DNA from: Candidatus Omnitrophota bacterium
GTDB lineage: Bacteria > Omnitrophota > Gorgyraeia > Gorgyraeales > Gorgyraeaceae
Assembly: GCA_042571405.1 (NCBI GenBank)
Contig: JBHPHU010000003.1
Location: 3,838-67,837, forward strand
Reading direction: 5' to 3'
DNA: 64,000 bases
The notes beneath the pieces were generated by a model. The model was not told where the DNA came from. It did not search any database and worked only from the letters and a program-made list of their open reading frames with translations. Positions 1 to 64,000 of this stretch are shown piece after piece. Positions within the stretch are counted from its first letter, which is position 1. Each line of letters opens with the position of its first letter. Made by a program: the position numbers and the translations under genes.

Positions 1-126
1 CTCACCCCACCTGATGTAATCACTCAATGTCTTATGGCCATACCTTTAATAGCGCTTTATGAGCTAAGCATCTTCCTTTCAAAAATTTCTAGAATTTCTT
101 CAAAAAAGCCTTGACAAGATTAGATA
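1..126 (+). CDS. tatC: C-terminal fragment of Sec-independent translocase TatC (5' end outside window)
   Basis: Frame 1 is open from nt 1 to TAA at 124-126; translation ...MAIPLIALYELSIFLSKISRISSKKP resembles the conserved TatC C-terminus (E. coli ...LAIPMYCLFELGVFFSRF...). Not in ORF track because it runs off the window edge. Confidence 0.45.
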
Positions 127-141
127 ATAATACTATACTAG
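110..141 (+). promoter_or_regulatory. sigma70-like promoter (TTGACA-17-TATACT) for the Rrf2 regulator gene; 10-bp palindrome ATACTAGTAT overlaps -10 (possible auto-operator)
   Basis: TTGACA at ~110-115, TATACT ~135-140, ATG at 149; palindrome ATACTAGTAT immediately at/after -10. Confidence 0.5.
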
Positions 142-148
142 TATCATT

Positions 149-556
149 ATGAATTTCATTTCAAGAGATACGGATTATGCTATACGGGCGCTAGTGGTTA
201 TGGCGGGACTATCTGACAAGGATATTGTAACAGTGGATGAGATTGTCAGGGAAGAGCGTTTGCCGGAGAGATTTTTAAGAAGGATATTTCAAAAACTGGC
301 AAAGAAAAAACTGCTTGTTTCGCATAAAGGGAAAAGAGGAGGTTTTTCTTTTCTGAAATCTCCAGAAAAAATACGACTGATAGATTTAATTGAAATTTTT
401 CAAGGAAAACTGGATTTTACTAATTGTCTTTTAAAAGGCAGGATTTGCCCGAACGTGAAGAAGTGTCGTTTAAGGAAAAAATTAAAAAGTATTTGCCTGT
501 CAGTAAAGAAAGAATTAGCAAAAATTACAGTAGCGTCGCTTTCAAAGGGAGAATAA
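149..556 (+). CDS. Rrf2-family transcriptional regulator (IscR/NsrR-like) with C-terminal Cys residues
   Basis: N-terminal SRDTDYAIRALVVMA wHTH signature of Rrf2 family; Cys cluster ...CLLKGRICPNVKKC...; first gene of a redox-defence cluster. Confidence 0.85.
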   Translation: MNFISRDTDYAIRALVVMAGLSDKDIVTVDEIVREERLPERFLRRIFQKLAKKKLLVSHKGKRGGFSFLKSPEKIRLIDLIEIFQGKLDFTNCLLKGRICPNVKKCRLRKKLKSICLSVKKELAKITVASLSKGE

Positions 557-559
557 CTA

Positions 560-1272
560 TGACTAAGAGAAAGATAGTAAAGATTGACGAAGAAAAATGT
601 ACTGGCTGCGGACTTTGTATACCTAATTGTGTAGAAGGCGCGCTTCAGATAGTAGACGGGAAGGCAAAACTCGTGAAAGAAATATACTGTGATGGGCTGG
701 GTGCGTGTCTTGGCCATTGTCCTGAAGAGGCAATTACTATAGAGGAAAGGGATGCTGCTGGTTTTGATGAAAAGGCGGCAAACAAACATTTAGAAGACAT
801 TAAGAAAAAAGAGAAAAAGGAATTACCATGCGGTTGTCCGGGAACAGCAGTTAAGTCATTTAAGAAACCCGAAACCCGTAACCCGTTACCCGCAACTCGA
901 AAGCATGAATCCGAACTCACAAACTGGCCCATACAACTCATGCTTGTGCCTGTAGAAGCGCCTTATTTAAAGGAAGCGGATCTGGTTATAGCTGCGGATT
1001 GTGTGGCGTTTTCATATCCTGATCTTCACCAGGATTTTTTGAGAGACAAGGTGCTTCTCATTGGTTGTCCAAAGCTTGACGCAGCAACTATCTACGAAGA
1101 AAAACTGGCAGAGCTTTTTAAATTGAATAATATAAAGAGCCTTACGGTTCTTCACATGGAGGTACCATGCTGTTTCGGTTTGATTCAGCTGGTAAAAGAA
1201 GCCTTGAGGTTGTCAGGGAAAAAGATACTCTTAAAGGAGATTACTGTAGGAATCAAAGGCGAAATAAAGTGA
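560..1272 (+). CDS. 4Fe-4S dicluster ferredoxin-domain protein with C-terminal Cys-containing domain
   Basis: ORF track starts at TTG 424 in another frame of the Rrf2 gene; first ATG (MTKRKIVKIDEEKCTGCGLCIPNCVEG...CDGLGACLGHCPEEAI) at 560 after GGGAGA RBS. Two CxxCxxC...CP motifs. Contains an embedded 7-nt repeat tract (868-897). Confidence 0.75.
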
Positions 1273-1318
1273 TATTGACCTGCCCCACTTCCGAAGTGGG
1301 GCAGGTAAGAGGATAAGC

Positions 1319-1564
1319 ATGAGTTTTTTTGACGGATGTCCTGGTTCTAAAAGAATCAAGGAGCCTTTTCCTGAGAATATCCGGTGCAGGTGCGGAAAAG
1401 AGACAGAGATATGGTCAGATGAAGCCGAGACCGCTTGCCCGCATTGCAAAAAGAAAATCTCAAGAGATATGCCGCAGTCATGCCTTGACTGGTGCAGTAT
1501 GGCAAAGGATTGTATAGGCCCGGAAAAGTTTAAAAGATATGAGAAAAGTAAGGAGAAAAAGTAG
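1319..1564 (+). CDS. small Cys-rich zinc-ribbon protein (hypothetical)
   Basis: 81 aa, CxC...CxxC motifs (CRCGKETEIW...CPHCKKK...CLDWC...DC), lysine-rich tail; RBS AGGATAAGC upstream. Confidence 0.5.
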   Translation: MSFFDGCPGSKRIKEPFPENIRCRCGKETEIWSDEAETACPHCKKKISRDMPQSCLDWCSMAKDCIGPEKFKRYEKSKEKK

Positions 1565-1566
1565 TT

Positions 1567-1587
1567 GCAATAGAGCAGACTCTATTG
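1567..1587. promoter_or_regulatory. inverted repeat TGCAATAGAG-N5-CTCTATTGTA between zinc-ribbon gene and flavin reductase gene (possible operator)
   Basis: 10-bp arms 9/10 complementary, not followed by T-run; sits 15 bp upstream of ATG 1601. Confidence 0.3.
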
Positions 1588-1600
1588 TATCTTAAATTCT

Positions 1601-2293
1601 ATGGACCCAAATGTTCTGCATAATATCGGCTATGGGATGTATATCGTCGCTTCTAATAAAGGCGATTCTTTGAATGGTCAGATTGCCAATGCTGTTATTC
1701 AGATAACGAGCGATCCTGTGACTGTCGCGGTAAGCATTAACAAGCAGAACCTTACGCATGAGTTTATAGAAAAGAGCGGCAGATTCAGCGTTTCTATATT
1801 GTCAGAAAACGCGCCGCTTAATTTTATAGGCAAATTTGGTTTTAAGTCAGGCCGGAAAGAAGATAAGTTTAAGGGGATTGAGCTCAAGAAGCTTTCTTCC
1901 GGATGCCCGGTGGTTATGGATTATTCACTTGGTTATCTTGGCGCAAAAGTAGTAAATAAGCTTGATTGTGGTACGCATACGCTTTTTTTAGGAGAGATCT
2001 TAGAATCCGAGATTCTGAAAACAGGTACTCCTATGACATATGCTTATTACCATCAGGTAAAACGCGGCACAACACCAAAAACAGCGCCCACCTTTATTAA
2101 AGGAGAAGGAGTGGCTGCGGGAGGCATTGAAATGCAGAAATATCGATGTGAAGTCTGTAATTATATCTATGACCCGGCAGTAGGTGATCCGGATAACGGA
2201 GTTCAGCCAGGCACGCCATTTGAAAAAATACCCGACACCTGGGTATGTCCAATCTGTGGCGCTACAAAAGACCAATTCGTAAAAGAGGGATAA
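1601..2293 (+). CDS. flavin reductase-like (FMN-binding split barrel) domain fused to C-terminal rubredoxin
   Basis: N-terminal ~170 aa flavin-reductase-like fold; C-terminal [47 protein letters not shown] is a canonical rubredoxin (CxxC...CPxCG). Confidence 0.8.
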
Positions 2294-2412
2294 TCTTAGA
2301 GGGTGTTATGATACCAGTTGAAATTAAAAAAGGTATTTACCCCGTACGAAATTTTTAGACATTTAGCTATTAACCAATATACTATGCATAAGAGAGGAGC
2401 AGCGATTTTAAT

Positions 2413-3579
2413 ATGAGTAAAGCTGTTAAAATTTCGTCCGGGGTTTATTGGGTAGGAGCGGTTGATTGGGATTTGAGGAGTTTTCATGGCTATCTCACTC
2501 AGCGGGGGTCTACCTATAATGCCTATCTGATCATAGACAAGAAAATAACGCTCGTAGATACTGTTAAGCACTATTTTTTTGATGAGATGCTGGAAAATAT
2601 TAAAAAGATAGTGGACCCGGCAAAAATAGACTATATTATTTCAAATCACACTGAGATGGATCATTCTGGAGGATTACCAAGGATGATGGAGATAGCGAAA
2701 AACGCAACCCTTGTGTGTTCTCCTAATGGCGAAAAGGGCTTAAAAAGGCATTTTAAGAAAGACTGGAATTTTAAGGTAGTCAGTTCAGGGGATTCTATTA
2801 ATATAGGCAAACGAAATCTGAAATTTGTATGTGTTCCAATGGTACACTGGCCTGACTCGATGGTAACGTATGTTCCTGAGGAGAAGCTACTTTTGTCTAA
2901 CGACGCATTTGGCCAGCATATTGCGTCAGATGAGCGTTTTGTCGACGAACTTGAATGGGACGTTATTAAGGAAGAGGCGACAAAGTATTACGCGAATATC
3001 GTGCTTCCATATGGACTCCAGGTACAAAAGGCATTAGAGGCGGTTTCATCTCTGGATATAGACGTGATAGCGCCTAGCCATGGGTTGATCTGGCGCAAAA
3101 GACTAAAGGATATCATAGATCTTTATAAAAAATGGTCAACTAATACATGTGATAAAAAAGCAGTTATTGTGTATGATACAATGTGGCATAGCACTGAAAA
3201 AATGGCGCATGTTATAGAAAGCGTCTTTAAGGAAAAAGACATAAAATGCATAATTAAGAATCTTCAAAAAAATCACATATCGGATGTAATGACAGATATA
3301 CTGGATGCAAAATATATATGCGTTGGTTCACCTACCCTGAATAACGGCATGCTCCCTACTATTTCGGCATTTCTGACATACATGAAAGGCCTTGCGCCCA
3401 AAGATAGGGTCGGTATTTCCTTTGGTTCATATGGCTGGGGAGGCCAGAGCATTGGCGAGATAGAAAAGATTTTTGAGTCGTGTAAATTTCAACAGCCTTT
3501 AAAAGGGCTAAAAATACAATATGTACCTGATGATGGAGAATTAGAATCATTTAAACAAAAGATAGGAGGGGTAGTATGA
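2413..3579 (+). CDS. fprA: flavorubredoxin / type A flavoprotein FprA (rubredoxin:oxygen/NO oxidoreductase; metallo-beta-lactamase + flavodoxin domains)
   Basis: 388 aa; VYWVGAVDWDLRSFHGY..., HxExDH-like di-iron motif (SNHTEMDHSGG), C-terminal flavodoxin-like domain; stop overlaps next gene start (ATGA). Confidence 0.85.
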   Translation: MSKAVKISSGVYWVGAVDWDLRSFHGYLTQRGSTYNAYLIIDKKITLVDTVKHYFFDEMLENIKKIVDPAKIDYIISNHTEMDHSGGLPRMMEIAKNATLVCSPNGEKGLKRHFKKDWNFKVVSSGDSINIGKRNLKFVCVPMVHWPDSMVTYVPEEKLLLSNDAFGQHIASDERFVDELEWDVIKEEATKYYANIVLPYGLQVQKALEAVSSLDIDVIAPSHGLIWRKRLKDIIDLYKKWSTNTCDKKAVIVYDTMWHSTEKMAHVIESVFKEKDIKCIIKNLQKNHISDVMTDILDAKYICVGSPTLNNGMLPTISAFLTYMKGLAPKDRVGISFGSYGWGGQSIGEIEKIFESCKFQQPLKGLKIQYVPDDGELESFKQKIGGVV

Positions 3580-4148
3580 TGTTAAAAGGATCAAAGACAG
3601 AAAAAAATCTCCTGGCATCGTTTGCAGGAGAGTCACAGGCAAGGAATCGTTACACGTATTCCGCTAGTGTTGCAAAAAAGGCAGGATATGAGCAGATAGC
3701 AGCTATATTTTTAGAAACAGCTGAAAATGAGAAAGAACATGCAAAGAGGTTTTTTAAGCTACTTCAAGGCGGAGAGGTAGAAATCCAGGCATCGTATCCC
3801 GCAGGCGTAATAGGCGATACAGCGCAGAACCTTGAGGCCTCGGCAGCTGGTGAAAATATGGAGTGGACAAAGCTTTACAAAGATGCGGAAAAGGTAGCGC
3901 GCGAAGAAGGTTTTAACGAAATAGCTGATCAGTTTAAGGAGATCGCAGAGGTTGAGGAAGAACATGAAAAAAGATACAGAAAATTACTAAAGAATATCAA
4001 AGATGGCGCTGTATTTAAAAAAGAAAAGATAGTAAAATGGAAATGTCGGAATTGCGGCTATGTGCATGAAGGCAAAGAAGCGCCTGATAAATGCCCTGCA
4101 TGCGCGCACCCGCAAGCGCATTACGAAATACTCTGTGAGAATTACTAG
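3576..4148 (+). CDS. rbr: rubrerythrin (di-iron ferritin-like domain + C-terminal rubredoxin-like domain)
   Basis: ExxH motifs (EKEHAKRF, EEEHEKRY), C-terminal CRNCGYVHEG...CPACAHP. Confidence 0.9.
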   Translation: MMLKGSKTEKNLLASFAGESQARNRYTYSASVAKKAGYEQIAAIFLETAENEKEHAKRFFKLLQGGEVEIQASYPAGVIGDTAQNLEASAAGENMEWTKLYKDAEKVAREEGFNEIADQFKEIAEVEEEHEKRYRKLLKNIKDGAVFKKEKIVKWKCRNCGYVHEGKEAPDKCPACAHPQAHYEILCENY

Positions 4149-4149
4149 T

Positions 4150-4713
4150 ATGAAAGTTTTAGGCGTAAATGGCAGCCCCAGAATAGACGGCAATACAGAT
4201 ATCCTTCTGGAGAAGGTCCTTGAAGGCGCCAGGAGCAAGGGCGCCCTGACAGAAAAAATCATTCTTAACGAACTCAAATTTTCTCCGTGTCAGGAATGCG
4301 CAAATATAAAAAATAACGGCAGCTGTATTCTTGAGGATGATATGCAGAGGCTTTATGATAAGATCAAAACCACGGATGTCCTAATAATTGCCTCTCCGAT
4401 ATTTTTTGGCAGTCTGACAGCGCAGACAAAGGCGATGATAGACCGTTTTCAATGCGCGTGGCAGGCAAAATTCGTATTAAAAAAGGATATCGGATATAAA
4501 AAGATAAAAGGGGCGTTTATTTCCGTTGAAGGCACAGACAGGAAGGATTTTTTTGACAACGCGAAGTCAATAGTCAGGAATTTATTCGCTATCATTAATG
4601 TAGATTACAAGGAAGAACTTTTTTGTCCAAAGATAGATAGCAAGGGCGCGATACAGAAACACACTGATTGTTTAGAAAAGGCATTCAAATTAGGCGCGAA
4701 AATAGTTTCTTAA
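4150..4713 (+). CDS. NAD(P)H-dependent FMN reductase / iron-sulfur flavoprotein-like (flavodoxin fold)
   Basis: ORF track begins at internal ATG 4060 inside rbr; likely start ATG 4150 (MKVLGVNGSPRIDGNTD...), typical NADPH-dependent FMN reductase N-terminus; Cys motif SPCQECANIKNNGSC as in iron-sulfur flavoproteins. Confidence 0.75.
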   Translation: MKVLGVNGSPRIDGNTDILLEKVLEGARSKGALTEKIILNELKFSPCQECANIKNNGSCILEDDMQRLYDKIKTTDVLIIASPIFFGSLTAQTKAMIDRFQCAWQAKFVLKKDIGYKKIKGAFISVEGTDRKDFFDNAKSIVRNLFAIINVDYKEELFCPKIDSKGAIQKHTDCLEKAFKLGAKIVS

Positions 4714-4718
4714 AAAGA

Positions 4719-4929
4719 AACCACAGAGGGCACAGAGAAATAATATAATTTTACTCTGTGTTCTCCAAAAAATCTTTGAAGCTCAGCTATTAACTTATCT
4801 GAAAGCTGTGGATAAAAAGATAGATTTTTATTAATTTTGATGTTTTAAGGCTTAAAGAGGGAGATAAAAAGACTAATTTTGTGAGAGCACAGAGAGATTT
4901 TATTGTAAAAACTTCTGTGTTCTCTGTGG
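4719..4929. repeat. Family-A intergenic hairpin-pair element, copy 1 (CCACAGAG[G/A]GCACAGAG...CTCTGTGTTCTC twice), second hairpin followed by TTTTTT
   Basis: Two imperfect hairpins (4719-4773 and 4881-4929) closely matching 14412-14468 and 14594-14640; second hairpin + T-run looks like a rho-independent terminator; possible flanking direct repeats TTCTTAAA(A/T)AAG. Confidence 0.7.
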
Positions 4930-4972
4930 TATCTTTTTTGACAATGCGTTCTTAAATAAGGGGAGGCGGAAG

Positions 4973-5449
4973 ATGGGGAATCTTTTTTCAGGTCCTGAAG
5001 TAGTGGAAATAGGAATACAGATTGAAAAAAATGGCAAGGCCTTTTACGACGGAGTAGCAAAAATAGCAAAAAGCCAAAAGACAAAAGAGATATTTGGATT
5101 TCTTGGGGGAGAAGAAGAGAAGCACATAGAAAGATTCGAAGGTCTACTCGCGCAGGTCAAGAAATACGAACCATCTGAGGCGTATCCAGGCGAATATTTT
5201 GCCTATCTCAGGGCATTATCAGAGGGGTATGTATTTACAAAGGCAAATAAAGGCGCTGAAATTGCAAAAGGTATAACAAGCGAGAAGGATGCGATAGACG
5301 CGGGTATTGGATTTGAAAAAGACTCGATTCTTTTTTATCATGAGATGCAAAAGTTTGTCTTAGGGGGCGAACAGAAGATTATCGATAAGCTCCTTGAAGA
5401 AGAGCAGGCCCATTTAAGAAAATTGACAGAACTAAAGGAGGCTTTATGA
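4973..5449 (+). CDS. rubrerythrin-like / ferritin-like di-iron protein
   Basis: 158 aa; two ExxH motifs (EEEKHIERF, EEEQAHLRKL) typical of erythrin/ferritin-like four-helix bundle; stop overlaps grx start. Confidence 0.6.
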   Translation: MGNLFSGPEVVEIGIQIEKNGKAFYDGVAKIAKSQKTKEIFGFLGGEEEKHIERFEGLLAQVKKYEPSEAYPGEYFAYLRALSEGYVFTKANKGAEIAKGITSEKDAIDAGIGFEKDSILFYHEMQKFVLGGEQKIIDKLLEEEQAHLRKLTELKEAL

Positions 5450-5682
5450 GTAAGAGCGTAAAGATATATTCGACTTCAACTTGCCATTACTGCCACAGGG
5501 CAAAGGATTTTCTTAAAGAGAAAAATATAGCATTTGAGAATATAGACGTAGGCGCTAATCCTGACGCTGGCAAAGAGATGATGGATAAATCAGGCCAGAT
5601 GGGCGTACCCGTCCTTGATATTGACGGCAAGATAATCGTGGGCTTTGATAAAGAGGCGATATCTGAGGCATTGGGCGCATGA
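5446..5682 (+). CDS. glutaredoxin-like protein (CxxC thioredoxin fold)
   Basis: 78 aa; KIYSTSTCHYCHRAKDFL active-site CHYC, GVPVLDIDGK motif. Confidence 0.8.
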   Translation: MSKSVKIYSTSTCHYCHRAKDFLKEKNIAFENIDVGANPDAGKEMMDKSGQMGVPVLDIDGKIIVGFDKEAISEALGA

Positions 5683-6290
5683 AAAGCCTTTTGAAGGCCT
5701 ATAAAAAGAAAAAAACAGATATACGAAACAGGTTGCAAGAGTTCCAGCGTGTATATAAAAAAGGGGATAAGGATATATTCGCCGAACTTTGTTTCTGTAT
5801 ATTGACGCCACAGGCAAAGGCAATTATCTGCGATCAGGCTATCAAGAGATTGCAGAGACATGATTTACTTTTTAATGGCTCCAGGAGAGATGTGAGGCGT
5901 TGTTTAAGAGGTGTGCGTTTTCCTAATAATAAGGCGCGGTATTTAATCGAGGCAAGGAAATGTTCAAATTTAAAGGCCAGGATTGATACAAAAGACCTTA
6001 TCAAGGTCAGGGATTGGCTCGTTGAGAATATTAAAGGTCTTGGCTATAAAGAGGCAAGCCATTTTTTAAGAAACATAGGATTTGGTCAGGACCTGGCTAT
6101 ACTCGATAGGCATATACTTAAGAATTTGAAAAGATACAAAGTCATAAAGAAAATACCGGGTTCATTGACTAGAAAAGAATACATGAAAATAGAAAACAAA
6201 ATGAGAGAGTCTTTTCAACAGTTAAATATCACACTGGAAGAGTTAGACCTCTTATTCTGGTCTAACGAAACAGGCGTGATATTTAAATAA
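5679..6290 (+). CDS. N-glycosylase/DNA lyase, Ogg2/AGOG-type 8-oxoguanine DNA glycosylase (HhH-GPD)
   Basis: 203 aa; FCILTPQAKA... and HFLRNIGFGQDLAILDRHILK helix-hairpin-helix with catalytic Lys/Asp region; co-transcribed with redox genes (ATGA overlap). Confidence 0.65.
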   Translation: MKSLLKAYKKKKTDIRNRLQEFQRVYKKGDKDIFAELCFCILTPQAKAIICDQAIKRLQRHDLLFNGSRRDVRRCLRGVRFPNNKARYLIEARKCSNLKARIDTKDLIKVRDWLVENIKGLGYKEASHFLRNIGFGQDLAILDRHILKNLKRYKVIKKIPGSLTRKEYMKIENKMRESFQQLNITLEELDLLFWSNETGVIFK

Positions 6291-6306
6291 AAAAAGGAGG
6301 TATAGC

Positions 6307-6420
6307 ATGAATATTATAGTTAGATATATGCTAAGACCTGTAGCTCACTGCAAAGAGGGCTGCTGTATCAGCCCCGTACCACTCACTATGTTCGGGTACG
6401 GGGCAAACTCCCGGGCATGA
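6307..6420 (+). CDS. candidate 37-aa Cys-rich small ORF (MNIIVRYMLRPVAHCKEGCCISPVPLTMFGYGANSRA) - doubtful, overlaps a recurrent hairpin
   Basis: Very strong RBS AAAGGAGGT 6 nt upstream of ATG 6307; below ORF-track size cut-off; but aa 22-34 are the translation of the C-family hairpin GCCCCGTACC...GGTACGGGGC (6371-6404) that recurs in non-coding regions. Confidence 0.25.
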   Translation: MNIIVRYMLRPVAHCKEGCCISPVPLTMFGYGANSRA

Positions 6421-6480
6421 GCTAAAACTGCCCACTTTTTGGCTTGCCAAATTCCTGCCTATCTGTTAAAATTACCCCAT

Positions 6481-9400
6481 ATGAAAAAGGCTGTAAAGTA
6501 TCATATAGATTCTAATAATGAATTTATTATAGAAAACTATAACCAGGCAGGGAACTTCTCTAATTTCTTGCCAGGCATAGCAGGACTATTTGGGAAGCCC
6601 ATGTGGGCATTTTATGTCAATAGAGCCCAGTGCGTGTGCAGTTTTGGCATTAAGAGTAAAGACAACCCTATCATGGAATTTTTACCTGCGAATAGGGCCT
6701 ACCAGCTCGTGTCTTCACAAGGCTTCCGAACATTTATAAAAATAAAATCTAAAAAAGAAACCACCCTATATGAACCGTTTCGCGTTAACTCTGAAGCGAC
6801 TCAAAAGATGTTCATTAGTTCTCATGAGCTAAGGCTTAAGGAAGTCAATCACGAGCTTGGTATTGAGGTGGAAGTAACTTATTTTACTATACCCGGTGAA
6901 TCATTTGCAGGTCTTGCAAGAATAGTTACATTAAAGAATATATCAAAGAAAGATTTGAAGATAGAGCTGTTGGACGGCGCGCCTCTTTTTATACCTTATG
7001 GCGTGTCAAATTTCTTCCTTCAGAAGATGAGGCGCACTGTTGAGGCATGGATGCTTGTGGAGAATTTAGCAACGCGCGCTCCGTTTTATAGGTTAAAAGT
7101 TGACCCCCGGGATGTATCTGAGACATCTTTTATAAGCGAGGGTAATTTTTACCTGAGCACCTTATCTAAGCACGGGAAAAAGCCAGAACGCTTGCCTGTC
7201 TTTGTTGATCCGGAATTGATTTTCGGAGAGATCAATGATTTTTCATACCCCGCGAATTTTGTAAATGAGCCGGGGCTCAAAGTGTCTGATTCGCAGGCAA
7301 GCCAGAATAAGCTTCCCTGTGCTATGTCTCTAGCATCGTTCAAGCTTAAAAAAGAAGGGAGTTCGACCCTTTATTCCTTAATAGGCCACATGAGCTCAAA
7401 AGAAAAGCTGAATTCCATGATATCGCGCTTGACTGACAAGCAATTTTTTATAGATAAAAGAGAAGAGAACAAGGCCATTATACAAGAACTTCAAGACGAT
7501 GTTTTTACATGCTCGGCTGAAAATAAATACGATCTTTACTGTAAACAGACATTTCTCGATAACGTACTGCGCGGCGGCTATCCGGTAAATTTCGGAAATT
7601 CCTCGCCTACATTTTATGTATACTCCAGAAAGCATGGCGACCTGGAAAGGGATTACAATAGATTCTATGTAGATCCTACTTATTTCTCGCAGGGTAACGG
7701 TAATTTCAGAGACATGAATCAAAATCGCAGGAACGACGTATTCTTTAATCCTGATGTAGGGGATTCAAATATTTTTAATTTTTATAATCTACAGCAAGCG
7801 GATGGTTTTAATCCTTTAGTCCTGCGCGGAGTAAAATTCAGAGTTAAAAATAACGTATTATTAAGAGACGCCTTTAAAGGAAAAGTAGATTTAAACTCTA
7901 TAAAAAAGATAGAATATATTTTACAGAATGATTTTTCTCCCGGAGAATTTTTCATGACCATTGAAAAGGCCGGTATTAAATTAAAGAGACCATGGCATGA
8001 ATTTCTAGACGAACTTTTAAGGAATTGCGATGCGAAATACGAAGCTACTCATGGTGAGGGATTTTGGATAGACCACTGGACGTACAATCTTGATTTGGTA
8101 GAGAGCTTCTTGTCAGTATATCCGGAGAAGTTAAAAGAGATTTTATTGGATAAAAAAGAATTTACTTTCTACGATAATTCTCATTTCGTAAAATCTCATG
8201 CGGAGAAAAGTCTCCTGGTGGGTCTAGGCAAAGTCAGGCAGTATCATTCATTGGGCCGTGATTTAAAAAAGGAACATTTGATAAAAAAGCGTCATGACGA
8301 CGCGTATGTAATGCGCTCATCTAAAGGAGAGGGAAAGATATATAAGACGACGCTTCTTGTTAAGATGTTGTGCGTTATAGTAAATAAAATCGCGTCTATA
8401 GGTCCTTGCGGCAGAGGCATTGAGATGGAGGCGGATAAGCCAGGCTGGTGCGATTCAATGAATGGCCTGCCGGGATTATTCGGCACATCTACACCCGAGG
8501 TCTTTGAGTTAAAGAGGCAGGTTGTTTTTATATTAGATTCTCTGAAAAAGTTGAGTTTAAGCCCTGGAGTGAAGATCAGGCTTTCAGGGGAAATACAAGA
8601 TTTTATGACAAATCTGGAGTTACTCATTAAGGCATCCAAGAGCAAAAAAGATTTTTATTATTGGAGCAAAGCCAATTTATTAAAGGAGAAGTACAGGAAT
8701 AAGATCAAACTCGGTTTTAGCGGCATCGAAGCTACATTTAGTATTCTAGAATTAGAAAGAATCCTCAAGTTATTCCTTTCAAAAGTAGACTCTGTCATTA
8801 AAAAGACATATATTCCGTCGCAAAATGTTTATGCTACTTATTTCGTAAATGACGTATCTAAATTCAAAAATCTTAATAAGCGGGATCCAGTCACAGAACT
8901 TCCCCTTGTAGAGCCTATGGCTTTTAAAAGCACCAGAATGCCTTTATTTTTAGAAGGAAATGTGCGAGCCATGAGGGTCGAAAAGGACATAAAGAGAAAA
9001 AAGGCGTTGTATAATGCAGTGAAAAAGACATCTCTATATGATAAGAAGCTAAACATGTATAAGCTCAACGGATCTCTGGAAGGCATATCAAAGGAAGTGG
9101 GCCGCTCCAGCGTATTTACGCCTGGGTGGTTAGAGAATGAGTCTATCTGGTTACATATGGAGTACAAATATCTTTTGGAGATTTTGCGAGCAGGCCTTTA
9201 TAAGGAATTTTTCGAGGAATTTAAGAATGTCCTTATACCATTTCAGGAACCAGATGTTTACGGAAGGAGCGTGTTCGAAAATTCATCTTTTATAGTATCA
9301 AGCGCGTTTCCTGATAAGAAGTTACACGGCAGGGGTTTTGTAGCAAGGCTCAGCGGTTCAACCGCGGAGATGATGACTATATGGCTATTGATGAATGTAG

Positions 9401-9726
9401 GGGAGAAACCATTTTTCCTTAATAATAAGGGAGAACTTTGTCTAAAGTTCAGCCCGGTATTGCCAGGTTGTCTTTTTACTCAAAAGGCCAAGAATGGATT
9501 TCCAAAAAATAGTTTTGCGTTTAAGTTTTTAGGCAAGACAACAGTTGTGTACCATAACCCCAGAAGAAAAAATACTGCCGGCGCAAACTCAGTAAAGATA
9601 CGTTTTATTATCATCAAATATGATAGCGGCAAGAAGGTAGAAGTAAAGAAAGGCATTATTGATGCGCCTTACGCGCAAAATATAAGAGACAGAAAAGTAG
9701 AGAGGATAGATATTTACCTTGGATAA
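6481..9726 (+). CDS. large hypothetical protein (~1080 aa), no recognisable catalytic motif (glycoside-hydrolase-like guess at most)
   Basis: ORF track start 6439 is TTG; first ATG at 6481 (MKKAVKYH...). No P-loop, no signal peptide; sequence features (DHWTYNLDLV, GWCDSMNGLPG) do not match a family I can name with confidence. Confidence 0.3.
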   Translation: MKKAVKYHIDSNNEFIIENYNQAGNFSNFLPGIAGLFGKPMWAFYVNRAQCVCSFGIKSKDNPIMEFLPANRAYQLVSSQGFRTFIKIKSKKETTLYEPFRVNSEATQKMFISSHELRLKEVNHELGIEVEVTYFTIPGESFAGLARIVTLKNISKKDLKIELLDGAPLFIPYGVSNFFLQKMRRTVEAWMLVENLATRAPFYRLKVDPRDVSETSFISEGNFYLSTLSKHGKKPERLPVFVDPELIFGEINDFSYPANFVNEPGLKVSDSQASQNKLPCAMSLASFKLKKEGSSTLYSLIGHMSSKEKLNSMISRLTDKQFFIDKREENKAIIQELQDDVFTCSAENKYDLYCKQTFLDNVLRGGYPVNFGNSSPTFYVYSRKHGDLERDYNRFYVDPTYFSQGNGNFRDMNQNRRNDVFFNPDVGDSNIFNFYNLQQADGFNPLVLRGVKFRVKNNVLLRDAFKGKVDLNSIKKIEYILQNDFSPGEFFMTIEKAGIKLKRPWHEFLDELLRNCDAKYEATHGEGFWIDHWTYNLDLVESFLSVYPEKLKEILLDKKEFTFYDNSHFVKSHAEKSLLVGLGKVRQYHSLGRDLKKEHLIKKRHDDAYVMRSSKGEGKIYKTTLLVKMLCVIVNKIASIGPCGRGIEMEADKPGWCDSMNGLPGLFGTSTPEVFELKRQVVFILDSLKKLSLSPGVKIRLSGEIQDFMTNLELLIKASKSKKDFYYWSKANLLKEKYRNKIKLGFSGIEATFSILELERILKLFLSKVDSVIKKTYIPSQNVYATYFVNDVSKFKNLNKRDPVTELPLVEPMAFKSTRMPLFLEGNVRAMRVEKDIKRKKALYNAVKKTSLYDKKLNMYKLNGSLEGISKEVGRSSVFTPGWLENESIWLHMEYKYLLEILRAGLYKEFFEEFKNVLIPFQEPDVYGRSVFENSSFIVSSAFPDKKLHGRGFVARLSGSTAEMMTIWLLMNVGEKPFFLNNKGELCLKFSPVLPGCLFTQKAKNGFPKNSFAFKFLGKTTVVYHNPRRKNTAGANSVKIRFIIIKYDSGKKVEVKKGIIDAPYAQNIRDRKVERIDIYLG

Positions 9727-10426
9727 TACTTTAATACCTCTATATATTACAGCGGCTTCAATCGGTTTTATTCACACCCTTCTAGGACCTGACCATTATC
9801 TTCCGTTTATCGTAATGAGCAAGGCAAGGAAGTGGTCTTTGCTCAAGACGGGCGTCATAACGTTTCTATGCGGACTTGGCCATGTAATGAGTTCTGTTGT
9901 TCTTGGAGCCATAGGGATTATTTTCGGTATCGCGGTTATGAGACTGGAGGCATTTGAGGGATTTCGTGGAAATCTTGCAGGTTGGGTCTTTATGGTATTC
10001 GGCTTTACGTATTTAGTCTGGGGAATACACAGGGCAATAAAAAACAGGCCTCACAGGCATTTACATCTTCATTCAGATTCTGTAAACCATTCGCATGACC
10101 ATTCTCACATGAAGGAGCATGCCCATATTCATGGGGAAGAAAAGGCAAATATTACACCATGGGTCCTTTTTACAATATTCGTCCTTGGCCCATGCGAGCC
10201 ATTGATACCGATTCTCATGTATCCTGCGGCAAAAAGCAGCATATCAGGCGTAATTACAGTAGCTGCGATATTCAGCGCAGTAACCATTGCTACAATGCTT
10301 GGTATAGTCTTGGTTTTATCCTTTGGTATAAATCTGGTTCCACTAAGGCGGGTCGAACGTTATACCCATGCAATAGCTGGCGCAACAATACTACTCTGTG
10401 GCATAGCTATCCAACTGGGTTTGTAA
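9719..10426 (+). CDS. metal-ion (Ni/Co-type) transporter family membrane protein with His-rich cytoplasmic loop
   Basis: ~6 TM helices; GPDHYLPF... motif and HRHLHLHSDSVNHSHDHSHMKEHAHIHGEE His-rich loop typical of Ni/Co permease/efflux families; listed start is TTG (next ATG 9815). Confidence 0.55.
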   Translation: MDNTLIPLYITAASIGFIHTLLGPDHYLPFIVMSKARKWSLLKTGVITFLCGLGHVMSSVVLGAIGIIFGIAVMRLEAFEGFRGNLAGWVFMVFGFTYLVWGIHRAIKNRPHRHLHLHSDSVNHSHDHSHMKEHAHIHGEEKANITPWVLFTIFVLGPCEPLIPILMYPAAKSSISGVITVAAIFSAVTIATMLGIVLVLSFGINLVPLRRVERYTHAIAGATILLCGIAIQLGL

Positions 10427-10429
10427 AAA

Positions 10430-11320
10430 TTAGTAACCGAGATTTTTTAGCGCAAATGGGTCTTTGCGCCAGTTTTCGTAGACTTTGACCCAGAGGTCCA
10501 GAAATACCTTTTTCTGCAGTAGGCCTTCAATTTCTTTCCTGGAATTTTCCCCTATTTTTTTTAGCATTTGTCCGTTCTTACCTATGATTATGGCCTTCTG
10601 GTTTTTTCTTTCCACGTAGATGTGAGCCCTGATATAGTAGAGGTCTTTGTCTTTTTTCTCTTTTATTTCTTCCACAGTTACTGCTATTGCGTGCGGTACT
10701 TCCTGATGAGTCCGTTCCATGACCTTTTCCCTTATGATTTCCTGCATAAGGAAGCGTTCGCTTTTATCGCTTAGCTGGTCTTCCGGGAACAGAGGATAGC
10801 CTTCCGGCAGGTATTCCATGATTTTTTTGAATACGATCTCAGTGCCGTCTTTTTTAGCCGCGGCTATAGGGATTATTTCTTTAAAGGAAAATTTCGTAGC
10901 CTGTTCAATAACGGGCAGCACAAGTCTTTTATCGATCTTGTCCATCTTGTTTATGATTAGAAATGTTTCTTTTTCAAAAGGAAGTTGTTGGAATATTGTT
11001 TTATCTTCTCGGGTGATGCCGCTATATGCGTCGATAAGCATGAGCACAAGGTCTACTTCGAGCAGTGTTGACGCGGCCTTGCGTACCATTGTTTTTCCAA
11101 GAAGCGTATTTGGCCTGTGCATGCCTGGCGTGTCTATGAAGACCACTTGAAAATCTTTACCTGAGATTATGCCTTGTATATTATCCCGCGTGGTTTCTGG
11201 TTTTTTCGAAACAATGCAAAGTTTCTCTTTTATGAGCGCATTGAGAAGCGTAGATTTTCCCACATTGGGCCTTCCGATTATAGCGACTTTACCTGCTTTA
11301 AACATGCTTATATTATACAT
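10430..11320 (-). CDS. era: GTPase Era
   Basis: KVAIIGRPNVGKSTLLNAL (G1), DTPG (G3), NKMD (G4), C-terminal KH domain; likely true start at MFKAG (11302). Confidence 0.9.
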   Translation of the reverse strand: MYNISMFKAGKVAIIGRPNVGKSTLLNALIKEKLCIVSKKPETTRDNIQGIISGKDFQVVFIDTPGMHRPNTLLGKTMVRKAASTLLEVDLVLMLIDAYSGITREDKTIFQQLPFEKETFLIINKMDKIDKRLVLPVIEQATKFSFKEIIPIAAAKKDGTEIVFKKIMEYLPEGYPLFPEDQLSDKSERFLMQEIIREKVMERTHQEVPHAIAVTVEEIKEKKDKDLYYIRAHIYVERKNQKAIIIGKNGQMLKKIGENSRKEIEGLLQKKVFLDLWVKVYENWRKDPFALKNLGY

Positions 11321-11385
11321 GTATGTGGTATAATGGGAAGGAAAATAGGAGTTTATCGTTAATATTTGAAGAGTTGCGTTGCAGT

Positions 11386-11695
11386 TTCAGGCTTTACGCA
11401 CCACCCAGACCACTGGCTCTCGGGGACGCAAAATTCCCCCAGCGCGGGAATTTTGCTCAGCCCCGTGCCTCGCTCGTCTTTTCGGTCCAGCGGGCCATTC
11501 AAAAAGCATACGGAATTTTTTGCGGGCATGGTGTCCGCCGAAGGCGGACGAGCAAAAAATTACGCTGAGTGAAGGCCGCCTCGCTGGGGCGGCTGAGCGT
11601 CTTTTTGAATGGCCCGCTGGACCGAAAAGACACCATGCCCGCTCGACACGGCGTATGCCCCGAGAACCAGTGGTCTGGGTGGTGCTAACTATCAT
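11386..11695. repeat. GC-rich (~60% GC) ~310-bp nested imperfect palindrome / foldback element; candidate structured ncRNA or MITE
   Basis: Outer arms CACCACCCAGACCACTGG(C/T)TCTCGGGG (11398-11424 vs revcomp 11661-11687), inner arms TCTTTTCGGTCCAGCGGGCCATTCAAAAAG (11476-11505 vs 11600-11629), central GTCCGCC-GAAG-GCGGAC, local hairpin GCAAAATTCCC-N7-GGGAATTTTGC; mirrored ORFs on both strands (11379..11699 + and 11387..11695 -) are artefacts of the palindrome. Confidence 0.6.
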
Positions 11696-11729
11696 GTAAC
11701 ATTGAAAATATTATCAATAGGAGTTTATA

Positions 11730-12233
11730 ATGAGAGCATTTTATTTTGCATTGGGTACGGCAGTGGTTTGGGGTATTGTGCCGATTTTGGAAAAGATGGG
11801 TGTGGCGAGGATAGCGCCGCTTGCAGGGGTCATGATACGCTCATTAGGAGTAGTTATAGGCGTGAGTTTTCTGGCTGTATTTAACAGCCAGACCTTTAAG
11901 CTTGCCTTAAAGACAGACCCGCGTACGATATTTTTACTTGTGCTGGGTGGATTTATGGCTAGCATACTTGGTCAGATACTTTTCTATAACGCGCTTAAAA
12001 CCGGAGAGGCGTCAAAGGTTGTTCCTATAGCAGGTATCTATCCCCTGGTCACATTTTTATTAGGGATTATATTTCTGGGAGAAACTGTTACTGTCGCAAA
12101 GGTTGGTGGAGTGATCTTTGTAATCCTGGGGCTATTTTTGCTGAGGCAGGCCTTCTTTGTTTATCTCGATCCTTTTCATCATATTAGACTGGCGGTCACT
12201 TATATCAAACACAGTATCGAGCTCTCCGTCTGA
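11730..12233 (+). CDS. EamA/DMT-superfamily small membrane transporter
   Basis: 167 aa, 4-5 TM helices, EamA-like pattern (...VLGGFMASILGQILFYNALKTGEASKVVPIAGIYPLVTFLLGIIFLGE...); RBS AGGAG; 3' end overlaps convergent gene. Confidence 0.65.
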   Translation: MRAFYFALGTAVVWGIVPILEKMGVARIAPLAGVMIRSLGVVIGVSFLAVFNSQTFKLALKTDPRTIFLLVLGGFMASILGQILFYNALKTGEASKVVPIAGIYPLVTFLLGIIFLGETVTVAKVGGVIFVILGLFLLRQAFFVYLDPFHHIRLAVTYIKHSIELSV

Positions 12234-12614
12234 ATCTTCATCTCTTTCCAATTTTATAACCTTACCATCGCGATATTCGCTTCTCTGGTCTATTTTTCCG
12301 TCATAGTCGCTGTCGATTTCAAATTTGGTGCGCTGGCTGTATTGATACCATGTCTGCATATCAACATTTCCATCAAAGTTTAAGTCGATCTTTGTTGTCT
12401 TTTTGCCTTTTTCTCCATAGACGATCCACATATCCAGCGCGCCGTCATAATTTCTGTCAGTTTCTATCTTTACAGGCCTTTCATTCTCAAAATATATCCA
12501 TAGATCAGTTTTTCCATCTTCATTTTTATCTTCTTCTGTGACCTCTGCGGCATTTGCCGCTGGCGCCAGGAGAAAGATCATTATAATTAATCTAAGAATT
12601 GTTGTTTTATACAT
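12132..12614 (-). CDS. secreted Ca2+-binding repeat protein (DxDxDG-type repeats), hypothetical
   Basis: Signal peptide MYKTTILRLIIMIFLLAPAANA; five repeats of D-x-[ND]-x-DG-x-x-D (DRNYDGALDMW, DLNFDGNVDMQ, DSDYDGKIDQR, DEDSDGELDTV, NEDGKTDLW). Confidence 0.55.
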   Translation of the reverse strand: MYKTTILRLIIMIFLLAPAANAAEVTEEDKNEDGKTDLWIYFENERPVKIETDRNYDGALDMWIVYGEKGKKTTKIDLNFDGNVDMQTWYQYSQRTKFEIDSDYDGKIDQRSEYRDGKVIKLERDEDSDGELDTVFDISDRQSNMMKRIEINKEGLPQQK

Positions 12615-12775
12615 ATTTGCCTATTCTGGTGAATTATGATACAATCGTCTTTGATTACATATCCCTCGACTTCACCCCGTACCCTACGTGGGACGGGGCT
12701 TTGCTCGGGATAAATTCGCACTTATCACTTATGCTCCTTTCAGTTGCGTAAGCGATGCGCTCATTTATATTATAT

Positions 12776-14398
12776 ATGAAAAAAGCTAAAATTGCAATTG
12801 CGCAAATAAATACTATTGTGGGAGATCTGGTCGGCAATACAGAGAAGATACTGTTTTGCCTGAACGAGTCAGCCAAAAAGCGCGCGGATATTGTTGTATT
12901 TCCGGAGCTTTCCATAACAGGATATCCTCCTGAAGACCTTGTCTTGAAGCCTCATTTCGTAAAAGAAAATATTAAGTGCCTGAATGTAATCGCAAGGGCC
13001 GCGAAGGATATCATAGCGATAGTCGGATTTGTGGACCAAAAGGCCAAGGACCTATATAATAGCGCCGCAGTTATAAATAATAAAAAAATAACTCATATAT
13101 ATCATAAAAGACACCTGCCGAATTATAGCGTATTTGACGAAAAAAGGTATTTTAAGCCCGGCAAAGGGAATGCTCTTATAAAGGCTAAAGGCTATTCTTT
13201 TTCACTAAATATATGCGAGGATATATGGGCTTCAGAAGATGCTAAAACAAAGAATATTCTAACACGCGCGGACTTTCTAATAAACATCTCTGCCTCGCCG
13301 TATCATATTGATAAAATAAAAGAGAGGAAGACGCTGTTGCTTGCCAAGGCCAGGAGATTCAAGACACCTGTAATTTACTGCAATCTTGTTGGCGGGCAGG
13401 ATGAGCTTGTATTCGATGGCCGCAGCGCCGTATTTGGAAAGTCCAATAAAATTATAGCAAAGGCCAAGGCCTTCGAAGAAGATTTATTGATAGTTGACCT
13501 GGCAGAAAAAAACATAGCTTCACCCAACCGCGCGATTAGAGACATGACAAGGATTGAAGAGGTCTATTCAGCGCTTGTACTGGGGCTGCGCGATTATGTA
13601 AGAAAGAATAATTTTAAAAAAGTGGCCTTTGGACTTTCAGGAGGCATAGATTCTGCATTGGTTGCTGCAGTTGCGGTGGAGGCCCTGGGTAAGGCGAATG
13701 TCTTGGCGCTTTCTATGCCGTCTAGATATTCTTCAGAAGCTACGCAGCTGGATGCCGAAAGAATTGCTAAAAATCTTGGCGTCAGGTTTGTAAAAGTCGG
13801 AATAGACAGTATCTTCGATGTATATGCTAATACACTGCAGTCTCACTTTTCTGGCATGGACCCTGATATAACAGAGGAGAATATCCAGGCAAGGATACGG
13901 GGAAACATCTTGATGGCGTTTTCAAATAAATTCGGCCACCTTGTTCTAAACACAGGCAATAAGAGCGAGACGAGTGTGGGGTACTGTACTCTATATGGAG
14001 ATATGGCAGGCGGGTTTGCGGTAATAAAAGATGTGCCTAAAAAACTTGTTTATGAATTAGCAGGATTTGTAAATAAGAAAAAAAGAATTATCCCAGATAG
14101 TGTCTTTAAGAGGCCGCCGTCAGCAGAATTGAGACCGGGGCAGAAGGATCAGGATAGCTTGCCGCCTTATGATTTAGTTGACGCGATAGTTGATTTATAT
14201 GTAGAAAAGGATAAATCCTTTAGCGATATTGTGAAGAAATTAGGGAATAAGGACGCTGTTAGAAAAGTTTTGAGCATGATTGATATGAATGAATATAAGC
14301 GCCGTCAGGCACCTCCTGGAATAAAGGTAAGTCCTCGAGCTTTTGGAAAGGACAGGCGCATGCCTATCACGAATAAATATAAGGGAGGCGGCCTATGA
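12776..14398 (+). CDS. nadE: glutamine-dependent NAD+ synthetase (CN-hydrolase + NAD synthase domains)
   Basis: 540 aa from second ATG (MKKAKIAIAQINT...); N-terminal nitrilase-like domain, C-terminal GLSGGIDSALVAAV PP-loop (SGGxDS). Confidence 0.9.
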   Translation: MKKAKIAIAQINTIVGDLVGNTEKILFCLNESAKKRADIVVFPELSITGYPPEDLVLKPHFVKENIKCLNVIARAAKDIIAIVGFVDQKAKDLYNSAAVINNKKITHIYHKRHLPNYSVFDEKRYFKPGKGNALIKAKGYSFSLNICEDIWASEDAKTKNILTRADFLINISASPYHIDKIKERKTLLLAKARRFKTPVIYCNLVGGQDELVFDGRSAVFGKSNKIIAKAKAFEEDLLIVDLAEKNIASPNRAIRDMTRIEEVYSALVLGLRDYVRKNNFKKVAFGLSGGIDSALVAAVAVEALGKANVLALSMPSRYSSEATQLDAERIAKNLGVRFVKVGIDSIFDVYANTLQSHFSGMDPDITEENIQARIRGNILMAFSNKFGHLVLNTGNKSETSVGYCTLYGDMAGGFAVIKDVPKKLVYELAGFVNKKKRIIPDSVFKRPPSAELRPGQKDQDSLPPYDLVDAIVDLYVEKDKSFSDIVKKLGNKDAVRKVLSMIDMNEYKRRQAPPGIKVSPRAFGKDRRMPITNKYKGGGL

Positions 14399-14595
14399 AA
14401 GGATTAAAAACAAACCACAGAGAACACGGAGTAATAAATAATTTTTCTCTGTGTTCTCCAAAAAAATATCCTCTAAAAGAGGTTACAGAAAAGATAATAT
14501 CCTGCTGTATAGAGGTGCATTCGAATTTAGGACCCGGATTACTGGAAAACATATATGAAGAAGCCAAAGAAGGAATAAAAAGGCTAATTTTATGA
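14395..14595 (+). pseudogene. truncated GxxExxY-family (PD-(D/E)XK-like) protein fragment embedded in Family-A element copy 2
   Basis: 66 aa; EVTEKIISCCIEVHSNLGPGLLENIYEEA matches the GxxExxY-family signature but protein is ~half normal length; ATG overlaps nadE stop. Confidence 0.5.
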
Positions 14596-14640
14596 GAACA
14601 CAGAGGATTTTGTTATAAAAAATCTCTGCGTTCTCTGTGG
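14412..14640. repeat. Family-A intergenic hairpin-pair element, copy 2, with ~19-bp flanking direct repeats CGAATAAATATAAGGGAGG
   Basis: Hairpins 14412-14468 and 14594-14640 (second followed by TTTTTTT); direct repeats at 14371-14389 (nadE 3' end) and 14659-14677 (RBS of next ORF) look like a target-site duplication. Confidence 0.7.
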
Positions 14641-14683
14641 TATTTTTTTGACAGATCCCGAATAAATATAAGGGAGGTAGTAT

Positions 14684-14965
14684 ATGAAAGACCAGACCAG
14701 CGAAGAGGTTTTTATAAACGTGGTAAAAAGAATAAATCTTTATTTGATTATATTAGGTGTGATTTTTCTTGTATATTTTATAGTTCAGACTAAAGTGAAT
14801 GTGTTTTTATTTCTACTGGCTCTCCTGAATTTAAGTTTTGCGCTTCTTTCCCACAAGCATCTTATAATAACTAATAGGCTTGCAATCGAGTTGCGACGCG
14901 CAAAAGGGTCGCTGAGTGATGTTTCAAAAGAGATGAGGGAGATACATCCGGATCTAAATGCGTAG
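14684..14965 (+). CDS. small membrane protein (2 TM), hypothetical
   Basis: 93 aa, hydrophobic core LYLIILGVIFLVYFIVQ / VFLFLLALLNLSFALL; RBS GGGAGG. Confidence 0.45.
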   Translation: MKDQTSEEVFINVVKRINLYLIILGVIFLVYFIVQTKVNVFLFLLALLNLSFALLSHKHLIITNRLAIELRRAKGSLSDVSKEMREIHPDLNA

Positions 14966-15755
14966 ACGCTTATACTCAACATTTTTAATACCCTTCCTTT
15001 TTTTAGGTATATTTAGCTTTCCAGAGAGAAATATTTCTATTACTGCAGAGTCAGTTGTTCTCATGACCTCCTGGGCAAAGAGGGTCATATATTCCAGGAA
15101 TCCTGATCTTAAGCTTTCACCGGCTTCTACCGCAAAAATAGTGACAGCGCTTCTGGTTTTGAAAAATTCTTCGCTAGACAAAGAAGTGGTTGTGAGTAAA
15201 TTTGCTACTTTGATGGAGCCGTCCAAGATCTACATAAAAGAGGGGGAGGTTTATCTGACGGGGGATTTACTCAAGGCGTTACTTTTAAATTCCGGAAATG
15301 ACGTGAGTGTCGCGCTTGCTGAGAGTATTGCCGGTTCAGAAGAGGAGTTTGTAAAGATGATGAATAAGCTGGCAATAAGTATAGGAGCCAAAGATACTAA
15401 TTTTAAGACATCTAACGGACTCCCTGCAGAGGACCAGTATTCTACCGCGCGTGATTTAGCCTTGATAGTGCGCGAGGCAATGAGACATAAGGAATTTATT
15501 GAAATTATAAAAATGAAAGAAGGAGAGATAAGCGAGCTTAAAAGCGGCAGGCGGATAAAGTTAAAGAGCCATAATAAAAGTTTATGGAAGGATACGCCCT
15601 ATGCAATTTTAGGAAAGACAGGCTATACTAAAAAAGCAGGCAGTTGCTTTGCGGGTTATATTGAGTATAATAGGTGGCGTAAGGTTATTGTGGTGGTTTT
15701 GAAGAGTAAAACTAAATGGAAAGATTTGGACGCGCTGGCAGAGGAGTTCTTATGA
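14958..15755 (+). CDS. D-alanyl-D-alanine carboxypeptidase (serine peptidase S11, PBP5/6-like)
   Basis: SxxK (SPASTAKI), SGN (LNSGNDVSV) and KTG (LGKTGYT) motifs in canonical order; N-terminal signal sequence. Confidence 0.8.
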   Translation: MRRRLYSTFLIPFLFLGIFSFPERNISITAESVVLMTSWAKRVIYSRNPDLKLSPASTAKIVTALLVLKNSSLDKEVVVSKFATLMEPSKIYIKEGEVYLTGDLLKALLLNSGNDVSVALAESIAGSEEEFVKMMNKLAISIGAKDTNFKTSNGLPAEDQYSTARDLALIVREAMRHKEFIEIIKMKEGEISELKSGRRIKLKSHNKSLWKDTPYAILGKTGYTKKAGSCFAGYIEYNRWRKVIVVVLKSKTKWKDLDALAEEFL

Positions 15756-16435
15756 GAAGAATTTTATTTATAGCGATAGGTTTAATTTTTTTAACGTCAT
15801 ATTCTTATGCGGCTCCAGCGTACGGGACGCATATGCCCGAGAAAAGACGTTTTACATGCGGCGCGGAAGGAAATTTTATTGTAGATAGAAATCTGGATAA
15901 TGACGAAGGCTCGACAAGTGGTGATAGATATTTTTTCACCCTCTCCTACGGTATTTTTTCATGGCTTTCGTTTGATGGGAAGGCAGGTATTGGCGATGTA
16001 GGTTGGGATAGGGTTGGCTCAGACAGTTTGACTTACAGTGCTAACTTTGCAGGCGCCTATGGATTCAGAATCAAAGGATATGAAATAAAAGAATGGGGCA
16101 TAAAGAGCGTTGCTGGTTTTCAGCATATCAGTGTACATCCTGACGCAAAGAATCAGGGTGGAAATAAGCACGAGGTAATAATAGATGAATGGCAGGGTTC
16201 TTTGGTTGTTTCCAAGGATATAGGAAGTTTTGCGCCGTATTTCGGAACAAGATACGGCACAGTAGATTTCATAAAATGGCTAAACGAACATGACCGCAAA
16301 CGCATCCAGTCAGAAAAATACTACGGCCTTATTATAGGGTTAGATTATCGTCTTAGTCCGGAGACAAAGATAAATTTAGAGTTTGATTTTCTGGATGGTG
16401 AGGAGTTTGCGGTAGGTTTTAGCCGCGATTTCTGA
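15752..16435 (+). CDS. secreted hypothetical protein (signal peptide; possible outer-membrane beta-barrel)
   Basis: Start ATG overlaps dac stop (ATGA); MRRILFIAIGLIFLTSYSYA signal peptide; alternating hydrophobic/aromatic beta-strand-like segments, C-terminal ...FAVGFSRDF. Confidence 0.5.
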   Translation: MRRILFIAIGLIFLTSYSYAAPAYGTHMPEKRRFTCGAEGNFIVDRNLDNDEGSTSGDRYFFTLSYGIFSWLSFDGKAGIGDVGWDRVGSDSLTYSANFAGAYGFRIKGYEIKEWGIKSVAGFQHISVHPDAKNQGGNKHEVIIDEWQGSLVVSKDIGSFAPYFGTRYGTVDFIKWLNEHDRKRIQSEKYYGLIIGLDYRLSPETKINLEFDFLDGEEFAVGFSRDF

Positions 16436-17444
16436 TAAAGCTCTGAGCTTCTTTCATATTTTTGAAGAATAAAAATGGAAGAGGCTTGTTTTTATATAGC
16501 CGCGCATTTTTTGATATAAAACCTAATCGTGCGTTTAGCATGGCTTTTGCGACCATGTATGCCCTGTGTTCTCCCGCAAGACAGCCTTTCTTTTTTATAT
16601 CCGCGATAAGTTTTTTGGGATTTTTCATGTTGAGCATCTTTTTCATAAATCGCTTTTCGCCAAGGCCTTTGCCAAAACCCTCTTTTAAGTCTGCCTTTAC
16701 CAGGATTATCCCGTTTTTCTTTATGTTAGTCGTGTAGTTAAATGTGCGTGATGCCTGGTATATGTTTATCGACTTTTCTCTAGGTGTATCGCATATTATT
16801 ACACCAAGTTTTTTATTATCTTTTTTCTCGTATATCTTTTTACAGTAACTTGTTGCTTTTTTGAAAGAGGCCCTTGGAGCACCTTTAAATATTTTTGGTG
16901 GATTTGTGTTTACTATATTTATAGAATATGTGATAGGTAGTAGATTGCTTACTTCTTCTATAAAGCGTCTGAATGGATTATTTTTTATTGAGCAGATCCT
17001 GGTACCGGGCTTATCCAGGAATCTAGGATGATGTGTTGCGTTTATGGTCTTTTCTCCTGCAAGTCCGATTGCCACTACTTTTGTCCCGCCGCTATAGCCT
17101 GCATATAAATGCGGCTCAACAACGCCCACAGTTATTATCGAATCGGCATTTTTTAATTTTTTATTAAGATATATAGGTACTCCAGTTTTTGTTTTTCCAA
17201 AATATGCGACAGAGCGTTTTCTGTAGTTGTGAACATTAACCTCGCAGGTTGCCGTACGGCAACCTGCGAGGTTGTGAGGTTGACCTATGTTATCTTTAAT
17301 TTCCTTTTTAGTGGGGGTTCGGTGAAGGCCTGTCGCTATTATTATTTCTACATCCTGTCCCTTTAGTTTTTTCAGAAGAGGAGGGAGTATTGTTTTTAGA
17401 TGCGCTTTACGCGTAAAATCAGGCACGGCGATTATGGTTTTCAT
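16419..17444 (-). CDS. LarA-like (lactate racemase N-terminal domain, DUF2088) protein
   Basis: IIAVPDFTRKAHLKTILPPLLKKL...IIIATGLHRTPTKKE matches the PDxTR / ATGxHR signature region of nickel-pincer lactate racemase LarA; shorter (341 aa) than canonical LarA. Confidence 0.5.
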   Translation of the reverse strand: MKTIIAVPDFTRKAHLKTILPPLLKKLKGQDVEIIIATGLHRTPTKKEIKDNIGQPHNLAGCRTATCEVNVHNYRKRSVAYFGKTKTGVPIYLNKKLKNADSIITVGVVEPHLYAGYSGGTKVVAIGLAGEKTINATHHPRFLDKPGTRICSIKNNPFRRFIEEVSNLLPITYSINIVNTNPPKIFKGAPRASFKKATSYCKKIYEKKDNKKLGVIICDTPREKSINIYQASRTFNYTTNIKKNGIILVKADLKEGFGKGLGEKRFMKKMLNMKNPKKLIADIKKKGCLAGEHRAYMVAKAMLNARLGFISKNARLYKNKPLPFLFFKNMKEAQSFIRNRG

Positions 17445-17448
17445 TGTA

Positions 17449-18885
17449 TTATTTTAATAATTCCTTCGAGAATATATTGTCAAGGCCCAGGATGCATGCC
17501 GGATCCAAAGATTTTTTTAAAGCTGCCATCTGCTCGATATTCTTTTTTCCGTACATGGCTTCAAGAAAGGCGTGTTTGAGTTTTCCTATACCGTGTTCCG
17601 CAGATGCGGTGCCCCCTAAACTTACAGCCTTTTTTACAAAATCCATATAGATAGAACGGCTCTTCGAAAATTCCGCCTCTGTTTTTGGGAGCATGTTTAC
17701 ATGCATGTGGTTTTCGCCTATATGGCCGAATATCAAAGATTCGATTTCCGAGGAGGATAATTTTTCTTTATAAAACGCAAACATCTCAGAGAACGCATTC
17801 TCAGGTACGGCTATATCTGTCCCTACTTTGGGGAGTTTATTTCTTTTTATAATTTCATTTATAGTTTCAGGTAGCGCATGCCTGAATTCCCATAGTTTTT
17901 GCCTTTCCTGTTCAGAATCCGCGAAAAAACTTTTTTCTATAAGGGCATTGTGCTTTTCAAGTAACTCCATCCACGATTCCGCGACAGACTCTTCCTTATC
18001 CTTTTTATAATCCTGCTCAAAATAAACCAGGGCCTTTGCGTCAATCGGGATGTTTCTATGTTTTGCGCGTAAGAGATTCAATGAATTTTCATCCATATAT
18101 TCTATAGACAGCGCATTTTTTGTTTTTGCGTCTTTCACGAAGGAGAGCGCGTTGTTTTCATTTGAGAAGAAGCTGAAAAAACTCATGATCGCTTCCGGTT
18201 TCTTCCCAATGGCAACATCTGCTTCAATGAGAAAACCCAAAGTCCCTTCCTGTCCTATAAACAGGTCTATTATATCCATATTTTCTTTTACATAATAACC
18301 TGCCGCGCTTTTTATATCAGGCATAGAGTATTGCGGGATTTTTATTTTTATTGTTTCAAGAGAGAAAGCACTCCCTTTATTGACAAAATATTTTCCGCGT
18401 TTTATGTCTAATATCTGGCCTGTAGATAAAATAAGACGTAACCGTTTTATATAATTCCGCGTAGATCCGTATCTGAATCCTTTTGCGCCGCATGCATTTG
18501 TTGAAATGGTACCTCCCAGGAAGGCGTTTGGCTCAGTAGGGTCCGGTAGGTAGGCAAGACCTTTTTTAGAGAGCTCTGTCTGCAGATCAGATAGTCTTAC
18601 GCCAGGTTGCAGCGTAGCAATGAGATTTTTTTCGTCTATATCAATAATTTTATTGAGCGAATCCGTAGCGAGGATTGATCCTCCGAATGGGACCCTGGCT
18701 CCGGTCACGCCCGTACCACCGCCTGAAATAGTCAAAGGAGTATTTTTCCTTGATGCGTCCGCGAGGATATCGATAGCATCTTTCTCGTTTTCAGGTATTA
18801 AGACCTCGTCGGCATAACCGTCTCTGAGCCCCGACTCATCCTCAAAATAAGACTTGATAATATCCTTGTCTCTCTTTATAATCAT
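17449..18885 (-). CDS. FAD-linked oxidase (GlcD / D-lactate dehydrogenase family, PCMH FAD-binding + C-terminal oxidase domain)
   Basis: 478 aa; FAD-binding type-2 domain (LTISGGGTGVTGARVPFGGSILATDSLNKIIDIDEKNL), C-terminal ...HGIGKLKHAFL typical of GlcD/D-LDH. Confidence 0.8.
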   Translation of the reverse strand: MIIKRDKDIIKSYFEDESGLRDGYADEVLIPENEKDAIDILADASRKNTPLTISGGGTGVTGARVPFGGSILATDSLNKIIDIDEKNLIATLQPGVRLSDLQTELSKKGLAYLPDPTEPNAFLGGTISTNACGAKGFRYGSTRNYIKRLRLILSTGQILDIKRGKYFVNKGSAFSLETIKIKIPQYSMPDIKSAAGYYVKENMDIIDLFIGQEGTLGFLIEADVAIGKKPEAIMSFFSFFSNENNALSFVKDAKTKNALSIEYMDENSLNLLRAKHRNIPIDAKALVYFEQDYKKDKEESVAESWMELLEKHNALIEKSFFADSEQERQKLWEFRHALPETINEIIKRNKLPKVGTDIAVPENAFSEMFAFYKEKLSSSEIESLIFGHIGENHMHVNMLPKTEAEFSKSRSIYMDFVKKAVSLGGTASAEHGIGKLKHAFLEAMYGKKNIEQMAALKKSLDPACILGLDNIFSKELLK

Positions 18886-18919
18886 ATCTATAATCTATCA
18901 TAGGAAGGAAATATTTACA

Positions 18920-19279
18920 ATGGCGACTTTTTTAAGTTTAATTATTGGCGCATTAGCAGGCGTAGCCAGTGGTTTTTTTGGTATAGGCGGGGCAGTGGTG
19001 ATGGTGCCGCTTTTAGTATGTCTGTTTAAGTTTCCACAGCATTATGCGCAAGGCACTGCCCTTGTCGCGCTTCTTCTGCCCATTGGTATCCTGGCAGTCA
19101 TTAGATATTATCATGCGGGAAATGTAAATATAAAGATAGGTTTGTTTATAAGCCTTGGATTTTTTATAGGAGGGTTTTTTGGGGCGCATTTAGCGCATTT
19201 ATTGCCACAGTTAGCTCTTAAAAGGCTTTTTGGAGTCCTGCTTTTAGGGCTTTCCGTATATATGTTAATGGGTAAATAA
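18920..19279 (+). CDS. TauE/SafE (DUF81) family half-size membrane protein
   Basis: ORF track start 18854 overlaps the divergent gene; ATG 18920 with AGGAAGGA RBS gives MATFLSLIIGALAGVASGFFGIGGAVVMVPLL... (4 TM, GxGGG motif). Confidence 0.6.
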   Translation: MATFLSLIIGALAGVASGFFGIGGAVVMVPLLVCLFKFPQHYAQGTALVALLLPIGILAVIRYYHAGNVNIKIGLFISLGFFIGGFFGAHLAHLLPQLALKRLFGVLLLGLSVYMLMGK

Positions 19280-20406
19280 TGATAAAATCCAATCCTTTTA
19301 CGCCACAGTCAGGGTGGGAGCCGCGCATATTTGGCGGCAGAGAAGAGAACCTTTCTCTTTTTAAATCCAATCTGGGAGATGCGATTTCAGTCAGGCCAAA
19401 TCATTTAGTTGCGCTGGGAGAGTGGGGCATAGGCAAGACTTCTCTTCTTAAACAGTTCAGGAGGATTGCTCAAGAGCAGGGGCATCCATCATGTTTTTGT
19501 TCTCTCTCGAGATTTACAAAAAATGATAAACCTTTAAGCGCTATTCATCTTATTGCTGAAGAGATGCTTATGGGTTTTCCAAATTCCGGCGCAGATCCGG
19601 AAAAGCTCCTAGAAGGATTTTCCAAAAGAAAATCGCTTGCGCAAGCGCAGACGCACTTTACAAAATTTCTCCTGGAGCTCTGGAAGACGCTGGATGCAAA
19701 ACTGGCAGTGGTGATGCTGGATGATCTGCAGAATCTTTTGCCTATCTCGAATACGATCGATATTCTCAGGGCTGTCTTGAGTAAGGATGAAATTATTCGT
19801 AATACGCGATTCTTATTCGTACTTTCTTCTACGCCGGCCGGATGGTCGAGCTTTTTAGATAAGCACGATCCTATCGGCAGGTTTTTCAGAAAACGCATGA
19901 ATGTAGAGAATCTTGATAAAGAAGAAGTTTCAGGGCTCGTTAGTCAGACATTACAGGATACAGGCGTAGATTTTGATGAAGAGGTAAAGGGCAGGATATT
20001 TGATCATACAGACGGTCATCCTTACGAGGTGCAGCTTTTATCCAGCCACTTATATGACGGCCAGATAGCAGGAAAGGTTGATATCTGTACATGGGATAAC
20101 GCGCTTGGTAATACCTTGAAGGAGCTGGGAAGAGATTATTTTAATACATTGTTTGCCAGGGCAAGTGACAGGGAAAAGGATTTATTGAGGGTGCTCTCCG
20201 AAGAGAAAAAGCCGCTTTCCCTAAAGGATTTCAGGACAATGATGATAGTGGGTAGGCACGCGAAGAAATTCCCGGTCGCGAATATAAAGAATTTTCTTTA
20301 CAGATTAGAAGAAAAAGGTATTATAAGTAGAAACGAAAAAGGGAGTTTTAATATCCCTGATCGGATGTTCAGGGAATTTGTTTTAAGAAAGGAGAATGAG
20401 AAATGA
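19279..20406 (+). CDS. P-loop ATPase (AAA+/ORC-Cdc6-like 'ATP-binding protein' with C-terminal winged-helix)
   Basis: Walker A LGEWGIGKTSLL, Walker B VVMLDDLQNL; TAATG overlap with upstream gene. Confidence 0.6.
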   Translation: MIKSNPFTPQSGWEPRIFGGREENLSLFKSNLGDAISVRPNHLVALGEWGIGKTSLLKQFRRIAQEQGHPSCFCSLSRFTKNDKPLSAIHLIAEEMLMGFPNSGADPEKLLEGFSKRKSLAQAQTHFTKFLLELWKTLDAKLAVVMLDDLQNLLPISNTIDILRAVLSKDEIIRNTRFLFVLSSTPAGWSSFLDKHDPIGRFFRKRMNVENLDKEEVSGLVSQTLQDTGVDFDEEVKGRIFDHTDGHPYEVQLLSSHLYDGQIAGKVDICTWDNALGNTLKELGRDYFNTLFARASDREKDLLRVLSEEKKPLSLKDFRTMMIVGRHAKKFPVANIKNFLYRLEEKGIISRNEKGSFNIPDRMFREFVLRKENEK

Positions 20407-20594
20407 AGGTAAAGGTAGATGCAGAGTTGTGCGTTGGTTGTGGTTTATGCGTAAATACGTCTCCAGAGCTTTTTGAAATGAAAGAAGACAAAGCAATCCT
20501 AAAGACAGAGACAGACTTAGTTCCCGCAGGACAGGAAGAATCTTGCAAGCAGTCAAAAGACGAATGTCCTGTCGAGGCAATTATTATAGAATGA
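20403..20594 (+). CDS. small 4Fe-4S ferredoxin
   Basis: 63 aa; CVGCGLCVNTSP...CPVEAI single-cluster ferredoxin pattern; ATGA overlap with ATPase gene. Confidence 0.8.
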   Translation: MKVKVDAELCVGCGLCVNTSPELFEMKEDKAILKTETDLVPAGQEESCKQSKDECPVEAIIIE

Positions 20595-20599
20595 GGTAG

Positions 20600-20680
20600 T
20601 TCTCGACTCACTTCGTTCGCTCGAACAATATTACAATTTAATATTCTTCGAGCGATGCGCCGCAGGCGCAGAGTCGAGAA
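20600..20680. repeat. Family-B foldback/MITE-like intergenic repeat, copy 1 (TTCTCGAC...GCTCGAACAATATT...AATATTCTTCGAGC...GTCGAGAA)
   Basis: Nested inverted repeats; related copies at ~35613-35712, ~42232-42301, ~45984-46054, each immediately 3' of a + strand gene. Confidence 0.7.
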
Positions 20681-20782
20681 GATACAACTAGTTTTTCTTA
20701 GATAAGATTCTTCGGAAGCAGAAGATGGCAAGGGACATGATGCTTATCCATGATATGGAGAGTATTAGCCAGCCAAAGATAT

Positions 20783-22342
20783 TCATATCTCAGCCTTCTT
20801 TTGCGCTCGTTTTTTCCACGCTATTCTAACCATAATACCGAGTGTCAAAAACATACCTATAAGCATGAGCCGTATGCCTAATACATACGGCTTATCCGCT
20901 TCGCTTATACCCTTCATCATTATTGTAGGAATGCCATGCTGGTAAAACCAGAATCCAAGTATACAGAATAAAAATAAAGGCGTTACGTATTTTATTATAA
21001 ATTTATAGATTTCCGGTATCTTAAGATCTGCGCCGTGATGTATTTCTTCCCATGCCTTTTCTATGCCAAACACCCAGCCAAATAAGATTGTTTCAACTGT
21101 AGCGAAAAGCACGAGACAGAATGTGCCGCCCCAGAAATCCAACTCATTTACAGCTCCATGCTTTAAGAAGAGTATAGCTGGCTGGCAGAGAATGAAAGAC
21201 ACTATTCCAAAGATGATGACAGCTTTTTTCTTTGAGATATTGAATTCATCTTCGAGAAATGCGATGCTGGGCTGCGCAAGAGACACGGAAGAAGTGATCC
21301 CTGCCAGGAATAAAAGCGTAAACCACAGGCATCCAAAAAACGCGCTAAGGGCAATCTTCTGAAATATTAAAGGCATTGTCACAAATCCGAGATTAAACGC
21401 GCCGCCAGCTGCTATAGCCTGTATCTTGTGCGGGCCAAAAAATATGTACGCGGCCGGTATTATAATGGATGAACCAAGTATGATCTCGGCAAATTCATTT
21501 GTGCTTGCAGCTGTCAGGCCTGAGAGCGCGACATCATCTGTTTTCTTAAGGTAACTCGCGTAGGTCAATATTACGCCTATGCCAACGCTGAGCGTAAAAA
21601 ATATTTGTCCGGCTGCTGCGAGCCATACCTTTGCATTTTTTAAAGAGTTAAAATCAGGATTCCATAAAAACCCAAGACCATTTACTACATTCCATTCGGG
21701 TCTTGATGGATCAGGAGTACCTAAAGTTAAAACTCTTACAGCAATTATTATGCCGAATATCAAAAGTGCGGGCATTGCGATCTTGCAGAGTTTTTCAATG
21801 CCTCCGGAAATGCCTTTATAAATAATCAGTATGTTTATGATAAAGGTGATAAGGAAGAATAGGTATGCAGACTGCATATTTGAGAAAAATTGGTTTTTCT
21901 CAATGCCCTGGAAGCCTTTGAGGAGCGACATCATGCTTTCCTGGTCAGCAAGTTGCCCGTATTTCCCAACCGCTGAAAATACAGCATAGGCAAGCGTCCA
22001 TGACGCAATGTAGTTATAGTAGATGAAGATGACAAGCGGCCCAAATATACCTATTACTCCGAAGTACTTAATAAAGCGATTTTTCTCCCACATGGTATGA
22101 AAGATACCAGGCGCAGTGCCATGGCCGAACCCTCCGCCAAACCTCCCAATAGTCCATTCTATCCACATAAGGGGAATGCCGAGCAGGAGGAGCGAGATAA
22201 AATACGGTATCATAAACGCGCCGCCGCCATTCTGCGCCGCCTGCACAGGAAACCGCAAAAAGTTCCCCAGCCCCACAGCGCTCCCGGCAACAGCCATGAT
22301 AATACCAATCCTGGATTTCCAACTATCTCGCTTCTTTCTCAT
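20783..22342 (-). CDS. sodium-dependent transporter, neurotransmitter:sodium symporter (SNF/NSS) family
   Basis: 519 aa, 11-12 TM; N-terminal [28 protein letters not shown] signature of NSS family. Confidence 0.85.
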   Translation of the reverse strand: MRKKRDSWKSRIGIIMAVAGSAVGLGNFLRFPVQAAQNGGGAFMIPYFISLLLLGIPLMWIEWTIGRFGGGFGHGTAPGIFHTMWEKNRFIKYFGVIGIFGPLVIFIYYNYIASWTLAYAVFSAVGKYGQLADQESMMSLLKGFQGIEKNQFFSNMQSAYLFFLITFIINILIIYKGISGGIEKLCKIAMPALLIFGIIIAVRVLTLGTPDPSRPEWNVVNGLGFLWNPDFNSLKNAKVWLAAAGQIFFTLSVGIGVILTYASYLKKTDDVALSGLTAASTNEFAEIILGSSIIIPAAYIFFGPHKIQAIAAGGAFNLGFVTMPLIFQKIALSAFFGCLWFTLLFLAGITSSVSLAQPSIAFLEDEFNISKKKAVIIFGIVSFILCQPAILFLKHGAVNELDFWGGTFCLVLFATVETILFGWVFGIEKAWEEIHHGADLKIPEIYKFIIKYVTPLFLFCILGFWFYQHGIPTIMMKGISEADKPYVLGIRLMLIGMFLTLGIMVRIAWKKRAQKKAEI

Positions 22343-22485
22343 ATAGAGAAAATTATACTCAATATATATAGATATGTCAAATTAAGAGCAGGATGTTTAA
22401 TAACAATTTAACAATAATTAGAGCTTGAATAGATATGTTTTTGTGATAAACTGTTGTTAATGATTGTAAAACAAAGAGGATTAAT

Positions 22486-22779
22486 ATGAAGAAAATCGAA
22501 CAGCTTAGAAGAAAATTAACACGATATAAATCTGAATTACAACATGATTTCCGGGTAAAAGAGATTGGTATATTTGGTTCATATCTAAGAGGAGAAGAGA
22601 GAAAGAATAGCGATTTAGATATTCTTGTGGAATTTGAAGAATCCCCTAGTTTATTTAAATTTATACAGCTTGAGCATTATCTGGAGGGACTTCTAAAGGT
22701 TAAGGTTGATTTAGTAATGAGAGATGCCTTGAAACCTGTTATAGGTGAACGTATAATGCACGAGGTTATTTATTCATGA
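22486..22779 (+). CDS. nucleotidyltransferase-domain antitoxin (MNT of HepT/MNT toxin-antitoxin pair)
   Basis: 97 aa; GIFGSYLRGEERKNSDLDILVEF = GS-x9-DxD Pol-beta NTase motif. Confidence 0.8.
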   Translation: MKKIEQLRRKLTRYKSELQHDFRVKEIGIFGSYLRGEERKNSDLDILVEFEESPSLFKFIQLEHYLEGLLKVKVDLVMRDALKPVIGERIMHEVIYS

Positions 22780-23117
22780 CAAGGGAATATAAAGATTATC
22801 TGATGGATATAATTGGGGCCATTGAGAGAATAGAAGAATTTACTCATGGTATAACAGCTAAAGGTTTTGAGAAAGATGAAAAGACAATATTTGCTGTGAT
22901 AAGAGCGTTGGAAGTTATTGGAGAAGCAGCAAAAAAGATTCCTTTACCCGTGAGAAAAAAATATTCGCAAATCCCGTGGTTAGAAATCACAGGAATGCGC
23001 AATAAGCTTATTCATGAGTATTTTGGCGTGAATGTTAAAGTTATCTGGAATACCGTCAAAGAAGATATTCCATCCATAAAACCCCTCATAAAACAGATTG
23101 CAGAAGATATTCAGTAA
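22776..23117 (+). CDS. HepT-like (DUF86) RNase toxin
   Basis: 113 aa; RNKLIHEY = Rx4HxY HEPN motif; 4-nt overlap with MNT gene. Confidence 0.8.
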   Translation: MTREYKDYLMDIIGAIERIEEFTHGITAKGFEKDEKTIFAVIRALEVIGEAAKKIPLPVRKKYSQIPWLEITGMRNKLIHEYFGVNVKVIWNTVKEDIPSIKPLIKQIAEDIQ

Positions 23118-23129
23118 GTCCAAAGCGAA

Positions 23130-23330
23130 TCAGTGATTTTGACTCGGCAGAGGAAATGGTATCATAAACGCGCCGCCGCCATTCTGCGCCGCCTGCACAG
23201 GAAACCGCAAAAAGTTCCCCAGCCCCACAGCGCTCCCGGCAACAGCCATGATAATACCAATCCTGGATTTCCACGCATCCCGCTTTTTTCTCATATAGAA
23301 AAGTATACTTGGTGGGATTTTATGTGTCAA
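23130..23330 (-). pseudogene. duplicated 5' fragment of the SNF transporter gene (first ~44 codons + upstream sequence)
   Basis: ~140 bp (approx. 23158-23297) nearly identical to approx. 22205-22342; encodes [46 protein letters not shown] then diverges; flanks the HepT/MNT cassette. Confidence 0.7.
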
Positions 23331-23413
23331 GGAAAAGACAAAGACACCTTCCCGAACAAATCCAAGACAGCTTCTCGAACGACTTGGTAGACGTCTCCAT
23401 TGTCCAAAGGGGA

Positions 23414-24364
23414 TTATATTTTTGTTTGTAGTTTTATTGTTTGTAGTTTTTGTTCGGCTCTGTTGTAACGCATTAACTGTGGAGTTTTTATTTGATCGGT
23501 ATTTATAACGTAGTCAAACTTTCCTTCAGCAATATCTTTATTATAATAGTCATATATCCCAGATAAGGTTGATATTGTTGCGTATAACCATCTTTCCAGA
23601 GCTGATCCCCCTTCTTTTTCTAATCTATTTTTAATACGCTGTTTAATTAATAAAGATTTACATAACACACAAATAGATTTTCCTTTTATTTTCTTAGACA
23701 TTCCACCAAATAGTTTTCGGGCAATAGGCCCTTCGATAATAATAAGAGTTTTTTTCGTTAACTCGAAGACTACTGTTTTAAGAACAGTCTTGTTAAAAGC
23801 TGTATGAAAGGCAGGGTCTTTAAGCTCCATTTCTTTTGTAAAAGTTTCATCCGGGCTTTTTTCCAATAAATCTAATGATGCAGCAAGCCATTTTTTAAAC
23901 GCAGTTACTTTTTTTAAGTCAAAGAAGAGCTTAAAAGCAGCATCGTTTCTACCTGGCCATGCTCCTCTGATCATATCAAATAGATATACCAGAAGCTGTG
24001 AAGGTTTAGGAGACGAGGTGTTGACAAAAAGATCAGAAGAAACATATAAAATATGGTAGTCTTGGCTGGCAAATTCTTGAATTTTTTCAGCCAAAGTGCT
24101 CTTGCCGCCACTAGAGACCCCATCTATAATAACCATTGAAACGAGTTTGTCATTTTCAGGAGCTACATTCTTTGTAATTTCTTCGACAATGGTGTTATTG
24201 TAACCTGGCAGTGTTTTTGTAGTTTTATCAGGGCGGTTTGTGAATCTAACAGGAACCCTAAGCCTGCTATTCGAAGCACTACAATATGTCCTAGCATCAC
24301 TAATAAGTAATGCAAATATCAGCAATAAAATCGTGTTAAAAAATATTTTTTTAATTCTCTTCAT
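23414..24364 (-). CDS. P-loop kinase-like protein (nucleoside/dephospho-CoA-kinase-like fold) with N-terminal signal/anchor + LRVP motif
   Basis: Walker [18 protein letters not shown]; N-terminus [24 protein letters not shown]...SRLRVPVRF. Confidence 0.45.
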
Positions 24365-24377
24365 AAATGTTCTTCTT

Positions 24378-24971
24378 TTATATTGCTTTGCGCATTGCGC
24401 TTGAATTGATATCTTGATTGTTTTTGTCTTTTTTCCTATCTATTAGCACAAAAGTAATAGGTGAAAGGCTGTTTTTCGTGCGTATGTTATTTAGGATGCC
24501 GTGGATATTAGCGTACTCAGAAGATGTAACAACTATTAAGTCATGTTCTATCAGTAAGTTATCTTGAGCAAACTCTTTTTTAAATTTTTCGATATCCAAT
24601 GTTTTTCTGATCTTATAAGGCGCAGTAAAACCTTTTTCTTTGATATATGTTTTGATTTGTTTGATGCGTTTTTTTAATTTTTGGATTTTATGGTCCTTGC
24701 GATTATTTGCAAGAGTATCTCCTGTAACGTAAATCAGCACCAATTTACCAGGAATTTTAAAGATAGCATCTATATAGGTTTTATGCCCATCGTGAAATAG
24801 GTCAAATGTGCCACCTCCTATTATAATACTTTCCTGTTTAGCTTTCGATAAAAGGGGAACTCTTAACCCAAATTTATTCGCAGGTTCGGCACAGATTAAA
24901 TTTCCCGAAAAAAATAATCCTATGATACACAATATGATTTTAGAATTATAATATTTTTTTAAATAAAGCAT
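24378..24971 (-). CDS. cytidylyltransferase-like (HxGH nucleotidyltransferase, TagD/PPAT-like) protein with N-terminal signal/anchor + LRVP motif
   Basis: GGGTFDLFHDGH (GxFDxxHxGH) motif as in glycerol-3-phosphate cytidylyltransferase/PPAT; N-terminus ...ILCIIGLFFSGNLICAEPANKFGLRVPLLSK. Confidence 0.55.
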   Translation of the reverse strand: MLYLKKYYNSKIILCIIGLFFSGNLICAEPANKFGLRVPLLSKAKQESIIIGGGTFDLFHDGHKTYIDAIFKIPGKLVLIYVTGDTLANNRKDHKIQKLKKRIKQIKTYIKEKGFTAPYKIRKTLDIEKFKKEFAQDNLLIEHDLIVVTSSEYANIHGILNNIRTKNSLSPITFVLIDRKKDKNNQDINSSAMRKAI

Positions 24972-25342
24972 AATCCTCGATAAAAAACTTCTTTCTAATT
25001 AAAATCTGGAATAGCCTGTTTATATTATTTAAAATATAATTATACCATAAAATACAGGATTGTAAATGAGAAAAATAAAATCTTTTAAAAAAGATTTACA
25101 ACTAAGTTATTTTTAGCAAAGTAACACTTTTGACACTGTCAAAGCGGAAGTAGTATCGGATAAGTTTTTAAAGATATTCTGCAACCTATGGCTTGAGAAG
25201 GAATTTACGATACAAAGCGGAGCAGACAGCTATCAGAGGAACGACACAAGTGTGAGCGGGAGGATCCACGCCGGGTCCCGTACCTACAGTTATGGGGCGG
25301 AGGGGCCTGCGAACAGAATACCCCTAGCTGCACTTCCACTGC

Positions 25343-25378
25343 TTGACATATATTGTAGATAGGTTAGAATACTATATA
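25343..25378 (+). promoter_or_regulatory. sigma70-like promoter TTGACA-16-TAGAAT upstream of helicase gene
   Basis: ttgacatatattgtagataggttagaatactatatatATG; ATG at 25380. Confidence 0.45.
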
Positions 25379-25379
25379 T

Positions 25380-28300
25380 ATGTCAGAGTTTGATAAATTC
25401 TATAAAGAACTCAATAAGGAGCAGAAGCTGGCTGTGGATACAGTGGATGGGCCTGTGTTGGTTTTGGCTGGACCCGGGACTGGGAAGACTCAGTTGCTTT
25501 CTGTTCGCGCCGCAAATATCATCCACAAGAAAAAGGCCCTGCCTGAGAATATCTTGATCCTTACCTATACTAATGCTGCTACAAAAACTATGAAGGAGAG
25601 GCTTTCAAAGATCATTGGTTTTAAAGGCTATGACGTGCATGTTTCTACCTTCCACAGTTTCGCGAATTCCATAATACTTGACTCAGAAGAGGCTAGTAAT
25701 TATATTCAGGAAAGGATTCAGATTACAGATATCGAGAATCTGAAGGCCATAGAACATGTACTGGATCACTCTAAGGATGTCGCTGATATCAGGCCTTTTC
25801 GCGCGCCATATACATACCTCAGGGAGATACAAAAAAGAATAAGCGAGCTTAAAAGAGAAGGCATAAGCCCGAGAGAATTTTCTGAATATGTTAAAGACAT
25901 AAAACCTGACAATGTATATGTTGAGCAAAAACATATCCCGCGCATAAAGGCGCTGGCAATTGTGTATGAACAATACGAGAAACTCAAAGAAGGAAAGAAC
26001 AAAGACATATTTGACGAGCGCGGAAGATATGACTATGACGACATGATCATGATCGCGATGGACGCGATAAACAAAGAAAAACTTCTTAAGGAGAAATATC
26101 AAGGCCTCTATAAATACATAATGGTAGACGAGTTTCAGGATACAAATGGCGCCCAACTTAAATTCTTATTTTCTCTCATAGCCGGCGCCCATTCCAATCT
26201 TTGCTGCGTTGGTGACGATGACCAGTCTATTTACCGTTTTCAGGGCGCGAGCATAGCCAACTTTAAAGAACTAAAGAAAAGATTTAAGGACTTGAAGACG
26301 ATCTCTCTTAAAGATAATTATCGCTCAACAAAAGAGATCATAGACCTTTCGCGAAACCTCATAAAAGAACTTCCTCAAAACGAGCGCACAGGAGAAAAAA
26401 CCCTTTTGCCAAAAGTAGATTTTAAGAAAAAATCAATAGAATACAGGGAATTTACAGCCAATGAAGAAGAGCTCTATTTTATTGTCGAGCGGATAAAAAA
26501 TTTATGCGCCAAAGAAAAAGGGCTCGCTTATGGCGACATTGCGATATTGGTAAGAAAAAGAAGCCTGATCCCAAGGATAATAGACGCGTTGCTTTGTTCA
26601 GGCATCCCTTATGCTACTGACGGGAAAGAAGACATGCGTTCTGAGACGCGCGTGAGGCAGATGCTGGACATCCTGGAGCTCGCGAGCATTGAACCTCAGG
26701 ATTTTGGAGAAAGAGACAGGATTTTATATAAGATCCTTATAGCTGATTATTTCGAGATTCCTCACAAGGATATCCTGAATTTTATAAATAAGGTCAATGA
26801 AAAAAAGAGAAACAGAGAAAACGCCACTCTCTTGTCAGAGTTTTTTAAAGACAGATGTTTTAAACATGCGGTTGCCGTAATAGAGAAATTTTTAAAAGAC
26901 AGTCTTTCTAAGCCTGTGCATGCGGCGCTCATGGAATACATCAGGGATGCCGGGATTTACAAATATATCCTTAAAACCTATGACAAGGATGAAATTCTAA
27001 AGATCAGACAGGTACGTGGTCTTGCCTCGTTCGTAAACATGGTAAAGGAATATGACCTTTCAAATCCCGGCATAGATCTGAAAAGATTCGTAGAGGAGAT
27101 CAAGACGCGCAACGAGCATAATCTCGCTATTCAGGGTGAGCTTGTCACAATGACGCAGAATGGCGTGAGGATCTTTACGGCGCATGCCTCAAAGGGCCAG
27201 GAATTCCACAGCGTGATCATTCCTTTTTGTCTGCAGGATGCCAGCTGGCCCATAAAACCAATGCCTGATAAAATCCCTCTTGGACCTGAGATACTGGGAG
27301 GCATTGAAAAGGTAGACAGTAAAGAAAGAATAAAAAAGTTAAAGTATTATGACGAGACAAGACTTTTTTATGTGGCCGTCAGCAGGGCAAAGAGCAATGT
27401 GCTTTTTACATGCAGTCCTCAGGATAACAAAATTTCCAGTTCATTTATCCATACATTAGGCCTTGAGCCTAAAGAAAATTCTTTTAAAGAAGAGGATGTG
27501 CTGGGCGGGTCTCTCACAATGCTGGATTTTAAAGATCCTTTTATAGGGACTGAAGAGATTCTCAGAGATATGGTTAGAGACATGACTTTAAATCCCACAA
27601 GCATAAATAATTATTTATACTGCAGGAGAAAATTTCTCTACGATAATGTCCTGATGCTTCCAGGCGCGAAAAAACAGAGCCTGATTTTCGGCAACGCGGT
27701 GCATGAAGGCCTTGAACATGTGTACAGACATTTTATGAAGACAGATAAATTTCCAAATTTTCAATTTTTCAAAGATAGATTTTTTGACGCGTTAAAATAT
27801 CAGGGCCCTGAAAAGGCAATAGAGCTTCGCTGCAAGGAACAGTTCGAAGGATTAAGTAAATTCTTTAGCAGGATCTCTGCGAATCCTGTCAAGCCTATCG
27901 GTTTGGAGAATCGCATGCCAATAAATATTGACGGCATTATCATTACCGGAAAATACGATAGATTAGATATAGAAGACAATGATAAAAGATCACTTCGCGT
28001 AGTAGATTATAAAACAGGCCAGCCAAGGAATCATGCAAGGGGCATCTTCCAGTGCAGGAGCCTGGAGGACGAATCCTGTGACGGTTATCTTCGTCAGCTC
28101 GCGTGCTATAAACTTTTATACGAAAAGGATAAGACGCGGAAGGATAACAATATGTTTGTAAGTCATGGCACGGTGATATTCGTAGAGCCCGCCAAAGAGG
28201 ATGTGCGCAGTTATGGAATAAAAAAGGGCGAGCCAACTGAATTCAAGGTTGAACTCAGAGAAGAAATGGTAGATGAGATGGTGGGCATAATAAAGAGTGT

Positions 28301-28397
28301 GTGGGCGAGCGTACAGGATCTGCATTTTGAAAAATTACAGGAACGCGACAAGAAAAAATGTAACTGGTGTGACTTTGACCATATCTGTTGGAAATAA
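25380..28397 (+). CDS. UvrD/PcrA-like superfamily-1 DNA helicase with C-terminal PD-(D/E)XK (Cas4/AddB-like) nuclease domain carrying a Cys cluster
   Basis: N-terminal LVLAGPGTGKTQLL Walker A, DEFQDTN Walker B; C-terminal ...YDRLDIEDNDKRSLRVVDYKTG... nuclease core and CNWCDFDHICWK cysteine motif. Confidence 0.8.
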   Translation: MSEFDKFYKELNKEQKLAVDTVDGPVLVLAGPGTGKTQLLSVRAANIIHKKKALPENILILTYTNAATKTMKERLSKIIGFKGYDVHVSTFHSFANSIILDSEEASNYIQERIQITDIENLKAIEHVLDHSKDVADIRPFRAPYTYLREIQKRISELKREGISPREFSEYVKDIKPDNVYVEQKHIPRIKALAIVYEQYEKLKEGKNKDIFDERGRYDYDDMIMIAMDAINKEKLLKEKYQGLYKYIMVDEFQDTNGAQLKFLFSLIAGAHSNLCCVGDDDQSIYRFQGASIANFKELKKRFKDLKTISLKDNYRSTKEIIDLSRNLIKELPQNERTGEKTLLPKVDFKKKSIEYREFTANEEELYFIVERIKNLCAKEKGLAYGDIAILVRKRSLIPRIIDALLCSGIPYATDGKEDMRSETRVRQMLDILELASIEPQDFGERDRILYKILIADYFEIPHKDILNFINKVNEKKRNRENATLLSEFFKDRCFKHAVAVIEKFLKDSLSKPVHAALMEYIRDAGIYKYILKTYDKDEILKIRQVRGLASFVNMVKEYDLSNPGIDLKRFVEEIKTRNEHNLAIQGELVTMTQNGVRIFTAHASKGQEFHSVIIPFCLQDASWPIKPMPDKIPLGPEILGGIEKVDSKERIKKLKYYDETRLFYVAVSRAKSNVLFTCSPQDNKISSSFIHTLGLEPKENSFKEEDVLGGSLTMLDFKDPFIGTEEILRDMVRDMTLNPTSINNYLYCRRKFLYDNVLMLPGAKKQSLIFGNAVHEGLEHVYRHFMKTDKFPNFQFFKDRFFDALKYQGPEKAIELRCKEQFEGLSKFFSRISANPVKPIGLENRMPINIDGIIITGKYDRLDIEDNDKRSLRVVDYKTGQPRNHARGIFQCRSLEDESCDGYLRQLACYKLLYEKDKTRKDNNMFVSHGTVIFVEPAKEDVRSYGIKKGEPTEFKVELREEMVDEMVGIIKSVWASVQDLHFEKLQERDKKKCNWCDFDHICWK

Positions 28398-28407
28398 GGG
28401 GGAGACT

Positions 28408-28986
28408 ATGAGGAGATTTATTATTATTTTTATAGCGGCAGTTTTAATCTCGGGTTGCAATATTATTCCCAAATCAATGCAGTACCAGAAAGAGGAGGAA
28501 AAGACCATTGGGAGTGTGGATGTGGTCAATCCTCTTGTAGAAGAAGCGCAAATAGTGCTCGATACTCTTGGATATGACACCGGGACTATGGATGGCAGGA
28601 TAGGCAAGAAAACTCGGCAGGCCATAAAGGAATTTCAGGAATCCATAGGGCTCAGGAGTACAGGTTACATTGATAAGCGTACCTGGAGGGCAGTAGAGGA
28701 CATAATGAGAGAGAATGAGAATCGTGACATGAAAAAGGATTATAATATAGAAGTGAGGAGCCCGTATTTACAAGAGATCTATGATCCTGAGAGTAAGCTG
28801 GGAGTTACGATGAAACAAATACAGGCTGCATTGCAGAACGCGGGATTTGACCCCGGCGCTATAGACGGAAAAGCAGGACCAAGAACACAGCAGGCAATAA
28901 AAGAGTTCCAGCGCACCAAGGGTCTAAAGATAGACGGCAAAGTAGGCCCGCAGACATGGACGGAGCTTGGGAAATATCTTAAGTAA
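28408..28986 (+). CDS. lipoprotein with two peptidoglycan-binding (PG_binding_1) domains
   Basis: Lipobox LISGC; repeats DGRIGKKTRQAIKEFQESIGLRSTGYIDKRTWRAV and DGKAGPRTQQAIKEFQRTKGLKIDGKVGPQTWTEL; ORF-track start 28297 lies inside helicase gene. Confidence 0.7.
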   Translation: MRRFIIIFIAAVLISGCNIIPKSMQYQKEEEKTIGSVDVVNPLVEEAQIVLDTLGYDTGTMDGRIGKKTRQAIKEFQESIGLRSTGYIDKRTWRAVEDIMRENENRDMKKDYNIEVRSPYLQEIYDPESKLGVTMKQIQAALQNAGFDPGAIDGKAGPRTQQAIKEFQRTKGLKIDGKVGPQTWTELGKYLK

Positions 28987-29100
28987 GCTATCAGTTTTCA
29001 GCCTTCAGCAGCTGACAGCTGAAAGCCAAGCTAATATATGATATTGACAAGTATAACCCTTCGTGGTATAAAATTATAAGTTGGAAGGAGAAAGGATGTA

Positions 29101-29313
29101 ATGGGTAAATACGTAACGCTGCTTGGTGGTATAATAAGCATTCTTATTGGAATATGGGGCATAGGAACCTGGTGGTGGAGTTTTGTAGATCTTTTAAAGG
29201 GATGCATGCCTATTGTGCTTGTATTGGGCGGACTTGCAGCACTTTTTGCTGGTATAAGTGAGATGAAAGATGTTGGTCAGGCAAAGAAAGAAGACTCAAG
29301 AGATAAAAAATAA
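29101..29313 (+). CDS. small membrane protein (2 TM), hypothetical
   Basis: 70 aa, two hydrophobic helices, WWW motif; promoter TTGACA-17-TATAAA at ~29046-29074 and RBS GGAAGGAG. Confidence 0.5.
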   Translation: MGKYVTLLGGIISILIGIWGIGTWWWSFVDLLKGCMPIVLVLGGLAALFAGISEMKDVGQAKKEDSRDKK

Positions 29314-29340
29314 AAAAATCAAATATACGCTAATAACAAA

Positions 29341-29375
29341 TAGACCCGCAAAACACAGGGTCTATCTTTGTTTTT
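29341..29375 (+). terminator. rho-independent terminator (TAGACCC-loop-GGGTCTA + T-run)
   Basis: tagacccgcaaaacacagggtctatctttgttttt after small membrane ORF. Confidence 0.65.
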
Positions 29376-29402
29376 GTATGGAATTTGAAAAATTCCATAC
29401 AA
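29376..29402. promoter_or_regulatory. perfect 12-3-12 palindrome TGTATGGAATTT-GAA-AAATTCCATACA upstream of htpX (candidate operator)
   Basis: 27-bp dyad ~35 bp upstream of htpX ATG 29436; not T-run-followed. Confidence 0.45.
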
Positions 29403-29435
29403 CTGGGTAGGCGGGGTAACTTTGGGGGTAATTTT

Positions 29436-30272
29436 ATGAACTATGTAAAGACAGGCATTCTATTAGTCCTTTTGACAATGCTTTTTGTGTGGATAGGCGG
29501 TTATTTCGGAGGCCAGTCAGGCGCGACGTTCGCGTTTGTGTTTGCGCTTTTGATGAATTTTGGCGCGTATTGGTTTAGTGACAAAATAGTGCTTGCTATG
29601 TATAAGGCCAAAGAGGTTTCTCCGCAGGAAGTCCCTGAACTCTATAACATAGTCAGGAACCTGACTTCCAATGCAAAACTTCCCATGCCAAAATTATATA
29701 TAACTCCGGAAAATTCTCCCAATGCCTTTGCAACGGGCCGCAACCCAAAGCATTCAGCGGTATGCGTTACGCAGGGTATTTTGAATCTTCTGAATCGCGA
29801 AGAATTAAGGGGCGTTATAGCCCATGAATTATCGCATATAAAAAATAGAGACACATTGATAATGACTGTCGCGGCTACCATTGCAGGGGCGATTACTATG
29901 CTTGCATACTGGGCAAGATGGGCTGTGATATTAGGAGGAAGAGGAAGGAATAAAGACAGTAATATGATCGGACATATTTTTATGCTTATAGTCGCGCCTA
30001 TTGCGGCAATGCTTATACAGCTTGCGATATCGCGTTCCAGGGAATACGCGGCTGATAAAAGGGCTGTGTATATCGCGAAAGACCATGCGGGTCTTGTGGG
30101 CGCGCTTTTGAAATTAGAAAAAGGAGCGCATAGTCATCCTATGCAGGCAACTCAGGCAACCGCGCATCTTTTTATAGTAAATCCATTGCGCGGTCAATCG
30201 CTGGCAAAACTTTTCAGCACGCATCCGCCAATACAAGAAAGAGTAAAAAGACTCCAGAATCTTACTTTGTAA
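29436..30272 (+). CDS. htpX: zinc metalloprotease HtpX (peptidase M48)
   Basis: N-terminal TM helices, HELSHIKNRD HExxH motif, downstream ...EYAADK...; start chosen at MNYVKTG (ORF track 29385 begins inside the palindrome). Confidence 0.85.
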   Translation: MNYVKTGILLVLLTMLFVWIGGYFGGQSGATFAFVFALLMNFGAYWFSDKIVLAMYKAKEVSPQEVPELYNIVRNLTSNAKLPMPKLYITPENSPNAFATGRNPKHSAVCVTQGILNLLNREELRGVIAHELSHIKNRDTLIMTVAATIAGAITMLAYWARWAVILGGRGRNKDSNMIGHIFMLIVAPIAAMLIQLAISRSREYAADKRAVYIAKDHAGLVGALLKLEKGAHSHPMQATQATAHLFIVNPLRGQSLAKLFSTHPPIQERVKRLQNLTL

Positions 30273-30277
30273 TCGCT

Positions 30278-30329
30278 AAGTATACATCTCGCCTAAGGCG
30301 GATGTATACTTATCCGCCTTAGGCGGATT
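30278..30329. repeat. two adjacent GC hairpins after htpX containing the D-motif CGCCTAAGGCGG / CCGCCTTAGGCGG
   Basis: AAGTATACATC[TCGCCTAAGGCGG]ATGTATACTT then ATCCGCC-TTAG-GCGGAT; same CCGCCTTAGGCGG loop in terminator at 58721. Confidence 0.5.
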
Positions 30330-30360
30330 GTGGGTAACTTTAATTTAGGAGGAGGGAAAT

Positions 30361-31368
30361 ATGCCAGATTTTACACAAAAATATGGGCAGGATATCAGAG
30401 AGATTAATGAAAAGGTCAAACAGGCTAGTCTTTTTGTTCAGCAGATCAATGCTGAACTTTCAAAGGTCATTGTGGGTCAAAAGGATGTAGTGGACAGACT
30501 CATGATAGCGCTTCTTGCGAATGGCCACATATTGATCGAAGGCGTGCCGGGCCTGGCAAAAACGCTTGCTGTAAAAACTCTTTCAAAATGTATCCAGACA
30601 AGATTTCAACGCCTTCAATTCACGCCTGACCTATTGCCGGCTGATTTAATCGGCACACTTGTTTATAATCCGAAAGACGGAAAATTTACTACCAAGAAAG
30701 GCCCTATATTTTCAAATCTGATCTTAGCTGATGAGATAAACAGGGCGCCCGCAAAGGTGCAGAGCGCGCTTTTAGAGGCAATGCAGGAACGCCAGATCAC
30801 AATAGGAGAGAATACCTTTAAATTAGATGATCCATTTCTTGTCCTGGCCACTCAAAATCCAATAGAGCAGGAAGGCACATACCCGCTTCCGGAAGCGCAG
30901 GTCGACAGGTTTATGCTCAAGATAAAGATGGACTACCCTAATAAAAAAGAAGAAAAAGAAATCATGGAGCGTATGGCAGGACATCAGCCGTCCGATGTAA
31001 AATCAGTTGTTTCTCCGCAGGATATTATAAAGGCCAGAGAGATAGTCAGCCAGGTCTATATAGACGATAAGGTGAAGGATTACATAGTAGATCTTGTCTA
31101 TGCCACAAGGAGACCTGAAGAATATAATCTGGACATAAAAAGCCTGATTTCATATGGCGCGTCTCCTCGAGCGTCTATATATTTAAATATAGCCAGCCGC
31201 GCGCATGCCTTTATCCGTGGCAGAGGTTATGTAACACCCGAAGATGTAAAGGAAATTGGCATGGATGTCCTGCGTCATCGCATTATAGTGACTTATGAAG
31301 CAGAAGCAGAAGAAATGACAAGCGAAGATATAGTAAAACGCGTGTTTGATGAGATAGAAGTACCATAA
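30361..31368 (+). CDS. moxR: MoxR-family AAA+ ATPase
   Basis: HILIEGVPGLAKTL Walker A, LLADEINRAPAKVQSALLEAMQE; first gene of Bat operon. Confidence 0.9.
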   Translation: MPDFTQKYGQDIREINEKVKQASLFVQQINAELSKVIVGQKDVVDRLMIALLANGHILIEGVPGLAKTLAVKTLSKCIQTRFQRLQFTPDLLPADLIGTLVYNPKDGKFTTKKGPIFSNLILADEINRAPAKVQSALLEAMQERQITIGENTFKLDDPFLVLATQNPIEQEGTYPLPEAQVDRFMLKIKMDYPNKKEEKEIMERMAGHQPSDVKSVVSPQDIIKAREIVSQVYIDDKVKDYIVDLVYATRRPEEYNLDIKSLISYGASPRASIYLNIASRAHAFIRGRGYVTPEDVKEIGMDVLRHRIIVTYEAEAEEMTSEDIVKRVFDEIEVP

Positions 31369-31370
31369 TA

Positions 31371-31453
31371 CGGGTAATGGGTAATGGGTAACGGGTAACG
31401 GAGATAAAATAATATTTTACTTTCGTATCCCGTTACCCGTATCCCGTATCCCG
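31371..31453. repeat. heptanucleotide tandem-repeat hairpin: (GGGTAAT/C)x4 ... (CCCGTAT/TAC)x4
   Basis: cgggtaatgggtaatgggtaacgggtaacgg-N22-cgtatcccgttacccgtatcccgtatcccg; arms imperfectly complementary; related heptad tracts inside CDSs at 868-897 and 36171-36205. Confidence 0.7.
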
Positions 31454-31459
31454 AAACAC

Positions 31460-32338
31460 ATGCTTCCCAAAGAAATCCTTAAAAAAATTCGGCAGATAGA
31501 GATTCGTACAGGCAGGCTAGTGAATGACGTATTTGCCGGTAAGTACGAGTCTGTCTTTAAGGGCCGCGGCATGGAATTCCACGAGGTGCGGGAATATGTG
31601 CCGGGTGACGACATCCGCTCTATTGACTGGAATGTGACGGCCCGCGCAGGCAATCCATACGTAAAAAAATTCGTGGAAGAAAGAGAGCTCACGGTTTTGC
31701 TCATGGCAGATCTGAGCTCATCAGGCCATTTTGGCACAAAAAACAAACTCAAAAAAGAGATAATGGCGGAGATAGGCGCGGTATTGGCATTCAGCGCTAT
31801 AAAAAACAATGATAAGGTAGGACTTTTGCTTTTTACAGACCATGTAGAAAAATTTATTATGCCTAAAAAGGGAAGAGCTCATGTCCTAAGGGTTATACGA
31901 GAATTATTGTACTATAAGCCCAAAGGCAAAAAGACCAATATCAACACTGCTATTGAATATCTGGGAAAGGTTTTAAAAAAGAAGGCCGTAATATTTCTAA
32001 TATCGGATTTTATAGATTCTAATTATGAAAAGCGCCTGAGGATCTTAAACAAGCGGCACGATATCGTAGCTATCCCGATCTCTGATCCGAGAGAAACAGT
32101 TCTTCCTGACGTGGGACTCATAGAATTCGAAGACGCGGAAACAGGCGAAATTCTTTTCATGGATACCGCAGACGCTTTGCTGAAAAAGGAATTCACAAAA
32201 AGAAAACACTCTTTTATAGAGGAACGCAACAGGATATTTAGATCCGTAGGAGTTGATTCCGTAGAGATATCTACAGACAAACCCTACATAAAACCCCTTA
32301 TGCTTTTTTTCAAGAAACGCGCCAAAAGATTTAGATGA
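31460..32338 (+). CDS. DUF58 (vWA-like) protein of the MoxR/Bat operon
   Basis: HEVREYVPGDDIRSIDWNVTAR... hallmark of DUF58. Confidence 0.85.
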   Translation: MLPKEILKKIRQIEIRTGRLVNDVFAGKYESVFKGRGMEFHEVREYVPGDDIRSIDWNVTARAGNPYVKKFVEERELTVLLMADLSSSGHFGTKNKLKKEIMAEIGAVLAFSAIKNNDKVGLLLFTDHVEKFIMPKKGRAHVLRVIRELLYYKPKGKKTNINTAIEYLGKVLKKKAVIFLISDFIDSNYEKRLRILNKRHDIVAIPISDPRETVLPDVGLIEFEDAETGEILFMDTADALLKKEFTKRKHSFIEERNRIFRSVGVDSVEISTDKPYIKPLMLFFKKRAKRFR

Positions 32339-32341
32339 GGA

Positions 32342-32830
32342 TTGGGAATGGATGATATAAGGCCTTTAAAAGGTCCGGTGGATATAGCAGGCGGATTGCA
32401 GATCTGGCCATTGATTATATTAATTGCGTTGATTATCGCGAGCGCGCTTATTTTTATTTACCTTAAGAAAAAAAGAAAAACAAAGGAAGAGGTCTTTGTG
32501 TCGCCCCGACCTCCTGAAGAAATTGCGATGGAAGCTCTAAGGGCTCTTCTGGAGATGAAATTGATCGAAAAGGGCCTGATAAAAGAATACTACATAAGAC
32601 TTTCAGACATTATCAGGACTTACATAGAGGCAAGATTTAAGATATTCGCCTTGGATCGTACAACATGGGAACTCTATCAGGAAATGCGGATAAAAAAAAT
32701 TGAAAGAAAAGAAACTGACAGGATAAGGGATTTTCTTGAGGACTGTGATATTGTAAAATTCGCAAAGTATATTCCATCGCGGAAAGAGATACAAGACGCA
32801 TATCTCAAGGCAGAGGAGATCGTAAAGTGA
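32342..32830 (+). CDS. Bat-operon small membrane protein (DUF4381-like)
   Basis: 162 aa, single TM (IWPLIILIALIIASALIFIYL) followed by KKKRK; conserved position between DUF58 and batA. Confidence 0.6.
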   Translation: MGMDDIRPLKGPVDIAGGLQIWPLIILIALIIASALIFIYLKKKRKTKEEVFVSPRPPEEIAMEALRALLEMKLIEKGLIKEYYIRLSDIIRTYIEARFKIFALDRTTWELYQEMRIKKIERKETDRIRDFLEDCDIVKFAKYIPSRKEIQDAYLKAEEIVK

Positions 32831-32831
32831 T

Positions 32832-33821
32832 ATGAGATTTGCCAGCCCTTTATTTTTAATACTACTTGGCATTATTCCTCTAATGGTCTGGGATTATTTC
32901 AGGCGCGGCAAAGACCGTGAAGCGAGTCTTTTATATTCCGATCTTTCCATTATAAAAGATATGCGGCCTGGCCTTCGCGTCAGATACAGGCGCATGCCAA
33001 TTATTTTGAAGATGGCTGCTATATTTATCTTTATCCTTGCCCTGGCAAGGCCTCAGGCAGGCCAGGTAGAAGAGGAGATTATTACAGAAGGCATTGATAT
33101 TATACTTACTCTTGATACCTCCAGCAGTATGAAGGCAGAGGATTTTAAACCGCAAAATAGATTGGGCGCAGCCAAAGAGGTAATGGGCAAATTTATTAAA
33201 TCAAGAAAGAATGACAGAATAGGCCTTGTGGTTTTTTCAGGAGTCAGTTTTACTCAATGCCCGCTTACTCTTGATTATGGGGTGCTTTTGGATCTATTGG
33301 ACAAGATAGAGATAGGCATGATAGAAGACGGCACTGCCATAGGTACCGCGATCGCGAATTCTGTTAACAGGCTCAGGGATTCCCAGGCCAAAAGCAAGAT
33401 CATTGTCCTGCTTACAGATGGCATCAATAATGCGGGAAAGATAGACCCTCAAACAGCGGCAAAAACAGCAAAGGCGCTCGGGGTAAAGATATATACTGTA
33501 GGCGCCGGCAAGCCCGGAGGGGCAATGTATCCTGTGGATCACCCTATATTTGGAAAAAGATACGTGCAGATGGATACAGAGATAGATGAAGCGCTTCTCA
33601 AAGAGATTGCCAAAGATACAGGCGCCATGTATTTCAGGGCAAAGGACGAAAAAGGCCTTGAGGAGATTTACGAGACTATAGGTAAGCTTGAGAAGACCGA
33701 GATAGAGACAAAAGAATACGCGAACTATACAGAACTTGCAGGCAGTTTTATCCTGCCGGGATTTATAATTTTCCTGGCAGGTATTACATTGGCAAATACT
33801 GTGTTTAGGAAGATACCTTAA
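32832..33821 (+). CDS. batA: BatA, vWA-domain aerotolerance protein
   Basis: N-terminal TM helices, vWA MIDAS DxSxS (ILTLDTSSSM), C-terminal TM. Confidence 0.85.
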   Translation: MRFASPLFLILLGIIPLMVWDYFRRGKDREASLLYSDLSIIKDMRPGLRVRYRRMPIILKMAAIFIFILALARPQAGQVEEEIITEGIDIILTLDTSSSMKAEDFKPQNRLGAAKEVMGKFIKSRKNDRIGLVVFSGVSFTQCPLTLDYGVLLDLLDKIEIGMIEDGTAIGTAIANSVNRLRDSQAKSKIIVLLTDGINNAGKIDPQTAAKTAKALGVKIYTVGAGKPGGAMYPVDHPIFGKRYVQMDTEIDEALLKEIAKDTGAMYFRAKDEKGLEEIYETIGKLEKTEIETKEYANYTELAGSFILPGFIIFLAGITLANTVFRKIP

Positions 33822-33824
33822 TAT

Positions 33825-34826
33825 ATGCACTGGGGCGCTCCGATATATCTTAATTTTCTTTTGTTGATTCCTGCGCTAGCGGTCTTTTTTATCCTTGTCT
33901 CAATAAGGAAAAAGAGGGCGCTTGAAGTATTCGGAGACAGGGATCTACTCCAGCGGCTTTCTGTTTCAAAGAGCGTAGCCAGGGAAAAGGCTTCCAGGAT
34001 TTTAATTCTTATAGCAGCATGTTTTTTAATAATTGCTCTTGCGCGGCCACAAATAGGCACCCGCCTTACTATGTCCAAGCGTCAGGGCGTAGATGTCATG
34101 ATAGCCATAGATGTATCTTCAAGTATGATGGCGCAGGATATAAAGCCGAATCGTTTGGAAAAGGCAAAGCTCGAAGTCGCCTCTTTAATAGATAAGTTAA
34201 AAGGCGACAGGGTGGGCATCCTCACATTTTCAGGAAAGAGTTTCATCCAGTGCCCGCTCACCCTTGACTATAATGCGGCAAAGATGTTTTTAGGGATTGT
34301 AGAGCCAGGCATGATACCCAGACCCGGAACTGCCATAGGCGATGCCATAGACAAGGCTGCTGAGGCATTTGTCAAGAAGCAGCGAAAGCACAAGGTACTG
34401 GTTTTGCTGACAGACGGAGAAGATCACGAGACCAATCCAATAAACTCAGCCAAAGAGGCAAAAAAACAAGGCATAGTCATATATACTATAGGCATAGGTA
34501 CCAGTAAAGGAGAGCCTATACCTTTGATTGGGAAATCCGGAAATGTCACAGGATATAAGAAGGACAATGCCGGTGAAGTAATTATGACAAAGCTGGACCA
34601 TGCAGCGCTTCAAAAGATAGCTCTTTTGACTGACGGGAAATACTATAATGCGAGCCCAGGGGAATTTGAGCTGGATAAGATTTACGGTGAGATTAGTAAG
34701 ATGCAGAAAAAGGAACTTTCAAGCAGGCTTTTTACCCAGTACGAGGACAGGTTCCAGTATTTTTTGGGCATAGCGCTTCTTCTTTTGTGTATTGAATTTG
34801 CCATGGGAGACAGAAAAAGGTTATGA
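33825..34826 (+). CDS. batB: BatB, vWA-domain aerotolerance protein
   Basis: MIAIDVSSSM MIDAS motif, paralog of BatA, TM helices at both ends. Confidence 0.85.
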   Translation: MHWGAPIYLNFLLLIPALAVFFILVSIRKKRALEVFGDRDLLQRLSVSKSVAREKASRILILIAACFLIIALARPQIGTRLTMSKRQGVDVMIAIDVSSSMMAQDIKPNRLEKAKLEVASLIDKLKGDRVGILTFSGKSFIQCPLTLDYNAAKMFLGIVEPGMIPRPGTAIGDAIDKAAEAFVKKQRKHKVLVLLTDGEDHETNPINSAKEAKKQGIVIYTIGIGTSKGEPIPLIGKSGNVTGYKKDNAGEVIMTKLDHAALQKIALLTDGKYYNASPGEFELDKIYGEISKMQKKELSSRLFTQYEDRFQYFLGIALLLLCIEFAMGDRKRL

Positions 34827-35611
34827 GGTCTATATTAATTATTTTAATATCTTTTTGCCTTGTAGGTTGGATATTTCAAAGCGATGCGGCAAGAAAAAAC
34901 AAAGAGGCAAATAGATTATACAGCGAAGACAAGATTGACGATGCTTTATCAAAATGGCGGGATGCTCAAGTAGATAGTCCTGAAAAAAAAGAGCTGCATT
35001 ATAATATAGGCGGCGCGCTACACGAGCAAAAAAACTATGAAGAGGCCTCCGGCGAATATGAAAAGGCATTGGATGCGAAAGATGATGAACTCAAAGCCAA
35101 GACGTATTATAATATTGGAAACACGTATTACAGAATGGGCAAGTTACCCGAAGCAATAGAAGGTTATGAAAAGTGCTTAGAAATAACGCCTGATGATGAA
35201 GATGCGAAGTATAATATAAAGTTTATCAAAGAAGAAATAGAAAAGCAGAAACAAGAACAGCAGAATCAGGGCGAGCAAAACGAAGAAAAACAAGAACAGC
35301 AGCAGGAAGACCAGCAAGACCAGCAAGAGCAAAGGTCACAACAGCAACAGGGTCAAGAGAAACAAGAGTCGCAAGCTGAAAGCCATAAGCCACAAGAAGA
35401 AGGTGAAGAAGAAGAGAAGCAAGCCTTGAAAGAAGAAGATAGCGAGCAACAGGAGAGCGACGAGCGGCAAGCGATGAGCGGTGAAAAAGAGATGTCAGAA
35501 GAAGATGCCATGCGACTGCTTGATGCATTAAAAGACGACGAAAAAGACCTGCAAAAGGAATTAAGGATCCAGCCAGCAGAAGGCAGGTATAGAGTAGACA
35601 AGGATTGGTAG
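34823..35611 (+). CDS. batC: BatC-like TPR protein with long Glu/Gln-rich low-complexity tail
   Basis: TPR repeats (YYNIGNTYYRMGKLPEAIEGYEKCLEITPDDEDAKYNI), then QEQQNQGEQNEEKQEQQQEDQQDQQEQ... tail. Confidence 0.75.
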   Translation: MRSILIILISFCLVGWIFQSDAARKNKEANRLYSEDKIDDALSKWRDAQVDSPEKKELHYNIGGALHEQKNYEEASGEYEKALDAKDDELKAKTYYNIGNTYYRMGKLPEAIEGYEKCLEITPDDEDAKYNIKFIKEEIEKQKQEQQNQGEQNEEKQEQQQEDQQDQQEQRSQQQQGQEKQESQAESHKPQEEGEEEEKQALKEEDSEQQESDERQAMSGEKEMSEEDAMRLLDALKDDEKDLQKELRIQPAEGRYRVDKDW

Positions 35612-35612
35612 T

Positions 35613-35712
35613 TCTTGACTACGCTTGAACAATATTGGACTCTGAGTGACGTCGGAGGGCTTCGAGTGAGCGAAGCAAGAGCTTACTAAATATTCTTCGA
35701 GCTTGTCGAGAA
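35613..35712. repeat. Family-B foldback repeat, copy 2
   Basis: gttcttgactacgcttgaacaatatt...aatattcttcgagcttgtcgagaa between batC and batD. Confidence 0.65.
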
Positions 35713-35722
35713 GAATGATATT

Positions 35723-37579
35723 ATGAAAATTAAGAAATTTTTATTTATAATTTTATACTTGTCCGTAGTTAGTGTTTGTTACGCTCAGGATATCTCTATA
35801 TCTGCCAATGTAGACAAGCAGGAGATAACTCTGGATGATCAGATCATTCTTAACATAGTTGTAAGCGGCAGTATTTCAAATATTCCACAACCAACAATTC
35901 CCAGCCTGGATGGGTTTACCGCGTATTCTTCAGGCAGGTCACAGAACGTCTCAATTATAAACGGTCAGATAACAAGTTCGGTTTCTTTCAATTATATGCT
36001 TGTTCCCAATGATGTCGGTAAATATGTCCTGGGCCCGTTCAGTATCGAGTATAAAAATAATACCTATTCAGCTGAAGCAATAGATGTAAAAGTATTGCCG
36101 CGCTCTGCCCAGCCAACAGCGCCGTCTTATTCCACCCCTGATTATAATGACGGGGAGCAGGGAGCGGCGAACGGGTCACGGGAAACGGGTCACGGGAAAC
36201 GGGAACTATTCATCGAGACCTACGTTGATAAACTCAGGGCTTATGTTAATGAGCAGATAACTTTGACGTTTGCTTTTTATCAGGCAGTAAATCTATTCGA
36301 AAACCCCGCATATAATCCGGCTTCGACCATAGGTTTCTGGACAGAAGATATGCCGCCCCAGAAAAAATACTACAAAATAATAAACGGCACAAAATATCTT
36401 GTCACAGAGATAAAGACAGCGCTTTTTGCGACAAGTCCCGGAGAATTTACCATTGGTTCAGCGAAGCTAGAGGCAAGCGTAGAAGACCTGGAAAGATTTT
36501 CCTCTCGCAGCCCTTTTGATATATTTGACAGGGATCCATTCAGTATGTTCAGGAGAGGAAAGCCTGTCATACTTACTACAGATCCAATAAATGTAGAGAT
36601 ATTGTCTTTACCGGAAGAGGGCAAACCCCTGAACTTTAAAGGTGATGTAGGCACTTTTGATATCGACGCAACTATAGATAAATACACGGTTGAGGAAAAC
36701 CAACCTGTAACGCTAAAAATTACAATAAAGGGAAAAGGGAATATAAAGACGATTTCCTCCCCTGTTATTCCGGAAAATCCGGATATAAAATTCTATGACT
36801 CAGGAAGCTCTGAAAATATATCCAAGGAAAACTATGTTGTCCAGGGAGAAAAGATATTCGAAAAGATGATCATACCGAAAAGTGAAGGCAAATTTACAAT
36901 AGGGCCTGTAGAATATTCTTATTTTGATCCTTCCCTGAAGAAGTATATTGAAATAAAAATAGACCCGATGACGATAAGCGCGACAGTATCAGAAGAAGCG
37001 TTACCAGCGACAATGCCTTTTTCAATGTCAGGGCTATCTAAAGAAGAAGTAAAGCTCTTAAAGAAAGATATATGTTATATCAAGACCCACCCTGCTAATT
37101 TCAGAAAAAAAGCGTCTTTTCTCTATGAGAATAAAGTATTTTATTTATTAAATATTCTACCGCTAGCGTTTCTTATATTCCTTTATATATACGAGCTCCA
37201 CAAGGAGAGATTGAGGACTGATATAGGATACGCGCGTTCGCGCAGGGCAAGAGGAGCTGCCTCAAAGAGGCTAAAGAAGGCGCAGCAGATTATGCTAAAA
37301 GATAGGGTGAAAGAGTTTTATGCCGAGATCTATAAAGCGGTAATAGAATATGTAGCGGATAAATTAAATATCCCGCACCCTTCCATTACAAAAGACCTTC
37401 TTGAAGAAAAATTAAAAGAAAAAGGATTCTCCGAGCAGCTTATAGAAGAACTAAAAGGCCTTTTCGATATTTGCGATATGGCCAGGTTTGCTTCAGTAAG
37501 CTTTACAAAACAGGACATGCATAAGTCGCTTGAAGAGGCAACTGATATAATTTCGGGACTCGAGAGAATAAGGCAATGA
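35723..37579 (+). CDS. batD: BatD oxygen-tolerance protein
   Basis: 618 aa, signal peptide, characteristic BatD N-terminal domain, C-terminal TM + cytoplasmic tail; contains in-frame heptad tract 36171-36205. Confidence 0.8.
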   Translation: MKIKKFLFIILYLSVVSVCYAQDISISANVDKQEITLDDQIILNIVVSGSISNIPQPTIPSLDGFTAYSSGRSQNVSIINGQITSSVSFNYMLVPNDVGKYVLGPFSIEYKNNTYSAEAIDVKVLPRSAQPTAPSYSTPDYNDGEQGAANGSRETGHGKRELFIETYVDKLRAYVNEQITLTFAFYQAVNLFENPAYNPASTIGFWTEDMPPQKKYYKIINGTKYLVTEIKTALFATSPGEFTIGSAKLEASVEDLERFSSRSPFDIFDRDPFSMFRRGKPVILTTDPINVEILSLPEEGKPLNFKGDVGTFDIDATIDKYTVEENQPVTLKITIKGKGNIKTISSPVIPENPDIKFYDSGSSENISKENYVVQGEKIFEKMIIPKSEGKFTIGPVEYSYFDPSLKKYIEIKIDPMTISATVSEEALPATMPFSMSGLSKEEVKLLKKDICYIKTHPANFRKKASFLYENKVFYLLNILPLAFLIFLYIYELHKERLRTDIGYARSRRARGAASKRLKKAQQIMLKDRVKEFYAEIYKAVIEYVADKLNIPHPSITKDLLEEKLKEKGFSEQLIEELKGLFDICDMARFASVSFTKQDMHKSLEEATDIISGLERIRQ

Positions 37580-37580
37580 C

Positions 37581-38333
37581 ATGAAGAATATTATTTTATG
37601 TTTCGCGATAATTTTAATTTTTAGCAGCGTAGCGTTAGCCCAGTCGCCGGATGATGTCTATCGAAGGGCAAACTTGAGCTACGAGGATGAGGAGTATGAA
37701 GAAGCAGCGTCACTTTACGAGACGCTTATCCAGATGGATAAGGTTAACCCCGAGGTATTTTATAACCTCGCAAATAGTTTCTTTAAATTAAAGAAGATCG
37801 GCAAGGCCATTGTGAATTACGAACGCGCGTTAAGGCTTGCGCCGAGAGATAAGGATATACTGCTCAATCTTAAACTCGCGCGCTCAATGACGGTAGATAA
37901 AATAGAGACTCCGGAAAGAGGATTTTTGTTGAATTTTATTTTATTTCCGTACGATAGGTTAACTGTCAATGAACTGACGATTTTTGTCTCGGTCTTTTAT
38001 CTCTTGATAATTTTGCTTTTAATCTTTTCGATATTTTTTATTGAAAAAAGAATTGCCATTTTTTATAATGTTGGTATAATTACATTTTTATTGATCATAT
38101 TTTCGATCTTTCTAAGCTCAAAAATACGCAACGAGAATTTTGTAAAAGAGGCTGTAGTGGTTTCTGAAAAAGTCAATGTCAGAAGCGGGCCCAAGGATGA
38201 TTATCTTTTACAATTTACTCTGCATGAAGGCACAAAGGTTAGGGTAGTAGAAGAAAGACAGCTCTGGTACGAGATCGATCTCTCAAAGGATCTTCGCGGG
38301 TGGCTCCCTAAAGATAGCGTCGAGAGGATCTAA
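37581..38333 (+). CDS. batE: BatE-like protein (TPR + TM segments + C-terminal SH3b-like domain)
   Basis: TPR region (YNLANSFFKLKKIGKAIVNYERALRLAP), two TM helices, C-terminal ...VNVRSGPKDDYLLQFTLHEGTKVRVVEERQLWYEI... SH3b. Confidence 0.7.
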   Translation: MKNIILCFAIILIFSSVALAQSPDDVYRRANLSYEDEEYEEAASLYETLIQMDKVNPEVFYNLANSFFKLKKIGKAIVNYERALRLAPRDKDILLNLKLARSMTVDKIETPERGFLLNFILFPYDRLTVNELTIFVSVFYLLIILLLIFSIFFIEKRIAIFYNVGIITFLLIIFSIFLSSKIRNENFVKEAVVVSEKVNVRSGPKDDYLLQFTLHEGTKVRVVEERQLWYEIDLSKDLRGWLPKDSVERI

Positions 38334-38422
38334 GCTTTACGCTGTAGACCAAGTTTCCTCCTTCGTTAAAGCTGCGGAGAGACAAGTAAATCTAGTCTAC
38401 TTTTTCTACTATTTCCGTCTAA

Positions 38423-38470
38423 ACACAATATATAGTTGTTTCCCAGCCAGAAAATATCAATATATTGTAT
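38423..38470. promoter_or_regulatory. two NrdR-box-like palindromes (ACACAATATATAGTTGT and ATATCAATATATTGTAT) spaced 31 bp, followed by TTGACT-16-TATACT promoter of nrdJ
   Basis: Box 1 38423-38439, box 2 38454-38470 match NrdR consensus acaCwAtATaTwGtgt; promoter -35 38478-38483, -10 38500-38505. Confidence 0.55.
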
Positions 38471-38542
38471 TTTTAACTTGACTTGAAATTTTTAAGTGCT
38501 ATACTTTTTTAGTATTCTTAAAACAAAAAATTTTTAAGGAGG

Positions 38543-41500
38543 GTGAACATGCAAGTAGAAGTAAAAGGCTCAAAAAAATTGAATATCTCTGAAAATTGTC
38601 TAAAGGTACTCGAGAGAAGATATCTGAAAAAAGACAAAGAGGGAAAAATTATAGAGACCCCGGAAGAGATGTTCGCCAGGGTCAGCCGCCACATAGCATC
38701 AGCAGATAAACTTTACGGCGCGACAGATGCTGATGTAAAAAAGACAGAAGATAATTTTTATAATATGATGAGTAGTTTTGAATTTATGCCGAATAGCCCC
38801 ACCCTAATGAACGCGGGAAAGGATCTTGCTCAGCTCTCAGCTTGCTTTGTTTTGCCCATAGAAGATTCCATGGAGTCTATATTTGAAGCAGTAAAGAATA
38901 CTGCTTTGATTCATCGGTCCGGTGGTGGAACAGGATTTAGCTTTTCAAGGCTGCGTCCTAAAAATAGCGTTGTTCGCTCTACCGGAGGCGTCTCAAGCGG
39001 TCCTGTTTCTTTTATGAAGGTATTTAATGCTGCAACTCAAGCTGTGAAGCAGGGAGGGTGTGTAGAAGAAAATACAATTATAGCTACAGAGAAAGGTCTT
39101 CTGCCGATCAAAGAACTTGGCAGCGCATCACCTGGATATTATGATAACCTATATCTCAAAGTTTGTAGTGATGATGGTTTAAAGATGGCAGATCAGTTTT
39201 ACAATAATGGTATTCAACCAGTGAAGACTATAATTACAAAGGAAGGTTATAAATTTACTGCAACCCTGAACCATAAGATCAGAGTTATTGACAGTGAAGG
39301 TAACTATGTATGGAGAGAATTAAAGGATGTAGAAGAGGGCGATTGGGTTGCTTTACAGATGGATACATTTACAGGGAAGAGACTTAAATTTGAGAAATTT
39401 ATCAGAGATTTTCATTTTAATGCTAAAACGTGTAGTTTGCCTTCTGAGATGGATATGGGTTTAGCGGAATTGATTGGTTACTACATAGGAGATGGCTGTT
39501 TCCATAAAGGAAAACTAATGTTGGCAGTCCCTCATGATTGTTTAGAGCTTAAGGACTATTTTGACAATCTCGTTAATAGAATCTTTAATATTAACAGTCG
39601 AGTCGAACAAAAAATAGATGATAAAAGCATTAATTTGATCTACCACAGTCAGATGCTTGTTGAATGGCTGAAATCTATAGGTGTTAATAAATTAGATTCA
39701 CTGCACGCATTTATACCGGAAGTGATTTTAAAAGGTAACAGAGAATGCGCTGAGGCTTTTGTGAAAGGTTTATTCGAGGCAGATGGGACGATTGATAAAC
39801 AAGGTTATAGCATTACTTTGACTTCTATTTCTCAAAAATTAATAGATCAATTACAAGTTCTATTGCTAAGTTTAGGCATACCTTCGCGTGTCCGGATTAA
39901 CGCAAATAGAGAATCTTCTCGTGGAAAAAATAAACTTTATATTTTAATGATTTCCACTCCAAAAGGATTGGAAACCTATAAAAAAAGAGTAGGTTTTTTA
40001 AGTAGAAAGAAGAAAGAAAGACTTAATCATATTATAAAAAGAGATGTTAGCTACAATGATATTATTCCAAATCAGTCAAAACAGTTTAGAGAATTTTATG
40101 AGAATCTGATATTAAAACCGAGAAATCAATTTTATAGGAAGGTTTACCATTATCTTGATGGTATAAGAGATGAAAGAAGTCTTACGCGTGCTAAGGCTGA
40201 AACTCTGGTGGAAGAATACGATTTTTTACAAGAGAGTTTTATTGAAGACATCCTTTCTAAAAATCAGTATTATGGCCGAGTAGAAAAGGTTAGCTTTTCG
40301 CATACACGCACCTTAGATTTAGTCGTACCTGATGGGCATACATACATTGCCAATGGTTTTGTCAGTCATAATACTCGTCGTGGCGCAAACATGGGAATGT
40401 TGCGTGTCGACCACTCTGATATCTTGGAATTTATTAAATGTAAAGAAGATGACAAAGAGATAACCAACTTCAATATTTCTATTTCAATTACGGAAGATTT
40501 TATGAATCGTGTTATAGAAGATAAAGAGTATGATTTGATAGATCCTCATACAAAAAAGACTACAGGAACCCTGAAAGCCAAAGAGGTTTTTGAACTTATT
40601 GTTGAAAAGGCATGGAAGAACGGAGAACCCGGAATTATTTTTATTGACAGGATGAATAAATTTAACCCTACACCAAAGCTAGGGCAGTATGAGTCGACTA
40701 ACCCATGTGGGGAGCAAATTCTGCTACCTTTTGAAAGCTGTAACTTAGGTAGTATAAATCTCTCAAAAGTAGTAGTCGAGAAAAACGGAAACAGCCAAGT
40801 AGATTGGGAAAAATTAAAAACTTTGGTGCATCATGGTGTGCATTTTCTAGATAATGTAATCGACAAGAATAAGTTTCCTTTAAAGGAAATAGAAGAGATG
40901 ACCAAGAGGAATAGAAAGATTGGTCTTGGAGTAATGGGTTTGGCAGATATGTTGATCAAGCTCGAGATACCTTATAATAGTGATAAGGCAATAGAGTTAG
41001 CGGAAAAGGTCATGAGTTTTATAAGCGAAACAGCCATAGATAAATCTCGAGACTCAGTACGAACAAGAGGTTCGTTCCCTTCATTTAATGACAGTGTGTT
41101 TGCAGAGAAGGGCGAAGAGAAAATGCGGAATGCTACCTTGACAACTATTGCGCCCACAGGCACCATTTCAATTATATCCAATGCCTCGAGCGGCATAGAG
41201 CCTCTGTTTGCGATCTCGTATTGCAGGAATGTCATGGATAACGACAAGCTGATCGAGGTAAATCCATTATTCGAAGAGATCGCGAAAAAAGAAGGGTTTT
41301 ATTCCAGAAAGTTAATGGAAGAGATAGCTGATAAAGGTTCTGTGAGGGACATAAAAGAGGTGCCTGAAAAATACAGGAAGATATTTGTTACTTCGCACGA
41401 TATCGCGCCTATCTGGCACATAAGGATGCAGGCGGCATTCCAGAGGCATACAGACAACGCGGTATCAAAGACAGTAAATTTTCACAATGAAGCTTCCAGG

Positions 41501-42154
41501 GATGATGTGAAAGAGGTTTACATGCTTGCGTATAAATTGGGTTGCAAGGGTGTAACTATTTACAGGGATAAAAGCAGGGAGGAACAGGTGTTGAATATAA
41601 GCTCAAAAAAGACAAAAACAGAACCAGCCAAAGATACTGCTACAAAAGAGAAACACGTTGCGCCGCGTCCAAGACCTGCAGTGACAACAGGTACAACTAC
41701 AAAGGTCAATACAGGCTGTGGCAACCTTTATATTACTATAAACGTAGATGATAATGCCATGCCTTTTGAGGTATTTATCCAGATGGGAAAGGCAGGCGGC
41801 TGTGCCGCGAGTCAGCTTGAAGCAGTGGGAAGACTTGTGTCTCTGGCACTTCGTTCCGGTGTGGAAAATAAGAAGATCGTGTCCCAGCTAAGGGGTATAC
41901 GCTGCCCGTCACCGTCATGGGAAAAAGGCGGGAGGATCTTCTCATGCGCTGATGCTATTGCCAGGGTACTGGAACTTAGGCTGGGCAATGGAAAGATGCA
42001 TCACAAAGAAGAAGAACTGGAAAAACATTCTCCTCATACAATGATAGAAGATAAGCTGGGCAATGTCGTAGGCGTGTGCCCTGATTGCGGCGCCGCATTA
42101 CGCCATGAAGAGGGCTGTGTAGTCTGCCGCTCATGTGGTTATTCAAAGTGTTAA
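38543..42154 (+). CDS. nrdJ: adenosylcobalamin-dependent (class II) ribonucleotide reductase NrdJ, interrupted by a 438-aa LAGLIDADG intein; C-terminal Zn-ribbon
   Basis: Extein motifs [27 protein letters not shown]-terminal CPDCG...CVVCRSCG; extein 765 aa. Confidence 0.85.
39059..40372 (+). mobile_element. intein with LAGLIDADG homing-endonuclease domain inserted in nrdJ
   Basis: Begins Cys (..VKQGG|CVEENTII..), LAGLIDADG blocks [14 protein letters not shown] and [12 protein letters not shown], ends ...IANGFVSHN|T; flanking exteins reconstitute conserved RNR ...[13 protein letters not shown]. Confidence 0.8.
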
Positions 42155-42166
42155 ATTAGAAATGTC

Positions 42167-42210
42167 ATTCCCGCGAAAGCCAGCGGCCTTGCCGCTAGGC
42201 AGGCGGGAAT
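42167..42210 (+). terminator. long GC hairpin after nrdJ (ATTCCCGCGAAAGCCAGCGGC-CTT-GCCGCTAGGCAGGCGGGAAT)
   Basis: ~20-bp imperfect stem 13 nt after nrdJ stop; no strong T-run, followed by Family-B copy 3. Confidence 0.4.
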
Positions 42211-42231
42211 CTAAAACCATGGATTTTCTCT

Positions 42232-42301
42232 AATATTGTTCGAGCGAAGCCAAAATATCCTTCTCGACGTTGCTCGAAGAATATTTTGGCGAAGTCGAGA
42301 A
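42232..42301. repeat. Family-B foldback repeat, copy 3 (permuted arrangement)
   Basis: aatattgttcgagcg...ttctcgac...gctcgaagaatatt...gtcgagaa between nrdJ and dcd. Confidence 0.6.
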
Positions 42302-42311
42302 CTATAATCTT

Positions 42312-42857
42312 ATGTCAATTCAACCCGACAACTGGATCAAACGAATGGCTTTAGAATGCGACATGATAAAGCCATTCGAGCCTCAGCAGGTAAAAAATAA
42401 AAACATTTCCTACGGTCTTTCCAGCTTCGGCTATGACATAAGGATCGCTGACGAATTCAAGATTTTTAAGGGCAAAACCACGCTTGATCCAAAAAAAGTA
42501 TCTCCTGACCTATTCGAAGATTTTAAAGGCCCTGTCTGTATTATCCCGCCAACTTCTTTTGTCTTAGCGCGTTCCCTTGAATATTTCAAAATCCCAAGAA
42601 ACGTCCTTGTGCTCTCTACAGGCAAAAGCACCTATGCCAGGATCGGTGTAATAGTAAACATAACCCCATTAGAGCCGGAATGGGAAGGTTACATAACAAT
42701 AGCAATAAGCAACACTTCCTCAAACCCCGCAAAACTTTACTCAAACGAAGGCATTGCCCAGGCAGTCTTCTTCGAGTCAGCCGAAACATGCCAAACCAGC
42801 TACGCAGACCGAAAAGGCAGCTACCAAGCCCAAAAAGAAATAACCCTGCCAAAGTAG
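42312..42857 (+). CDS. dcd: dCTP deaminase
   Basis: [15 protein letters not shown]...[16 protein letters not shown]... typical Dcd; ORF-track start 42270 lies in the repeat. Confidence 0.85.
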
Positions 42858-42871
42858 TAGACCACTATTAG

Positions 42872-42995
42872 TACCCTATAGGGTATGATTACTATATTTT
42901 TATACCCTAACTGGTAGTATATTTTTTAAATAATACCTTATAGGGTATAAAATTAATAAAAAAATCTTGAAATTATACCCGATATGTGATATACT
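42872..42995. promoter_or_regulatory. hipBST control region: three TACCC-N4-GGGTA palindromes (42872-42885 perfect, 42903-42916, 42934-42947) plus half-site in promoter TTGAAA-17-TATACT (42967-42995)
   Basis: Perfect 14-bp palindrome TACCCTATAGGGTA and two variants; analogous to HipB operators (TATCC-N8-GGATA in E. coli). Confidence 0.55.
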
Positions 42996-43004
42996 TAAAT
43001 TGCC

Positions 43005-43223
43005 ATGAAACAAGATAAGTTACAACAAAACATGATGAATATTTCTTTTCAAATAAAAACTTTGCGGAAGAAAAATGATTTAACACAGATCGAGTTTGCC
43101 AGACGGGCAGGAGTTGGTCTACGTTTTTTAAGAGAGCTTGAACGTGGTAAGACAACAGTAAGAATGGACAAGCTTATGCAAGTTTTGGATTTTCTGGGGT
43201 ATCATCTGGAATTGAAAAGGTGA
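43005..43223 (+). CDS. hipB: HipB-like XRE-family HTH antitoxin/repressor
   Basis: 72 aa; LTQIEFARRAGVGLRFLRELERGKTTVRMDKLMQVLDFLG Cro/C1-type HTH. Confidence 0.7.
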   Translation: MKQDKLQQNMMNISFQIKTLRKKNDLTQIEFARRAGVGLRFLRELERGKTTVRMDKLMQVLDFLGYHLELKR

Positions 43224-43229
43224 TTTTCT

Positions 43230-43553
43230 ATGGATGCATTAAGAAAAGCGCAGGTCTTTTATAAAAATGAATTAGCAGGGAGCATTACAGAAACTCAAAA
43301 CGGCTATACCTTCCAATATGACCATGAATTTTTAAAGAAAAATATTCCGATTTCTATATCGTTACTTCCCAGAGAAGAGCCTTATCATTCAAACGAATTA
43401 TTCCCTTTCTTTAAAGGGCTTCTTCCTGAAGGATGGTATTTGAGTATCGTGAGTGCGACGCAAAAGGTCGACAATAAAGATTATTTTGGTTTATTATTGG
43501 CAAGTGCAAGCAGTGATACCATCGGCGCGGTTACTGTAATAAAAGTGGAATAA
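43230..43553 (+). CDS. hipS: HipS-like protein (stand-alone HipA N-terminal subdomain)
   Basis: 107 aa; corresponds to HipA N-terminal domain encoded as separate gene, as in HipBST systems; FKGLLPEGW motif. Confidence 0.6.
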   Translation: MDALRKAQVFYKNELAGSITETQNGYTFQYDHEFLKKNIPISISLLPREEPYHSNELFPFFKGLLPEGWYLSIVSATQKVDNKDYFGLLLASASSDTIGAVTVIKVE

Positions 43554-43558
43554 TAAAA

Positions 43559-44422
43559 ATGAGTGAGCAATTTCTTAAAAAGATGTTTAATTCTACCAAA
43601 TGGCCGGTCATAAATTTTGACTTAAGAGAGATATCCCAGGAGGCACAGAAGCTGAGCGGTAAACTTTCCATTTCCGGAGTTCAGCCTAAGCTGTCCGTTA
43701 AGTTGGATAAGAAACAAAATATGTTAATCTCTGTGGCTGAAGGCGGGGAATATATTTTAAAACCGCAAACCCCTACTTTTCCTGATATCCCGGAAAACGA
43801 ACAATGTTGTATGGATATTGCCGAAGAATTAGATATAGATGTTCCGCTTCATTGTTTGATTCCTTTAAAAGATAAGAGTTTTGCTTATGTGGTCAAAAGA
43901 TTTGACCGGGAAAAAAGTGTGAAAATTCACCAGGAAGATTTTACGCAAATTCTTGAACAAGTAGATAAATATAAGGGATCGGTAGAACAAATAGGCCGAA
44001 GACTGAAAGAAATATCTTCAGCGCCGGGTTATGATGTTCAATTATTTTTTGAACGGGTTGTTCTTAGCTTTATTCTTGGCAATGGCGATGCTCATTTAAA
44101 AAATTATTCCATTTCTTATAGAGATAAAGATGATATTCGTTTGACACCCGCTTATGATATTGTATGTTCAAAATTGGTTATTCTCGACGAAGAAGACTCA
44201 GCCATAACTATTAATGGGAAAAAGAATAGATTAGAGCGAGAGGATTTCGATGAATTGGCTGAATATTTAAATATCCCTATAAAAGTTCGGTACGAAAAAT
44301 TTAGAAAGAAGTTTGACCTCATCAGAAAAATCATAAAGATTTCCAATATCGACAAGAAAAAACAACAGCAATTTCTTGAAATAATAAAAGAGAGAGTAAG
44401 CCGTTTAAGATTACCAGAATAA
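43559..44422 (+). CDS. hipT: HipT-like HipA-family Ser/Thr kinase toxin (kinase core)
   Basis: 287 aa; Gly-rich loop SISGVQPKLSV and catalytic GNGDAHLKNYS (DxHxKN) motifs of HipA kinases. Confidence 0.7.
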   Translation: MSEQFLKKMFNSTKWPVINFDLREISQEAQKLSGKLSISGVQPKLSVKLDKKQNMLISVAEGGEYILKPQTPTFPDIPENEQCCMDIAEELDIDVPLHCLIPLKDKSFAYVVKRFDREKSVKIHQEDFTQILEQVDKYKGSVEQIGRRLKEISSAPGYDVQLFFERVVLSFILGNGDAHLKNYSISYRDKDDIRLTPAYDIVCSKLVILDEEDSAITINGKKNRLEREDFDELAEYLNIPIKVRYEKFRKKFDLIRKIIKISNIDKKKQQQFLEIIKERVSRLRLPE

Positions 44423-44544
44423 GACCAAACAGAAATAACCCTGCCGAAGTAAAATAATCCAGCATGGCTTGACAAATCACCTTTTTTAGTATAAACTAGA
44501 TTAGTCTAAAATAGATTTTACTAATTATAAGGAGGGCATGGAAA

Positions 44545-54423: not shown

Positions 54424-56325
54424 ATGCAAAAAAGATTTATTAAGCTCATATCATTTGTTACGATAGTGTTTTTATATATTACTGCAGCATATCCTGCCGA
54501 GACTGAAAAATTTCCAAATATACATAAGTTAAGGCCAGCGATAGGTGGATATGAAGACATAGAGAGTCTTTATTATTCTAGTTTCAGGAAAGATCTTATC
54601 AATGGTAAGACTTTTCGCATATTTGAAGTATTTGAGACAAAATCAGGCAACCTTACCAAAGATACAGCAGTAAAATTAATTGATACGGCGCATAAATTAT
54701 ATCTTTCGCGTAGAAAGGATTTAAGAGGAAAAACAGAATTTAAGGACCTATTGGAAAAAATGGAATATATATTGCATAGCTTTATATATGGGGCCATTGC
54801 TTATGAGTTAAATCAGCGCCCTGAAGGAAATAAGGCGCTAAAAGAGATCTTTTTTTTAACTGAAAAAAGGTTAGCAGAGCCTATAATAAAAGAATATTTT
54901 GATGAATTAGATAGCATCCCGAACGAAAAAGACAAGCCTGAAAAAATAATAGAGTATCTTATTGGTAATGACGAGTATAGCATTAAAGGGTTTTTTGAAA
55001 TAGCGCTCTTAAATGCAGAATTTGTTTCTAAGAATGCTATTGCAAATCTAGAGAGCATGCTGGGCAATGACAAGAAGAACGCAATTAATAAGACGGTGAA
55101 TTCTATCATTGAATCGGTAGAAGAGATTCAAGGTTTAGAAAAACTAGAGAGAGACTCTAAAATAACTATTCAAGACGACTTAAAGAATTTTGTGGATGAC
55201 GCTATATTAAATTTTAAGCAACTCAATCATGAAGAAGTATCTAAAGCTATTCTCAATATAGACAATAAACTTGCCAGTCGTGACTTAACAGGAGACTTTC
55301 GATATTCAGATCTATATGATGAAAAGAACACATCTCTTTCATTTTTCAGATTATTGCCTGCGTTGGCGGCAGAGGCATATATAATAGATTCAACTGATAA
55401 TGAATATATAGAGTTCTTATCTGTCTTAGAAAATTCAGGCATGAAAGAACGCTACAGGAACAAGGCATTGGAAGCCCTATTGGCTTTTCAGGCATTAAAG
55501 TTAAAACAGAACAATAAACCATGCGCAGCTGTTAGGATCAGGCTTGGGTTGGGAGAGTTATGGAGCTATCTTAACAACGGCTATGTTTATAATATCAGGC
55601 ATATACCCCCTTTGCCACCCATAGTCGAGAAATTAGATAAGTTTATAGAGAGACTTTCTGTTTTAAGAGAACTGAAAGAAATACGTGGAATACCTAATGG
55701 TGTTAAAAGCAAAAAACTCATATCAGGTTACGCGCGCAAGTTAAAAAACCTGGGCATAAATATAACAGAAATTTTATACAAGAACGAGAAACAGCTTATA
55801 AGTGAGAAAAGCAGGATATTGAAACAAGTCAATTTAATAAAATTGGAAATGATAAGTAATTTCCTGCAGGATAAGTACGTAGAGACTTTGCAGTCTATGA
55901 AAGAAATGACAGAGCTTGTTAAAGCAGACATAAAAGCTGCTATGTACGTAGCTACCCCTTCAGATATTAAAAAATTATTACCGGTCTTATTGGCCCAAAG
56001 CATTATAGTAAATTCAACAGTAAAGGAGTACCGGGATTTTGTAGATACTTTGAATGTTTTTGGATATTCTAAGAATGAGGCTATGGGGGAGTTGAGAAAA
56101 TTAGTGGTTACCCAGGCATTGAAGAGCAATAATCTTCTTACTGATCCTGCCGCCGAGTTTTTAAGAATTCCAGCAATAATGTTACGTGACCTTTTAGAGG
56201 ACGAATATATCTCTATAATCTCCAATATACCTATTTCACTGGATGCTCCAAGAATAGACTTTGAACAATTAAAGGCGCACAAGATAATAAGAAACAGTAA
56301 AAACTCTACTGCATATTTCCTTTGA
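54424..56325 (+). CDS. leader-cluster protein 5: hypothetical protein with N-terminal leader + KLRPAIGGY motif
   Basis: MQKRFIKLISFVTIVFLYITAAYPAETEKFPNIHKLRPAIGGYED...; otherwise alpha-helical, no recognised domain. Confidence 0.45.
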   Translation: MQKRFIKLISFVTIVFLYITAAYPAETEKFPNIHKLRPAIGGYEDIESLYYSSFRKDLINGKTFRIFEVFETKSGNLTKDTAVKLIDTAHKLYLSRRKDLRGKTEFKDLLEKMEYILHSFIYGAIAYELNQRPEGNKALKEIFFLTEKRLAEPIIKEYFDELDSIPNEKDKPEKIIEYLIGNDEYSIKGFFEIALLNAEFVSKNAIANLESMLGNDKKNAINKTVNSIIESVEEIQGLEKLERDSKITIQDDLKNFVDDAILNFKQLNHEEVSKAILNIDNKLASRDLTGDFRYSDLYDEKNTSLSFFRLLPALAAEAYIIDSTDNEYIEFLSVLENSGMKERYRNKALEALLAFQALKLKQNNKPCAAVRIRLGLGELWSYLNNGYVYNIRHIPPLPPIVEKLDKFIERLSVLRELKEIRGIPNGVKSKKLISGYARKLKNLGINITEILYKNEKQLISEKSRILKQVNLIKLEMISNFLQDKYVETLQSMKEMTELVKADIKAAMYVATPSDIKKLLPVLLAQSIIVNSTVKEYRDFVDTLNVFGYSKNEAMGELRKLVVTQALKSNNLLTDPAAEFLRIPAIMLRDLLEDEYISIISNIPISLDAPRIDFEQLKAHKIIRNSKNSTAYFL

Positions 56326-56374
56326 TTTTTCAGAGGGATTAGGGTATATTGGGTCTGAGACAGGAGAGAGAAGC

Positions 56375-56869
56375 GTGTTTTACGAAGAGGTTTTTAGAGA
56401 GTTGAATAGAAATAGGGTGAGGTATGTTGTGGCCGGAGGTGTTGCTGTAAATCTTCATGGCGTGCCTCGGGTTACAGGGGATTTGGATCTGCTGATACAT
56501 CTGGACGAGAAGAATGTTTCTAAATTTTCCAAAACAATGAAAACGTTAGGATATAAACCTAAGGCTCCAGTCAGTATAGAAGATTTTGGTATAATAGAAA
56601 ATAGGAAAAAATGGATTGAAGAGAAAGACATGAAGGTGTTTTCTTTGTGTAATATAAAGATGCCCTATATCATAATAGATATTTTTGTTGAAAACCCTAT
56701 AGAGTTTAAGAAATTATATGATAATAGGATTAATATTTCTGTGGGTGAATTTAAGATTCCTATTGTTTCAATTGAGCATCTTATTAAGTTAAAAAAGATA
56801 GCCGGGCGTAAGCAGGATCTTTCAGATATTGTGTCTTTGAGAAGATTGAAGGAGCTGAGAAAGAGATGA
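56375..56869 (+). CDS. Pol-beta-superfamily nucleotidyltransferase (possible TA/abortive-infection-type NTase)
   Basis: YVVAGGVAVNLHGVPRVTGDLDLLI (GG...hG..R.T.DxD) NTase motif; C-terminal KLKKIAGRKQDLSDIVSL (RxKDxxD). Confidence 0.55.
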   Translation: MFYEEVFRELNRNRVRYVVAGGVAVNLHGVPRVTGDLDLLIHLDEKNVSKFSKTMKTLGYKPKAPVSIEDFGIIENRKKWIEEKDMKVFSLCNIKMPYIIIDIFVENPIEFKKLYDNRINISVGEFKIPIVSIEHLIKLKKIAGRKQDLSDIVSLRRLKELRKR

Positions 56870-57045
56870 GCGGTACAAGAAAAGGATTTAGTTATTATCT
56901 GGAAGATGATAAGATTATAGAATACCTGAAATTGCCACCGCGTGTTCGTTTAGAATGGTTAGAAGAAATATTTGAATTTAACCGTAAGGCACTAAAGGGA
57001 AAAAGAAAGAAAATCTGGCAGGCATTAAGGATGGGAGAGGTATGA
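56866..57045 (+). CDS. 59-aa ORF overlapping NTase stop and gpmA start (possible small partner protein; below ORF-track cut-off)
   Basis: ATGA overlap with NTase gene; [59 protein letters not shown]. Confidence 0.3.
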
Positions 57046-57797
57046 TGGAAAATATAAAATTAGTTCTGTTGCGTCACGGAGAAAGCACTTGGAATAAGGA
57101 AAATAAATTTACCGGGTGGACTGATGTGGATCTGTCAGAGAAAGGTATTGAGGAGGCCAAGGAGTCTGGCCGGGTTTTGAAAAAAGAAGGCTATGTGTTT
57201 GATGTCGCGTTTACGTCTGTGCTTAAAAGGGCCATAAGGACTTTGTGGTTTGCGTTGGATGAGATGGATCTTATGTGGATCCCTGTTTATCGTTCGTGGC
57301 GGCTTAATGAGAGGCATTATGGCGCGCTTCAAGGACTGAATAAATCAGAGACAGCCAAGAAATTCGGAGACGATCAGGTGCTTATCTGGCGTAGAAGTTA
57401 TGACATTCCTCCTGATGCATTGAAAAAAGATGATCCCAGGTATCCTGGTAATGAGCCTAGATATAAAGATCTGGATATAAAAGATGTTCCTTTAACAGAG
57501 TGTTTAAAAGATACAGTAGAGAGATTTCTGCCGTATTGGAACGAGACTATCGCGCCCACCATAAAGTCCGGCAAAAAGGTCCTTGTGGCTGCTCATGGAA
57601 ATAGCTTGAGGGCATTGGTAAAACATTTAGACAAGGTATCAGATAAGGATATAGTGAGTTTAAATATCCCTACAGGCATACCTTTAGTATATGAACTCAA
57701 TCCGGACTTGACCCCCATAAAACATTATTATCTCGGAGACCCTGATAAGATAAAAAAGGCCATGTCATCCGTGGCTAACCAGGGCAAATCCAAGTGA
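57042..57797 (+). CDS. gpmA: 2,3-bisphosphoglycerate-dependent phosphoglycerate mutase
   Basis: [29 protein letters not shown] (RHGE catalytic His motif), ...[10 protein letters not shown] second His motif. Confidence 0.95.
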
Positions 57798-57811
57798 AAT
57801 AAGCACAAAGA

Positions 57812-57905
57812 GCCACAAGTCGTAAGCCACAAGCAACCTTGTGACTTGTGCACTTGTGGCTTGTGCACTTTTATGCACTTTTATGCCCAGTGCACTTTTA
57901 TGCCC
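57812..57905. repeat. hairpin GCCACAAGT...ACTTGTGGC followed by tandem 10-mer GCACTTTTAT x3 (imperfect) after gpmA
   Basis: gccacaagtcgtaagccacaagcaaccttgtgacttgtgcacttgtggc then gcacttttatgcacttttatgcccagtgcacttttatgccc; then promoter TTGACG-17-TATACT (57906-57934). Confidence 0.5.
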
Positions 57906-57961
57906 TTGACGGTTTGAGAATCATAGGGTATACTTCTTCGTCTAGAGAAAGGGGGTAGTTT

Positions 57962-58636
57962 ATGGATTGGAATTCTGTGGTAATGGAGCCAGTAAAAGAA
58001 ATGCTGGCGAGGGTGGCTGGATTTTTGCCTACGTTTGTAGGTGTCCTTGTAATATTGATAGCTGGATGGATCATAGCCGGGGCATTAAAGAACGTAGTAA
58101 TAAAGGTATTAAAGTTGATCCAGCTTGATACTGCAAGTGAAAAATCAGGGCTTGGCGATATTCTTCGCCGCGGCGGCATAAGGCAGACAGTTTCGGAACT
58201 CATCGGCGCACTTATCTATTGGCTTATAATGTTAATGGTATTTATGACTGCTTTGAATGCCCTTGGTATGACAGTAGCAGCGGCATTGCTGGACAAGGTA
58301 ATTCTTTATATACCTAACGTTATAGCAGCGATGTTTATTTTGTCTCTTGGTATATTTTTCTCCAGCATGATCGGTACTATAGTGCGTACCGCTTCTAGTA
58401 ACGCTGGTATTACACAGGCAAAATTTCTTGGTCAGCTCACGCAGACAGTGATTATGATATTTGCTGCCATAATAACACTTGAGCAGTTAAATATCGCTTC
58501 CAGCGTGTTGAATCTCACTATCAATATCATTCTTGCTTCACTGGGCTTGGCTCTGGCTATAGCAGTAGGCCTGGGTTCAAAAGATATTGCTGGTAAGATG
58601 ATGCAGGAACTTGTAAATAAGATGAAAGGCAAATAA
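57962..58636 (+). CDS. membrane protein with 'conserved TM helix' repeats (MscS-related small-conductance channel-like)
   Basis: 224 aa, 5-6 TM, Gly/Ala-rich helices typical of MscS-N-terminal-like 'TM_helix' family. Confidence 0.45.
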   Translation: MDWNSVVMEPVKEMLARVAGFLPTFVGVLVILIAGWIIAGALKNVVIKVLKLIQLDTASEKSGLGDILRRGGIRQTVSELIGALIYWLIMLMVFMTALNALGMTVAAALLDKVILYIPNVIAAMFILSLGIFFSSMIGTIVRTASSNAGITQAKFLGQLTQTVIMIFAAIITLEQLNIASSVLNLTINIILASLGLALAIAVGLGSKDIAGKMMQELVNKMKGK

Positions 58637-58647
58637 CGCAGATTCTC

Positions 58648-58694
58648 GCCCCGTACTAAAATTATTAATTTGTTAAATTTTGGTACGGGGCTCG
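58648..58694. repeat. C-family hairpin GCCCCGTAC-loop(25 nt AT-rich)-GTACGGGGC
   Basis: Same 9-bp stem as 6371-6404 and 12674-12700. Confidence 0.55.
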
Positions 58695-58720
58695 CGACTC
58701 TAACGTGAATTGATTGGATG

Positions 58721-58751
58721 CCCTGTCCGCCTTAGGCGGACAGGGCTTTTT
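58721..58751 (+). terminator. rho-independent terminator CCCTGTCCGCC-TTAG-GCGGACAGGG + CTTTTTG
   Basis: 11-bp GC stem, 4-nt loop, T-run; followed by TTGACA promoter (58753) for next gene. Confidence 0.8.
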
Positions 58752-58789
58752 GTTGACACGATAATAAGACTTCTATACAATAAAACGTA

Positions 58790-61700
58790 ATGAGAGAAGA
58801 TAAAGGCATTGCTTTAATCCTGGTTGTAAGTGTTTTGGCTGTGGCTGGCATAATGGCAGTGTCTTTTGCCTTTACCATGCGGCTGGAACTAAAGTCCGCG
58901 AATAATTATTTCGAGGCCACAAGGGCGTCTTATCTGGCAGAGGCAGGTATCAGTTATGCGCAGTCGATCCTAAAAGAAGACGAGAGAGGAATCGATAGCT
59001 TTGAAGATAAATGGCATACTATTTTTTCAGGAGCGGATGTTGATAATGACGGAGATGAAGAGCTGGATTCAAAATGGATATATGTCTACAATGACCTGGA
59101 TGAGCCGGTAGGCCGTTACGCGGTTTTGGTAAGGGACCAGACAAGTCTTTTAAACATAAATATTGCTACAAAACATAATATCTCTCCGCTGAAGACCACG
59201 GAAGGATGGACGCCGTACGAACTGGACCTGCAGAAATTCCTTGCCTCTTTTGAGATGGATGATTCTCAAAAAGCCTACGAGGAGATACTAGACTTTAGAT
59301 ATGGTTTTGATGGTGAGCCAGGCGCCTCAGGCGTAGACGATAATCAAAACCAGAGGGTTCTTTCCTCAGACGGCATAGACAATAATGCCGACGGCATTAT
59401 TGATGAGGCAGGCGAGGGCATTGACGAGCCAATGGAATTTACAGCGGATGTTCCTTTTGGTGACGATAGCGCATTCCAGACGCCGTTCGAGCTAGCTAAG
59501 ATAAGTTCTGTTCCAAAGGATGTCTTCAAAAAGATATACGCCTATATAACTTCATATTCTGTTGACAAAAATCTTGATGTGGAAGGCCGCATAAGAGAGA
59601 ATATAAATTTTATGGATGCCGCGACACTGGCAATACTTCTGGAGGATGCAGGCGTAAGTGATCCATTCCAGAAGGCAGTCAATATAATGGACGCGTGCGA
59701 CGAGGATTTTAGCCAGAGTATTATAACAAAGCTATACAACAGGATAGCAGCTGTTAATAGAGGCCCGGTGGGTGACTGGACCTGGAAGAGCGGGCATTAT
59801 GAGAGTGATATAAGTAATGGAAAGTCACTTACTATCTCATGGATTAATGTGCCGGAGGGAGAATATTACATAGGTGTCTTTGGCGTGGAGGATGAATTAG
59901 TAGGGGACGTTACGATTAATAATATGACCCAAGCTTCAGTAAAACATGGAGAGATCTTGAGGTTCGGCGCTATTGCGTTTGAGAACAAGACATTGAACTT
60001 GAAGGTTACAGGCGCGCAGGGGGACAAGACATGTTATTTTTCGCACATAGAATTATATCCAAGGCTTGGCCAGGAAGATTTTAGTTCTGTTGAGATAAGG
60101 GGCGTGGAAGGCATAAGGATAAATGAGATAATGGTAAAGCCGATTCTGACCAGGGCTGTTTTTGAAGGACAGGATCCTGGCGGTGACTGGTCGTGGCAGG
60201 GCAGCTCTTGCTATAATGATTACCCTAATGGCGGCAAGTCAGGCGAAGGGTCTTGGAAGTGGGAAGATATTCCCGACGGAGATTATTACGTCCGCCTGTT
60301 TGCGGACGGGTCAGGCCAGTATGTAGGGGATGTAGAGATAAACGGCGCGCATTCAAGGGATATGGTAGACGGAAATCTGTTTGGCGGAGGAAAAACAGTA
60401 ACTGTTTCAGGTAAGAAGCTTATCGTCAGGATACAGAATAATCGTCCCTCTGGTTCAACATCTTTTAGGTCAATCGAATTGAGTCAGGAGCCGGATGGAG
60501 AATATATAGAGTTAGTAAATCTTACTCCCAGAGAGGTAAATCTGGGCGGATGGAGTGTTGAGGGTCCCAGCAAAGAAAGCTGGCCTGCTGCTATTCCTCT
60601 TGGGACTGTTATTGGGCCTGATGAGCATCTTGCGCTTTGCGTTGACAAAGATGATTCACAGGCAGGTATCAATAATAATGATATATCGTTCATATCTATA
60701 TGGGGACAAGAGAGATCACAGGAGCTTCATTTTTTAAAGGCAGTAACGCCTGAGTCAGATCTGCTTTCCAATGAGAGTGAGCCAGGAGGAAATATCATTA
60801 CCCTCAAAGACTCTATGGGGCATATTGTTGATCAAGTAGAGTATTTTGTAAACGGTATCAGTGAGATGAAAAGCCTGGAGCGTTCAGACCCGAGCTATGT
60901 CTTGGATTCAAATTCTAACGGAGTGCCGGATAACTGGTATTTGTCCGGGGCAGAAAATGGCGCAACACCAGGCCTGCCCAATAATAATGATGGCATGAAA
61001 GAGGAGATAGTAGAGGGAGACGTGGTAGTAGATACCATAGAACATGATATTACGGAAGTAGAAGTGAAAAATAAAAATTTTTCTTCGGTTGGCGAGCTTG
61101 CGTTTACGTCTCTGGGCAGCGAGGAATGGAAGAGTATAGCGTTCGAGGATGTTTCTAAAGTAGCTGACAGGTTAACCGTGTTTGGTATAAGACTGGAGGC
61201 AGAAGGCCATATTGTCTCTGGTGAAGATGGCGGATGGGGTATTGTGCAGAGAGCGTCTCCTTTTACAGATCATTTTGAAAGCGGCGGCCTGGATGAGATC
61301 GGCACGTGGCGCTGGGAAGAAAAAGACGGGATCAAGGACGGTTATTATACATTAAGGATATTTGGTCAGGAGGAAGAGGAAATAGCAGTGTCTTTGCGCC
61401 TGGCAGATGACACATGGACGAGCTTTACGCCGCCTCTTAGTCCGGGCCCTGACGGAAGCATACTTTTTGGAAGCATAGAGGTCGGAACAGAGAGCGATAT
61501 ATCAGCTCCTAAGGGTATACTGGAACTAAAGGTAAAGAATGTTTCCAAGACCGCTGCCGCGCATTTTGATTTTATAAGATTAGACCCTGTGAATTCTATT
61601 GATGGAAAGATAAATATAAATACCGCGTCGAAAAAAGTGCTCAGCGTATTGCCTGGTATGGATGAGAGCGCAGCGGATAAGATTATATCTAACAGGGTGT

Positions 61701-61915
61701 ACGGGAATAGGAATGGTTTGCGGCTGGGTATAGGCGATCTGATCTCAGGTGACGCGCTTGGCTCTGAAGACGCGGAGAAAAGAGAAAAATTCAAGCAGAT
61801 CTCAAACCTTGTGACAGTACACTCTGACATCTACAGGATCATAGTGACCGGCCAGACATTGGATAATGGCAAGGTACTGGCAGAGAAGAAGATATGGGCA
61901 GTGTTTGAGAGGTAA
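58790..61915 (+). CDS. giant GspK-like minor pseudopilin (T2SS/T4P) with three internal ~70-aa repeats and C-terminal tandem HhH domains
   Basis: N-terminus MREDKG|IALILVVSVLAVAGIMAVSFAF (prepilin-like, no Glu+5 as in GspK); C-terminal INTASKKVLSVLPGMDESAADKIISNR HhH; central repeats GDWTW...EGEYYIGVFG / GDWSWQG...DGDYYVRLFADG / GTWRWEE...DGYYTLRIFGQ. Confidence 0.55.
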   Translation: MREDKGIALILVVSVLAVAGIMAVSFAFTMRLELKSANNYFEATRASYLAEAGISYAQSILKEDERGIDSFEDKWHTIFSGADVDNDGDEELDSKWIYVYNDLDEPVGRYAVLVRDQTSLLNINIATKHNISPLKTTEGWTPYELDLQKFLASFEMDDSQKAYEEILDFRYGFDGEPGASGVDDNQNQRVLSSDGIDNNADGIIDEAGEGIDEPMEFTADVPFGDDSAFQTPFELAKISSVPKDVFKKIYAYITSYSVDKNLDVEGRIRENINFMDAATLAILLEDAGVSDPFQKAVNIMDACDEDFSQSIITKLYNRIAAVNRGPVGDWTWKSGHYESDISNGKSLTISWINVPEGEYYIGVFGVEDELVGDVTINNMTQASVKHGEILRFGAIAFENKTLNLKVTGAQGDKTCYFSHIELYPRLGQEDFSSVEIRGVEGIRINEIMVKPILTRAVFEGQDPGGDWSWQGSSCYNDYPNGGKSGEGSWKWEDIPDGDYYVRLFADGSGQYVGDVEINGAHSRDMVDGNLFGGGKTVTVSGKKLIVRIQNNRPSGSTSFRSIELSQEPDGEYIELVNLTPREVNLGGWSVEGPSKESWPAAIPLGTVIGPDEHLALCVDKDDSQAGINNNDISFISIWGQERSQELHFLKAVTPESDLLSNESEPGGNIITLKDSMGHIVDQVEYFVNGISEMKSLERSDPSYVLDSNSNGVPDNWYLSGAENGATPGLPNNNDGMKEEIVEGDVVVDTIEHDITEVEVKNKNFSSVGELAFTSLGSEEWKSIAFEDVSKVADRLTVFGIRLEAEGHIVSGEDGGWGIVQRASPFTDHFESGGLDEIGTWRWEEKDGIKDGYYTLRIFGQEEEEIAVSLRLADDTWTSFTPPLSPGPDGSILFGSIEVGTESDISAPKGILELKVKNVSKTAAAHFDFIRLDPVNSIDGKININTASKKVLSVLPGMDESAADKIISNRVYGNRNGLRLGIGDLISGDALGSEDAEKREKFKQISNLVTVHSDIYRIIVTGQTLDNGKVLAEKKIWAVFER

Positions 61916-62031
61916 CCCCAGGTCTTTGATGGTAATCAATGTTTACCTTGACATTGCCTTATTTATATAGTATACTTGTTGTAGATTATAAAAGTATTTT
62001 TTAAGTGAATTCTTGTAAATAGGAGATAGAT

Positions 62032-63054
62032 ATGAGCGTAAAGAAAGCCATAAGCATAAGTGTGTGTATTTTCTTGTTTGCATCAATACAGGGTAAGGCC
62101 CTTGCTTCCTCTCATACGCATACTAAAAACAGCAATTCCACCTTACGCCCTCAGTTGGCTTTTAAGGCTGAAAATGACCCAAGAAACAGAACTTTAGAAC
62201 AAGATCTCGTTGAGCTTATAGCAGGCTTTGATCTGAAGGATGGCTTCACTAAGGGTGCGAATTTTGTCTTACTAAAATATAGCCACTATGCTGCAATATC
62301 ATATAAGGTTACGAAAAATACTGTTTATCTTTTTTTTATATATAAAGATCTTTCTGAGCAAACCATTTTAAAACTAGATAAAAAATATATAAATAAATCG
62401 CAAGCATATTCTGAAGTCAAATTTATACAGACCAAAGAATACGCTGAAGTGCCTGGAGCGAGCAGGTCTATAATTATGCCTAGGACATTTATTGTTGATG
62501 GTGAATTCGATGAATCACCCACAGGGAAGACAATCAATATGATTCTTGATCCTCTAGAATTATGGAAGTATCTTTCCTCACCCAATTTTGTAGAAAGCAT
62601 AAATCTTAGTGCCGAAAATAGAATATATCTTCTAGTAGGTAATACCTATCATAGTGTAGACATGGCTACACTTAAAGCCTTGGAAAAATTAGAAGTTATT
62701 AACATAATTTATGCCGGGGATAAAGGAGAAAAAATTGTAGGATTTGTCATGTCTCTTCAGAGTACAGATGTTCAGGATTATGTGGTGGATAGCATTATAG
62801 AAGCGTTAAAAGCTGAGAACCGATACTTAGCTACAGATGACTTAGGCGAAGATAGTATTATTCAGCTAAAAAAAATAATAAAATATACTTTAAATTTAGA
62901 CGCAGGTTCCGAGGCTAATTTGGAACTTGGCATAAGTGATGAAATCTATAGCCAGACATATTACCCTTCTTTGAATAGCTGGCTCATTCTTCGTGGTCTT
63001 GGTGCCTCGCTAACTAAGGAAGCACAGATCCCTGAGACACTCTCAGATCTTTAA
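62032..63054 (+). CDS. secreted hypothetical protein with signal peptide + TLRPQLAF motif
   Basis: MSVKKAISISVCIFLFASIQGKALASSHTHTKNSNSTLRPQLAFKAE...; same LRPxxxF motif as leader-cluster proteins. Confidence 0.45.
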   Translation: MSVKKAISISVCIFLFASIQGKALASSHTHTKNSNSTLRPQLAFKAENDPRNRTLEQDLVELIAGFDLKDGFTKGANFVLLKYSHYAAISYKVTKNTVYLFFIYKDLSEQTILKLDKKYINKSQAYSEVKFIQTKEYAEVPGASRSIIMPRTFIVDGEFDESPTGKTINMILDPLELWKYLSSPNFVESINLSAENRIYLLVGNTYHSVDMATLKALEKLEVINIIYAGDKGEKIVGFVMSLQSTDVQDYVVDSIIEALKAENRYLATDDLGEDSIIQLKKIIKYTLNLDAGSEANLELGISDEIYSQTYYPSLNSWLILRGLGASLTKEAQIPETLSDL

Positions 63055-63122
63055 AATACAATTGGCAATAGACCAATAAAAATTTACTTGATTGTTTTAA
63101 AGAGGCCTAGTATACTGAAAAT

Positions 63123-64000: not shown

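Follow-up and report, generated by a model that had tools for sequence, protein, structure and literature searches.

A GC-rich nested palindrome beside an EamA gene in an Omnitrophota genome is very probably a fossil foldback MITE

Is a strongly folding, GC-rich palindrome in an AT-rich bacterial genome an RNA gene or a mobile piece of DNA? The question is raised by a locus in a Candidatus Omnitrophota bacterium, a member of an uncultivated phylum that is known almost entirely from metagenomes. The window that we analysed is a 64,000-nucleotide stretch of contig JBHPHU010000003.1 (assembly GCA_042571405.1), and the palindrome lies in it between era and an EamA gene. A sequence-only reading had left the choice open between a structured non-coding RNA and a foldback transposon. 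The copies, duplications and empty and filled insertion site described below uphold the transposon and not the RNA: positions 11357 to 11715 are very probably a fossil copy of a non-autonomous foldback MITE, one of a family dispersed in Omnitrophota near Ca. Gorgyraea atricola.

The architecture that had been read from the letters was recovered almost in full. The nested palindrome at 11398 to 11685 has a GC content of 0.608 versus 0.398 for the whole window, in agreement with the roughly 60% GC claimed for it in AT-rich surroundings, and 11401 to 11700 (GC 0.59) is the top bin for GC among the 300-nt bins of the window. Both sets of arms are present: the outer pair (11398 to 11425 and 11658 to 11685) is 28 nt long and 96% complementary, with a single C/A mismatch that corresponds to the dot in the string written earlier, and the inner pair (11476 to 11506 and 11601 to 11631) is 31 nt long and 100% complementary. 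The central hairpin, GTCCGCC-GAA-GGCGGAC, occupies 11533 to 11549, and the extra local hairpins that had been proposed were found at 11428 to 11456 (GCAAAATTCCC with GGGAATTTTGC) and at ~11574 to 11594 (GGCCGCC...GGCGGC). The symmetry does yield mirror-image open reading frames of about 100 amino acids across the palindrome (106 on the plus strand, 102 on the minus strand). Era homologues, and Pfam PF00892 on syntenic EamA orthologues, bear out the naming of the two neighbouring genes. Folding of both strands, suggested earlier as a check, gave -184.9 kcal/mol for the plus strand of the core (z = -12.5) and -191.2 kcal/mol for the minus strand (z = -12.95), and 0 of 100 shuffles folded as well in either case.

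The palindrome belongs to a repeat family. A 20-mer from the outer arm, scanned against one genome per species, gave four matches, two of which are real copies (L099 and L101), at different loci of the single MAG CAZWYD01. The same outer-arm pattern recovered seven more copies from metagenomes (contigs L102 to L108, all from Ga0180007), which have an AT-rich right end in common, and two further copies (L121 and L139) were located by synteny alone. The window itself holds a single copy. Because most copies were recovered with the outer-arm pattern, the collection is biased towards conserved outer arms and the copy numbers are lower bounds; for the same reason we rejected the near-invariance of this arm as a sign of selection. 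All copies are intergenic and lie among housekeeping genes, for example downstream of thi4, upstream of rmuC, or beside genes for shikimate kinase and for miaB-like, TPR and GGDEF proteins, and the copies outside the window are ~125 to 370 bp long. The contig of L101 ends inside the element and that of L139 starts inside it, which we read as assembly breaks at a repeat. Comparison of the core with plasmids and phages by blastn gave no match, and four scans of viral contigs returned nothing, or single chance matches without extension.

An NCBI 'Candidatus Omnitrophota bacterium' protein matches Era of the window exactly, and Era of Ca. Gorgyraea atricola is 93% identical to it. Exact-protein look-ups returned no record for the Era and EamA of the window, nor for the protein P0123. 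The MAG that holds L099 and L101 is labelled 'Planctomycetia', yet its era locus (L118) is syntenic and belongs to this group. Among the complete-tier genomes of bioRxiv 10.64898/2026.06.07.730766, 14 are reported to be Gorgyraeales.

Comparison of the copies set the limits of the unit. In L099 and L101, the resemblance to the window does not stop at the outer arm but goes on leftwards into AT-rich sequence, TATTTGAAGAGTTRCGTTRCAGTTT, which precedes the palindrome in the window too. Eleven left ends and five right ends, the latter reverse-complemented, can be aligned as one block, so the ends are inverted repeats. Because TRTAATATTT, GTTACGTNACAGTT and the GC-rich arm follow one another in this alignment, the terminal inverted repeat is ~65 nt long, albeit imperfect (family consensus 5'-TRTAATATTT...GTTACGTNACAGTT...GCACCACCCAGACCACTGGCTCTCGGGG), and the element in the window extends over 359 bp, from ~11357 to 11715. 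The interval proposed earlier, 11386 to 11695, thus took in the GC-rich core and fell short of the whole unit and its flanking direct repeats. In the window copy the left terminus reads GTT versus TAT in the family consensus, and the right terminus ATC versus ACA. The parts of the locus are as follows.

11324 to 11334, plus strand: probable EamA promoter, an extended -10 (TGTGGTATAAT) in host sequence outside the element
11344 to 11356: target-site duplication, left copy (AATAGGAGTTTAT), a direct repeat in which 13 of a probable 15 bases match and of a length reached in 1 of 2000 flank shuffles
11357 to 11397, plus strand: left AT-rich terminal arm, LE (cgTTAATATTTGAAGAGTTGCGTTGCAGTTTCAGGCTTTAC), found in 11 copies and repeated in inverted form at the right end
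11398 to 11425, plus strand: left outer GC-rich arm, P1 (GCACCACCCAGACCACTGGCTCTCGGGG), an inverted repeat present in all family copies
11428 to 11456, plus strand: hairpin H2 (GCAAAATTCCC-CCAGCGC-GGGAATTTTGC), an inverted repeat
11457 to 11475, plus strand: conserved linker (TCAGCCCCGTGCCTCGCTC), the same in most copies, ending where hairpin modules exchange
11476 to 11631: nested module M1, in which 31-nt perfect arms surround an inner stem and two hairpins (from inverted repeats and folds)
11511 to 11523 with 11552 to 11564: inner stem of M1, enclosed by the 31-nt arms
~11574 to 11594: second hairpin of M1 (GGCCGCC...GGCGGC)
11632 to 11657, plus strand: conserved junction with a small hairpin (ACCATGCCCGCTCGACACGGCGTATG), kept across copies and folding into a short hairpin
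11658 to 11685, plus strand: right outer GC-rich arm, P1, the inverted repeat of left P1
11686 to 11715, plus strand: right AT-rich terminal arm, RE (TAACTATCATGTAACATTGAAAATATTATC), matching the right ends of L102, L104, L106 and L107
11716 to 11728: right copy of the target-site duplication (AATAGGAGTTTAT), which holds the EamA ribosome-binding site AGGAG (11719 to 11723)

Direct repeats flank several of the copies at these limits. For each copy we compared the longest exact direct repeat in the flanks with those in 2000 shuffles of the same flanks, and the five best-preserved copies have flanking duplications of 13 to 18 bp, each different, at varied AT-rich intergenic insertion sites.

Window copy: AATAGGAGTTTAT, 13 bases exact; 1 of 2000 shuffles with an exact repeat at least that long
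L102: AAATTAGGGGGGG, 13 exact, 16 of 17 matching with one mismatch; 0 of 2000 shuffles
L106: GATYAACTAAAGTT, 10 exact, 13 of 14 matching with one mismatch; 9 of 2000 shuffles
L107: TAAGTGTAAAGTTAA, 15 exact; 0 of 2000 shuffles
L108: ATATAGTTGTATTTTTTA, 18 exact; 0 of 2000 shuffles

Two degenerate copies, L103 and L121, have no significant flanking duplication in this shuffle test. The length of the duplication in L108 is ambiguous, between 15 and 17 bp, as the outermost T and A of the element could equally be target bases; L107 sets it at 15 bp, with termini TAT...ACA, and an extra A in L139 agrees with that terminus. The search for further copies that the sequence-only reading had named as a way of recognising a MITE therefore points to one: the copies lie at unrelated loci, and each of the five best-preserved has a duplication of its own.

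One insertion site was recovered in both states. In Ca. Gorgyraea atricola (L136) and in two metagenome contigs (L137 and L138), the sequence CTT-AAAAAATACAACTATAT-AGGTTGAACC occurs once, with no element. In L108 the element sits exactly between two copies of the 17-mer AAAAAATACAACTATAT, upstream of rmuC, and this empty and filled site proves insertion. A long version of the element is found at the same position upstream of rmuC in L139. RmuC of L139 is identical to that of L137 and L138, yet the site is filled; therefore one species has both alleles. The site is filled in Ga0117905 and empty in Ga0118719/Ga0118720. For the window copy itself the empty site, which would read GGAAAATAGGAGTTTATAATG uninterrupted, was not recovered, as every close relative has the element or another palindrome there.

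Between the ends, the copies differ by whole blocks. The smallest, L108 (~125 nt), consists of the two ends and one long hairpin, whereas larger copies have conserved linkers and a hairpin module at a fixed point, between ...CCTCGCTCG and CACCRTGCCCG.... After CTCGCTCG, the module that follows varies from copy to copy, and at least three unrelated modules occupy this exchange point: the window type, with GTCTTTTCGGTCC... arms; TCCCGCCCTTTTG...CAAAAGGGCGGGA; and CTAAAGTAGACAAAACAG.... Module M1 is present in L099, L107 and L139, and other hairpin modules take its place in L102, L103, L105, L106 and L121; L106 has a further module nested nearby. The modules sit at the fixed point without any duplication, and two of them are also found alone in intergenic DNA (L102, positions 2598 to 2634; L136, positions 15596 to 15641 and 6373 to 6475; and the leader of L110). 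In the central hairpin the copies make up a series of deletions: the loop is AT-rich and 63 nt long in L099, L102 and L139 are intermediate, and 3 nt are left in the window. In L099, L103 and L121 the core is reversed relative to the left end. Flipping, module exchange and central deletions are behaviours of a DNA palindrome. We take the core not to be a gene, and to evolve by three processes alike: modules are exchanged at a single fixed point, the centre of the palindrome suffers deletions, and the segment between the 28-bp outer arms flips.

That the core is instead a multi-copy structured non-coding RNA gene, with hairpins that are helices kept by selection, seems very unlikely to us, although several observations speak for it. 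The fold is very stable on both strands; in hairpin H2, compared across 10 copies, 97% of cells pair and both partners have changed in 3 of the 11 pairs; and the minus strand of the core folds 4 to 10 kcal/mol better than the plus strand in all 6 of the 6 cores compared, which come from related copies. The GC enrichment and compensatory-looking pairing that had suggested an RNA are thus real, but a DNA palindrome explains both equally well: the compensatory changes in H2 show that pairing has been maintained and do not tell the DNA level from the RNA level. No Rfam family was found at threshold in the whole window, which agrees with the earlier remark that RNase P, tmRNA, SRP and 6S RNA could not be recognised; six other loci, and the region itself searched with a permissive cut-off, gave none either, and the only matches are generic miRNA-precursor hairpins, far below threshold. 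Stems of 28 and 31 bp that are nearly or fully perfect look to us more like a DNA palindrome than an RNA helix. Whole sub-hairpins are swapped or deleted between copies, and in L099, L103 and L121 the core is flipped with respect to the ends and also to the neighbouring genes; such variable modules and flipping argue against a defined RNA. The main-arm mismatches read by eye are all C-A on one strand, but G-U pairs occur on that strand too and we rejected a strand-specific signal; G-U pairs and C-A mismatches are found on both strands, in no consistent pattern. The inverted-repeat ends, duplications and empty alleles, moreover, belong to the unit. The RNA alternative therefore did not stand. 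Flipping could also mean an inverton, in which recombination at the 28-bp outer arms turns over the segment between them to control the EamA gene. In its favour, the window and L121/L122 have cores of opposite orientation although they share both the locus and the side on which the left end lies, and the flipped cores of L099 and L103 fit as well. However, the promoter-like matches on the plus strand lie at the edges of the core or outside it and none inside; no recombinase was found among 20 window ORFs scanned; the opposite orientations are seen between species and not within one population; and the core is itself so nearly palindromic that turning it over makes little difference. Repeats as long as these, when inverted, can flip through ordinary recombination or through template switching, and we hold an inverton to be extremely improbable.

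GC-rich hairpins in intergenic DNA, some of them standing alone, also recall REP, BIME and REPIN sequences, which are GC-rich intergenic hairpin units arranged in mosaics. A repeat of the REP/REPIN or IS200/IS605 type, which a Y1 (HUH) transposase such as RAYT mobilises in single-stranded form, could fit the nested modules, which sit at their fixed point without duplication, even if not the whole element. Such families are not known to make terminal inverted repeats of this kind or target duplications, and REP-type repeats depend on RAYT genes. Taken as a whole, the element has both, with long terminal inverted repeats and duplications of 13 to 18 bp, and in the small part of the genomes examined we saw no Y1 transposase gene, RAYT genes included; as an account of the element, this one is hardly credible. 

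The MITE is non-autonomous. The 106-amino-acid ORF of the palindrome has no homologue among 5.8 billion proteins, and scans of 20 ORFs in the window and of 10 beside other copies turned up no transposase. An autonomous partner with the same ends was not found in the window or beside the copies; L104 and L105 were considered as solo ends of a long autonomous element and rejected, their interiors being ordinary chromosomal genes. The repeat family with its terminal inverted repeats, copy-specific duplications and empty and filled alleles accordingly has no coding capacity and no adjacent transposase. We infer mobilisation in trans: a transposase encoded elsewhere would bind both ends and then excise or copy the element. 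It would cut the target strands ~15 bp apart (at most 17) and join the element to them, and repair of this stagger would leave the flanking duplication.

The type of enzyme we likewise infer, from the ends and the duplications. Duplications of ~15 bp are rare among bacterial insertion sequences, and casposon Cas1-type integrases also make duplications of about 14 to 15 bp. A miniature casposon derivative would fit the ~15-bp duplication, but the TRT...ACA ends, with a conserved block close to position 20, suit a DDE transposase of the IS3/IS481/IS1202/Tn7 kind, neither cas1 nor polB was seen near any copy among the ORFs scanned, and the insertion sites are varied AT-rich intergenic sequences and not a single tRNA-type site. 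We regard this as exceedingly unlikely, and as a weaker alternative to an enzyme of the IS1202 type. Elements of the IS1202 family end in 5'-TGT...ACA-3', and those of its ISTde1 subgroup make 15- to 17-bp duplications and have a second conserved block near position 20 (bioRxiv 10.1101/2022.12.17.520857; PMC10132070). The family described here resembles them in its duplications of 15 to 17 bp, and its conserved block GTTACGTNACAGTT lies at about positions 16 to 29 of the aligned ends. At the termini it fits in part: right ends read TGT in L106, L107 and L108, left ends are TAT, and neither end of the window copy has escaped mutation. The known elements, however, are 1.3 to 1.7 kb long with a transposase of their own, of which we found none here. 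With this partial fit at the termini, our best guess, a tentative one, is that the cognate enzyme may be an IS1202-family, ISTde1-subgroup, TnsB-like DDE transposase.

The window copy has come to lie in the leader of a gene. All close orthologous loci (L110, L111, L121 and L131) keep the extended -10 TGTGGTATAAT, and within a few bases after it their sequences diverge, which puts the element within the 5' leader of EamA. The insertion is ~10 to 20 bp downstream of the extended -10, on top of the EamA ribosome-binding site, which was duplicated, and in the right copy of the duplication AGGAG stays correctly placed upstream of the EamA ATG at 11730. A search of the plus strand showed nothing like a terminator, from which we take read-through into EamA to be plausible. 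A hybrid promoter, TTGAAA-18-TATAAT (11702 to 11731, 11 of 12 matches), was considered and discarded: its -10 overlaps the EamA start codon and would not express the full gene. Given its mutated termini (GTT for TAT, ATC for ACA) and decayed duplication, the copy is probably old and probably immobile now, and would represent an insertion between the EamA promoter and ribosome-binding site that has decayed since.

The same position is occupied in a related species, L121/L122, whose Era is 94% identical, by a related copy with a different left-end subtype and a flipped core. At two loci, different subfamily members sit at the same position in different species. Simple random insertion does not explain this; a hot spot or conversion between copies could. 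A more elaborate possibility, to which we give little weight, is that the family might represent, for the first time, a miniature form derived from the branch of IS1202 with long duplications (ISTde1-type, TnsB-like). Its core would then serve as landing pad for another, independent set of small hairpin repeats, which insert there, replace one another and turn over, so that the element has two layers. If true, this would explain the different subfamily members at two promoter-proximal sites, by target preference or by overwriting through conversion.

Bacterial MITEs such as the Correia elements of Neisseria, Nezha of cyanobacteria and MITEAba12 of Acinetobacter (PMC6382973) are, like the family here (125 to 370 bp), small and non-coding. 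They share with it terminal inverted repeats, copy-specific duplications, size variants that arise by internal deletion, and many intergenic copies close to promoters and ribosome-binding sites. Whereas classical bacterial MITEs give duplications of 2 to 9 bp, this family makes duplications of 15 to 17 bp, and it differs further in a ~65-nt inverted repeat that joins an AT-rich terminus to a GC-rich arm and in stacked, nested hairpin modules that are exchanged and flipped. Eukaryotic foldback (FB) transposons offer an analogy, and only that: they too are mostly inverted repeat, variable in length and subject to internal rearrangement and inversion, but they are much larger and their arms are made of tandem subrepeats. 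By every structural comparison made here the element is a MITE, a new family within a known kind. A literature search found no description of such small repeats in Omnitrophota, nor of IS1202-linked MITEs; the word MITE is absent from the texts of the two IS1202 papers (bioRxiv 10.1101/2022.12.17.520857; PMC10132070), and MITE, palindrome and inverted repeat are all absent from the text of the Omnitrophota genome paper.

For genome scans, the locus illustrates that GC-rich perfect pairing in an AT-rich genome, even where it looks compensatory, can mark a mobile palindrome and not an RNA gene, and that looking for copies and flanking duplications quickly separates the two. The ~15-bp duplication points to a little-studied group of transposases, the substrate requirements of which could be read from the conserved ends of the miniature copies. 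In Omnitrophota, repeats of this family appear to break short-read assemblies; and because they differ between close strains and sit in promoter and leader regions, they could serve as strain markers and may affect gene expression.

We compared the EamA leader of the window (11335-11729) with those of the orthologous loci L110 (3781-4000), L111 (3768-4000), L121 (3684-4000), L131 (749-992) and L132 (2836-3000). Directly 3' of the conserved extended -10, a distinct palindromic element occurs in each close lineage:

Window and L121: the GC-rich MITE
L110: a CCCCATTCCAAATTCT...GGAACGGGG element
L111-L120 and L131: long, AT-rich hairpins
L132: yet another hairpin

This position has the appearance of a hot spot for insertion; alternatively, a large hairpin may be tolerated or useful here. 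In the window, the right end of the MITE and the flanking DNA together build a sigma-70-like TTGAAA-18-TATAAT sequence (11702-11731; 11 of 12 positions match). Because the -10 of this sequence shares bases with the start codon of EamA, it probably does not work as a promoter of the full-length gene.

Shared positions recur upstream of rmuC, where copies in L108 (2125-2268) and L139 (1-224) were compared, as were those of the window and L121 at the era-EamA site. At both sites, copies from different species share nucleotide position and orientation, and their left-end subtypes differ (TTTCAGG versus TTTATTAGG). Such a mismatch of subtype at a shared position could mean that a hot spot was hit independently, or that dispersed copies have undergone conversion with one another. 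Solo ends also occur, a left end in L105 (about 1116-1285) and a right end in L104 (about 5296-5343), which meet ordinary chromosomal DNA through an identical short ATATATTATA in opposite orientations; they may result from rearrangement or from the splitting of a copy by a second insertion.

On the other side of the element, era appears to be leaderless (window 11303-11339, minus strand). A TATAAT at 11317-11312 (minus strand) precedes the era ATG at 11305 by about 7 nt, and the 291-aa NCBI Era protein starts at this ATG. A 1095-aa ORF of the window is kept beside era in relatives. Between era and a DsbD_2-like gene, L121 (4941-5790) has two features that the window lacks. One is an additional ORF of 148 aa, which matches no Pfam family and looks hydrophobic by eye; the other is a composite palindrome that belongs to the MITE's superfamily but has diverged (CACCACCCAGACCAGTG..., GTCTTTTTGAGCTCACAGGCTGGGG arms).

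The truncated MITE copy in L099 adjoins a 221-aa ORF (2413-3078) whose match to HEPN_AbiU2, a domain of the phage-defence type, is weak and falls below the cut-off. The window itself encodes the following:

43559-44422: gene with a HipA-like toxin domain
44545-45930: ATPase_2+DUF234 gene
19279-20406: STAND-like ATPase
6439-9726, 46129-47661, 47724-49043 and 54424-56325: large ORFs (439-1095 aa) without a Pfam match

The GC-rich outer arm of the MITE shares sequence with L100, a Planctomycetota MAG of 58% GC, in which two terminator-like GGCACCCCGAGACCCAGACCACTGGCTCTCGGGGTTTTTTT hairpins (4290-4335 and 2690-2735) have 23 bases, and 21 of 23, in common with it. By our own estimate this match exceeds the length expected by chance, and the hairpins may hint at the origin of the arm.

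Smaller hairpin repeats occur both alone and nested within the MITE. A palindromic element of ~130 nt in Ca. Gorgyraea atricola (L136 6373-6500; L110 about 3800-3960) terminates in ...GTGCTCATTGAAGGAGG and abuts a start codon in both places in which it was seen (ribH and EamA), as if it supplied the ribosome-binding site of the downstream gene; the same palindrome is nested in the MITE copy of L106. A small AAAGTAGACAAAACAG-loop-CTGTTTTGTCTACTTT hairpin stands alone between genes in L102 (2598-2634) and L136 (15596-15641), where it looks terminator-like. It also makes up the module at the centre of the MITE copies in L103 and L105, and it appears to represent a REP-like repeat family of its own.

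Follow-up and report, generated by a model that had tools for sequence, protein, structure and literature searches.

The stretch of DNA analysed here (the window, 64,000 nucleotides from a Candidatus Omnitrophota bacterium) carries, between nadE and a gene for a 93-aa membrane-like protein, a sequence that had been described from its letters alone as a ~230-bp unit of two hairpins. The locus raises the question of what this unit is, whether it arrived by insertion and what its ends represent. Our analysis indicates that it is very probably one of two copies, both dead and internally deleted in the manner of MITEs, of a GxxExxY mobile element family whose intact form is a gene for a ~120-aa minimal PD-(D/E)XK nuclease (GxxExxY / PDDEXK_3) inside terminal inverted arrays.

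Two insertions at operon junctions

The sequence-only reading had placed the unit at two loci, and this was borne out: when aligned, copies 1 and 2 were 79% identical overall and near-identical at their ends (Table 1). Both presented the inverted ends 5'-ACCACAGAGnnCACAGAG ... CTCTGTGnnCTCTGTGGT-3', and inside each end lies a complementary arm; the ends of copy 2 are common to copy 1 and to the copies L001, L002 and L003 found in other Omnitrophota contigs. Words resembling CACAGAGAACAC occurred 11 times in the 64-kb window versus 2.2 expected, with all five close matches lying within copies 1 and 2, the two copies that the window holds. A related Omnitrophota population carries at least three copies on two contigs. 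A TTTTGACAACGCG word at position 4550 was considered as a further element end and rejected, as it lies in native coding sequence and is conserved in L133.

Table 1. Positions in the window of the two element copies, their target sequences and the neighbouring genes
Feature	Position	Strand	Basis or remark
nadE, glutamine-dependent NAD+ synthase	12755–14398	+	NF010588 match, E 1e-222
Upstream target copy, ATCACGAATAAATATAAGGGAGGCGGCCTATGAAAGGA	14366–14403	+	Self-alignment of window; alignment to empty sites L005, L009, L010
GxxExxY/PDDEXK_3 remnant, 66 aa	14395–14595	+	Profile matches; alignment to full-length homologues
Element copy 2, ~251 bp, TTAAAAACAAACC to TTTTTTTGACAG	14404–14654	+	Matching gap versus L005, L009, L010
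Copy 2 outer left arm, ACCACAGAGAACACGGAG	14414–14431	+	Two heptamer units, period 9
Copy 2 inner left arm, TCTCTGTGTTCTCC	14446–14459	+	
Copy 2 inner right arm, GAGAACACAGAGG	14594–14606	+	
Copy 2 outer right arm, CTCTGCGTTCTCTGTGGT	14624–14641	+	Inverted repeat of outer left arm
Copy 2 right-end tail, ATTTTTTTGACAG	14642–14654	+	Kept in copy 1, L002, L003
Downstream target copy	14655–14690	+	With Shine-Dalgarno sequence and ATG of 93-aa gene
93-aa membrane-like ORF	14684–14965	+	ATGA overlap with nadE in relatives
Element copy 1, ~234 bp	4715–4948	+	Empty counterpart in L133
Copy 1 outer arms	4720–4737 and 4912–4930	+	
Copy 1 inner arms	4754–4766 and 4882–4895	+	
Copy 1 left target copy, TTCTTAAA	4707–4714	+	Most likely 8-bp duplication
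Copy 1 right target copy, TTCTTAAA	4949–4956	+	
Copy 1 GxxExxY C-terminal third, decayed	4772–4890	+	Three frames: FEAQLLTYLKAVDKKIDF / INFDVLRLKEG / EIKRLIL-stop

We compared both junctions with those of relatives. In L005, L009 and L010, whose nadE is 87–88% identical, the element is absent; nadE ends in ...KGGSI-stop and overlaps the 93-aa gene (7620–7901 in L005, 7626–7907 in L009) through ATGA, and the 19-mer CGAATAAATATAAGGGAGG occurs once, acting as the end of nadE and the ribosome-binding site of the next gene at the same time. In the window the exact 19-mer is present twice, at 14370–14388 and 14659–14677 (0.02 matches expected by chance), the upstream occurrence encoding the nadE end and the downstream one serving as the ribosome-binding site, as had been proposed. 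The 19-bp direct repeats noted earlier are thus real, although the first begins one position before where it had been placed and the 19-mer is part of a longer, imperfect duplication. The full repeat pairs 14366–14401 with 14655–14690 (36 nt, 86% identity) and includes the Shine-Dalgarno sequence (SD) and ATGAAAG; five of its differences are clustered in the 6-nt spacer between SD and ATG, where the downstream copy retains the ancestral-like TAGTAT. Measured against the empty site, the duplication spans 36–39 bp. The codons for the nadE C-terminus (…ITNKYKGGGL-stop in the window, …ITNKYKGGSI-stop or …GGSV-stop in orthologues) fall within the upstream target copy, which is the source of the nadE stop and, via the ATGA overlap, of the start codon of the GxxExxY remnant. 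The earlier reading had taken orthologous nadE genes ending in the same 19-mer as an argument against a target-site duplication; this was mis-specified, since a single 19-mer at the end of each orthologue is what such a duplication predicts.

Copy 1 lies between an FMN-reductase-like gene (stop at 4711–4713) and a rubrerythrin-like gene (ATG at 4973) and is absent in L133, where the intergenic gap is 19 bp versus 259 bp here and the empty site reads …ATGGTTTCTTAAATAAGGGGG. Its target duplication is most simply an exact 8 bp, TTCTTAAA, within a range of 8 to 17 bp, the possible 17-bp reading, ATAGTTTCTTAAAAAG, being imperfect. L002 and L003 are independent sister insertions with common termini GGTAA…GACAATACC, flanked by the exact 8-bp repeats ATGACTAA and AACAATAA, respectively. 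Since relatives have empty sites at both positions, both copies are true insertions with target duplication, and the proposal of a non-autonomous element with a duplicated target is supported. As in MITEs, both copies have terminal inverted repeats (in the minimum-energy fold ACCACAGAGAACACGGAG pairs with CTCTGCGTTCTCTGTGGT, in addition to an A-run and a T-run), and for both the duplication is seen against an empty site. Unlike that of one typical transposase, the duplication length is not constant, being 8, 8 and 8 (or 17) bp versus 36–39 bp.

The whole unit of arms and ORF entered two operon junctions after the lineage split from the relatives with uninterrupted junctions, and each entry duplicated target DNA. 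As the duplication at nadE copied the SD and ATG, nadE keeps its stop, the element ORF gains an ATGA-coupled start and the downstream gene keeps its own SD and start.

GxxExxY remnants and the intact protein

The assignment of the 66-aa ORF in copy 2 as a GxxExxY fragment held up: it matched PF13366 with 32.7 bits (cutoff 22, profile positions 1–30) and TIGR04256 with an E of 2e-8 and 34.5 bits, just below the cutoff of 35, and the NCBI entry for the exact sequence is already titled 'GxxExxY protein'. The remnant retains the N-terminal ~59 residues, of which residues 6–20 are the translated left arm, and the last 9 (KEGIKRLIL), while the D…ExK core is deleted; the sequence jumps from …ENIYEEA to KEGIKRLIL and does not contain the invariant D67, E77 and K79 (P0137 numbering), so the domain is incomplete. 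In copy 1, tblastn recovered the decayed, frameshifted C-terminal third with an E of 1e-4 (query P0002) or 0.008 (query P0208), and in L001 the internal deletion is a different one. After insertion both ORFs lost their catalytic core, which leaves the two copies as inert passengers.

With 36,296 clusters at 50% identity (E≤1e-3), the GxxExxY family is very large. A Geobacteraceae query gave proteins 68–77% identical that were named from Geobacter, Blastocatellia, Planctomycetota and Terriglobales. Arm sequence also leaves traces in databases, as spurious N-terminal peptides (TTEDTE…, NHQDTK…) in many entries are translated arms, and assemblies break at these elements: one contig stops within an element, and many of the homologues are on contigs of ~1 kb. 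An exact look-up of the nadE and GxxExxY proteins of the window in the contig index returned no record.

The AF2 model of a full-length homologue (pLDDT 94) is a minimal PD-(D/E)XK domain whose closest solved fold is Cas4 SSO0001 (4ic1; E 2e-3, TM 0.5), and a PDB search with a GxxExxY protein gave no sequence-level relative. The D…ExK core is shared with Cas4/RecB-like PD-(D/E)XK nucleases; unlike these, GxxExxY proteins have ~120 aa, no Fe-S cluster module and no CRISPR context, and the PADLOC match to Cas4 was only marginal (E 0.006).

As a small stand-alone PD-(D/E)XK nuclease, with near-identical versions across phyla and with insertions that are intergenic and co-oriented like free-standing homing endonuclease genes, the protein could also belong to a homing-type selfish gene. 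The nuclease would then cut empty alleles, recombinational repair would copy the element, and the arrays would be recognition-site remnants or protection. We consider this highly unlikely: homing gives no target duplication, yet exact 8-bp and 36–39-bp duplications flank the copies, and the insertion sites are unrelated genes without shared flanking homology.

Matched heptamer arrays as probable DNA-level ends

A relationship between the GxxExxY family and this repeat had been suspected from copy 2, and it proved to be strong and general. We analysed 72 metagenomic GxxExxY loci picked by protein similarity alone. In 51 of them (71%) the ORF lay between inverted arms that scored above every shuffle, while cross-locus pairs did so in 10%; full-length GxxExxY ORFs are found between arms of the same kind as those of copies 1 and 2. 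The arms are arrays of a heptamer with the consensus CRCNRAG and a period of about 9, an intact 5' array consisting of an A-run, ACC and then repeated (CRCNRAG nn), and an intact 3' array of repeated (nn CTNYGYG), GGT and then a T-run. The order of the arms was permuted in a minority, comprising L098, L145 and about 6 of the 72 loci.

The heptamer varies between loci and agrees between both arms of one locus. The dominant heptamer was the same in both arms at 23 of 35 loci, versus 4.0 expected (maximum 10 in 2000 permutations), and the concordant loci span 10 heptamer types. Heptamer type was only weakly associated with protein similarity (58.6% vs 54.6% identity), and proteins 89% identical carried different heptamers (CACAGAG vs CACGGAG). 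With heptamers changing from one near-identical protein to another, we saw no indication of a co-evolving protein–DNA code. Hairpins with the same termini and no ORF were found at 42 of 120 pattern-hit loci, in many phyla.

Similar repeats have been reported in Geobacter metallireducens as 'class 2 predicted global regulator binding sites', in which three tandem TCTCCGTS[Y] units form opposite-strand pairs (Aklujkar et al. 2009, PMC2700814). These repeats of ~9 nt are intergenic and multi-copy and were read as IHF/HU sites (PMC2700814), and reverse-complementing their unit gives the CACGGAGA unit of the elements here; they differ in that PMC2700814 makes no link to GxxExxY, to insertion polymorphism or mobility, or to other phyla. 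Following that report, the paired arrays might be host regulatory sites that bind a global regulator or nucleoid protein (IHF/HU), with GxxExxY genes merely in between. The 21 pairs at variable distance described as putative IHF sites (PMC2700814), as well as the conservation of heptamers as units, agree with this. The sites, however, arrive with the ORF as a target-duplicating insertion, are absent at the orthologous loci here and have no G. sulfurreducens counterpart listed (PMC2700814), and a heptamer that varies between elements and phyla yet matches within an element fits poorly with one host protein. This explanation is extremely improbable.

We next consider the two hairpins. Each did fold locally, at −18 to −20 kcal/mol with z-scores of −2.6 to −5.8. 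The inner left arm of copy 2 has two complementary partners: the outer left arm, with which it forms the local hairpin, and the inner right arm, its partner in the nested fold. The whole copies folded better as a nested rod in which outer arm pairs with outer and inner with inner (−72 and −76 kcal/mol, z −6 and −8), indicating that the two hairpins are only one of two alternative pairings of what are terminal inverted arrays.

Single strands that fold far better than shuffles (z −6 and −8) would also be expected of an RNA-level module, in which a selfish or defence ORF is enclosed by arms that form a stem for processing, stabilization or termination of the transcript, as in the ORF-bearing intervening sequences of 23S rRNA with their RNase III-cut stems, and mobility comes from elsewhere. 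Other features of the element agree with such a module. All five Omnitrophota copies (copies 1 and 2 and L001–L003) are co-oriented within operons, ~30 nt upstream of the ATG of the next gene; the order of A-run, stem and T-run resembles a two-way terminator; and SD-like words occur in arm units such as CACGGAGG and CACAGAGGA directly before many starts, so that the purine-rich 5' arm would serve at the same time as an SD that is masked by the CCUC-rich 3' arm. The mismatches between arms point elsewhere. Those of the G.U type were about equally frequent on the sense (51) and antisense (49) strands, so G.U-compatible mismatches were not in excess over A.C on the sense strand. The mismatch rate was 7.5% for heptamer positions versus 39.5% for spacers (odds ratio 8, p 1e-27), and at such a spacer rate pairing as such is not the conserved feature. 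As the mismatches show no bias towards an RNA strand and conservation is much higher in heptamers than in spacers, terminal repeats at the DNA level explain the arrays better than a stem in RNA does. We dropped the RNA stem as the main explanation because the mismatch signature is symmetric.

Searches for RNA signals agreed with this. No Rfam 15 covariance model matched the window at the gathering score; with E-values of up to 10 allowed, the locus gave chance-level hits only, and the hairpins of 18 other loci gave nothing. The T-run and TTGACA 3' of the right arm, noted earlier after the second hairpin, are present in both copies, and the sequence-only reading had assigned a terminator and a promoter to them. 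On the + strand of 14300–14750 and 4650–5020, we found no sigma-70-like promoter (a −35 TTGACA with a −10 hexamer at a spacing of 16–18 nt), so the promoter is not supported. The case for a terminator is weak: none was called by an intrinsic terminator scan of the same strand and regions, and the U-run begins 7 nt past the stem of the right local hairpin, outside the 0–2 nt after a GC-rich stem required of a terminator, only the long-range outer stem abutting it. The tail is instead a T-run that mirrors the A-run ahead of the left arm, followed by GACA(A/G), and TTTTGACA(A/G) is part of the conserved right end. We therefore regard the RNA-level module as unlikely.

A proposed foldback-type element and its relation to known systems

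In our preferred explanation, a mobile element with DNA-level ends, the heptamer arrays would be end sites whose repeated units are recognized, and either the nuclease encoded by the element or another trans-acting factor would work on them. The similarly built hairpins without an ORF that occur in many phyla would be non-autonomous derivatives. The GxxExxY nuclease is a candidate for the enzyme that moves the element. PD-(D/E)XK enzymes hydrolyse DNA and do not join strands by themselves. Around the 51 metagenomic elements, flanking direct repeats were not in excess over controls (local alignment, longest common substring), so the evidence for target duplication is confined to the Omnitrophota subfamily, and such duplication cannot be claimed for the whole family.

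Several known systems share parts of this organization. Like bacterial MITEs (Correia/NEMIS, RUP, ERIC), the copies are ~235–250 bp long and intergenic, have terminal inverted repeats, target duplication and no working enzyme gene, and have relatives with a full ORF between the same ends; unlike in MITEs, the ends consist of 7-nt units arrayed with a period of about 9 bp, the full-length relatives encode a 120-aa PD-(D/E)XK protein rather than a DDE transposase, and the duplication length varies (8 bp vs 36–39 bp). REP/REPIN sequences and their RAYTs likewise combine a small nuclease gene between inverted, short hairpin-forming repeats with many dispersed intergenic ORF-less hairpins. RAYTs, however, are HUH/Y1 enzymes of the IS200/IS605 kind, usually single-copy, with REPs that have a GTAG head, while GxxExxY is a multi-copy PD-(D/E)XK family with its own arms for each copy and target duplications; the arms framing the ORF begin with ACC and have no GTAG. 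ORF-bearing intervening sequences of 23S rRNA, which encode a four-helix-bundle 'IVS protein', also place a small ORF inside a long-range inverted repeat, but the elements described here lie in protein-coding operons and gave no sign of selection for an RNA-level stem. Eukaryotic foldback (FB) transposons are similar in having long terminal inverted repeats of tandem short subrepeats, a variable interior and many ORF-less copies. They occur in eukaryotes, are far larger, and their transposase is different or unknown, so the resemblance is architectural only.

The element family is very widespread and apparently undescribed: literature on GxxExxY, PDDEXK_3/PF13366, TIGR04256/TIGR02436 and the arm sequences contained no description that we could find. 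Matched arrays, insertion at new sites and decay to hairpin-only relics place the very large, functionally uncharacterized GxxExxY family in the concrete biological context of a mobile element, and offer an origin for intergenic hairpins formerly annotated as regulator-binding sites. Should the nuclease indeed work on the arrays, this would add a new class of mechanism to those of small prokaryotic transposons. A broader proposal, which we put forward tentatively and hold to be possible rather than probable, is that GxxExxY/PDDEXK_3 proteins are the end-recognizing nucleases of an unrecognized cross-phylum superfamily of prokaryotic foldback-type transposons, with tens of thousands of protein clusters. 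The intergenic hairpins with a 9-nt period in Acidobacteriota, Planctomycetota, Thermodesulfobacteriota, Chloroflexota, Bacteroidota, cyanobacteria and others would then be its derivatives without an ORF, and a copying step during movement, one arm templating the other, would keep all units in both arms identical.

Inverted-array pairs more than 600 bp apart in the fetched loci were considered as elements with other cargo and rejected, most being separate hairpins that flank ordinary genes. At least one unrelated small gene, of the four-helix-bundle type in L203, is followed by a similar array hairpin, suggesting that the GxxExxY ORF itself could be cargo.

Target duplications at the two window insertions

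To compare the nadE 3' end with its orthologues, we aligned it with three loci in which the site is empty. The element (copy 2) appeared as a clean gap of ~250 bp and ATTACGAATAAATATAAGGGAGGCAGTATATGAAAGG occurred once per empty site, indicating that the window contains the element plus a second 36–39-bp copy of a native target. Orthologues P0018–P0020 (87–88% identical) end in …ITNKYKGGSI* or …GGSV*, and on their contigs a 93-aa gene starts 4 bp ahead of the nadE stop. The target-site duplication proposed by the sequence-only reading was therefore confirmed, the target being single in empty sites and doubled in the window; that reading had counted orthologues ending in the same 19-mer against a duplication, but a duplication predicts such endings and they do not refute it. 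The exact 19-mer (chance expectation 0.02) stood as the core, its first copy starting one nucleotide earlier than proposed (14370, not 14371), while the full repeat was longer and imperfect, and included a Shine-Dalgarno sequence and ATGAAAG. The upstream target copy supplies the nadE end (…GGGL*) and an ATGA-coupled start for the GxxExxY remnant; the downstream copy, whose spacer is still ancestral-like, is the one used by the 93-aa gene. Of the differences between target copies, five fell in the 6-nt spacer between the Shine-Dalgarno sequence and ATG, where the downstream copy resembles the CAGTAT and TAGTGT of relatives. These differences are too clustered for neutral decay, and a 36–39-bp duplication of this kind is odd.

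Overall, copies 1 and 2 aligned at 79%, their ends being almost identical, in agreement with the shared unit described at the two loci. In L133, a relative without copy 1, the gap between the FMN-reductase-like and rubrerythrin-like genes was 19 bp, as compared with 259 bp in the window. The simplest reading of copy 1 is an exact 8-bp duplication; owing to the similarity between target and left element end, it can also be read as an imperfect 17-bp one. Both window copies are insertions with target duplication. Two independent sister insertions from another Omnitrophota population (L002 and L003) shared the termini GGTAA…GACAATACC and were flanked by exact 8-bp repeats, ATGACTAA and AACAATAA, respectively; in the general metagenomic sample of GxxExxY elements, duplications were not detectable. 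A third element of this population, also in L003, had the same ends and a non-coding cargo of tandem ACTAAAT repeats with an internal palindrome, and its contig stops inside the element.

Coordinates and sequences of features in the window and in fetched loci
Source	Feature	Position	Detail
Window	Copy 1	4715-4948	
Window	Copy 1 candidate 8-bp duplication	4707-4714; 4949-4956	TTCTTAAA
Window	Copy 2	14404-14654	
Window	19-mer, two exact occurrences	14370-14388; 14659-14677	CGAATAAATATAAGGGAGG
Window	36-nt nadE-site repeat	14366-14401; 14655-14690	86% identity
Window	Shine-Dalgarno to ATG spacer	14389-14394; 14678-14683	CGGCCT; TAGTAT
Window	66-aa ORF	14395-14595	
Window	Copy 2 outer left arm		ACCACAGAGAACACGGAG
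Window	Copy 2 inner left arm		TCTCTGTGTTCTCC
Window	Copy 2 inner right arm		GAGAACACAGAGG
Window	Copy 2 outer right arm		CTCTGCGTTCTCTGTGGT
Window	145-nt direct repeat	22206-22350; 23158-23302	96% identity, 952 bp apart
Window	31-55-nt segment, three copies	42804-42858; 44421-44451; 45930-45984	~1.5 kb spacing
Window	36-nt AT-rich repeat	46079-46114; 49146-49181	92% identity, ~3 kb apart
L003	Third element	1-470	
L043	GC-rich palindromic repeat	~3550-3850	…CCCCGGCGAAAGCCGGGG…
L098	Permuted locus	4300-4790	
L145	Permuted locus	1780-2300	
L107	Stand-alone hairpin	1774-1901	
L111	Stand-alone hairpin	4055-4137	
L127	Stand-alone hairpin	3703-3786	
L203	Four-helix-bundle gene	54-284	'23S rRNA IVS protein'-like
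L203	Hairpin of tandem units	300-390	TTGTTAAT-type

Fold and coding remnants of the window copies

Each copy contained four arms, arranged as a, a' before the ORF remnant and again as a, a' after it. The local hairpins of the proposed two-hairpin unit were stable (−18 to −20 kcal/mol), but a nested rod of the whole element, pairing outer with outer and inner with inner arms, was the better fold (z −6 and −8). The regulatory roles assigned to the unit were not upheld: a plus-strand scan gave no promoter-like site at TTGACA, TTTTGACA(A/G) being conserved element sequence, and no canonical terminator was detected in the scan, the U-run beginning 7 nt past the local stem.

The window belongs to a Candidatus Omnitrophota contig. 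The 66-aa ORF of copy 2, recorded at NCBI as 'GxxExxY protein', matched Pfam PDDEXK_3 only over the first 30 profile positions. Alignment to full-length homologues showed that its N-terminus is retained for ~59 residues, as are the final nine (KEGIKRLIL), and that the invariant D…ExK core is missing, in agreement with the truncated ORF originally described. Copy 1 carried a complementary piece, the C-terminal third split over three frames, and the third relative, from a separate Omnitrophota contig (L001; protein P0002), had a different internal deletion. ORF decay is evident in these elements, all of which derive by decay from a longer element.

The AF2 model of a full-length homologue (P0137; pLDDT 94) predicted a minimal PD-(D/E)XK domain, its nearest solved folds being Cas4 SSO0001, lambda exonuclease and tRNA-splicing endonuclease (weak matches, E 2e-3 or worse); a sequence search of the PDB detected no relative. 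PDDEXK_3 was classed as 'unknown' in a superfamily survey. The family comprised 36,296 clusters at 50% identity (E≤1e-3), and proteins 68–77% identical to a Geobacteraceae query were named from Geobacter, Blastocatellia, Planctomycetota, Gemmataceae and Terriglobales, suggesting transfer between phyla.

Matched inverted arms at GxxExxY genes

To evaluate the proposed relationship between GxxExxY and the repeat, we collected 80 metagenomic GxxExxY loci picked by protein similarity alone, 72 of them with enough flank. At 51 of the 72 loci (71%), the ORF was framed by inverted arms, one ahead of the start codon and one past the stop, that scored above every shuffle; cross-locus arm pairs reached the same score in 10% of cases, showing that the pairing of this ORF with matched arms is general. 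The arms were heptamer arrays with a period of 8–10 (most commonly 9) and ACC…GGT ends, often with an A-run and a T-run. The heptamer varied between loci (CACAGAG, CGCAGAG, CACGGAG, CACGAAG, CACCAAG, CGCAAAG, CACAGAT and others), and within a locus both arms carried the same one in 23 of 35 cases, as compared with 4.0 expected. A full-length example lies between membrane-protein-like reading frames on a Geobacteraceae genome contig (L089).

Full-text literature searches on GxxExxY, PDDEXK_3 and the TIGRFAM numbers retrieved no account of such an architecture. Aklujkar et al. (2009; PMC2700814) reported 21 paired arrays in Geobacter metallireducens, each array consisting of three tandem TCTCCGTS[Y] repeats and the two members of a pair lying on opposite strands, a variable distance apart. 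These were listed without a G. sulfurreducens counterpart, annotated as putative IHF-binding sites and interpreted as regulator sites, with no tie to GxxExxY or mobility. Since the CACGGAGA unit of the present arms reads as TCTCCGTS[Y] on the other strand, we regard these pairs, going by the published repeat unit, as arms of this kind.

G·U-compatible arm mismatches numbered 51 in sense and 49 in antisense, strand counts that give no sign of RNA-helix selection. Mismatches occurred at 7.5% of heptamer positions versus 39.5% of spacer positions (odds ratio 8, p 1e-27), so that the units are more strongly conserved than pairing alone requires. Heptamer type tracked protein similarity only weakly, and CACAGAG and CACGGAG were borne by proteins 89% identical, indicating that all units of both arms change together, in concerted evolution. 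Taken together, these three results favour terminal inverted arrays working at the DNA level, which would provide end sites for the element-encoded nuclease.

Hairpins without the ORF and variant arrangements

A search for ACCACAGAGNNCACRGAR in one genome per species returned at least 120 loci, although chance alone could give single matches (our estimate, ~1000 over 596 Gb). The matches listed included Acidobacteriota, Planctomycetota, Verrucomicrobiota, Chloroflexota, Bacteroidota, Thermodesulfobacteriota and Nitrospirae, as well as cyanobacteria, several proteobacterial classes and one archaeon, and 42 of the 120 were complete hairpins with strict left and right termini 35–270 nt apart. In the stand-alone intergenic hairpins of these loci (L013–L132; examples in the table), the arms consisted of 2–4 tandem CACAGAG units with a period of ~9, and ACC…GGT together with an A-run/T-run formed the caps; the hairpins matched no Rfam family. 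Inverted-array structures in all fetched DNA were bimodal in size, <200 nt and ~430–520 nt, the latter being the GxxExxY-bearing form. We infer that the ORF-less hairpins are non-autonomous derivatives of the GxxExxY element.

In L043, a different palindrome occupied the loop of a long CACAGAG hairpin, so that repeats are nested within repeats. In L203, a single case retrieved with an approximate query sequence, an array hairpin follows a four-helix-bundle gene. The array chassis may therefore carry other small ORF families, and the GxxExxY ORF may be either the enzyme or cargo.

Permuted loci (L098, L145, L163, L169, L196, L201 and L210) had a GGT-ending pyrimidine arm upstream of the ORF and an ACC-headed purine arm downstream, a layout that could stem from tandem elements or from a circular intermediate; in L145 the arms were parts of complete hairpins, one on each side. 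Proteins P0257–P0268 (265–295 aa) contained two GxxExxY domains in tandem, possibly as a result of read-through between neighbouring elements that fused them. The N-terminal peptides of P0151, P0277, P0284, P0294, P0301 and P0315 (e.g. TTEDTEVHGG, NHQDTKTLRE and TTEGTEDTEAS) were translations of the 5' arm; many GxxExxY proteins in the databases begin in this way, so that their called start codons probably lie too far upstream. Many homologues lay on ~1-kb contigs, which, together with the L003 contig end, suggests that the repeats break assemblies.

Among other repeats in the window, the table lists a 145-nt direct repeat, a 31–55-nt segment whose three copies are probably paralogous genes, and a 36-nt AT-rich repeat possibly representing shared upstream regions.

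What the first reader, a model, noticed from the sequence alone, without database searches (positions are those of the whole stretch)
42872..44422. Tripartite HipBST-type kinase toxin-antitoxin module with a three-operator control region
Three genes in HipBST order: HTH (72 aa), HipA-N-terminal-subdomain-only (107 aa) and HipA kinase core (287 aa, with SISGVQPK Gly-loop and GNGDAHLKNYS catalytic loop). The module is preceded by three TACCC-N4-GGGTA palindromes (one perfect) and one half-site inside the -35/-10 spacer, an autoregulatory layout analogous to hipBA. It sits between dcd and a DUF234 ATPase and is bracketed by B-family repeats, so it is probably part of an accessory islet.
Basis: partly seen in the sequence, partly recalled or inferred. 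Interest (0 to 1): 0.55.

Follow-up and report, generated by a model that had tools for sequence, protein, structure and literature searches.

The report
HipBST kinase toxin-antitoxin cassette, Omnitrophota
This is an ordinary but intact three-gene HipBST kinase toxin-antitoxin module in an uncultivated Omnitrophota bacterium; its repressor-binding sites are well supported by comparison with about 60 related copies, and it sits as a self-contained 1.56-kb cassette inserted behind the dcd gene.

Summary
The observation and the interpretation both hold. Window 42872-44422 carries hipB (HTH, 72 aa), hipS (HipA N-subdomain-1 only, 107 aa) and hipT (HipA kinase core, 287 aa). Each protein's best solved relative is the matching Legionella HipB/HipS/HipT chain. 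The catalytic Asp (D177), Mg-binding Asp (D200), ATP-binding Lys (K44), the S37-I-S39 phospho-acceptor motif and the HipS Trp (W69) are all present. They are also conserved in about 66 orthologous loci, mostly binned as Candidatus Omnitrophota.

The three TACCC-N4-GGGTA palindromes sit 31 bp apart. The same motif is about 600-fold enriched upstream of orthologous hipB genes and recurs in Spirochaetales and Bacteroidota relatives. The "half-site" belongs to the most conserved element of the region (TTGaAATTATACCCgatAgGtGaTATAtT), which overlaps a promoter placed 9 nt before the ATG.

DNA homology to other loci stops exactly at 42864-42872 and 44420-44432, between two copies of the dcd 3' end. 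A third copy follows the next gene, and a related contig lacks the whole 14-kb interval. So this is an accessory cassette.

NCBI already names the kinase a HipA-family toxin. Verdict: a new member of a known kind, of modest interest. The repeat-bounded cassette arrays are the only unexplained part.

The parts
42804..42858 (+). 3' end of dcd (encodes ...[17 protein letters not shown]). This is the left copy of the direct repeat that bounds the cassette.
   Evidence: the repeat finder D2/D3 and blastn. The dcd tail is natural, since orthologues end ...YADRKG.YQSQ..ITL...
42872..42885 (.). Operator O1, TACCCTATAGGGTA (perfect palindrome).
   Evidence: Sites at the same position (-133 from the ATG) occur in orthologous loci.
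42903..42916 (.). Operator O2, TACCCTAACTGGTA (1 mismatch), 31 nt after O1.
   Evidence: 31-nt spacing is the commonest.
42934..42947 (.). Operator O3, TACCTTATAGGGTA (1 mismatch), 31 nt after O2.
42967..42995 (+). Promoter TTGAAA-17-TGaTATACT with an embedded degenerate fourth site O4 (TACCCGATATGTGA, 42976-42989, 42 nt after O3).
   Evidence: Promoter scan. The element is conserved in 62 loci as TTGaAATTATACCCgatAgGtGaTATAtT. The O3-to-O4 distance is 41/42 nt in 42 of 58 loci.
43005..43223 (+). hipB: HTH_3 repressor, 72 aa, with no C-terminal Trp. The ATG lies 9 nt after the -10 hexamer, so the mRNA is probably leaderless.
   Evidence: Pfam HTH_3 1e-11; NCBIfam couple_hipB TIGR03070 1.2e-20, above its cutoff. 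HipB(Lp) 8ezt 3.6e-8. The ATG lies 6-9 nt after the -10 in 49 of 62 loci.
43230..43553 (+). hipS: HipA N-subdomain-1-like antitoxin, 107 aa, with E67 and W69 equivalent to EPEC HipS E63 and W65.
   Evidence: Pfam Couple_hipA 3.4e-24; PDB HipS hits. LPEGW is conserved in 63 of 69 orthologues.
43559..44422 (+). hipT: HipA-like Ser/Thr kinase core, 287 aa. Key residues are S37-I38-S39, K44, D177, H179, N182 and D200.
   Evidence: Pfam HipA_C 7.6e-47. HipT(Lp) 5e-43 over residues 22-284; EPEC HipT 1.3e-24. 34% identity to HipT(Lp). Invariant columns in 30 orthologues.
44421..44451 (+). Second copy of the dcd tail (31 nt, 90%), starting inside the hipT stop codon. This is the right boundary of the cassette.
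   Evidence: DNA homology to 66 loci ends at 44420-44432.
44545..45930 (+). Neighbouring cassette: an ATPase_2/DUF234 ATPase with its own promoter and Shine-Dalgarno sequence. This is context, not part of the TA module.
   Evidence: Pfam; PADLOC PDC-S27 1.6e-44.
45930..45984 (+). Third, decayed copy of the dcd tail (55 nt, 84%; reads ADHKGSY*SQKETILPK*).

Best explanation
This is a tripartite HipBST-type type II toxin-antitoxin module, carried on a self-contained 1.56-kb cassette. Shown by sequence: HipT is a HipA-family Ser/Thr kinase core with all catalytic motifs intact. HipS is the detached HipA N-subdomain 1. HipB is a Cro/C1-type HTH protein. Inferred from the characterised E. coli O127 and Legionella systems: free HipT phosphorylates an essential translation factor and arrests growth. 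That factor is probably an aminoacyl-tRNA synthetase; TrpS is the E. coli precedent and the Legionella target is unknown. HipS binds HipT and holds the Gly-rich loop in an inactive conformation through the conserved Trp69. Autophosphorylation of S37/S39 modulates kinase activity. HipB does not neutralise the toxin. As a dimer, alone or within HipBST complexes, it binds the palindromes ATACCYTWWAGGGTAT. Three upstream sites are phased 31 bp apart (three helical turns, so all on one face of the DNA). A fourth, degenerate site lies inside the -35/-10 spacer, so occupancy there would occlude RNA polymerase and autorepress a probably leaderless hipBST transcript.
For: Architecture and domains. All three proteins hit the corresponding solved HipBST chains best. 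HipA proper scores only ~1e-5. Catalytic and regulatory residues are present and conserved: SISGVQPK in 61 of 70, GNGDAHLKN in 55, PxYD in 70, HipS LPEGW in 63. The three-gene order is kept in 64 of 66 Omnitrophota-type loci; of the other two, L029's contig ends just upstream of hipT and L040 gave no HipB hit. The same order occurs on Runella and Bacteroides plasmids. Operators: 90 sites in 11.6 kb upstream of hipB against 6 in 467 kb elsewhere; shuffled upstream regions give a mean of 0.1; 31-nt spacing is dominant. The same motif at 40-42-nt phasing lies upstream of a Spirochaetales module (36-45% identical proteins) and of Bacteroidota plasmid modules. The HipB recognition helix GVGLRF.RELE.GK is at least 90% conserved and is retained (GLRF) in the Spirochaetales locus that keeps the motif. 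It is not retained in L069 or Legionella HipB, and L069 lacks the motif. The promoter/O4 element is conserved in 62 loci. Literature: HipB is necessary and sufficient to repress PhipBST in E. coli O127 (PMC10627512). HipB(Lp) shifts the 200-bp upstream fragment while HipS and HipT do not (bioRxiv 10.1101/2022.11.26.518041). HipS Trp65 and the S57-I-S59 roles are from PMC10627512.
Against: Nothing here is experimental; toxicity, neutralisation, DNA binding and target are all inferred. HipT is only 34% identical to HipT(Lp) and more distant from the E. coli O127 protein. The two characterised systems differ in target and in the role of autophosphorylation, so the substrate cannot be assigned. 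The AlphaFold model was unusable (pLDDT 44), so there is no structural confirmation beyond sequence. Consensus promoter hits are not enriched in the region overall (14 found against 12 expected); the promoter call rests on conservation. Eight of 58 orthologous loci have no site at 1 mismatch or fewer.
Confidence: 0.85

Rival explanations
1. The module's main biological role is anti-phage abortive infection, or stabilisation of a defence islet, rather than persistence-type growth control. The biochemistry would be the same HipBST biochemistry, triggered by infection.
For: HipS and HipT give weak hits to the PADLOC candidate system PDC-M03B/A (1e-5, 8e-5). The adjacent cassette is a strong PDC-S27 candidate (1.6e-44). 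Neighbours of orthologous modules include Fic/DOC, DUF4143 ATPases, AbiEii-like AAA_21, ResIII, DUF1016 and RhuM. Gerdes et al. (PMC8262856) raise phage defence for Hip kinases.
Against: The PADLOC hits are weak and partial. PDC systems are only candidates. No phage-sensing component is evident, and many neighbours are housekeeping genes. This reading does not exclude the TA reading.
Confidence: 0.25
2. The palindromes are not HipB operators. They would be a dcd terminator, a genome-wide REP-like repeat, or recombination ends of the cassette.
For: O1 coincides with the left limit of the conserved cassette (42864-42872), so a role at the cassette end cannot be excluded.
Against: The sites travel with hipB and not with dcd; none of the 66 loci is next to dcd. 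They are about 600-fold depleted elsewhere in 467 kb of the same genomes. No terminator is predicted there. There is no matching inverted copy at the hipT end. Phasing relative to the promoter is conserved.
Confidence: 0.05
3. hipS and hipT are the two halves of a hipA gene broken by a recent nonsense or frameshift mutation, so this would be a decaying hipBA.
For: HipS plus HipT together correspond to HipA.
Against: The split, with the same boundaries and a separate start and Shine-Dalgarno-like AAGGTGA for hipS, is conserved in about 64 loci at 58-88% identity and in other phyla. The best matches are HipS/HipT, not HipA.
Confidence: 0.02

Closest known systems
Legionella pneumophila HipBST (Lpg2368-2370; PDB 7vkb, 8ezr, 8ezt)
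   Same: It has the same gene order and similar sizes (72/102/~310 aa against 72/107/287 aa). It is the best sequence match for HipT over the whole kinase including the C-terminal helices (5e-43), and also for HipB. HipB binds the upstream region while HipS neutralises HipT.
   Different: HipT identity is only 34%. Legionella has a single P-loop Ser (SVQ) and no Trp in the HipS PEG motif (PEGI); this module has S-I-S and PEGW. The HipB recognition helix differs (GKTVIYDIE against GLRFLRELE), so the operators probably differ. HipT(Lp) is also a Dot/Icm effector with an unknown target.
E. coli O127:H6 HipBST (PDB 7ab3-7ab5)
   Same: It is tripartite and shares the S57-I-S59 motif (here S37-I-S39), HipS E63/W65 (here E67/W69), D210/D233 (here D177/D200) and autorepression by HipB.
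   Different: It is more distant (1.3e-24, alignment only to residue 203). Its HipB is 107 aa and its HipT 335 aa. Its genes overlap, whereas here they are separated by 5-6 nt. TrpS as target cannot be transferred.
E. coli K-12 / Shewanella HipBA
   Same: Both have a HipA-family kinase and an HTH HipB that binds several phased 5-bp-half-site palindromes overlapping the promoter. Shewanella has GTGTA-N6-TACAC x4 (PMC4150777). E. coli has TATCC-N8-GGATA x4 (from my own knowledge; not verified with the tools).
   Different: There the kinase is one 440-aa protein, HipB is the antitoxin, and the E. coli HipB carries a C-terminal Trp. Here the spacer is 4 bp, HipB lacks that tail, and HipS is the presumed antitoxin.
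Bacteroidota plasmid HTH / HipA-N / HipA-C triads (Runella pRUNSL02, B. finegoldii plasmid)
   Same: They share the architecture and the TACCC-N4-GGGTA-like sites at 40-42-nt phasing. HipT identity is 37-44%.
   Different: They are uncharacterised, plasmid-borne, and annotated only generically.

Membership tests
HipBST tripartite toxin-antitoxin | Three co-oriented, tightly linked genes in the order hipB-hipS-hipT. | tested here: met
   43005-43223, 43230-43553 and 43559-44422, with gaps of 6 and 5 nt. The order is conserved in orthologues.
HipBST tripartite toxin-antitoxin | HipT is a HipA-like kinase core lacking N-subdomain 1. | tested here: met
   Only Pfam HipA_C (7.6e-47) matches in a 287-aa protein. 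Best PDB hits are HipT(Lp) 5e-43 and EPEC HipT 1.3e-24, against HipA ~6e-6.
HipBST tripartite toxin-antitoxin | [quoted passage not shown] | tested here: met
   S37-I-S39-G-V-Q-P-K44, G174-N-G-D177-A-H-L-K-N182 and P197-A-Y-D200 align to EPEC S57/S59, D210 and D233. They are invariant in 30 orthologues. The activation loop was not examined separately.
HipBST tripartite toxin-antitoxin | HipS is a ~100-aa protein homologous to HipA N-subdomain 1. | tested here: met
   Couple_hipA 3.4e-24 and TIGR03071 8e-24. PDB HipS chains score 3e-16 to 3e-12; HipA residues 6-104 score 5e-5.
HipBST tripartite toxin-antitoxin | HipB is an HTH protein without the C-terminal Trp tail of HipBA HipB. | tested here: met
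   HTH_3 and TIGR03070 hits. The protein ends ...GYHLELKR. The criterion is from PMC10627512.
HipBST tripartite toxin-antitoxin | HipT is toxic; HipS, not HipB, neutralises it. | not testable with these tools
   This needs expression assays. Only the HipS E67/W69 contact residues can be shown to be conserved.
HipBST tripartite toxin-antitoxin | HipB autoregulates the operon by binding its promoter region. | tested here: inconclusive
   In-silico support is strong: phased palindromes 600-fold enriched, cross-phylum conservation, and a site inside the promoter. There is no binding experiment.
HipBST tripartite toxin-antitoxin | The target is an aminoacyl-tRNA synthetase (TrpS in E. coli O127). 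| not testable with these tools
   The Legionella homologue does not use TrpS or GltX (bioRxiv 10.1101/2022.11.26.518041), so the target is open.
HipBA bipartite module | A single ~440-aa HipA with a fused N-subdomain 1; HipB is the antitoxin. | tested here: not met
   N-subdomain 1 is a separate ORF with its own stop and start, and this split is conserved across loci.
Integron gene cassette / attC array | Cassettes bounded by attC sites that fold as imperfect hairpins, with an IntI integrase nearby. | tested here: not met
   The bounding repeats are copies of the dcd tail and do not fold better than shuffles (z -0.9; the L153 repeats give z +1.0 to +1.8). No integrase domain was found in the Pfam-scanned ORFs on either side (34.8-38.3 kb and 42.3-61.9 kb).

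The most novel reading that the evidence does not exclude
The HipBST unit (O1 through the hipT stop codon) and the neighbouring single-operon cassettes may be mobile cargo-only cassettes. They would insert one after another directly behind an anchor gene, each time regenerating a 30-200-bp copy of that gene's 3' end, and without any recombinase in cis. That would be an integron-like accretion system using unstructured gene-tail repeats instead of attC hairpins. The same pattern is seen at dcd here (3 copies), in L153 (65-nt repeat x3), in L154 (138-212-nt repeat x4), and around HipBST in L012 (tRNA-Met), L028, L059, L022 and L063.
Probability: 0.1. Interest if true: 0.65.

Novelty: new member of a known kind. 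Interest (0 to 1): 0.3.

Why it matters
HipBST has been studied almost only in Gammaproteobacteria. This locus shows an abundant, well-conserved clade in Omnitrophota and neighbouring phyla, with more than 4,600 relatives at E <= 1e-10. It mixes E. coli-type regulatory residues (S-I-S, HipS Trp) with a Legionella-type kinase body. It also supplies what the experimental papers I read lack: an explicit, comparatively validated candidate operator (ATACCYTWWAGGGTAT, phased at 31/42 bp, with one copy inside the promoter). That operator could be tested directly by EMSA. Otherwise this is routine annotation. Its practical value is as a marker of a variable, defence-rich interval downstream of dcd.

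Tried and rejected
- AlphaFold2 of HipT with a 30-sequence alignment gave pLDDT 44 and pTM 0.41. The available homologues are all at least 74% identical, so the alignment lacks depth. The model was not used and no fold search was run.
- An exact-sequence lookup of HipT in the contig index found nothing, although an identical NCBI protein exists (P0001).
- An integron/attC explanation for the bounding repeats was rejected: no hairpin and no integrase.
- An archaeal origin was considered at first because of the 'archaeal ATPase' domain and the intein-containing RNR. It was rejected because all close relatives are bacterial MAGs.
- The motif TTCGAGCGAAGC near dcd is not a window-wide repeat family.
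- A paper search for the E. coli hipBA operator sequence found nothing, and the Schumacher 2015 paper is not held.
- The phage collection holds no meaningful relative.
- The generic sigma-70 and terminator scans are not enriched over shuffles, so the promoter call relies on cross-locus conservation instead.
Full report
**Observation.** hipB is at 43005-43223 (72 aa), hipS at 43230-43553 (107 aa) and hipT at 43559-44422 (287 aa). All are on the + strand, separated by 6 and 5 nt. The pattern TACCC-N4-GGGTA with at most one mismatch occurs three times in the whole 64-kb window, at 42872, 42903 and 42934, exactly 31 nt apart. The chance expectation is 0.74 per window, anywhere. A further TACCC at 42976 lies in the 17-nt spacer of TTGAAA (42967) / TGaTATACT (ending at 42995), 42 nt after the third site. 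dcd (Pfam DCD 7.5e-29) is upstream and an ATPase_2/DUF234 ATPase is downstream.

**Identity of the proteins.**
- HipB matches HTH_3 (1e-11) and exceeds the curated cutoff of NCBIfam TIGR03070 'couple_hipB' (1.2e-20).
- HipS matches Couple_hipA/TIGR03071 (about 1e-24) over its whole length.
- HipT matches HipA_C only (7.6e-47).
- Against all PDB sequences, each protein's best or near-best hit is the corresponding HipBST chain. HipT hits HipT(Lp) 8ezr/7vkb at 5e-43 over residues 22-284, then E. coli O127 HipT 7ab3-5 at 1.3e-24; HipA reaches only ~6e-6.
- HipS hits HI_0666 (7czo) at 3e-16, HipS(Lp) at 3e-13 and EPEC HipS at 2.5e-12.
- HipB hits HipB(Lp) 8ezt at 3.6e-8.
- HipT is 34% identical to HipT(Lp).

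**Residues.** In the HMMER alignments, S37-I38-S39 align with the E. coli O127 S57-I-S59 motif. The S57A and S59A crystal variants make the register unambiguous. K44 aligns with the Gly-loop lysine, D177 with the catalytic D210 and D200 with the Mg-binding D233. In HipS, E67 and W69 align with E63 and W65. According to PMC10627512, W65 is the residue wedged under the Gly-rich loop and is essential for antitoxin function, and S57/S59 are the autophosphorylation sites. HipB ends ...HLELKR, without the C-terminal Trp of HipBA-type HipB, as that paper describes for HipBST HipB. The module therefore combines an E. coli-type regulatory signature with an overall Legionella-like kinase. Legionella itself has SVQ and PEGI at these positions (bioRxiv 10.1101/2022.11.26.518041).

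**Source and relatives.** An identical protein exists in NCBI as 'type II toxin-antitoxin system HipA family toxin [Candidatus Omnitrophota bacterium]' on a 69-kb contig (P0001), so the kinase is already annotated. A scan of one genome per species found 66 loci with HipT at 58-85% identity, mostly Omnitrophota MAGs, plus three distant ones. HipB and HipS lie upstream in the same order in 64 of the 66; L029's contig ends just upstream of hipT, and L040 gave no HipB hit. Motifs are conserved: SISGVQPK 61/70, GNGDAHLKN 55/70, PxYD 70/70, HipS LPEGW 63/69 (invariant columns). Conjugative and other plasmids of Runella and Bacteroides carry the same HTH / HipA-N / HipA-C triad at 37-44% HipT identity. 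Phages do not.

**Control region.** Across 58 loci with 200 nt of upstream sequence, there are 90 sites (1 mismatch or fewer) in 11.6 kb. The remaining 467 kb of the same loci hold 6, and shuffled upstream regions give a mean of 0.1. Fifty of the 58 loci have at least one site. Sites cluster around -135, -105 and -75, and also at about -175 and -45. The commonest spacing is 31 nt, followed by 41/42, 52 and 62/73, all near multiples of a helical turn.

The 95-site matrix gives a-TACC(C/T)-T-W-W-A-GGGTA-t, a 16-bp palindrome, so the 'N4' is constrained. This stretch comprises the -35, a TACCC left half, a degenerate right half (also readable as ATACC-N8-GGTAT) and the -10. It lies 41/42 nt after the nearest upstream site in 42 of 58 loci. 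An ATG follows 6-9 nt after the -10 in 49 of 62 loci. That supports the 43005 start and suggests a leaderless hipB mRNA; there is no Shine-Dalgarno sequence here, although the neighbouring ATPase gene has AGGAGGG.

The motif survives in a Spirochaetales module with only 36-45% identical proteins (three sites 41 nt apart). It also occurs upstream of the Runella and B. finegoldii plasmid modules at 40-42 nt phasing. The HipB recognition helix GVGLRF.RELE.GK is at least 90% conserved. It is kept (GLRF) in the Spirochaetales locus but not in L069, which lacks the motif, nor in HipB(Lp).

The experimental papers show that HipB represses or binds the hipBST upstream region (PMC10627512; bioRxiv 10.1101/2022.11.26.518041), but in the text I searched they do not define an operator sequence. 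For comparison, Shewanella hipBA uses GTGTA-N6-TACAC four times (PMC4150777). E. coli hipBA uses TATCC-N8-GGATA four times; that figure is from my own knowledge and was not verified here.

**Mechanism (inferred).** HipB dimers occupy O1-O3 on one face of the DNA and O4 inside the promoter, shutting off transcription. HipS sequesters HipT through W69. Free HipT phosphorylates a translation factor. The target cannot be assigned, because HipT(Ec) hits TrpS while HipT(Lp) hits neither TrpS nor GltX.

**Accessory context.**
- DNA similarity between the window and the 66 loci never extends left of 42864 or right of 44432. Most alignments stop at 42866-42872 and at 44420-44423. This is exactly the interval between two copies of the dcd 3' end, 42826-42856 and 44421-44451 (90% identity); the second copy starts inside the hipT stop codon.
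- A third, decayed copy (45930-45984, 84%, reading ADHKGSY*SQKETILPK*) starts at the last base of the ATPase stop codon.
- None of the 66 loci is next to dcd or the ATPase, and their neighbours span 155 Pfam families.
- Metagenome relatives keep BatD / TPR-SH3 / RNR / dcd synteny. In L073 the gene homologous to window 57042-57797 (His_Phos_1, 79% identity) lies 2.3 kb after dcd, against 14.2 kb in the window. So 42858-57041 is a variable interval.
- That interval has slightly lower G+C. It contains a PADLOC PDC-S27 candidate (the ATPase, 1.6e-44) and a DUF2204/AbiEii-like nucleotidyltransferase. No integrase was detected.

**A side observation that remains unexplained.**
- HipBST is bracketed by direct repeats of its left flank in five further loci: L059 (170 nt), L022 (205 nt), L063 (55 nt), L028 (95 nt, an ABC-permease tail) and L012 (90 nt, the 3' half of tRNA-Met).
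- In the rescored set, 5 of 54 loci show such repeats, against 2 of 210 shifted controls.
- Relatives of the ATPase also sit in co-oriented arrays of small accessory operons separated by an array-specific repeat: L153 has a 65-nt repeat three times and L154 a 138-212-nt repeat four times.
- These repeats do not fold as hairpins, so they are not attC sites.
- Possible explanations are tandem site-specific integrations followed by decay, Campbell-type single crossovers of circles carrying a homologous gene tail, or something new. I could not distinguish between them.

**Verdict.** It is a new member of a known family that is already generically annotated. It comes with an unusually well-supported predicted operator architecture and clear evidence of being a discrete accessory cassette. 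Interest is modest.

Noticed in passing
window 42804-42858, 44421-44451, 45930-45984; L153 2805/4477/6010; L154 1122/2292/4065/5499; flanks of HipBST in L012, L022, L028, L059, L063: Co-oriented arrays of small accessory operons (TA, ATPases, nucleotidyltransferases) are separated by array-specific direct repeats. These repeats are often copies of the 3' end of the upstream anchor gene or tRNA. No integrase is nearby and the repeats have no hairpin structure. The insertion mechanism is unexplained.
   Followed up: partly
window 38543-42154 versus L073 3698-6004 and L071 2414-6004: The class II ribonucleotide reductase carries an intein (1203 aa). The L073 orthologue has none (768 aa). The L071 orthologue has an intein at a different, more N-terminal insertion point.
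   Followed up: no
window 42157-42322: A 166-nt insert between RNR and dcd is absent from L070, L071 and L073, where the two genes abut. It contains a hairpin, CATTCCCGCGAAAG...GGCGGGAATC. A similar 'gtcattcccgcgaaa...gcgggaatct' element lies upstream of HipBST in L035, which suggests a small dispersed repeat family.
   Followed up: no
window 44545-45930: The ATPase_2/DUF234 ATPase matches the PADLOC candidate defence family PDC-S27 (1.6e-44). It forms its own cassette with a promoter (TTGACA-17-TAAACT at 44469-44497) and a Shine-Dalgarno sequence. Relatives sit beside Fic, DUF4143, DUF1016/YhcG, SLFN_AlbA_2 and MNT/HEPN-like genes.
   Followed up: partly
window 46079-46114 and 49146-49181: A 36-nt promoter-like repeat (92% identical, containing TATACT) lies upstream of two ORFs of unknown function (46129-47661 and 49382-52741).
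   Followed up: no
window 46129-49043, 54424-56325, 56375-56869: Three large ORFs in the variable interval (510, 439 and 633 aa) have no Pfam or PADLOC match. A 164-aa DUF2204/AbiEii-like nucleotidyltransferase is also present, without an obvious partner gene.
   Followed up: no
window 22206-22350 and 23158-23302: A 145-nt direct repeat, 96% identical, with copies 952 nt apart. It was not examined.
   Followed up: no
L150 (Runella pRUNSL02) 800-895; L151 (B. finegoldii plasmid) 806-905: Bacteroidota plasmid HipBST-like triads carry TACCC-N4-GGGTA-like sites at 40-42-nt phasing. The operator type therefore spans at least three phyla.
   Followed up: partly

Follow-up and report, generated by a model that had tools for sequence, protein, structure and literature searches.

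A giant GspK-like minor pseudopilin of Candidatus Omnitrophota with jelly-roll and lamin-tail domains nested in its alpha-domain

The proteins of the GspK type lack Glu+5. GspK and XcpX (PDB 3CI0, 5VTM, 6UTU and 9A1F), the tip minor pseudopilins of type II secretion systems (T2SS), have ~300-330 aa and a pilin sheet broken by an HhH-containing alpha-domain, and are encoded after gspI/gspJ. The giant protein analyzed here, encoded in a 64,000-nucleotide stretch of DNA (the window) from a Candidatus Omnitrophota MAG, resembles them in the prepilin-like N-terminus without Glu+5, in the interrupted sheet and in the gene position, the last being that of its orthologues. On the other hand, it has 1041 aa, with four extra domains (~630 aa) placed in the alpha-domain, and its gene has no linkage to F/I/J in its own clade (the window clade).

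In Thermus thermophilus, the competence protein ComZ is a tip pilin of GspK-like type with an inserted receptor domain (PMC6561018). Both ComZ and the giant protein combine a GspK-like scaffold with a large beta-rich insert and are argued to be placed at the tip only. ComZ, which binds DNA, contains one beta-solenoid between the last two beta-strands (PMC6561018). The giant protein instead contains jelly rolls and a lamin-tail domain (LTD) in its alpha-domain; these modules are acidic and their ligand is putative. The modular pilins act as tip adhesins (PMC8179133). In PilB (vWA) and PilC (lectin module) of S. sanguinis and in CofB of ETEC, as in the giant protein, binding modules are grafted on a pilin, with a predicted role as tip adhesin. 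The modules of these pilins are C-terminal and connected by a linker, whereas those of the giant protein are nested domain-in-domain-in-domain within a K-type pseudopilin of a diderm with secretins (PMC8179133). With its pilin/GspK scaffold, LTD and three jelly-roll domains, the giant protein is a modular type IV pilin sensu Raynaud et al. 2021, a definition that asks for an N-terminal pilin module and one or more further domains of no specific use in filament biology. A functional analogy also exists with PilY1/PilC and PilVWX/FimU of type IVa pili, namely a ~115-kDa binding head on a K/PilX-containing tip complex. However, PilY1 is not itself a pilin but a distinct protein that has a beta-propeller, whereas the giant protein unites head and pilin anchor in one polypeptide.

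The features of the locus are collected in Table 1. The first-pass annotation, made from the DNA letters, had described a single ORF of 1041 aa at 58790..61915, about three times the normal size because of a central insertion. Both statements are correct: the ORF lies on the forward strand and the insertion accounts for the size. The genes upstream are gpmA and an MS-channel-like gene, not gspI/gspJ. The MS_channel_1st_1 gene is syntenic with the giant gene in all window-clade loci that reach far enough upstream, except L009. In the window clade the giant gene has its own promoter-like site after a terminator, apart from F/I/J. The ATG in the window is not preceded by a Shine-Dalgarno sequence and, judging from these letters, the transcript may therefore be near-leaderless. 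In the L004 orthologue (89% identical), AGGAG precedes the ATG instead. The 340-aa ORF downstream is missing at the same position in L004, and this intergenic spot carries other, different insertions in L013 and L025. The truncated ORF at the end of the window is 84% identical to the L004 partner of the giant gene, an Ig-like protein with 500-600 aa in the orthologues. Compared with the CPR pilus protein PamT (NCBIfam), the Ig-like protein reaches 27.7 bits (versus 240), over the signal and the Gly/Ser-rich N-terminus. Set beside the Pam pilus preprint, this weak match was not accepted as a sign of a chaperone-usher-like Pam system.

Table 1. Features of the giant gene, its encoded domains and its flanking sequence (positions refer to the window)
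Feature	Position	Strand	Residues and remarks
MS_channel_1st_1 membrane protein	57962..58636	+	224 aa; upstream of giant gene
Intrinsic-terminator-like hairpin	58720..58746	+	12-bp stem, 10 GC pairs, T-run; ends upstream MS-channel gene
Promoter-like site TTGACA-17-TACAAT	58753..58781	+	11/12 match, consensus match only; stops 9 nt 5' of ATG
Giant GspK-like minor pseudopilin ORF	58790..61915	+	1041 aa + stop
Leader MREDKG, putative prepilin-peptidase site G/I and hydrophobic alpha1 helix	58790..58978	+	aa 1-63; no Glu+5; model helix 3-63
First beta-strands of pilin fold	58979..59164	+	aa 64-125
GspK alpha-domain, first part	59165..59710	+	aa 126-307; GspK profile positions up to 212 align
R1 beta-jelly-roll domain	59711..60079	+	aa 308-430; GDWTW...GEYYIGVFG...VGDVTING
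LTD first strand (GVEGIRINEIMVKP)	60080..60160	+	aa 431-457
R2 beta-jelly-roll domain nested in LTD	60161..60493	+	aa 458-568
Rest of lamin-tail (LTD) Ig-like domain	60494..60979	+	aa 569-730
Linker X, beta-hairpin and two helices	60980..61222	+	aa 731-811; unclassified
R3, divergent third beta-jelly-roll domain	61223..61597	+	aa 812-936
GspK alpha-domain, second part, (HhH)2 of ComEA/T2SSK type, and last two long beta-strands	61598..61912	+	aa 937-1041
ORF, function not assigned	62032..63054	+	340 aa; inserted between giant gene and Ig-like partner
Ig-like partner gene, 5' part	63123..64000	+	292 aa, runs off window; Ig_Rha78A_N

The GspK scaffold comprises the N-terminal helix, a split pilin beta-sheet and the HhH-containing alpha-domain. 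In the N-terminus, MREDKG precedes IALILVVSVLAVAGIMAVSFAF; position -1 is Gly, position +5 is Leu and not Glu, and ~22 residues are hydrophobic. G6, A8 and L9 are each at least 90% conserved in 37 homologues. The prepilin-like start without Glu+5 that had been proposed is present, and its Gly -1, hydrophobic stretch and lack of Glu +5 are conserved in the 37 homologues. The N-terminus matches PilX_N and Verru_Chthon_A. The first part of the alpha-domain (net charge -25) gives only noise in a Pfam scan at E<=10. It contains a conserved Asp-rich loop, DGIDNNADGIIDEAGEGIDEP (aa ~172-230), that appears to resemble a Ca-binding loop, followed by an HhH-like hairpin at aa ~230-259 (weak ComEA HhH alignment). 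The C-terminal HhH domains announced earlier are also found: HHH_3 at aa 940-971 scores 27.7 bits against a Pfam cut-off of 27.0, and T2SSK (PF03934; gathering score 24.2) matches aa 941-969, scoring 22.6 bits with the full-length sequence and 24.8 bits in a scan restricted to the last 105 aa. A precomputed PF03934 match is present in many orthologues. The (HhH)2 model of comEA, TIGR01259, matches weakly (aa 940-996, 16.7 bits versus a cut-off of 152), and the first HhH hairpin reads G-M-D (family consensus G-I-D), not G-I-G. The last two long beta-strands complete the pilin sheet. The segment of aa 937-1041 is the sole basic one (pI ~9, family median 9.2); every inserted module is strongly acidic (LTD net -19), and the whole protein has a net charge of -85 and a pI of 4.4.

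Sequence, fold and synteny agree and place the giant protein as a GspK/PilX-position minor pseudopilin. The NCBIfam model T2SS_GspK (NF037980) matches with E 9e-16 in two stretches, the best from aa 5-261 to profile positions 2-212. The score of 58.3 bits, lowered by the insertion and the divergence, does not reach the equivalog cut-off of 130 bits. A phmmer search of the PDB sequences with the giant protein gave no match, and the family profile gave weak HhH-level matches alone, XcpX among them at E 0.036. The AlphaFold (AF2) model has a pLDDT of 88.6 and a pTM of 0.85, and the whole chain packs as one confident body. Its fold is a pilin beta-sheet with an intervening alpha-helical domain, as GspK requires, and Foldseek aligns it to the XcpX/GspK chains 9a1f_T and 6utu_C with probability 1.00 and TM (target) of 0.43 and 0.41. 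The GspK/PilX-type reading of the first-pass annotation is thus sustained by the profile match, by the fold match to XcpX and by the operon position in the orthologues, and the structure prediction, recommended there for aa 300-900 and made here for the whole chain, confidently gives a GspK scaffold with inserted beta-domains. ComZ, also GspK-like, was missed by PilFind (PMC6561018); non-recognition by that program is therefore an unfair refutation of the pseudopilin reading for a GspK-type protein without Glu+5. Membership in the Verru_Chthon cassette protein A family (TIGR02600) was rejected, since the match to the ~1300-aa model reaches 32 bits (versus 332) over the N-terminal 62 residues only. 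The N-terminal helix is nevertheless related (E 3e-8, aa 6-67) to that of TIGR02600 and of further GspK-like proteins of enlarged size from the PVC group and related bacteria. Unlike in these proteins, the insert contains R1, LTD with R2, linker X and R3, a content specific to the Omnitrophota subfamily.

Inside the GspK alpha-domain, the insertion of ~630 aa runs from R1 through the LTD, whose first loop harbours R2, and linker X to R3. Three related modules of ~70 aa had been reported. They are related, as profile-profile comparison of the sub-alignments shows homology of R1 with R2 (probability 99.9%, E 4.5e-37), of R1 with R3 (97.2%, E 3.9e-11) and of R2 with R3 (97.6%, E 4.8e-12), with control comparisons against the LTD and the linker below 1.5%; the length is ~105-120 aa (aa 308-430, 458-568 and 812-936) and not ~70. 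A self-BLASTP of the giant protein shows no internal repeats, which become visible by profile-profile comparison only. The modules do not form a tandem array: the LTD first strand divides R1 from R2, and R3 follows ~250 aa further on. Nor is GDW[ST]W a motif of all three copies, since GTWRW of R3 pairs with the second WxW of R1 and R2 and not with GDWSW.

The stand-alone model of R2 has a pLDDT of 96.6. Its best PDB neighbours are 2cdp/2cdo (CBM6), 8j3x and CBM35, with TM ~0.5, rmsd ~5.4 A and E from 2e-3 to 0.1, and nearly all top neighbours are CBM6/CBM35/CBM36 or collagen-binding jelly rolls. The beta-sandwich, CBM-like character suggested earlier therefore holds at the fold level, CBM6/CBM35 being the nearest solved folds. 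The jelly-roll fold predicted for the R domains is closest to that of CBM6/CBM35, but there is no sequence match and the TM is only ~0.5. Pfam scans of R1, R2 and R3 give only noise, with no CBM match, even at E<=10. The modelled resemblance stays at the fold level and sugar binding is putative. The R domains define a jelly-roll family absent from Pfam. In a local profile search of 7825 ORFs (1.36 Mb) the R domain is confined to giant K proteins; the R-domain profile retrieved one short fragment from a set of 5.8 billion proteins, a result uninformative on the R domain in other protein types.

The LTD corresponds to Pfam PF00932 at aa 568-685 (E 1.3e-8, 35.6 bits versus a cut-off of 34.3) and aligns in Foldseek with lamin A/C (3gef; probability 1.00, TM (target) 0.60). 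Neither this domain nor the nesting of R2 within it had been noticed in the first-pass annotation. The inserted domain splits the LTD and shifts its first strand to aa 441-451: from this strand to E[YF]IEL there are 129 aa, versus ~18 aa in those relatives whose LTD is not split. Linker X gives only noise in a Pfam scan at E<=10 and is kept across the wider enlarged-GspK clade. The result is a clean case of triple nesting, with a jelly roll in an LTD, the LTD in an alpha-domain and the alpha-domain in a pilin fold.

Full-length orthologues of ~1035 aa, with 100 to 34% identity, are present in >60 species-level genomes, and all 70 homologues of ~1035 aa are from Omnitrophota. In a 50%-identity library ~1,000 cluster representatives match the giant protein at E <= 0.001, some in part only. 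The relatives of 600-1700 aa have a common frame of N-pilin, alpha-domain, variable insert, HhH and C-terminal strands. The gene context beyond the window was read from orthologous loci, the GTDB species genomes providing 74 loci with the giant gene. The conserved cluster is formed by K, the Ig-like partner, MerR, a PilM/N fusion, a GspM-like gene and two secretins, and the window stops inside it. K adjoins the Ig-like gene in nearly all loci and, in every clade, stays attached to the block of PilMN, M and secretins. The absence of other secretion or pilus genes from the window, claimed earlier, holds for recognizable Pfam families but is misleading: the truncated ORF at 63123..64000 is the conserved partner of the giant gene, and in the orthologous loci PilM/N, GspM-like and secretin genes come immediately after. 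The reading of an isolated gene without secretion context is rejected by synteny.

The search for gsp or pilin genes that had been recommended found gspE, F, G, H, I, J and secretins with the K orthologues. Orthologues at 26-47% identity lie directly after gspF, a gspI-like gene and gspJ, and I- and/or J-like genes flank K upstream in ~33 orthologous loci; in the operon-type locus L006, for example, the I- and J-like genes are at 9623-10000 and 9032-9610. The order F, I, J, K, Ig, (MerR), PilMN, M, secretins is found in L003, L005-L007, L037, L040-L044, L047-L057 and L059-L060, except that L041 and L043 have J, F, I, K. L061 and L064-L070 have F..G, G, I, J, K, and L071 has G, G, G, I, J, K. 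A PilT-like ATPase gene is present in one distant locus, L068, followed there by gspE, F, genes for a two-component system, G, G, H, I, J and K; the regulators of this operon are PilS/R-like.

The giant protein is probably the K-position minor pseudopilin of an Omnitrophota T2SS/T4P-hybrid filament machine, with the head as a tip-displayed ligand-binding adhesin module. The machine would be composed of GspE/F, T2SSG-type pilins, H/I/J-like minor pilins, a PilM-PilN (GspL-like) fusion, a GspM/Amuc_1100-like protein and two secretins. By the precedents of GspK, ComZ and the modular pilins, the prepilin peptidase would cleave between G6 and I7. Then, the cleaved protein would nucleate the filament with I- and J-type partners and remain at the tip, which would be the sole place with room for the bulky head. 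The head, with three CBM6/35-like jelly rolls and the Ig-like LTD, is strongly acidic and probably Ca-loaded, and would face outward to bind a ligand. The likeliest ligand would be a glycan or other envelope polymer, presented by a particle or by a cell that serves as host or prey, and the filament dynamics would turn binding into attachment or pulling. We infer the adhesion role, raised already in the first-pass annotation, by analogy. Type-4a pili of Omnitrophota have been proposed for host attachment (PMC10066038).

Alternatively, the giant protein could cap a true type II secretion pseudopilus and dock its cargo: the filament would stay in the periplasm, and the enlarged head of K would bind a substrate (e.g. 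large surface proteins or the 500-600-aa Ig-like protein encoded next to K) and drive it through the secretin. The T2SS-like gene content (T2SSG, GspH, T2SSJ, T2SSK, the GspL-like PilM/N fusion, T2SSM_b-like and secretins) and the Ig-like gene next to K in nearly all loci are consistent with this function. T2SS/T4P genes are also reported to flank giant proteins of Omnitrophota, which points in the same direction (preprint 10.64898/2026.06.07.730766). However, the PilT-like ATPase and PilS/R-like regulators of L068 argue for a dynamic pilus, a canonical T2SS works without binding modules on K, and a 630-aa head may be sterically hard to accommodate in the secretin vestibule. Secretion of this kind is considered unlikely. 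The giant protein could also have left the filament. As a periplasmic protein or a bitopic protein of the inner membrane, with an anchor derived from GspK, it would then serve the envelope in another way, for instance as a scaffold or by binding the cell wall. The uncoupling of the window-clade gene from F/I/J, its monocistronic appearance and the score under the curated GspK threshold would fit such a protein, but orthologues at 34-100% identity keep the full GspK scaffold with its terminal beta-strands as well as the G(-1), and the gene has retained its link with PilMN, M and the secretins in every clade, which makes this role very improbable.

LTDs occur in bacterial extracellular nucleases. 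In a further explanation, the giant protein would sit at the tip of a competence pilus as a receptor for DNA, and the ComEA-type (HhH)2 and the LTD would catch extracellular DNA for uptake, as an analogue of ComZ (PMC6561018). The above-cut-off HHH_3, the ComEA-family matches, a relative (P0116) that passes the ComEA HhH-repeat cut-off and the basic C-terminal segment point to DNA. Nevertheless, HhH motifs are generic to GspK, the first hairpin departs from G-I-G, the acidity extends to all the inserted modules and to the protein as a whole, and comEC/dprA linkage was not found in the window clade; DNA uptake is thus a quite improbable function. The tip adhesin is the preferred reading.

The Omnitrophota are widespread, uncultured and ultra-small bacteria, thought to be attached to or to prey on other cells. 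To our knowledge, the adhesin of their type IV pili has so far not been named. Given its conservation in >60 species-level genomes, its linkage to filament and secretin genes and an anatomy that fits a tip adhesin, the giant protein is a concrete candidate. The GspK alpha-domain emerges as an insertion hot-spot, with a variety of modules at this place in the listed relatives of 600-1700 aa. Tentatively, the family may be a dedicated host- or prey-recognition adhesin of Omnitrophota, a capping pseudopilin fused to a rigid four-domain head at the tip of a retractile T2SS/T4P-hybrid filament, in which the gain and loss of modules (two versus three R domains, other inserts in the relatives) could track the host range.

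The 1041-aa open reading frame (ORF) proposed by the first-pass annotation is present as described, in surroundings of 43-45% G+C, and encodes a GspK-like minor pseudopilin, designated giant K. An identical protein is deposited as hypothetical protein ACFL2G_01090 from a Candidatus Omnitrophota MAG. The 69 further homologues are nearly all 1027-1103 aa long, their identity ranges from 89% down to 34%, and every one with a name belongs to Omnitrophota/Omnitrophica. In GTDB species genomes, a scan turned up 74 loci, of which about 60 are full-length. This spread shows a real gene, which is conserved and under selection. Some orthologues are automatically annotated as 'GspK', 'lamin tail domain-containing' or 'helix-hairpin-helix domain-containing', and no description of the architecture was found in the literature searched, including papers on Omnitrophota.

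The gene is preceded by a terminator-like hairpin and by a promoter-like site whose last base lies 9 nt 5' of the ATG. Since, in addition, no Shine-Dalgarno sequence is seen before this ATG in the window, the mRNA is suggested to be leaderless or near-leaderless. The 89% identical orthologue of locus L004 carries AGGAG 5' of its start codon.

Coordinates of the features (nt, window unless a locus is named; aa, giant K)
Feature	Position	Strand	Remarks
Giant K ORF	nt 58790..61915	+	1041 aa
Terminator-like hairpin	nt 58720-58746		strong; upstream of giant K; consensus match only
Promoter-like site	nt 58753-58781		TTGACA-17-TACAAT; near-consensus; consensus match only
Fifth leader ORF	nt 62032-63054	+	340 aa; between giant K and Ig-like partner
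Ig-like partner, truncated	nt 63123..64000	+	Ig_Rha78A_N (Pfam)
Ig-like partner, L004	nt 7891-9666		591 aa
Insertion, L013	nt 13174-14907		578 aa
Insertion, L025	nt 13261-14568		436 aa; HTH-like N-terminus
Other leader ORFs	nt 47724-49043, 49382-52741, 52768-54402, 54424-56325
Ribonucleotide reductase large subunit	nt 38543-42154		1203 aa
ORF with TTG start	nt 6439-9726		1095 aa
Bat/MoxR operon	nt 30361-37579		complete
PilX_N	aa 5-54		Pfam; weak
T2SS_GspK	aa 5-261		NCBIfam; profile positions 2-212, plus second stretch
Asp-rich stretch	aa ~172-230		conserved
R1	aa 308-430
LTD first strand	aa 441-451		GIRINEIMVKP
R2	aa 458-568
LTD	aa 568-685		Pfam; above cut-off
LTD second strand	aa 571		EYIELVN
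Linker X	aa 731-811
R3	aa 812-936
HHH_3	aa 940-971		Pfam; above cut-off
comEA	aa 940-996		NCBIfam; weak
T2SSK	aa 941-969		Pfam, full protein; slightly under cut-off

The scaffold is that of GspK. The protein begins with MREDKG↓IALILVV..., where Gly stands at -1 and Leu at +5, and its N-terminal helix is long and hydrophobic. This bears out the earlier description of a prepilin-like start without Glu+5; the lack of Glu+5 is the GspK signature. G6, A8 and L9 reach a conservation of 90% or more in an alignment of 37 homologues. The C-terminal HhH of the same description was also recovered, and the last 105 aa by themselves score 24.8 bits against T2SSK, above its cut-off of 24.2. The T2SS_GspK match (E 9e-16) scores 58 bits, under the 130-bit equivalog cut-off. 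Resemblance to Verru_Chthon cassette protein A is confined to the N-terminus, and membership of that family was rejected at the sequence level. The AlphaFold2 model built on the 37-homologue alignment is confident (pLDDT 88.6, pTM 0.85), and places a helix at 3-63, beta-strands at 80-116 and helices at 147-303, then an extended beta-rich middle part, and lastly helices at 948-1004 and a pair of long strands at the end (1014-1040). Foldseek against the PDB retrieved XcpX, the Pseudomonas GspK (9a1f_T and 6utu_C, both with probability 1.00; TM on target 0.43 and 0.41), as well as CBM6 modules (2cdp/2cdo, TM on target ~0.6) and the lamin A/C Ig domain (3gef). Giant K agrees with GspK in structure, N-terminus and synteny, but falls short in the curated equivalog score. 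It belongs to the LTD (lamin-tail Ig domain) family, and by sequence to none of the CBM families.

The middle of the protein holds three homologous beta-jelly-roll domains, R1, R2 and R3. Profile-profile comparison of sub-alignments paired R1 with R2 at 99.9% probability (E 4.5e-37), and R3 with R1 and R2 at 97.2% and 97.6%, respectively; controls against the LTD and the linker were negative, and self-BLAST of giant K did not find internal repeats. The three internal repeats first proposed thus stand as homologous domains, not at the ~70 aa then given: they are about 105-120 aa long and not in tandem. The R domains, X and the first part of the alpha-domain matched no Pfam model at E<=10. R2 is nested within the LTD: the two LTD strand motifs are 129 residues apart, instead of ~18 in relatives with an unsplit LTD. 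The order is pilin N-part, alpha-domain part 1, R1, LTD strand A, R2, rest of the LTD, linker X, R3, (HhH)2 and terminal pilin strands, with three nesting levels. R2 modelled alone is very confident (pLDDT 96.6), and its nearest solved structures are almost all CBM6/CBM35/CBM36 or collagen-binding/CUB jelly rolls, at a TM of only ~0.5 and E 2e-3 or worse. The modelled resemblance to CBM is one of fold, without family membership; the CBM-like beta-sandwich of the first-pass annotation holds for the fold and not for the sequence. Among 7825 ORFs from 1.36 Mb of related loci and the window, an R-domain HMM matched giant K proteins only. Most loci carry three copies, and more distant orthologues two, without R1; as R1 and R2 also resemble each other more than either resembles R3, the pattern agrees with a later origin of R1 by duplication of R2.

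Searched exhaustively with HMMER, a set of 1.84 billion cluster representatives gave 1086 matches at E<=1e-3 and 98 at E<=1e-30. Domain mapping revealed a shared frame of N-pilin, alpha-domain part 1, variable insert, (X), HhH and C-terminal strands, in relatives of ~600 to 1700 aa. R1 or R3 is missing from some of these, and many hold different inserts. GspK matches were sub-threshold in all eight relatives tested, and six also gave remote Verru_Chthon_A matches. With a common frame and varied inserts, the GspK alpha-domain is, on sequence comparison, a recurrent site of module grafting, the Omnitrophota version being R1, LTD{R2}, X, R3.

At 26-31% identity, the orthologues furthest from giant K have the gene order F..G, G, I, J, K (gspF, T2SSG-type, I-like, J-like and K-position genes). 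Locus L068 has a PilT-like ATPase, GspE/PilB, F, a sigma-54 response regulator, a histidine kinase, two T2SSG, GspH, I, J and giant K. Orthologues at 34-47% identity show gspF, N_methyl (I-like), T2SSJ, giant K, the Ig-like gene and onward. Giant K therefore takes the K/PilX place in a type IV filament system of the T2SS/T4P-hybrid kind. In the window clade (L004, L001 and ~20 other loci) the order is MS-channel-like, giant K, Ig-like, MerR-like, PilM-PilN fusion, Amuc_1100/T2SSM_b-like gene, ~190-aa gene, TPR-secretin and second secretin; here the F-I-J block has moved away and giant K gained its own promoter-like site. The window ends before the MerR-like gene and those after it. In L001-L007 and ~40 other loci, the downstream cluster comprises a small MerR/HTH_17-like gene, the PilM-PilN fusion, an Amuc_1100/T2SSM_b match and two consecutive secretins, the first (850-1900 aa) with a long TPR-rich N-terminal extension. 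Amuc_1100 is the Akkermansia 'pili-like' protein family, and the gene content suggests a filament machine of PVC type, akin to that of the Akkermansia Amuc_1098-1102 cluster.

Pfam scans of ~50 of the larger window ORFs found housekeeping or miscellaneous genes, including a ribonucleotide reductase with intein, dCTP deaminase, a Bat/MoxR operon, NAD synthase and gpmA, and no recognisable secretion genes. The earlier view that the window holds no other secretion or pilus gene is correct for recognisable Pfam families; the isolation of giant K is contradicted by its partner gene and the orthologous loci. The window partner is 84% identical to the L004 gene directly 3' of giant K. Ig-like partners (500-600 aa) start with a hydrophobic anchor, followed by a Gly/Ser-rich segment with repeated 'S..Y...NSVG.P.G' / 'SYKIYSG' motifs and then Ig_Rha78A_N/Big_13 domains; the match to the CPR pilus protein PamT is weak and sub-threshold (27.7 vs 240 bits). 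Cargo, tip partner and pilus accessory are candidate roles. The short space between both genes holds unrelated insertions in L013 and L025 and appears to be a local insertion hot-spot.

The 340-aa ORF in this space is one of five within ~15 kb that share a leader: a basic residue, a hydrophobic segment (consensus like K-I-I-S-L-I-x-x-Q-V-F-L..G..Y-P) and, 5-15 aa further, 'LRP', usually followed by x3-F/G. Beyond the leader they diverge, with a glucan-phosphorylase-like DUF3417 N-terminal region in one and a HATPase_c histidine-kinase domain in another; the remaining three have no Pfam/NCBIfam match. A strict regular expression matched three of the five and none of 1339 ORFs in related loci; the leader could be a lineage-specific signal or sorting motif. 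Elsewhere in the window, an intein carrying a LAGLIDADG homing-endonuclease domain (aa ~217-610) splits the ribonucleotide reductase, which also has a C-terminal TSCPD domain. The 1095-aa ORF gave no Pfam hit at E<=1e-3, and the gene after it encodes a DsbD_2-like membrane protein. The aerotolerance operon encodes MoxR AAA_3, DUF58, a 162-aa gene, two BatA-VWA, a TPR protein and BatD.

Several functions may be considered beside the preferred one, that of a ligand-binding tip pilin. Giant K is extremely acidic (pI 4.4, net charge -85), and the C-terminal HhH and strand segment is its sole basic part (pI ~9). Through this (HhH)2 segment it could act as a ComZ-like DNA receptor, a reading weakened by the acidity of all inserted modules and by the first hairpin being G-M-D. 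An anchored protein outside any filament is another alternative, against which stand the complete scaffold and the synteny. Alternatively, the head could dock cargo in a periplasmic T2SS piston, the candidate cargo being the Ig-like protein encoded beside giant K in nearly all loci.

Giant K unites a GspK scaffold, nested binding-type domains, a compact and confident model and a kept linkage to filament-assembly and secretin genes. Host attachment has been put forward as a role of the type-4a pili of Omnitrophota (PMC10066038); neither that paper nor a 2026 preprint on Omnitrophota genomes mentions GspK or the giant K family. By the precedents of GspK tip-complex structures, ComZ (PMC6561018) and modular pilins (PMC8179133), whose concept it fits, giant K would be cleaved between G6 and I7, prime the filament with I/J-type partners and remain at the tip, where its bulky head would be exposed and bind a ligand. 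In function it would then resemble a PilY1-like head joined to a GspK/PilX tip pilin. The Asp-rich stretch looks like a putative Ca-binding loop. With CBMs as the nearest folds and an acidic, probably Ca-loaded head, the most likely ligand is a glycan or an envelope polymer.
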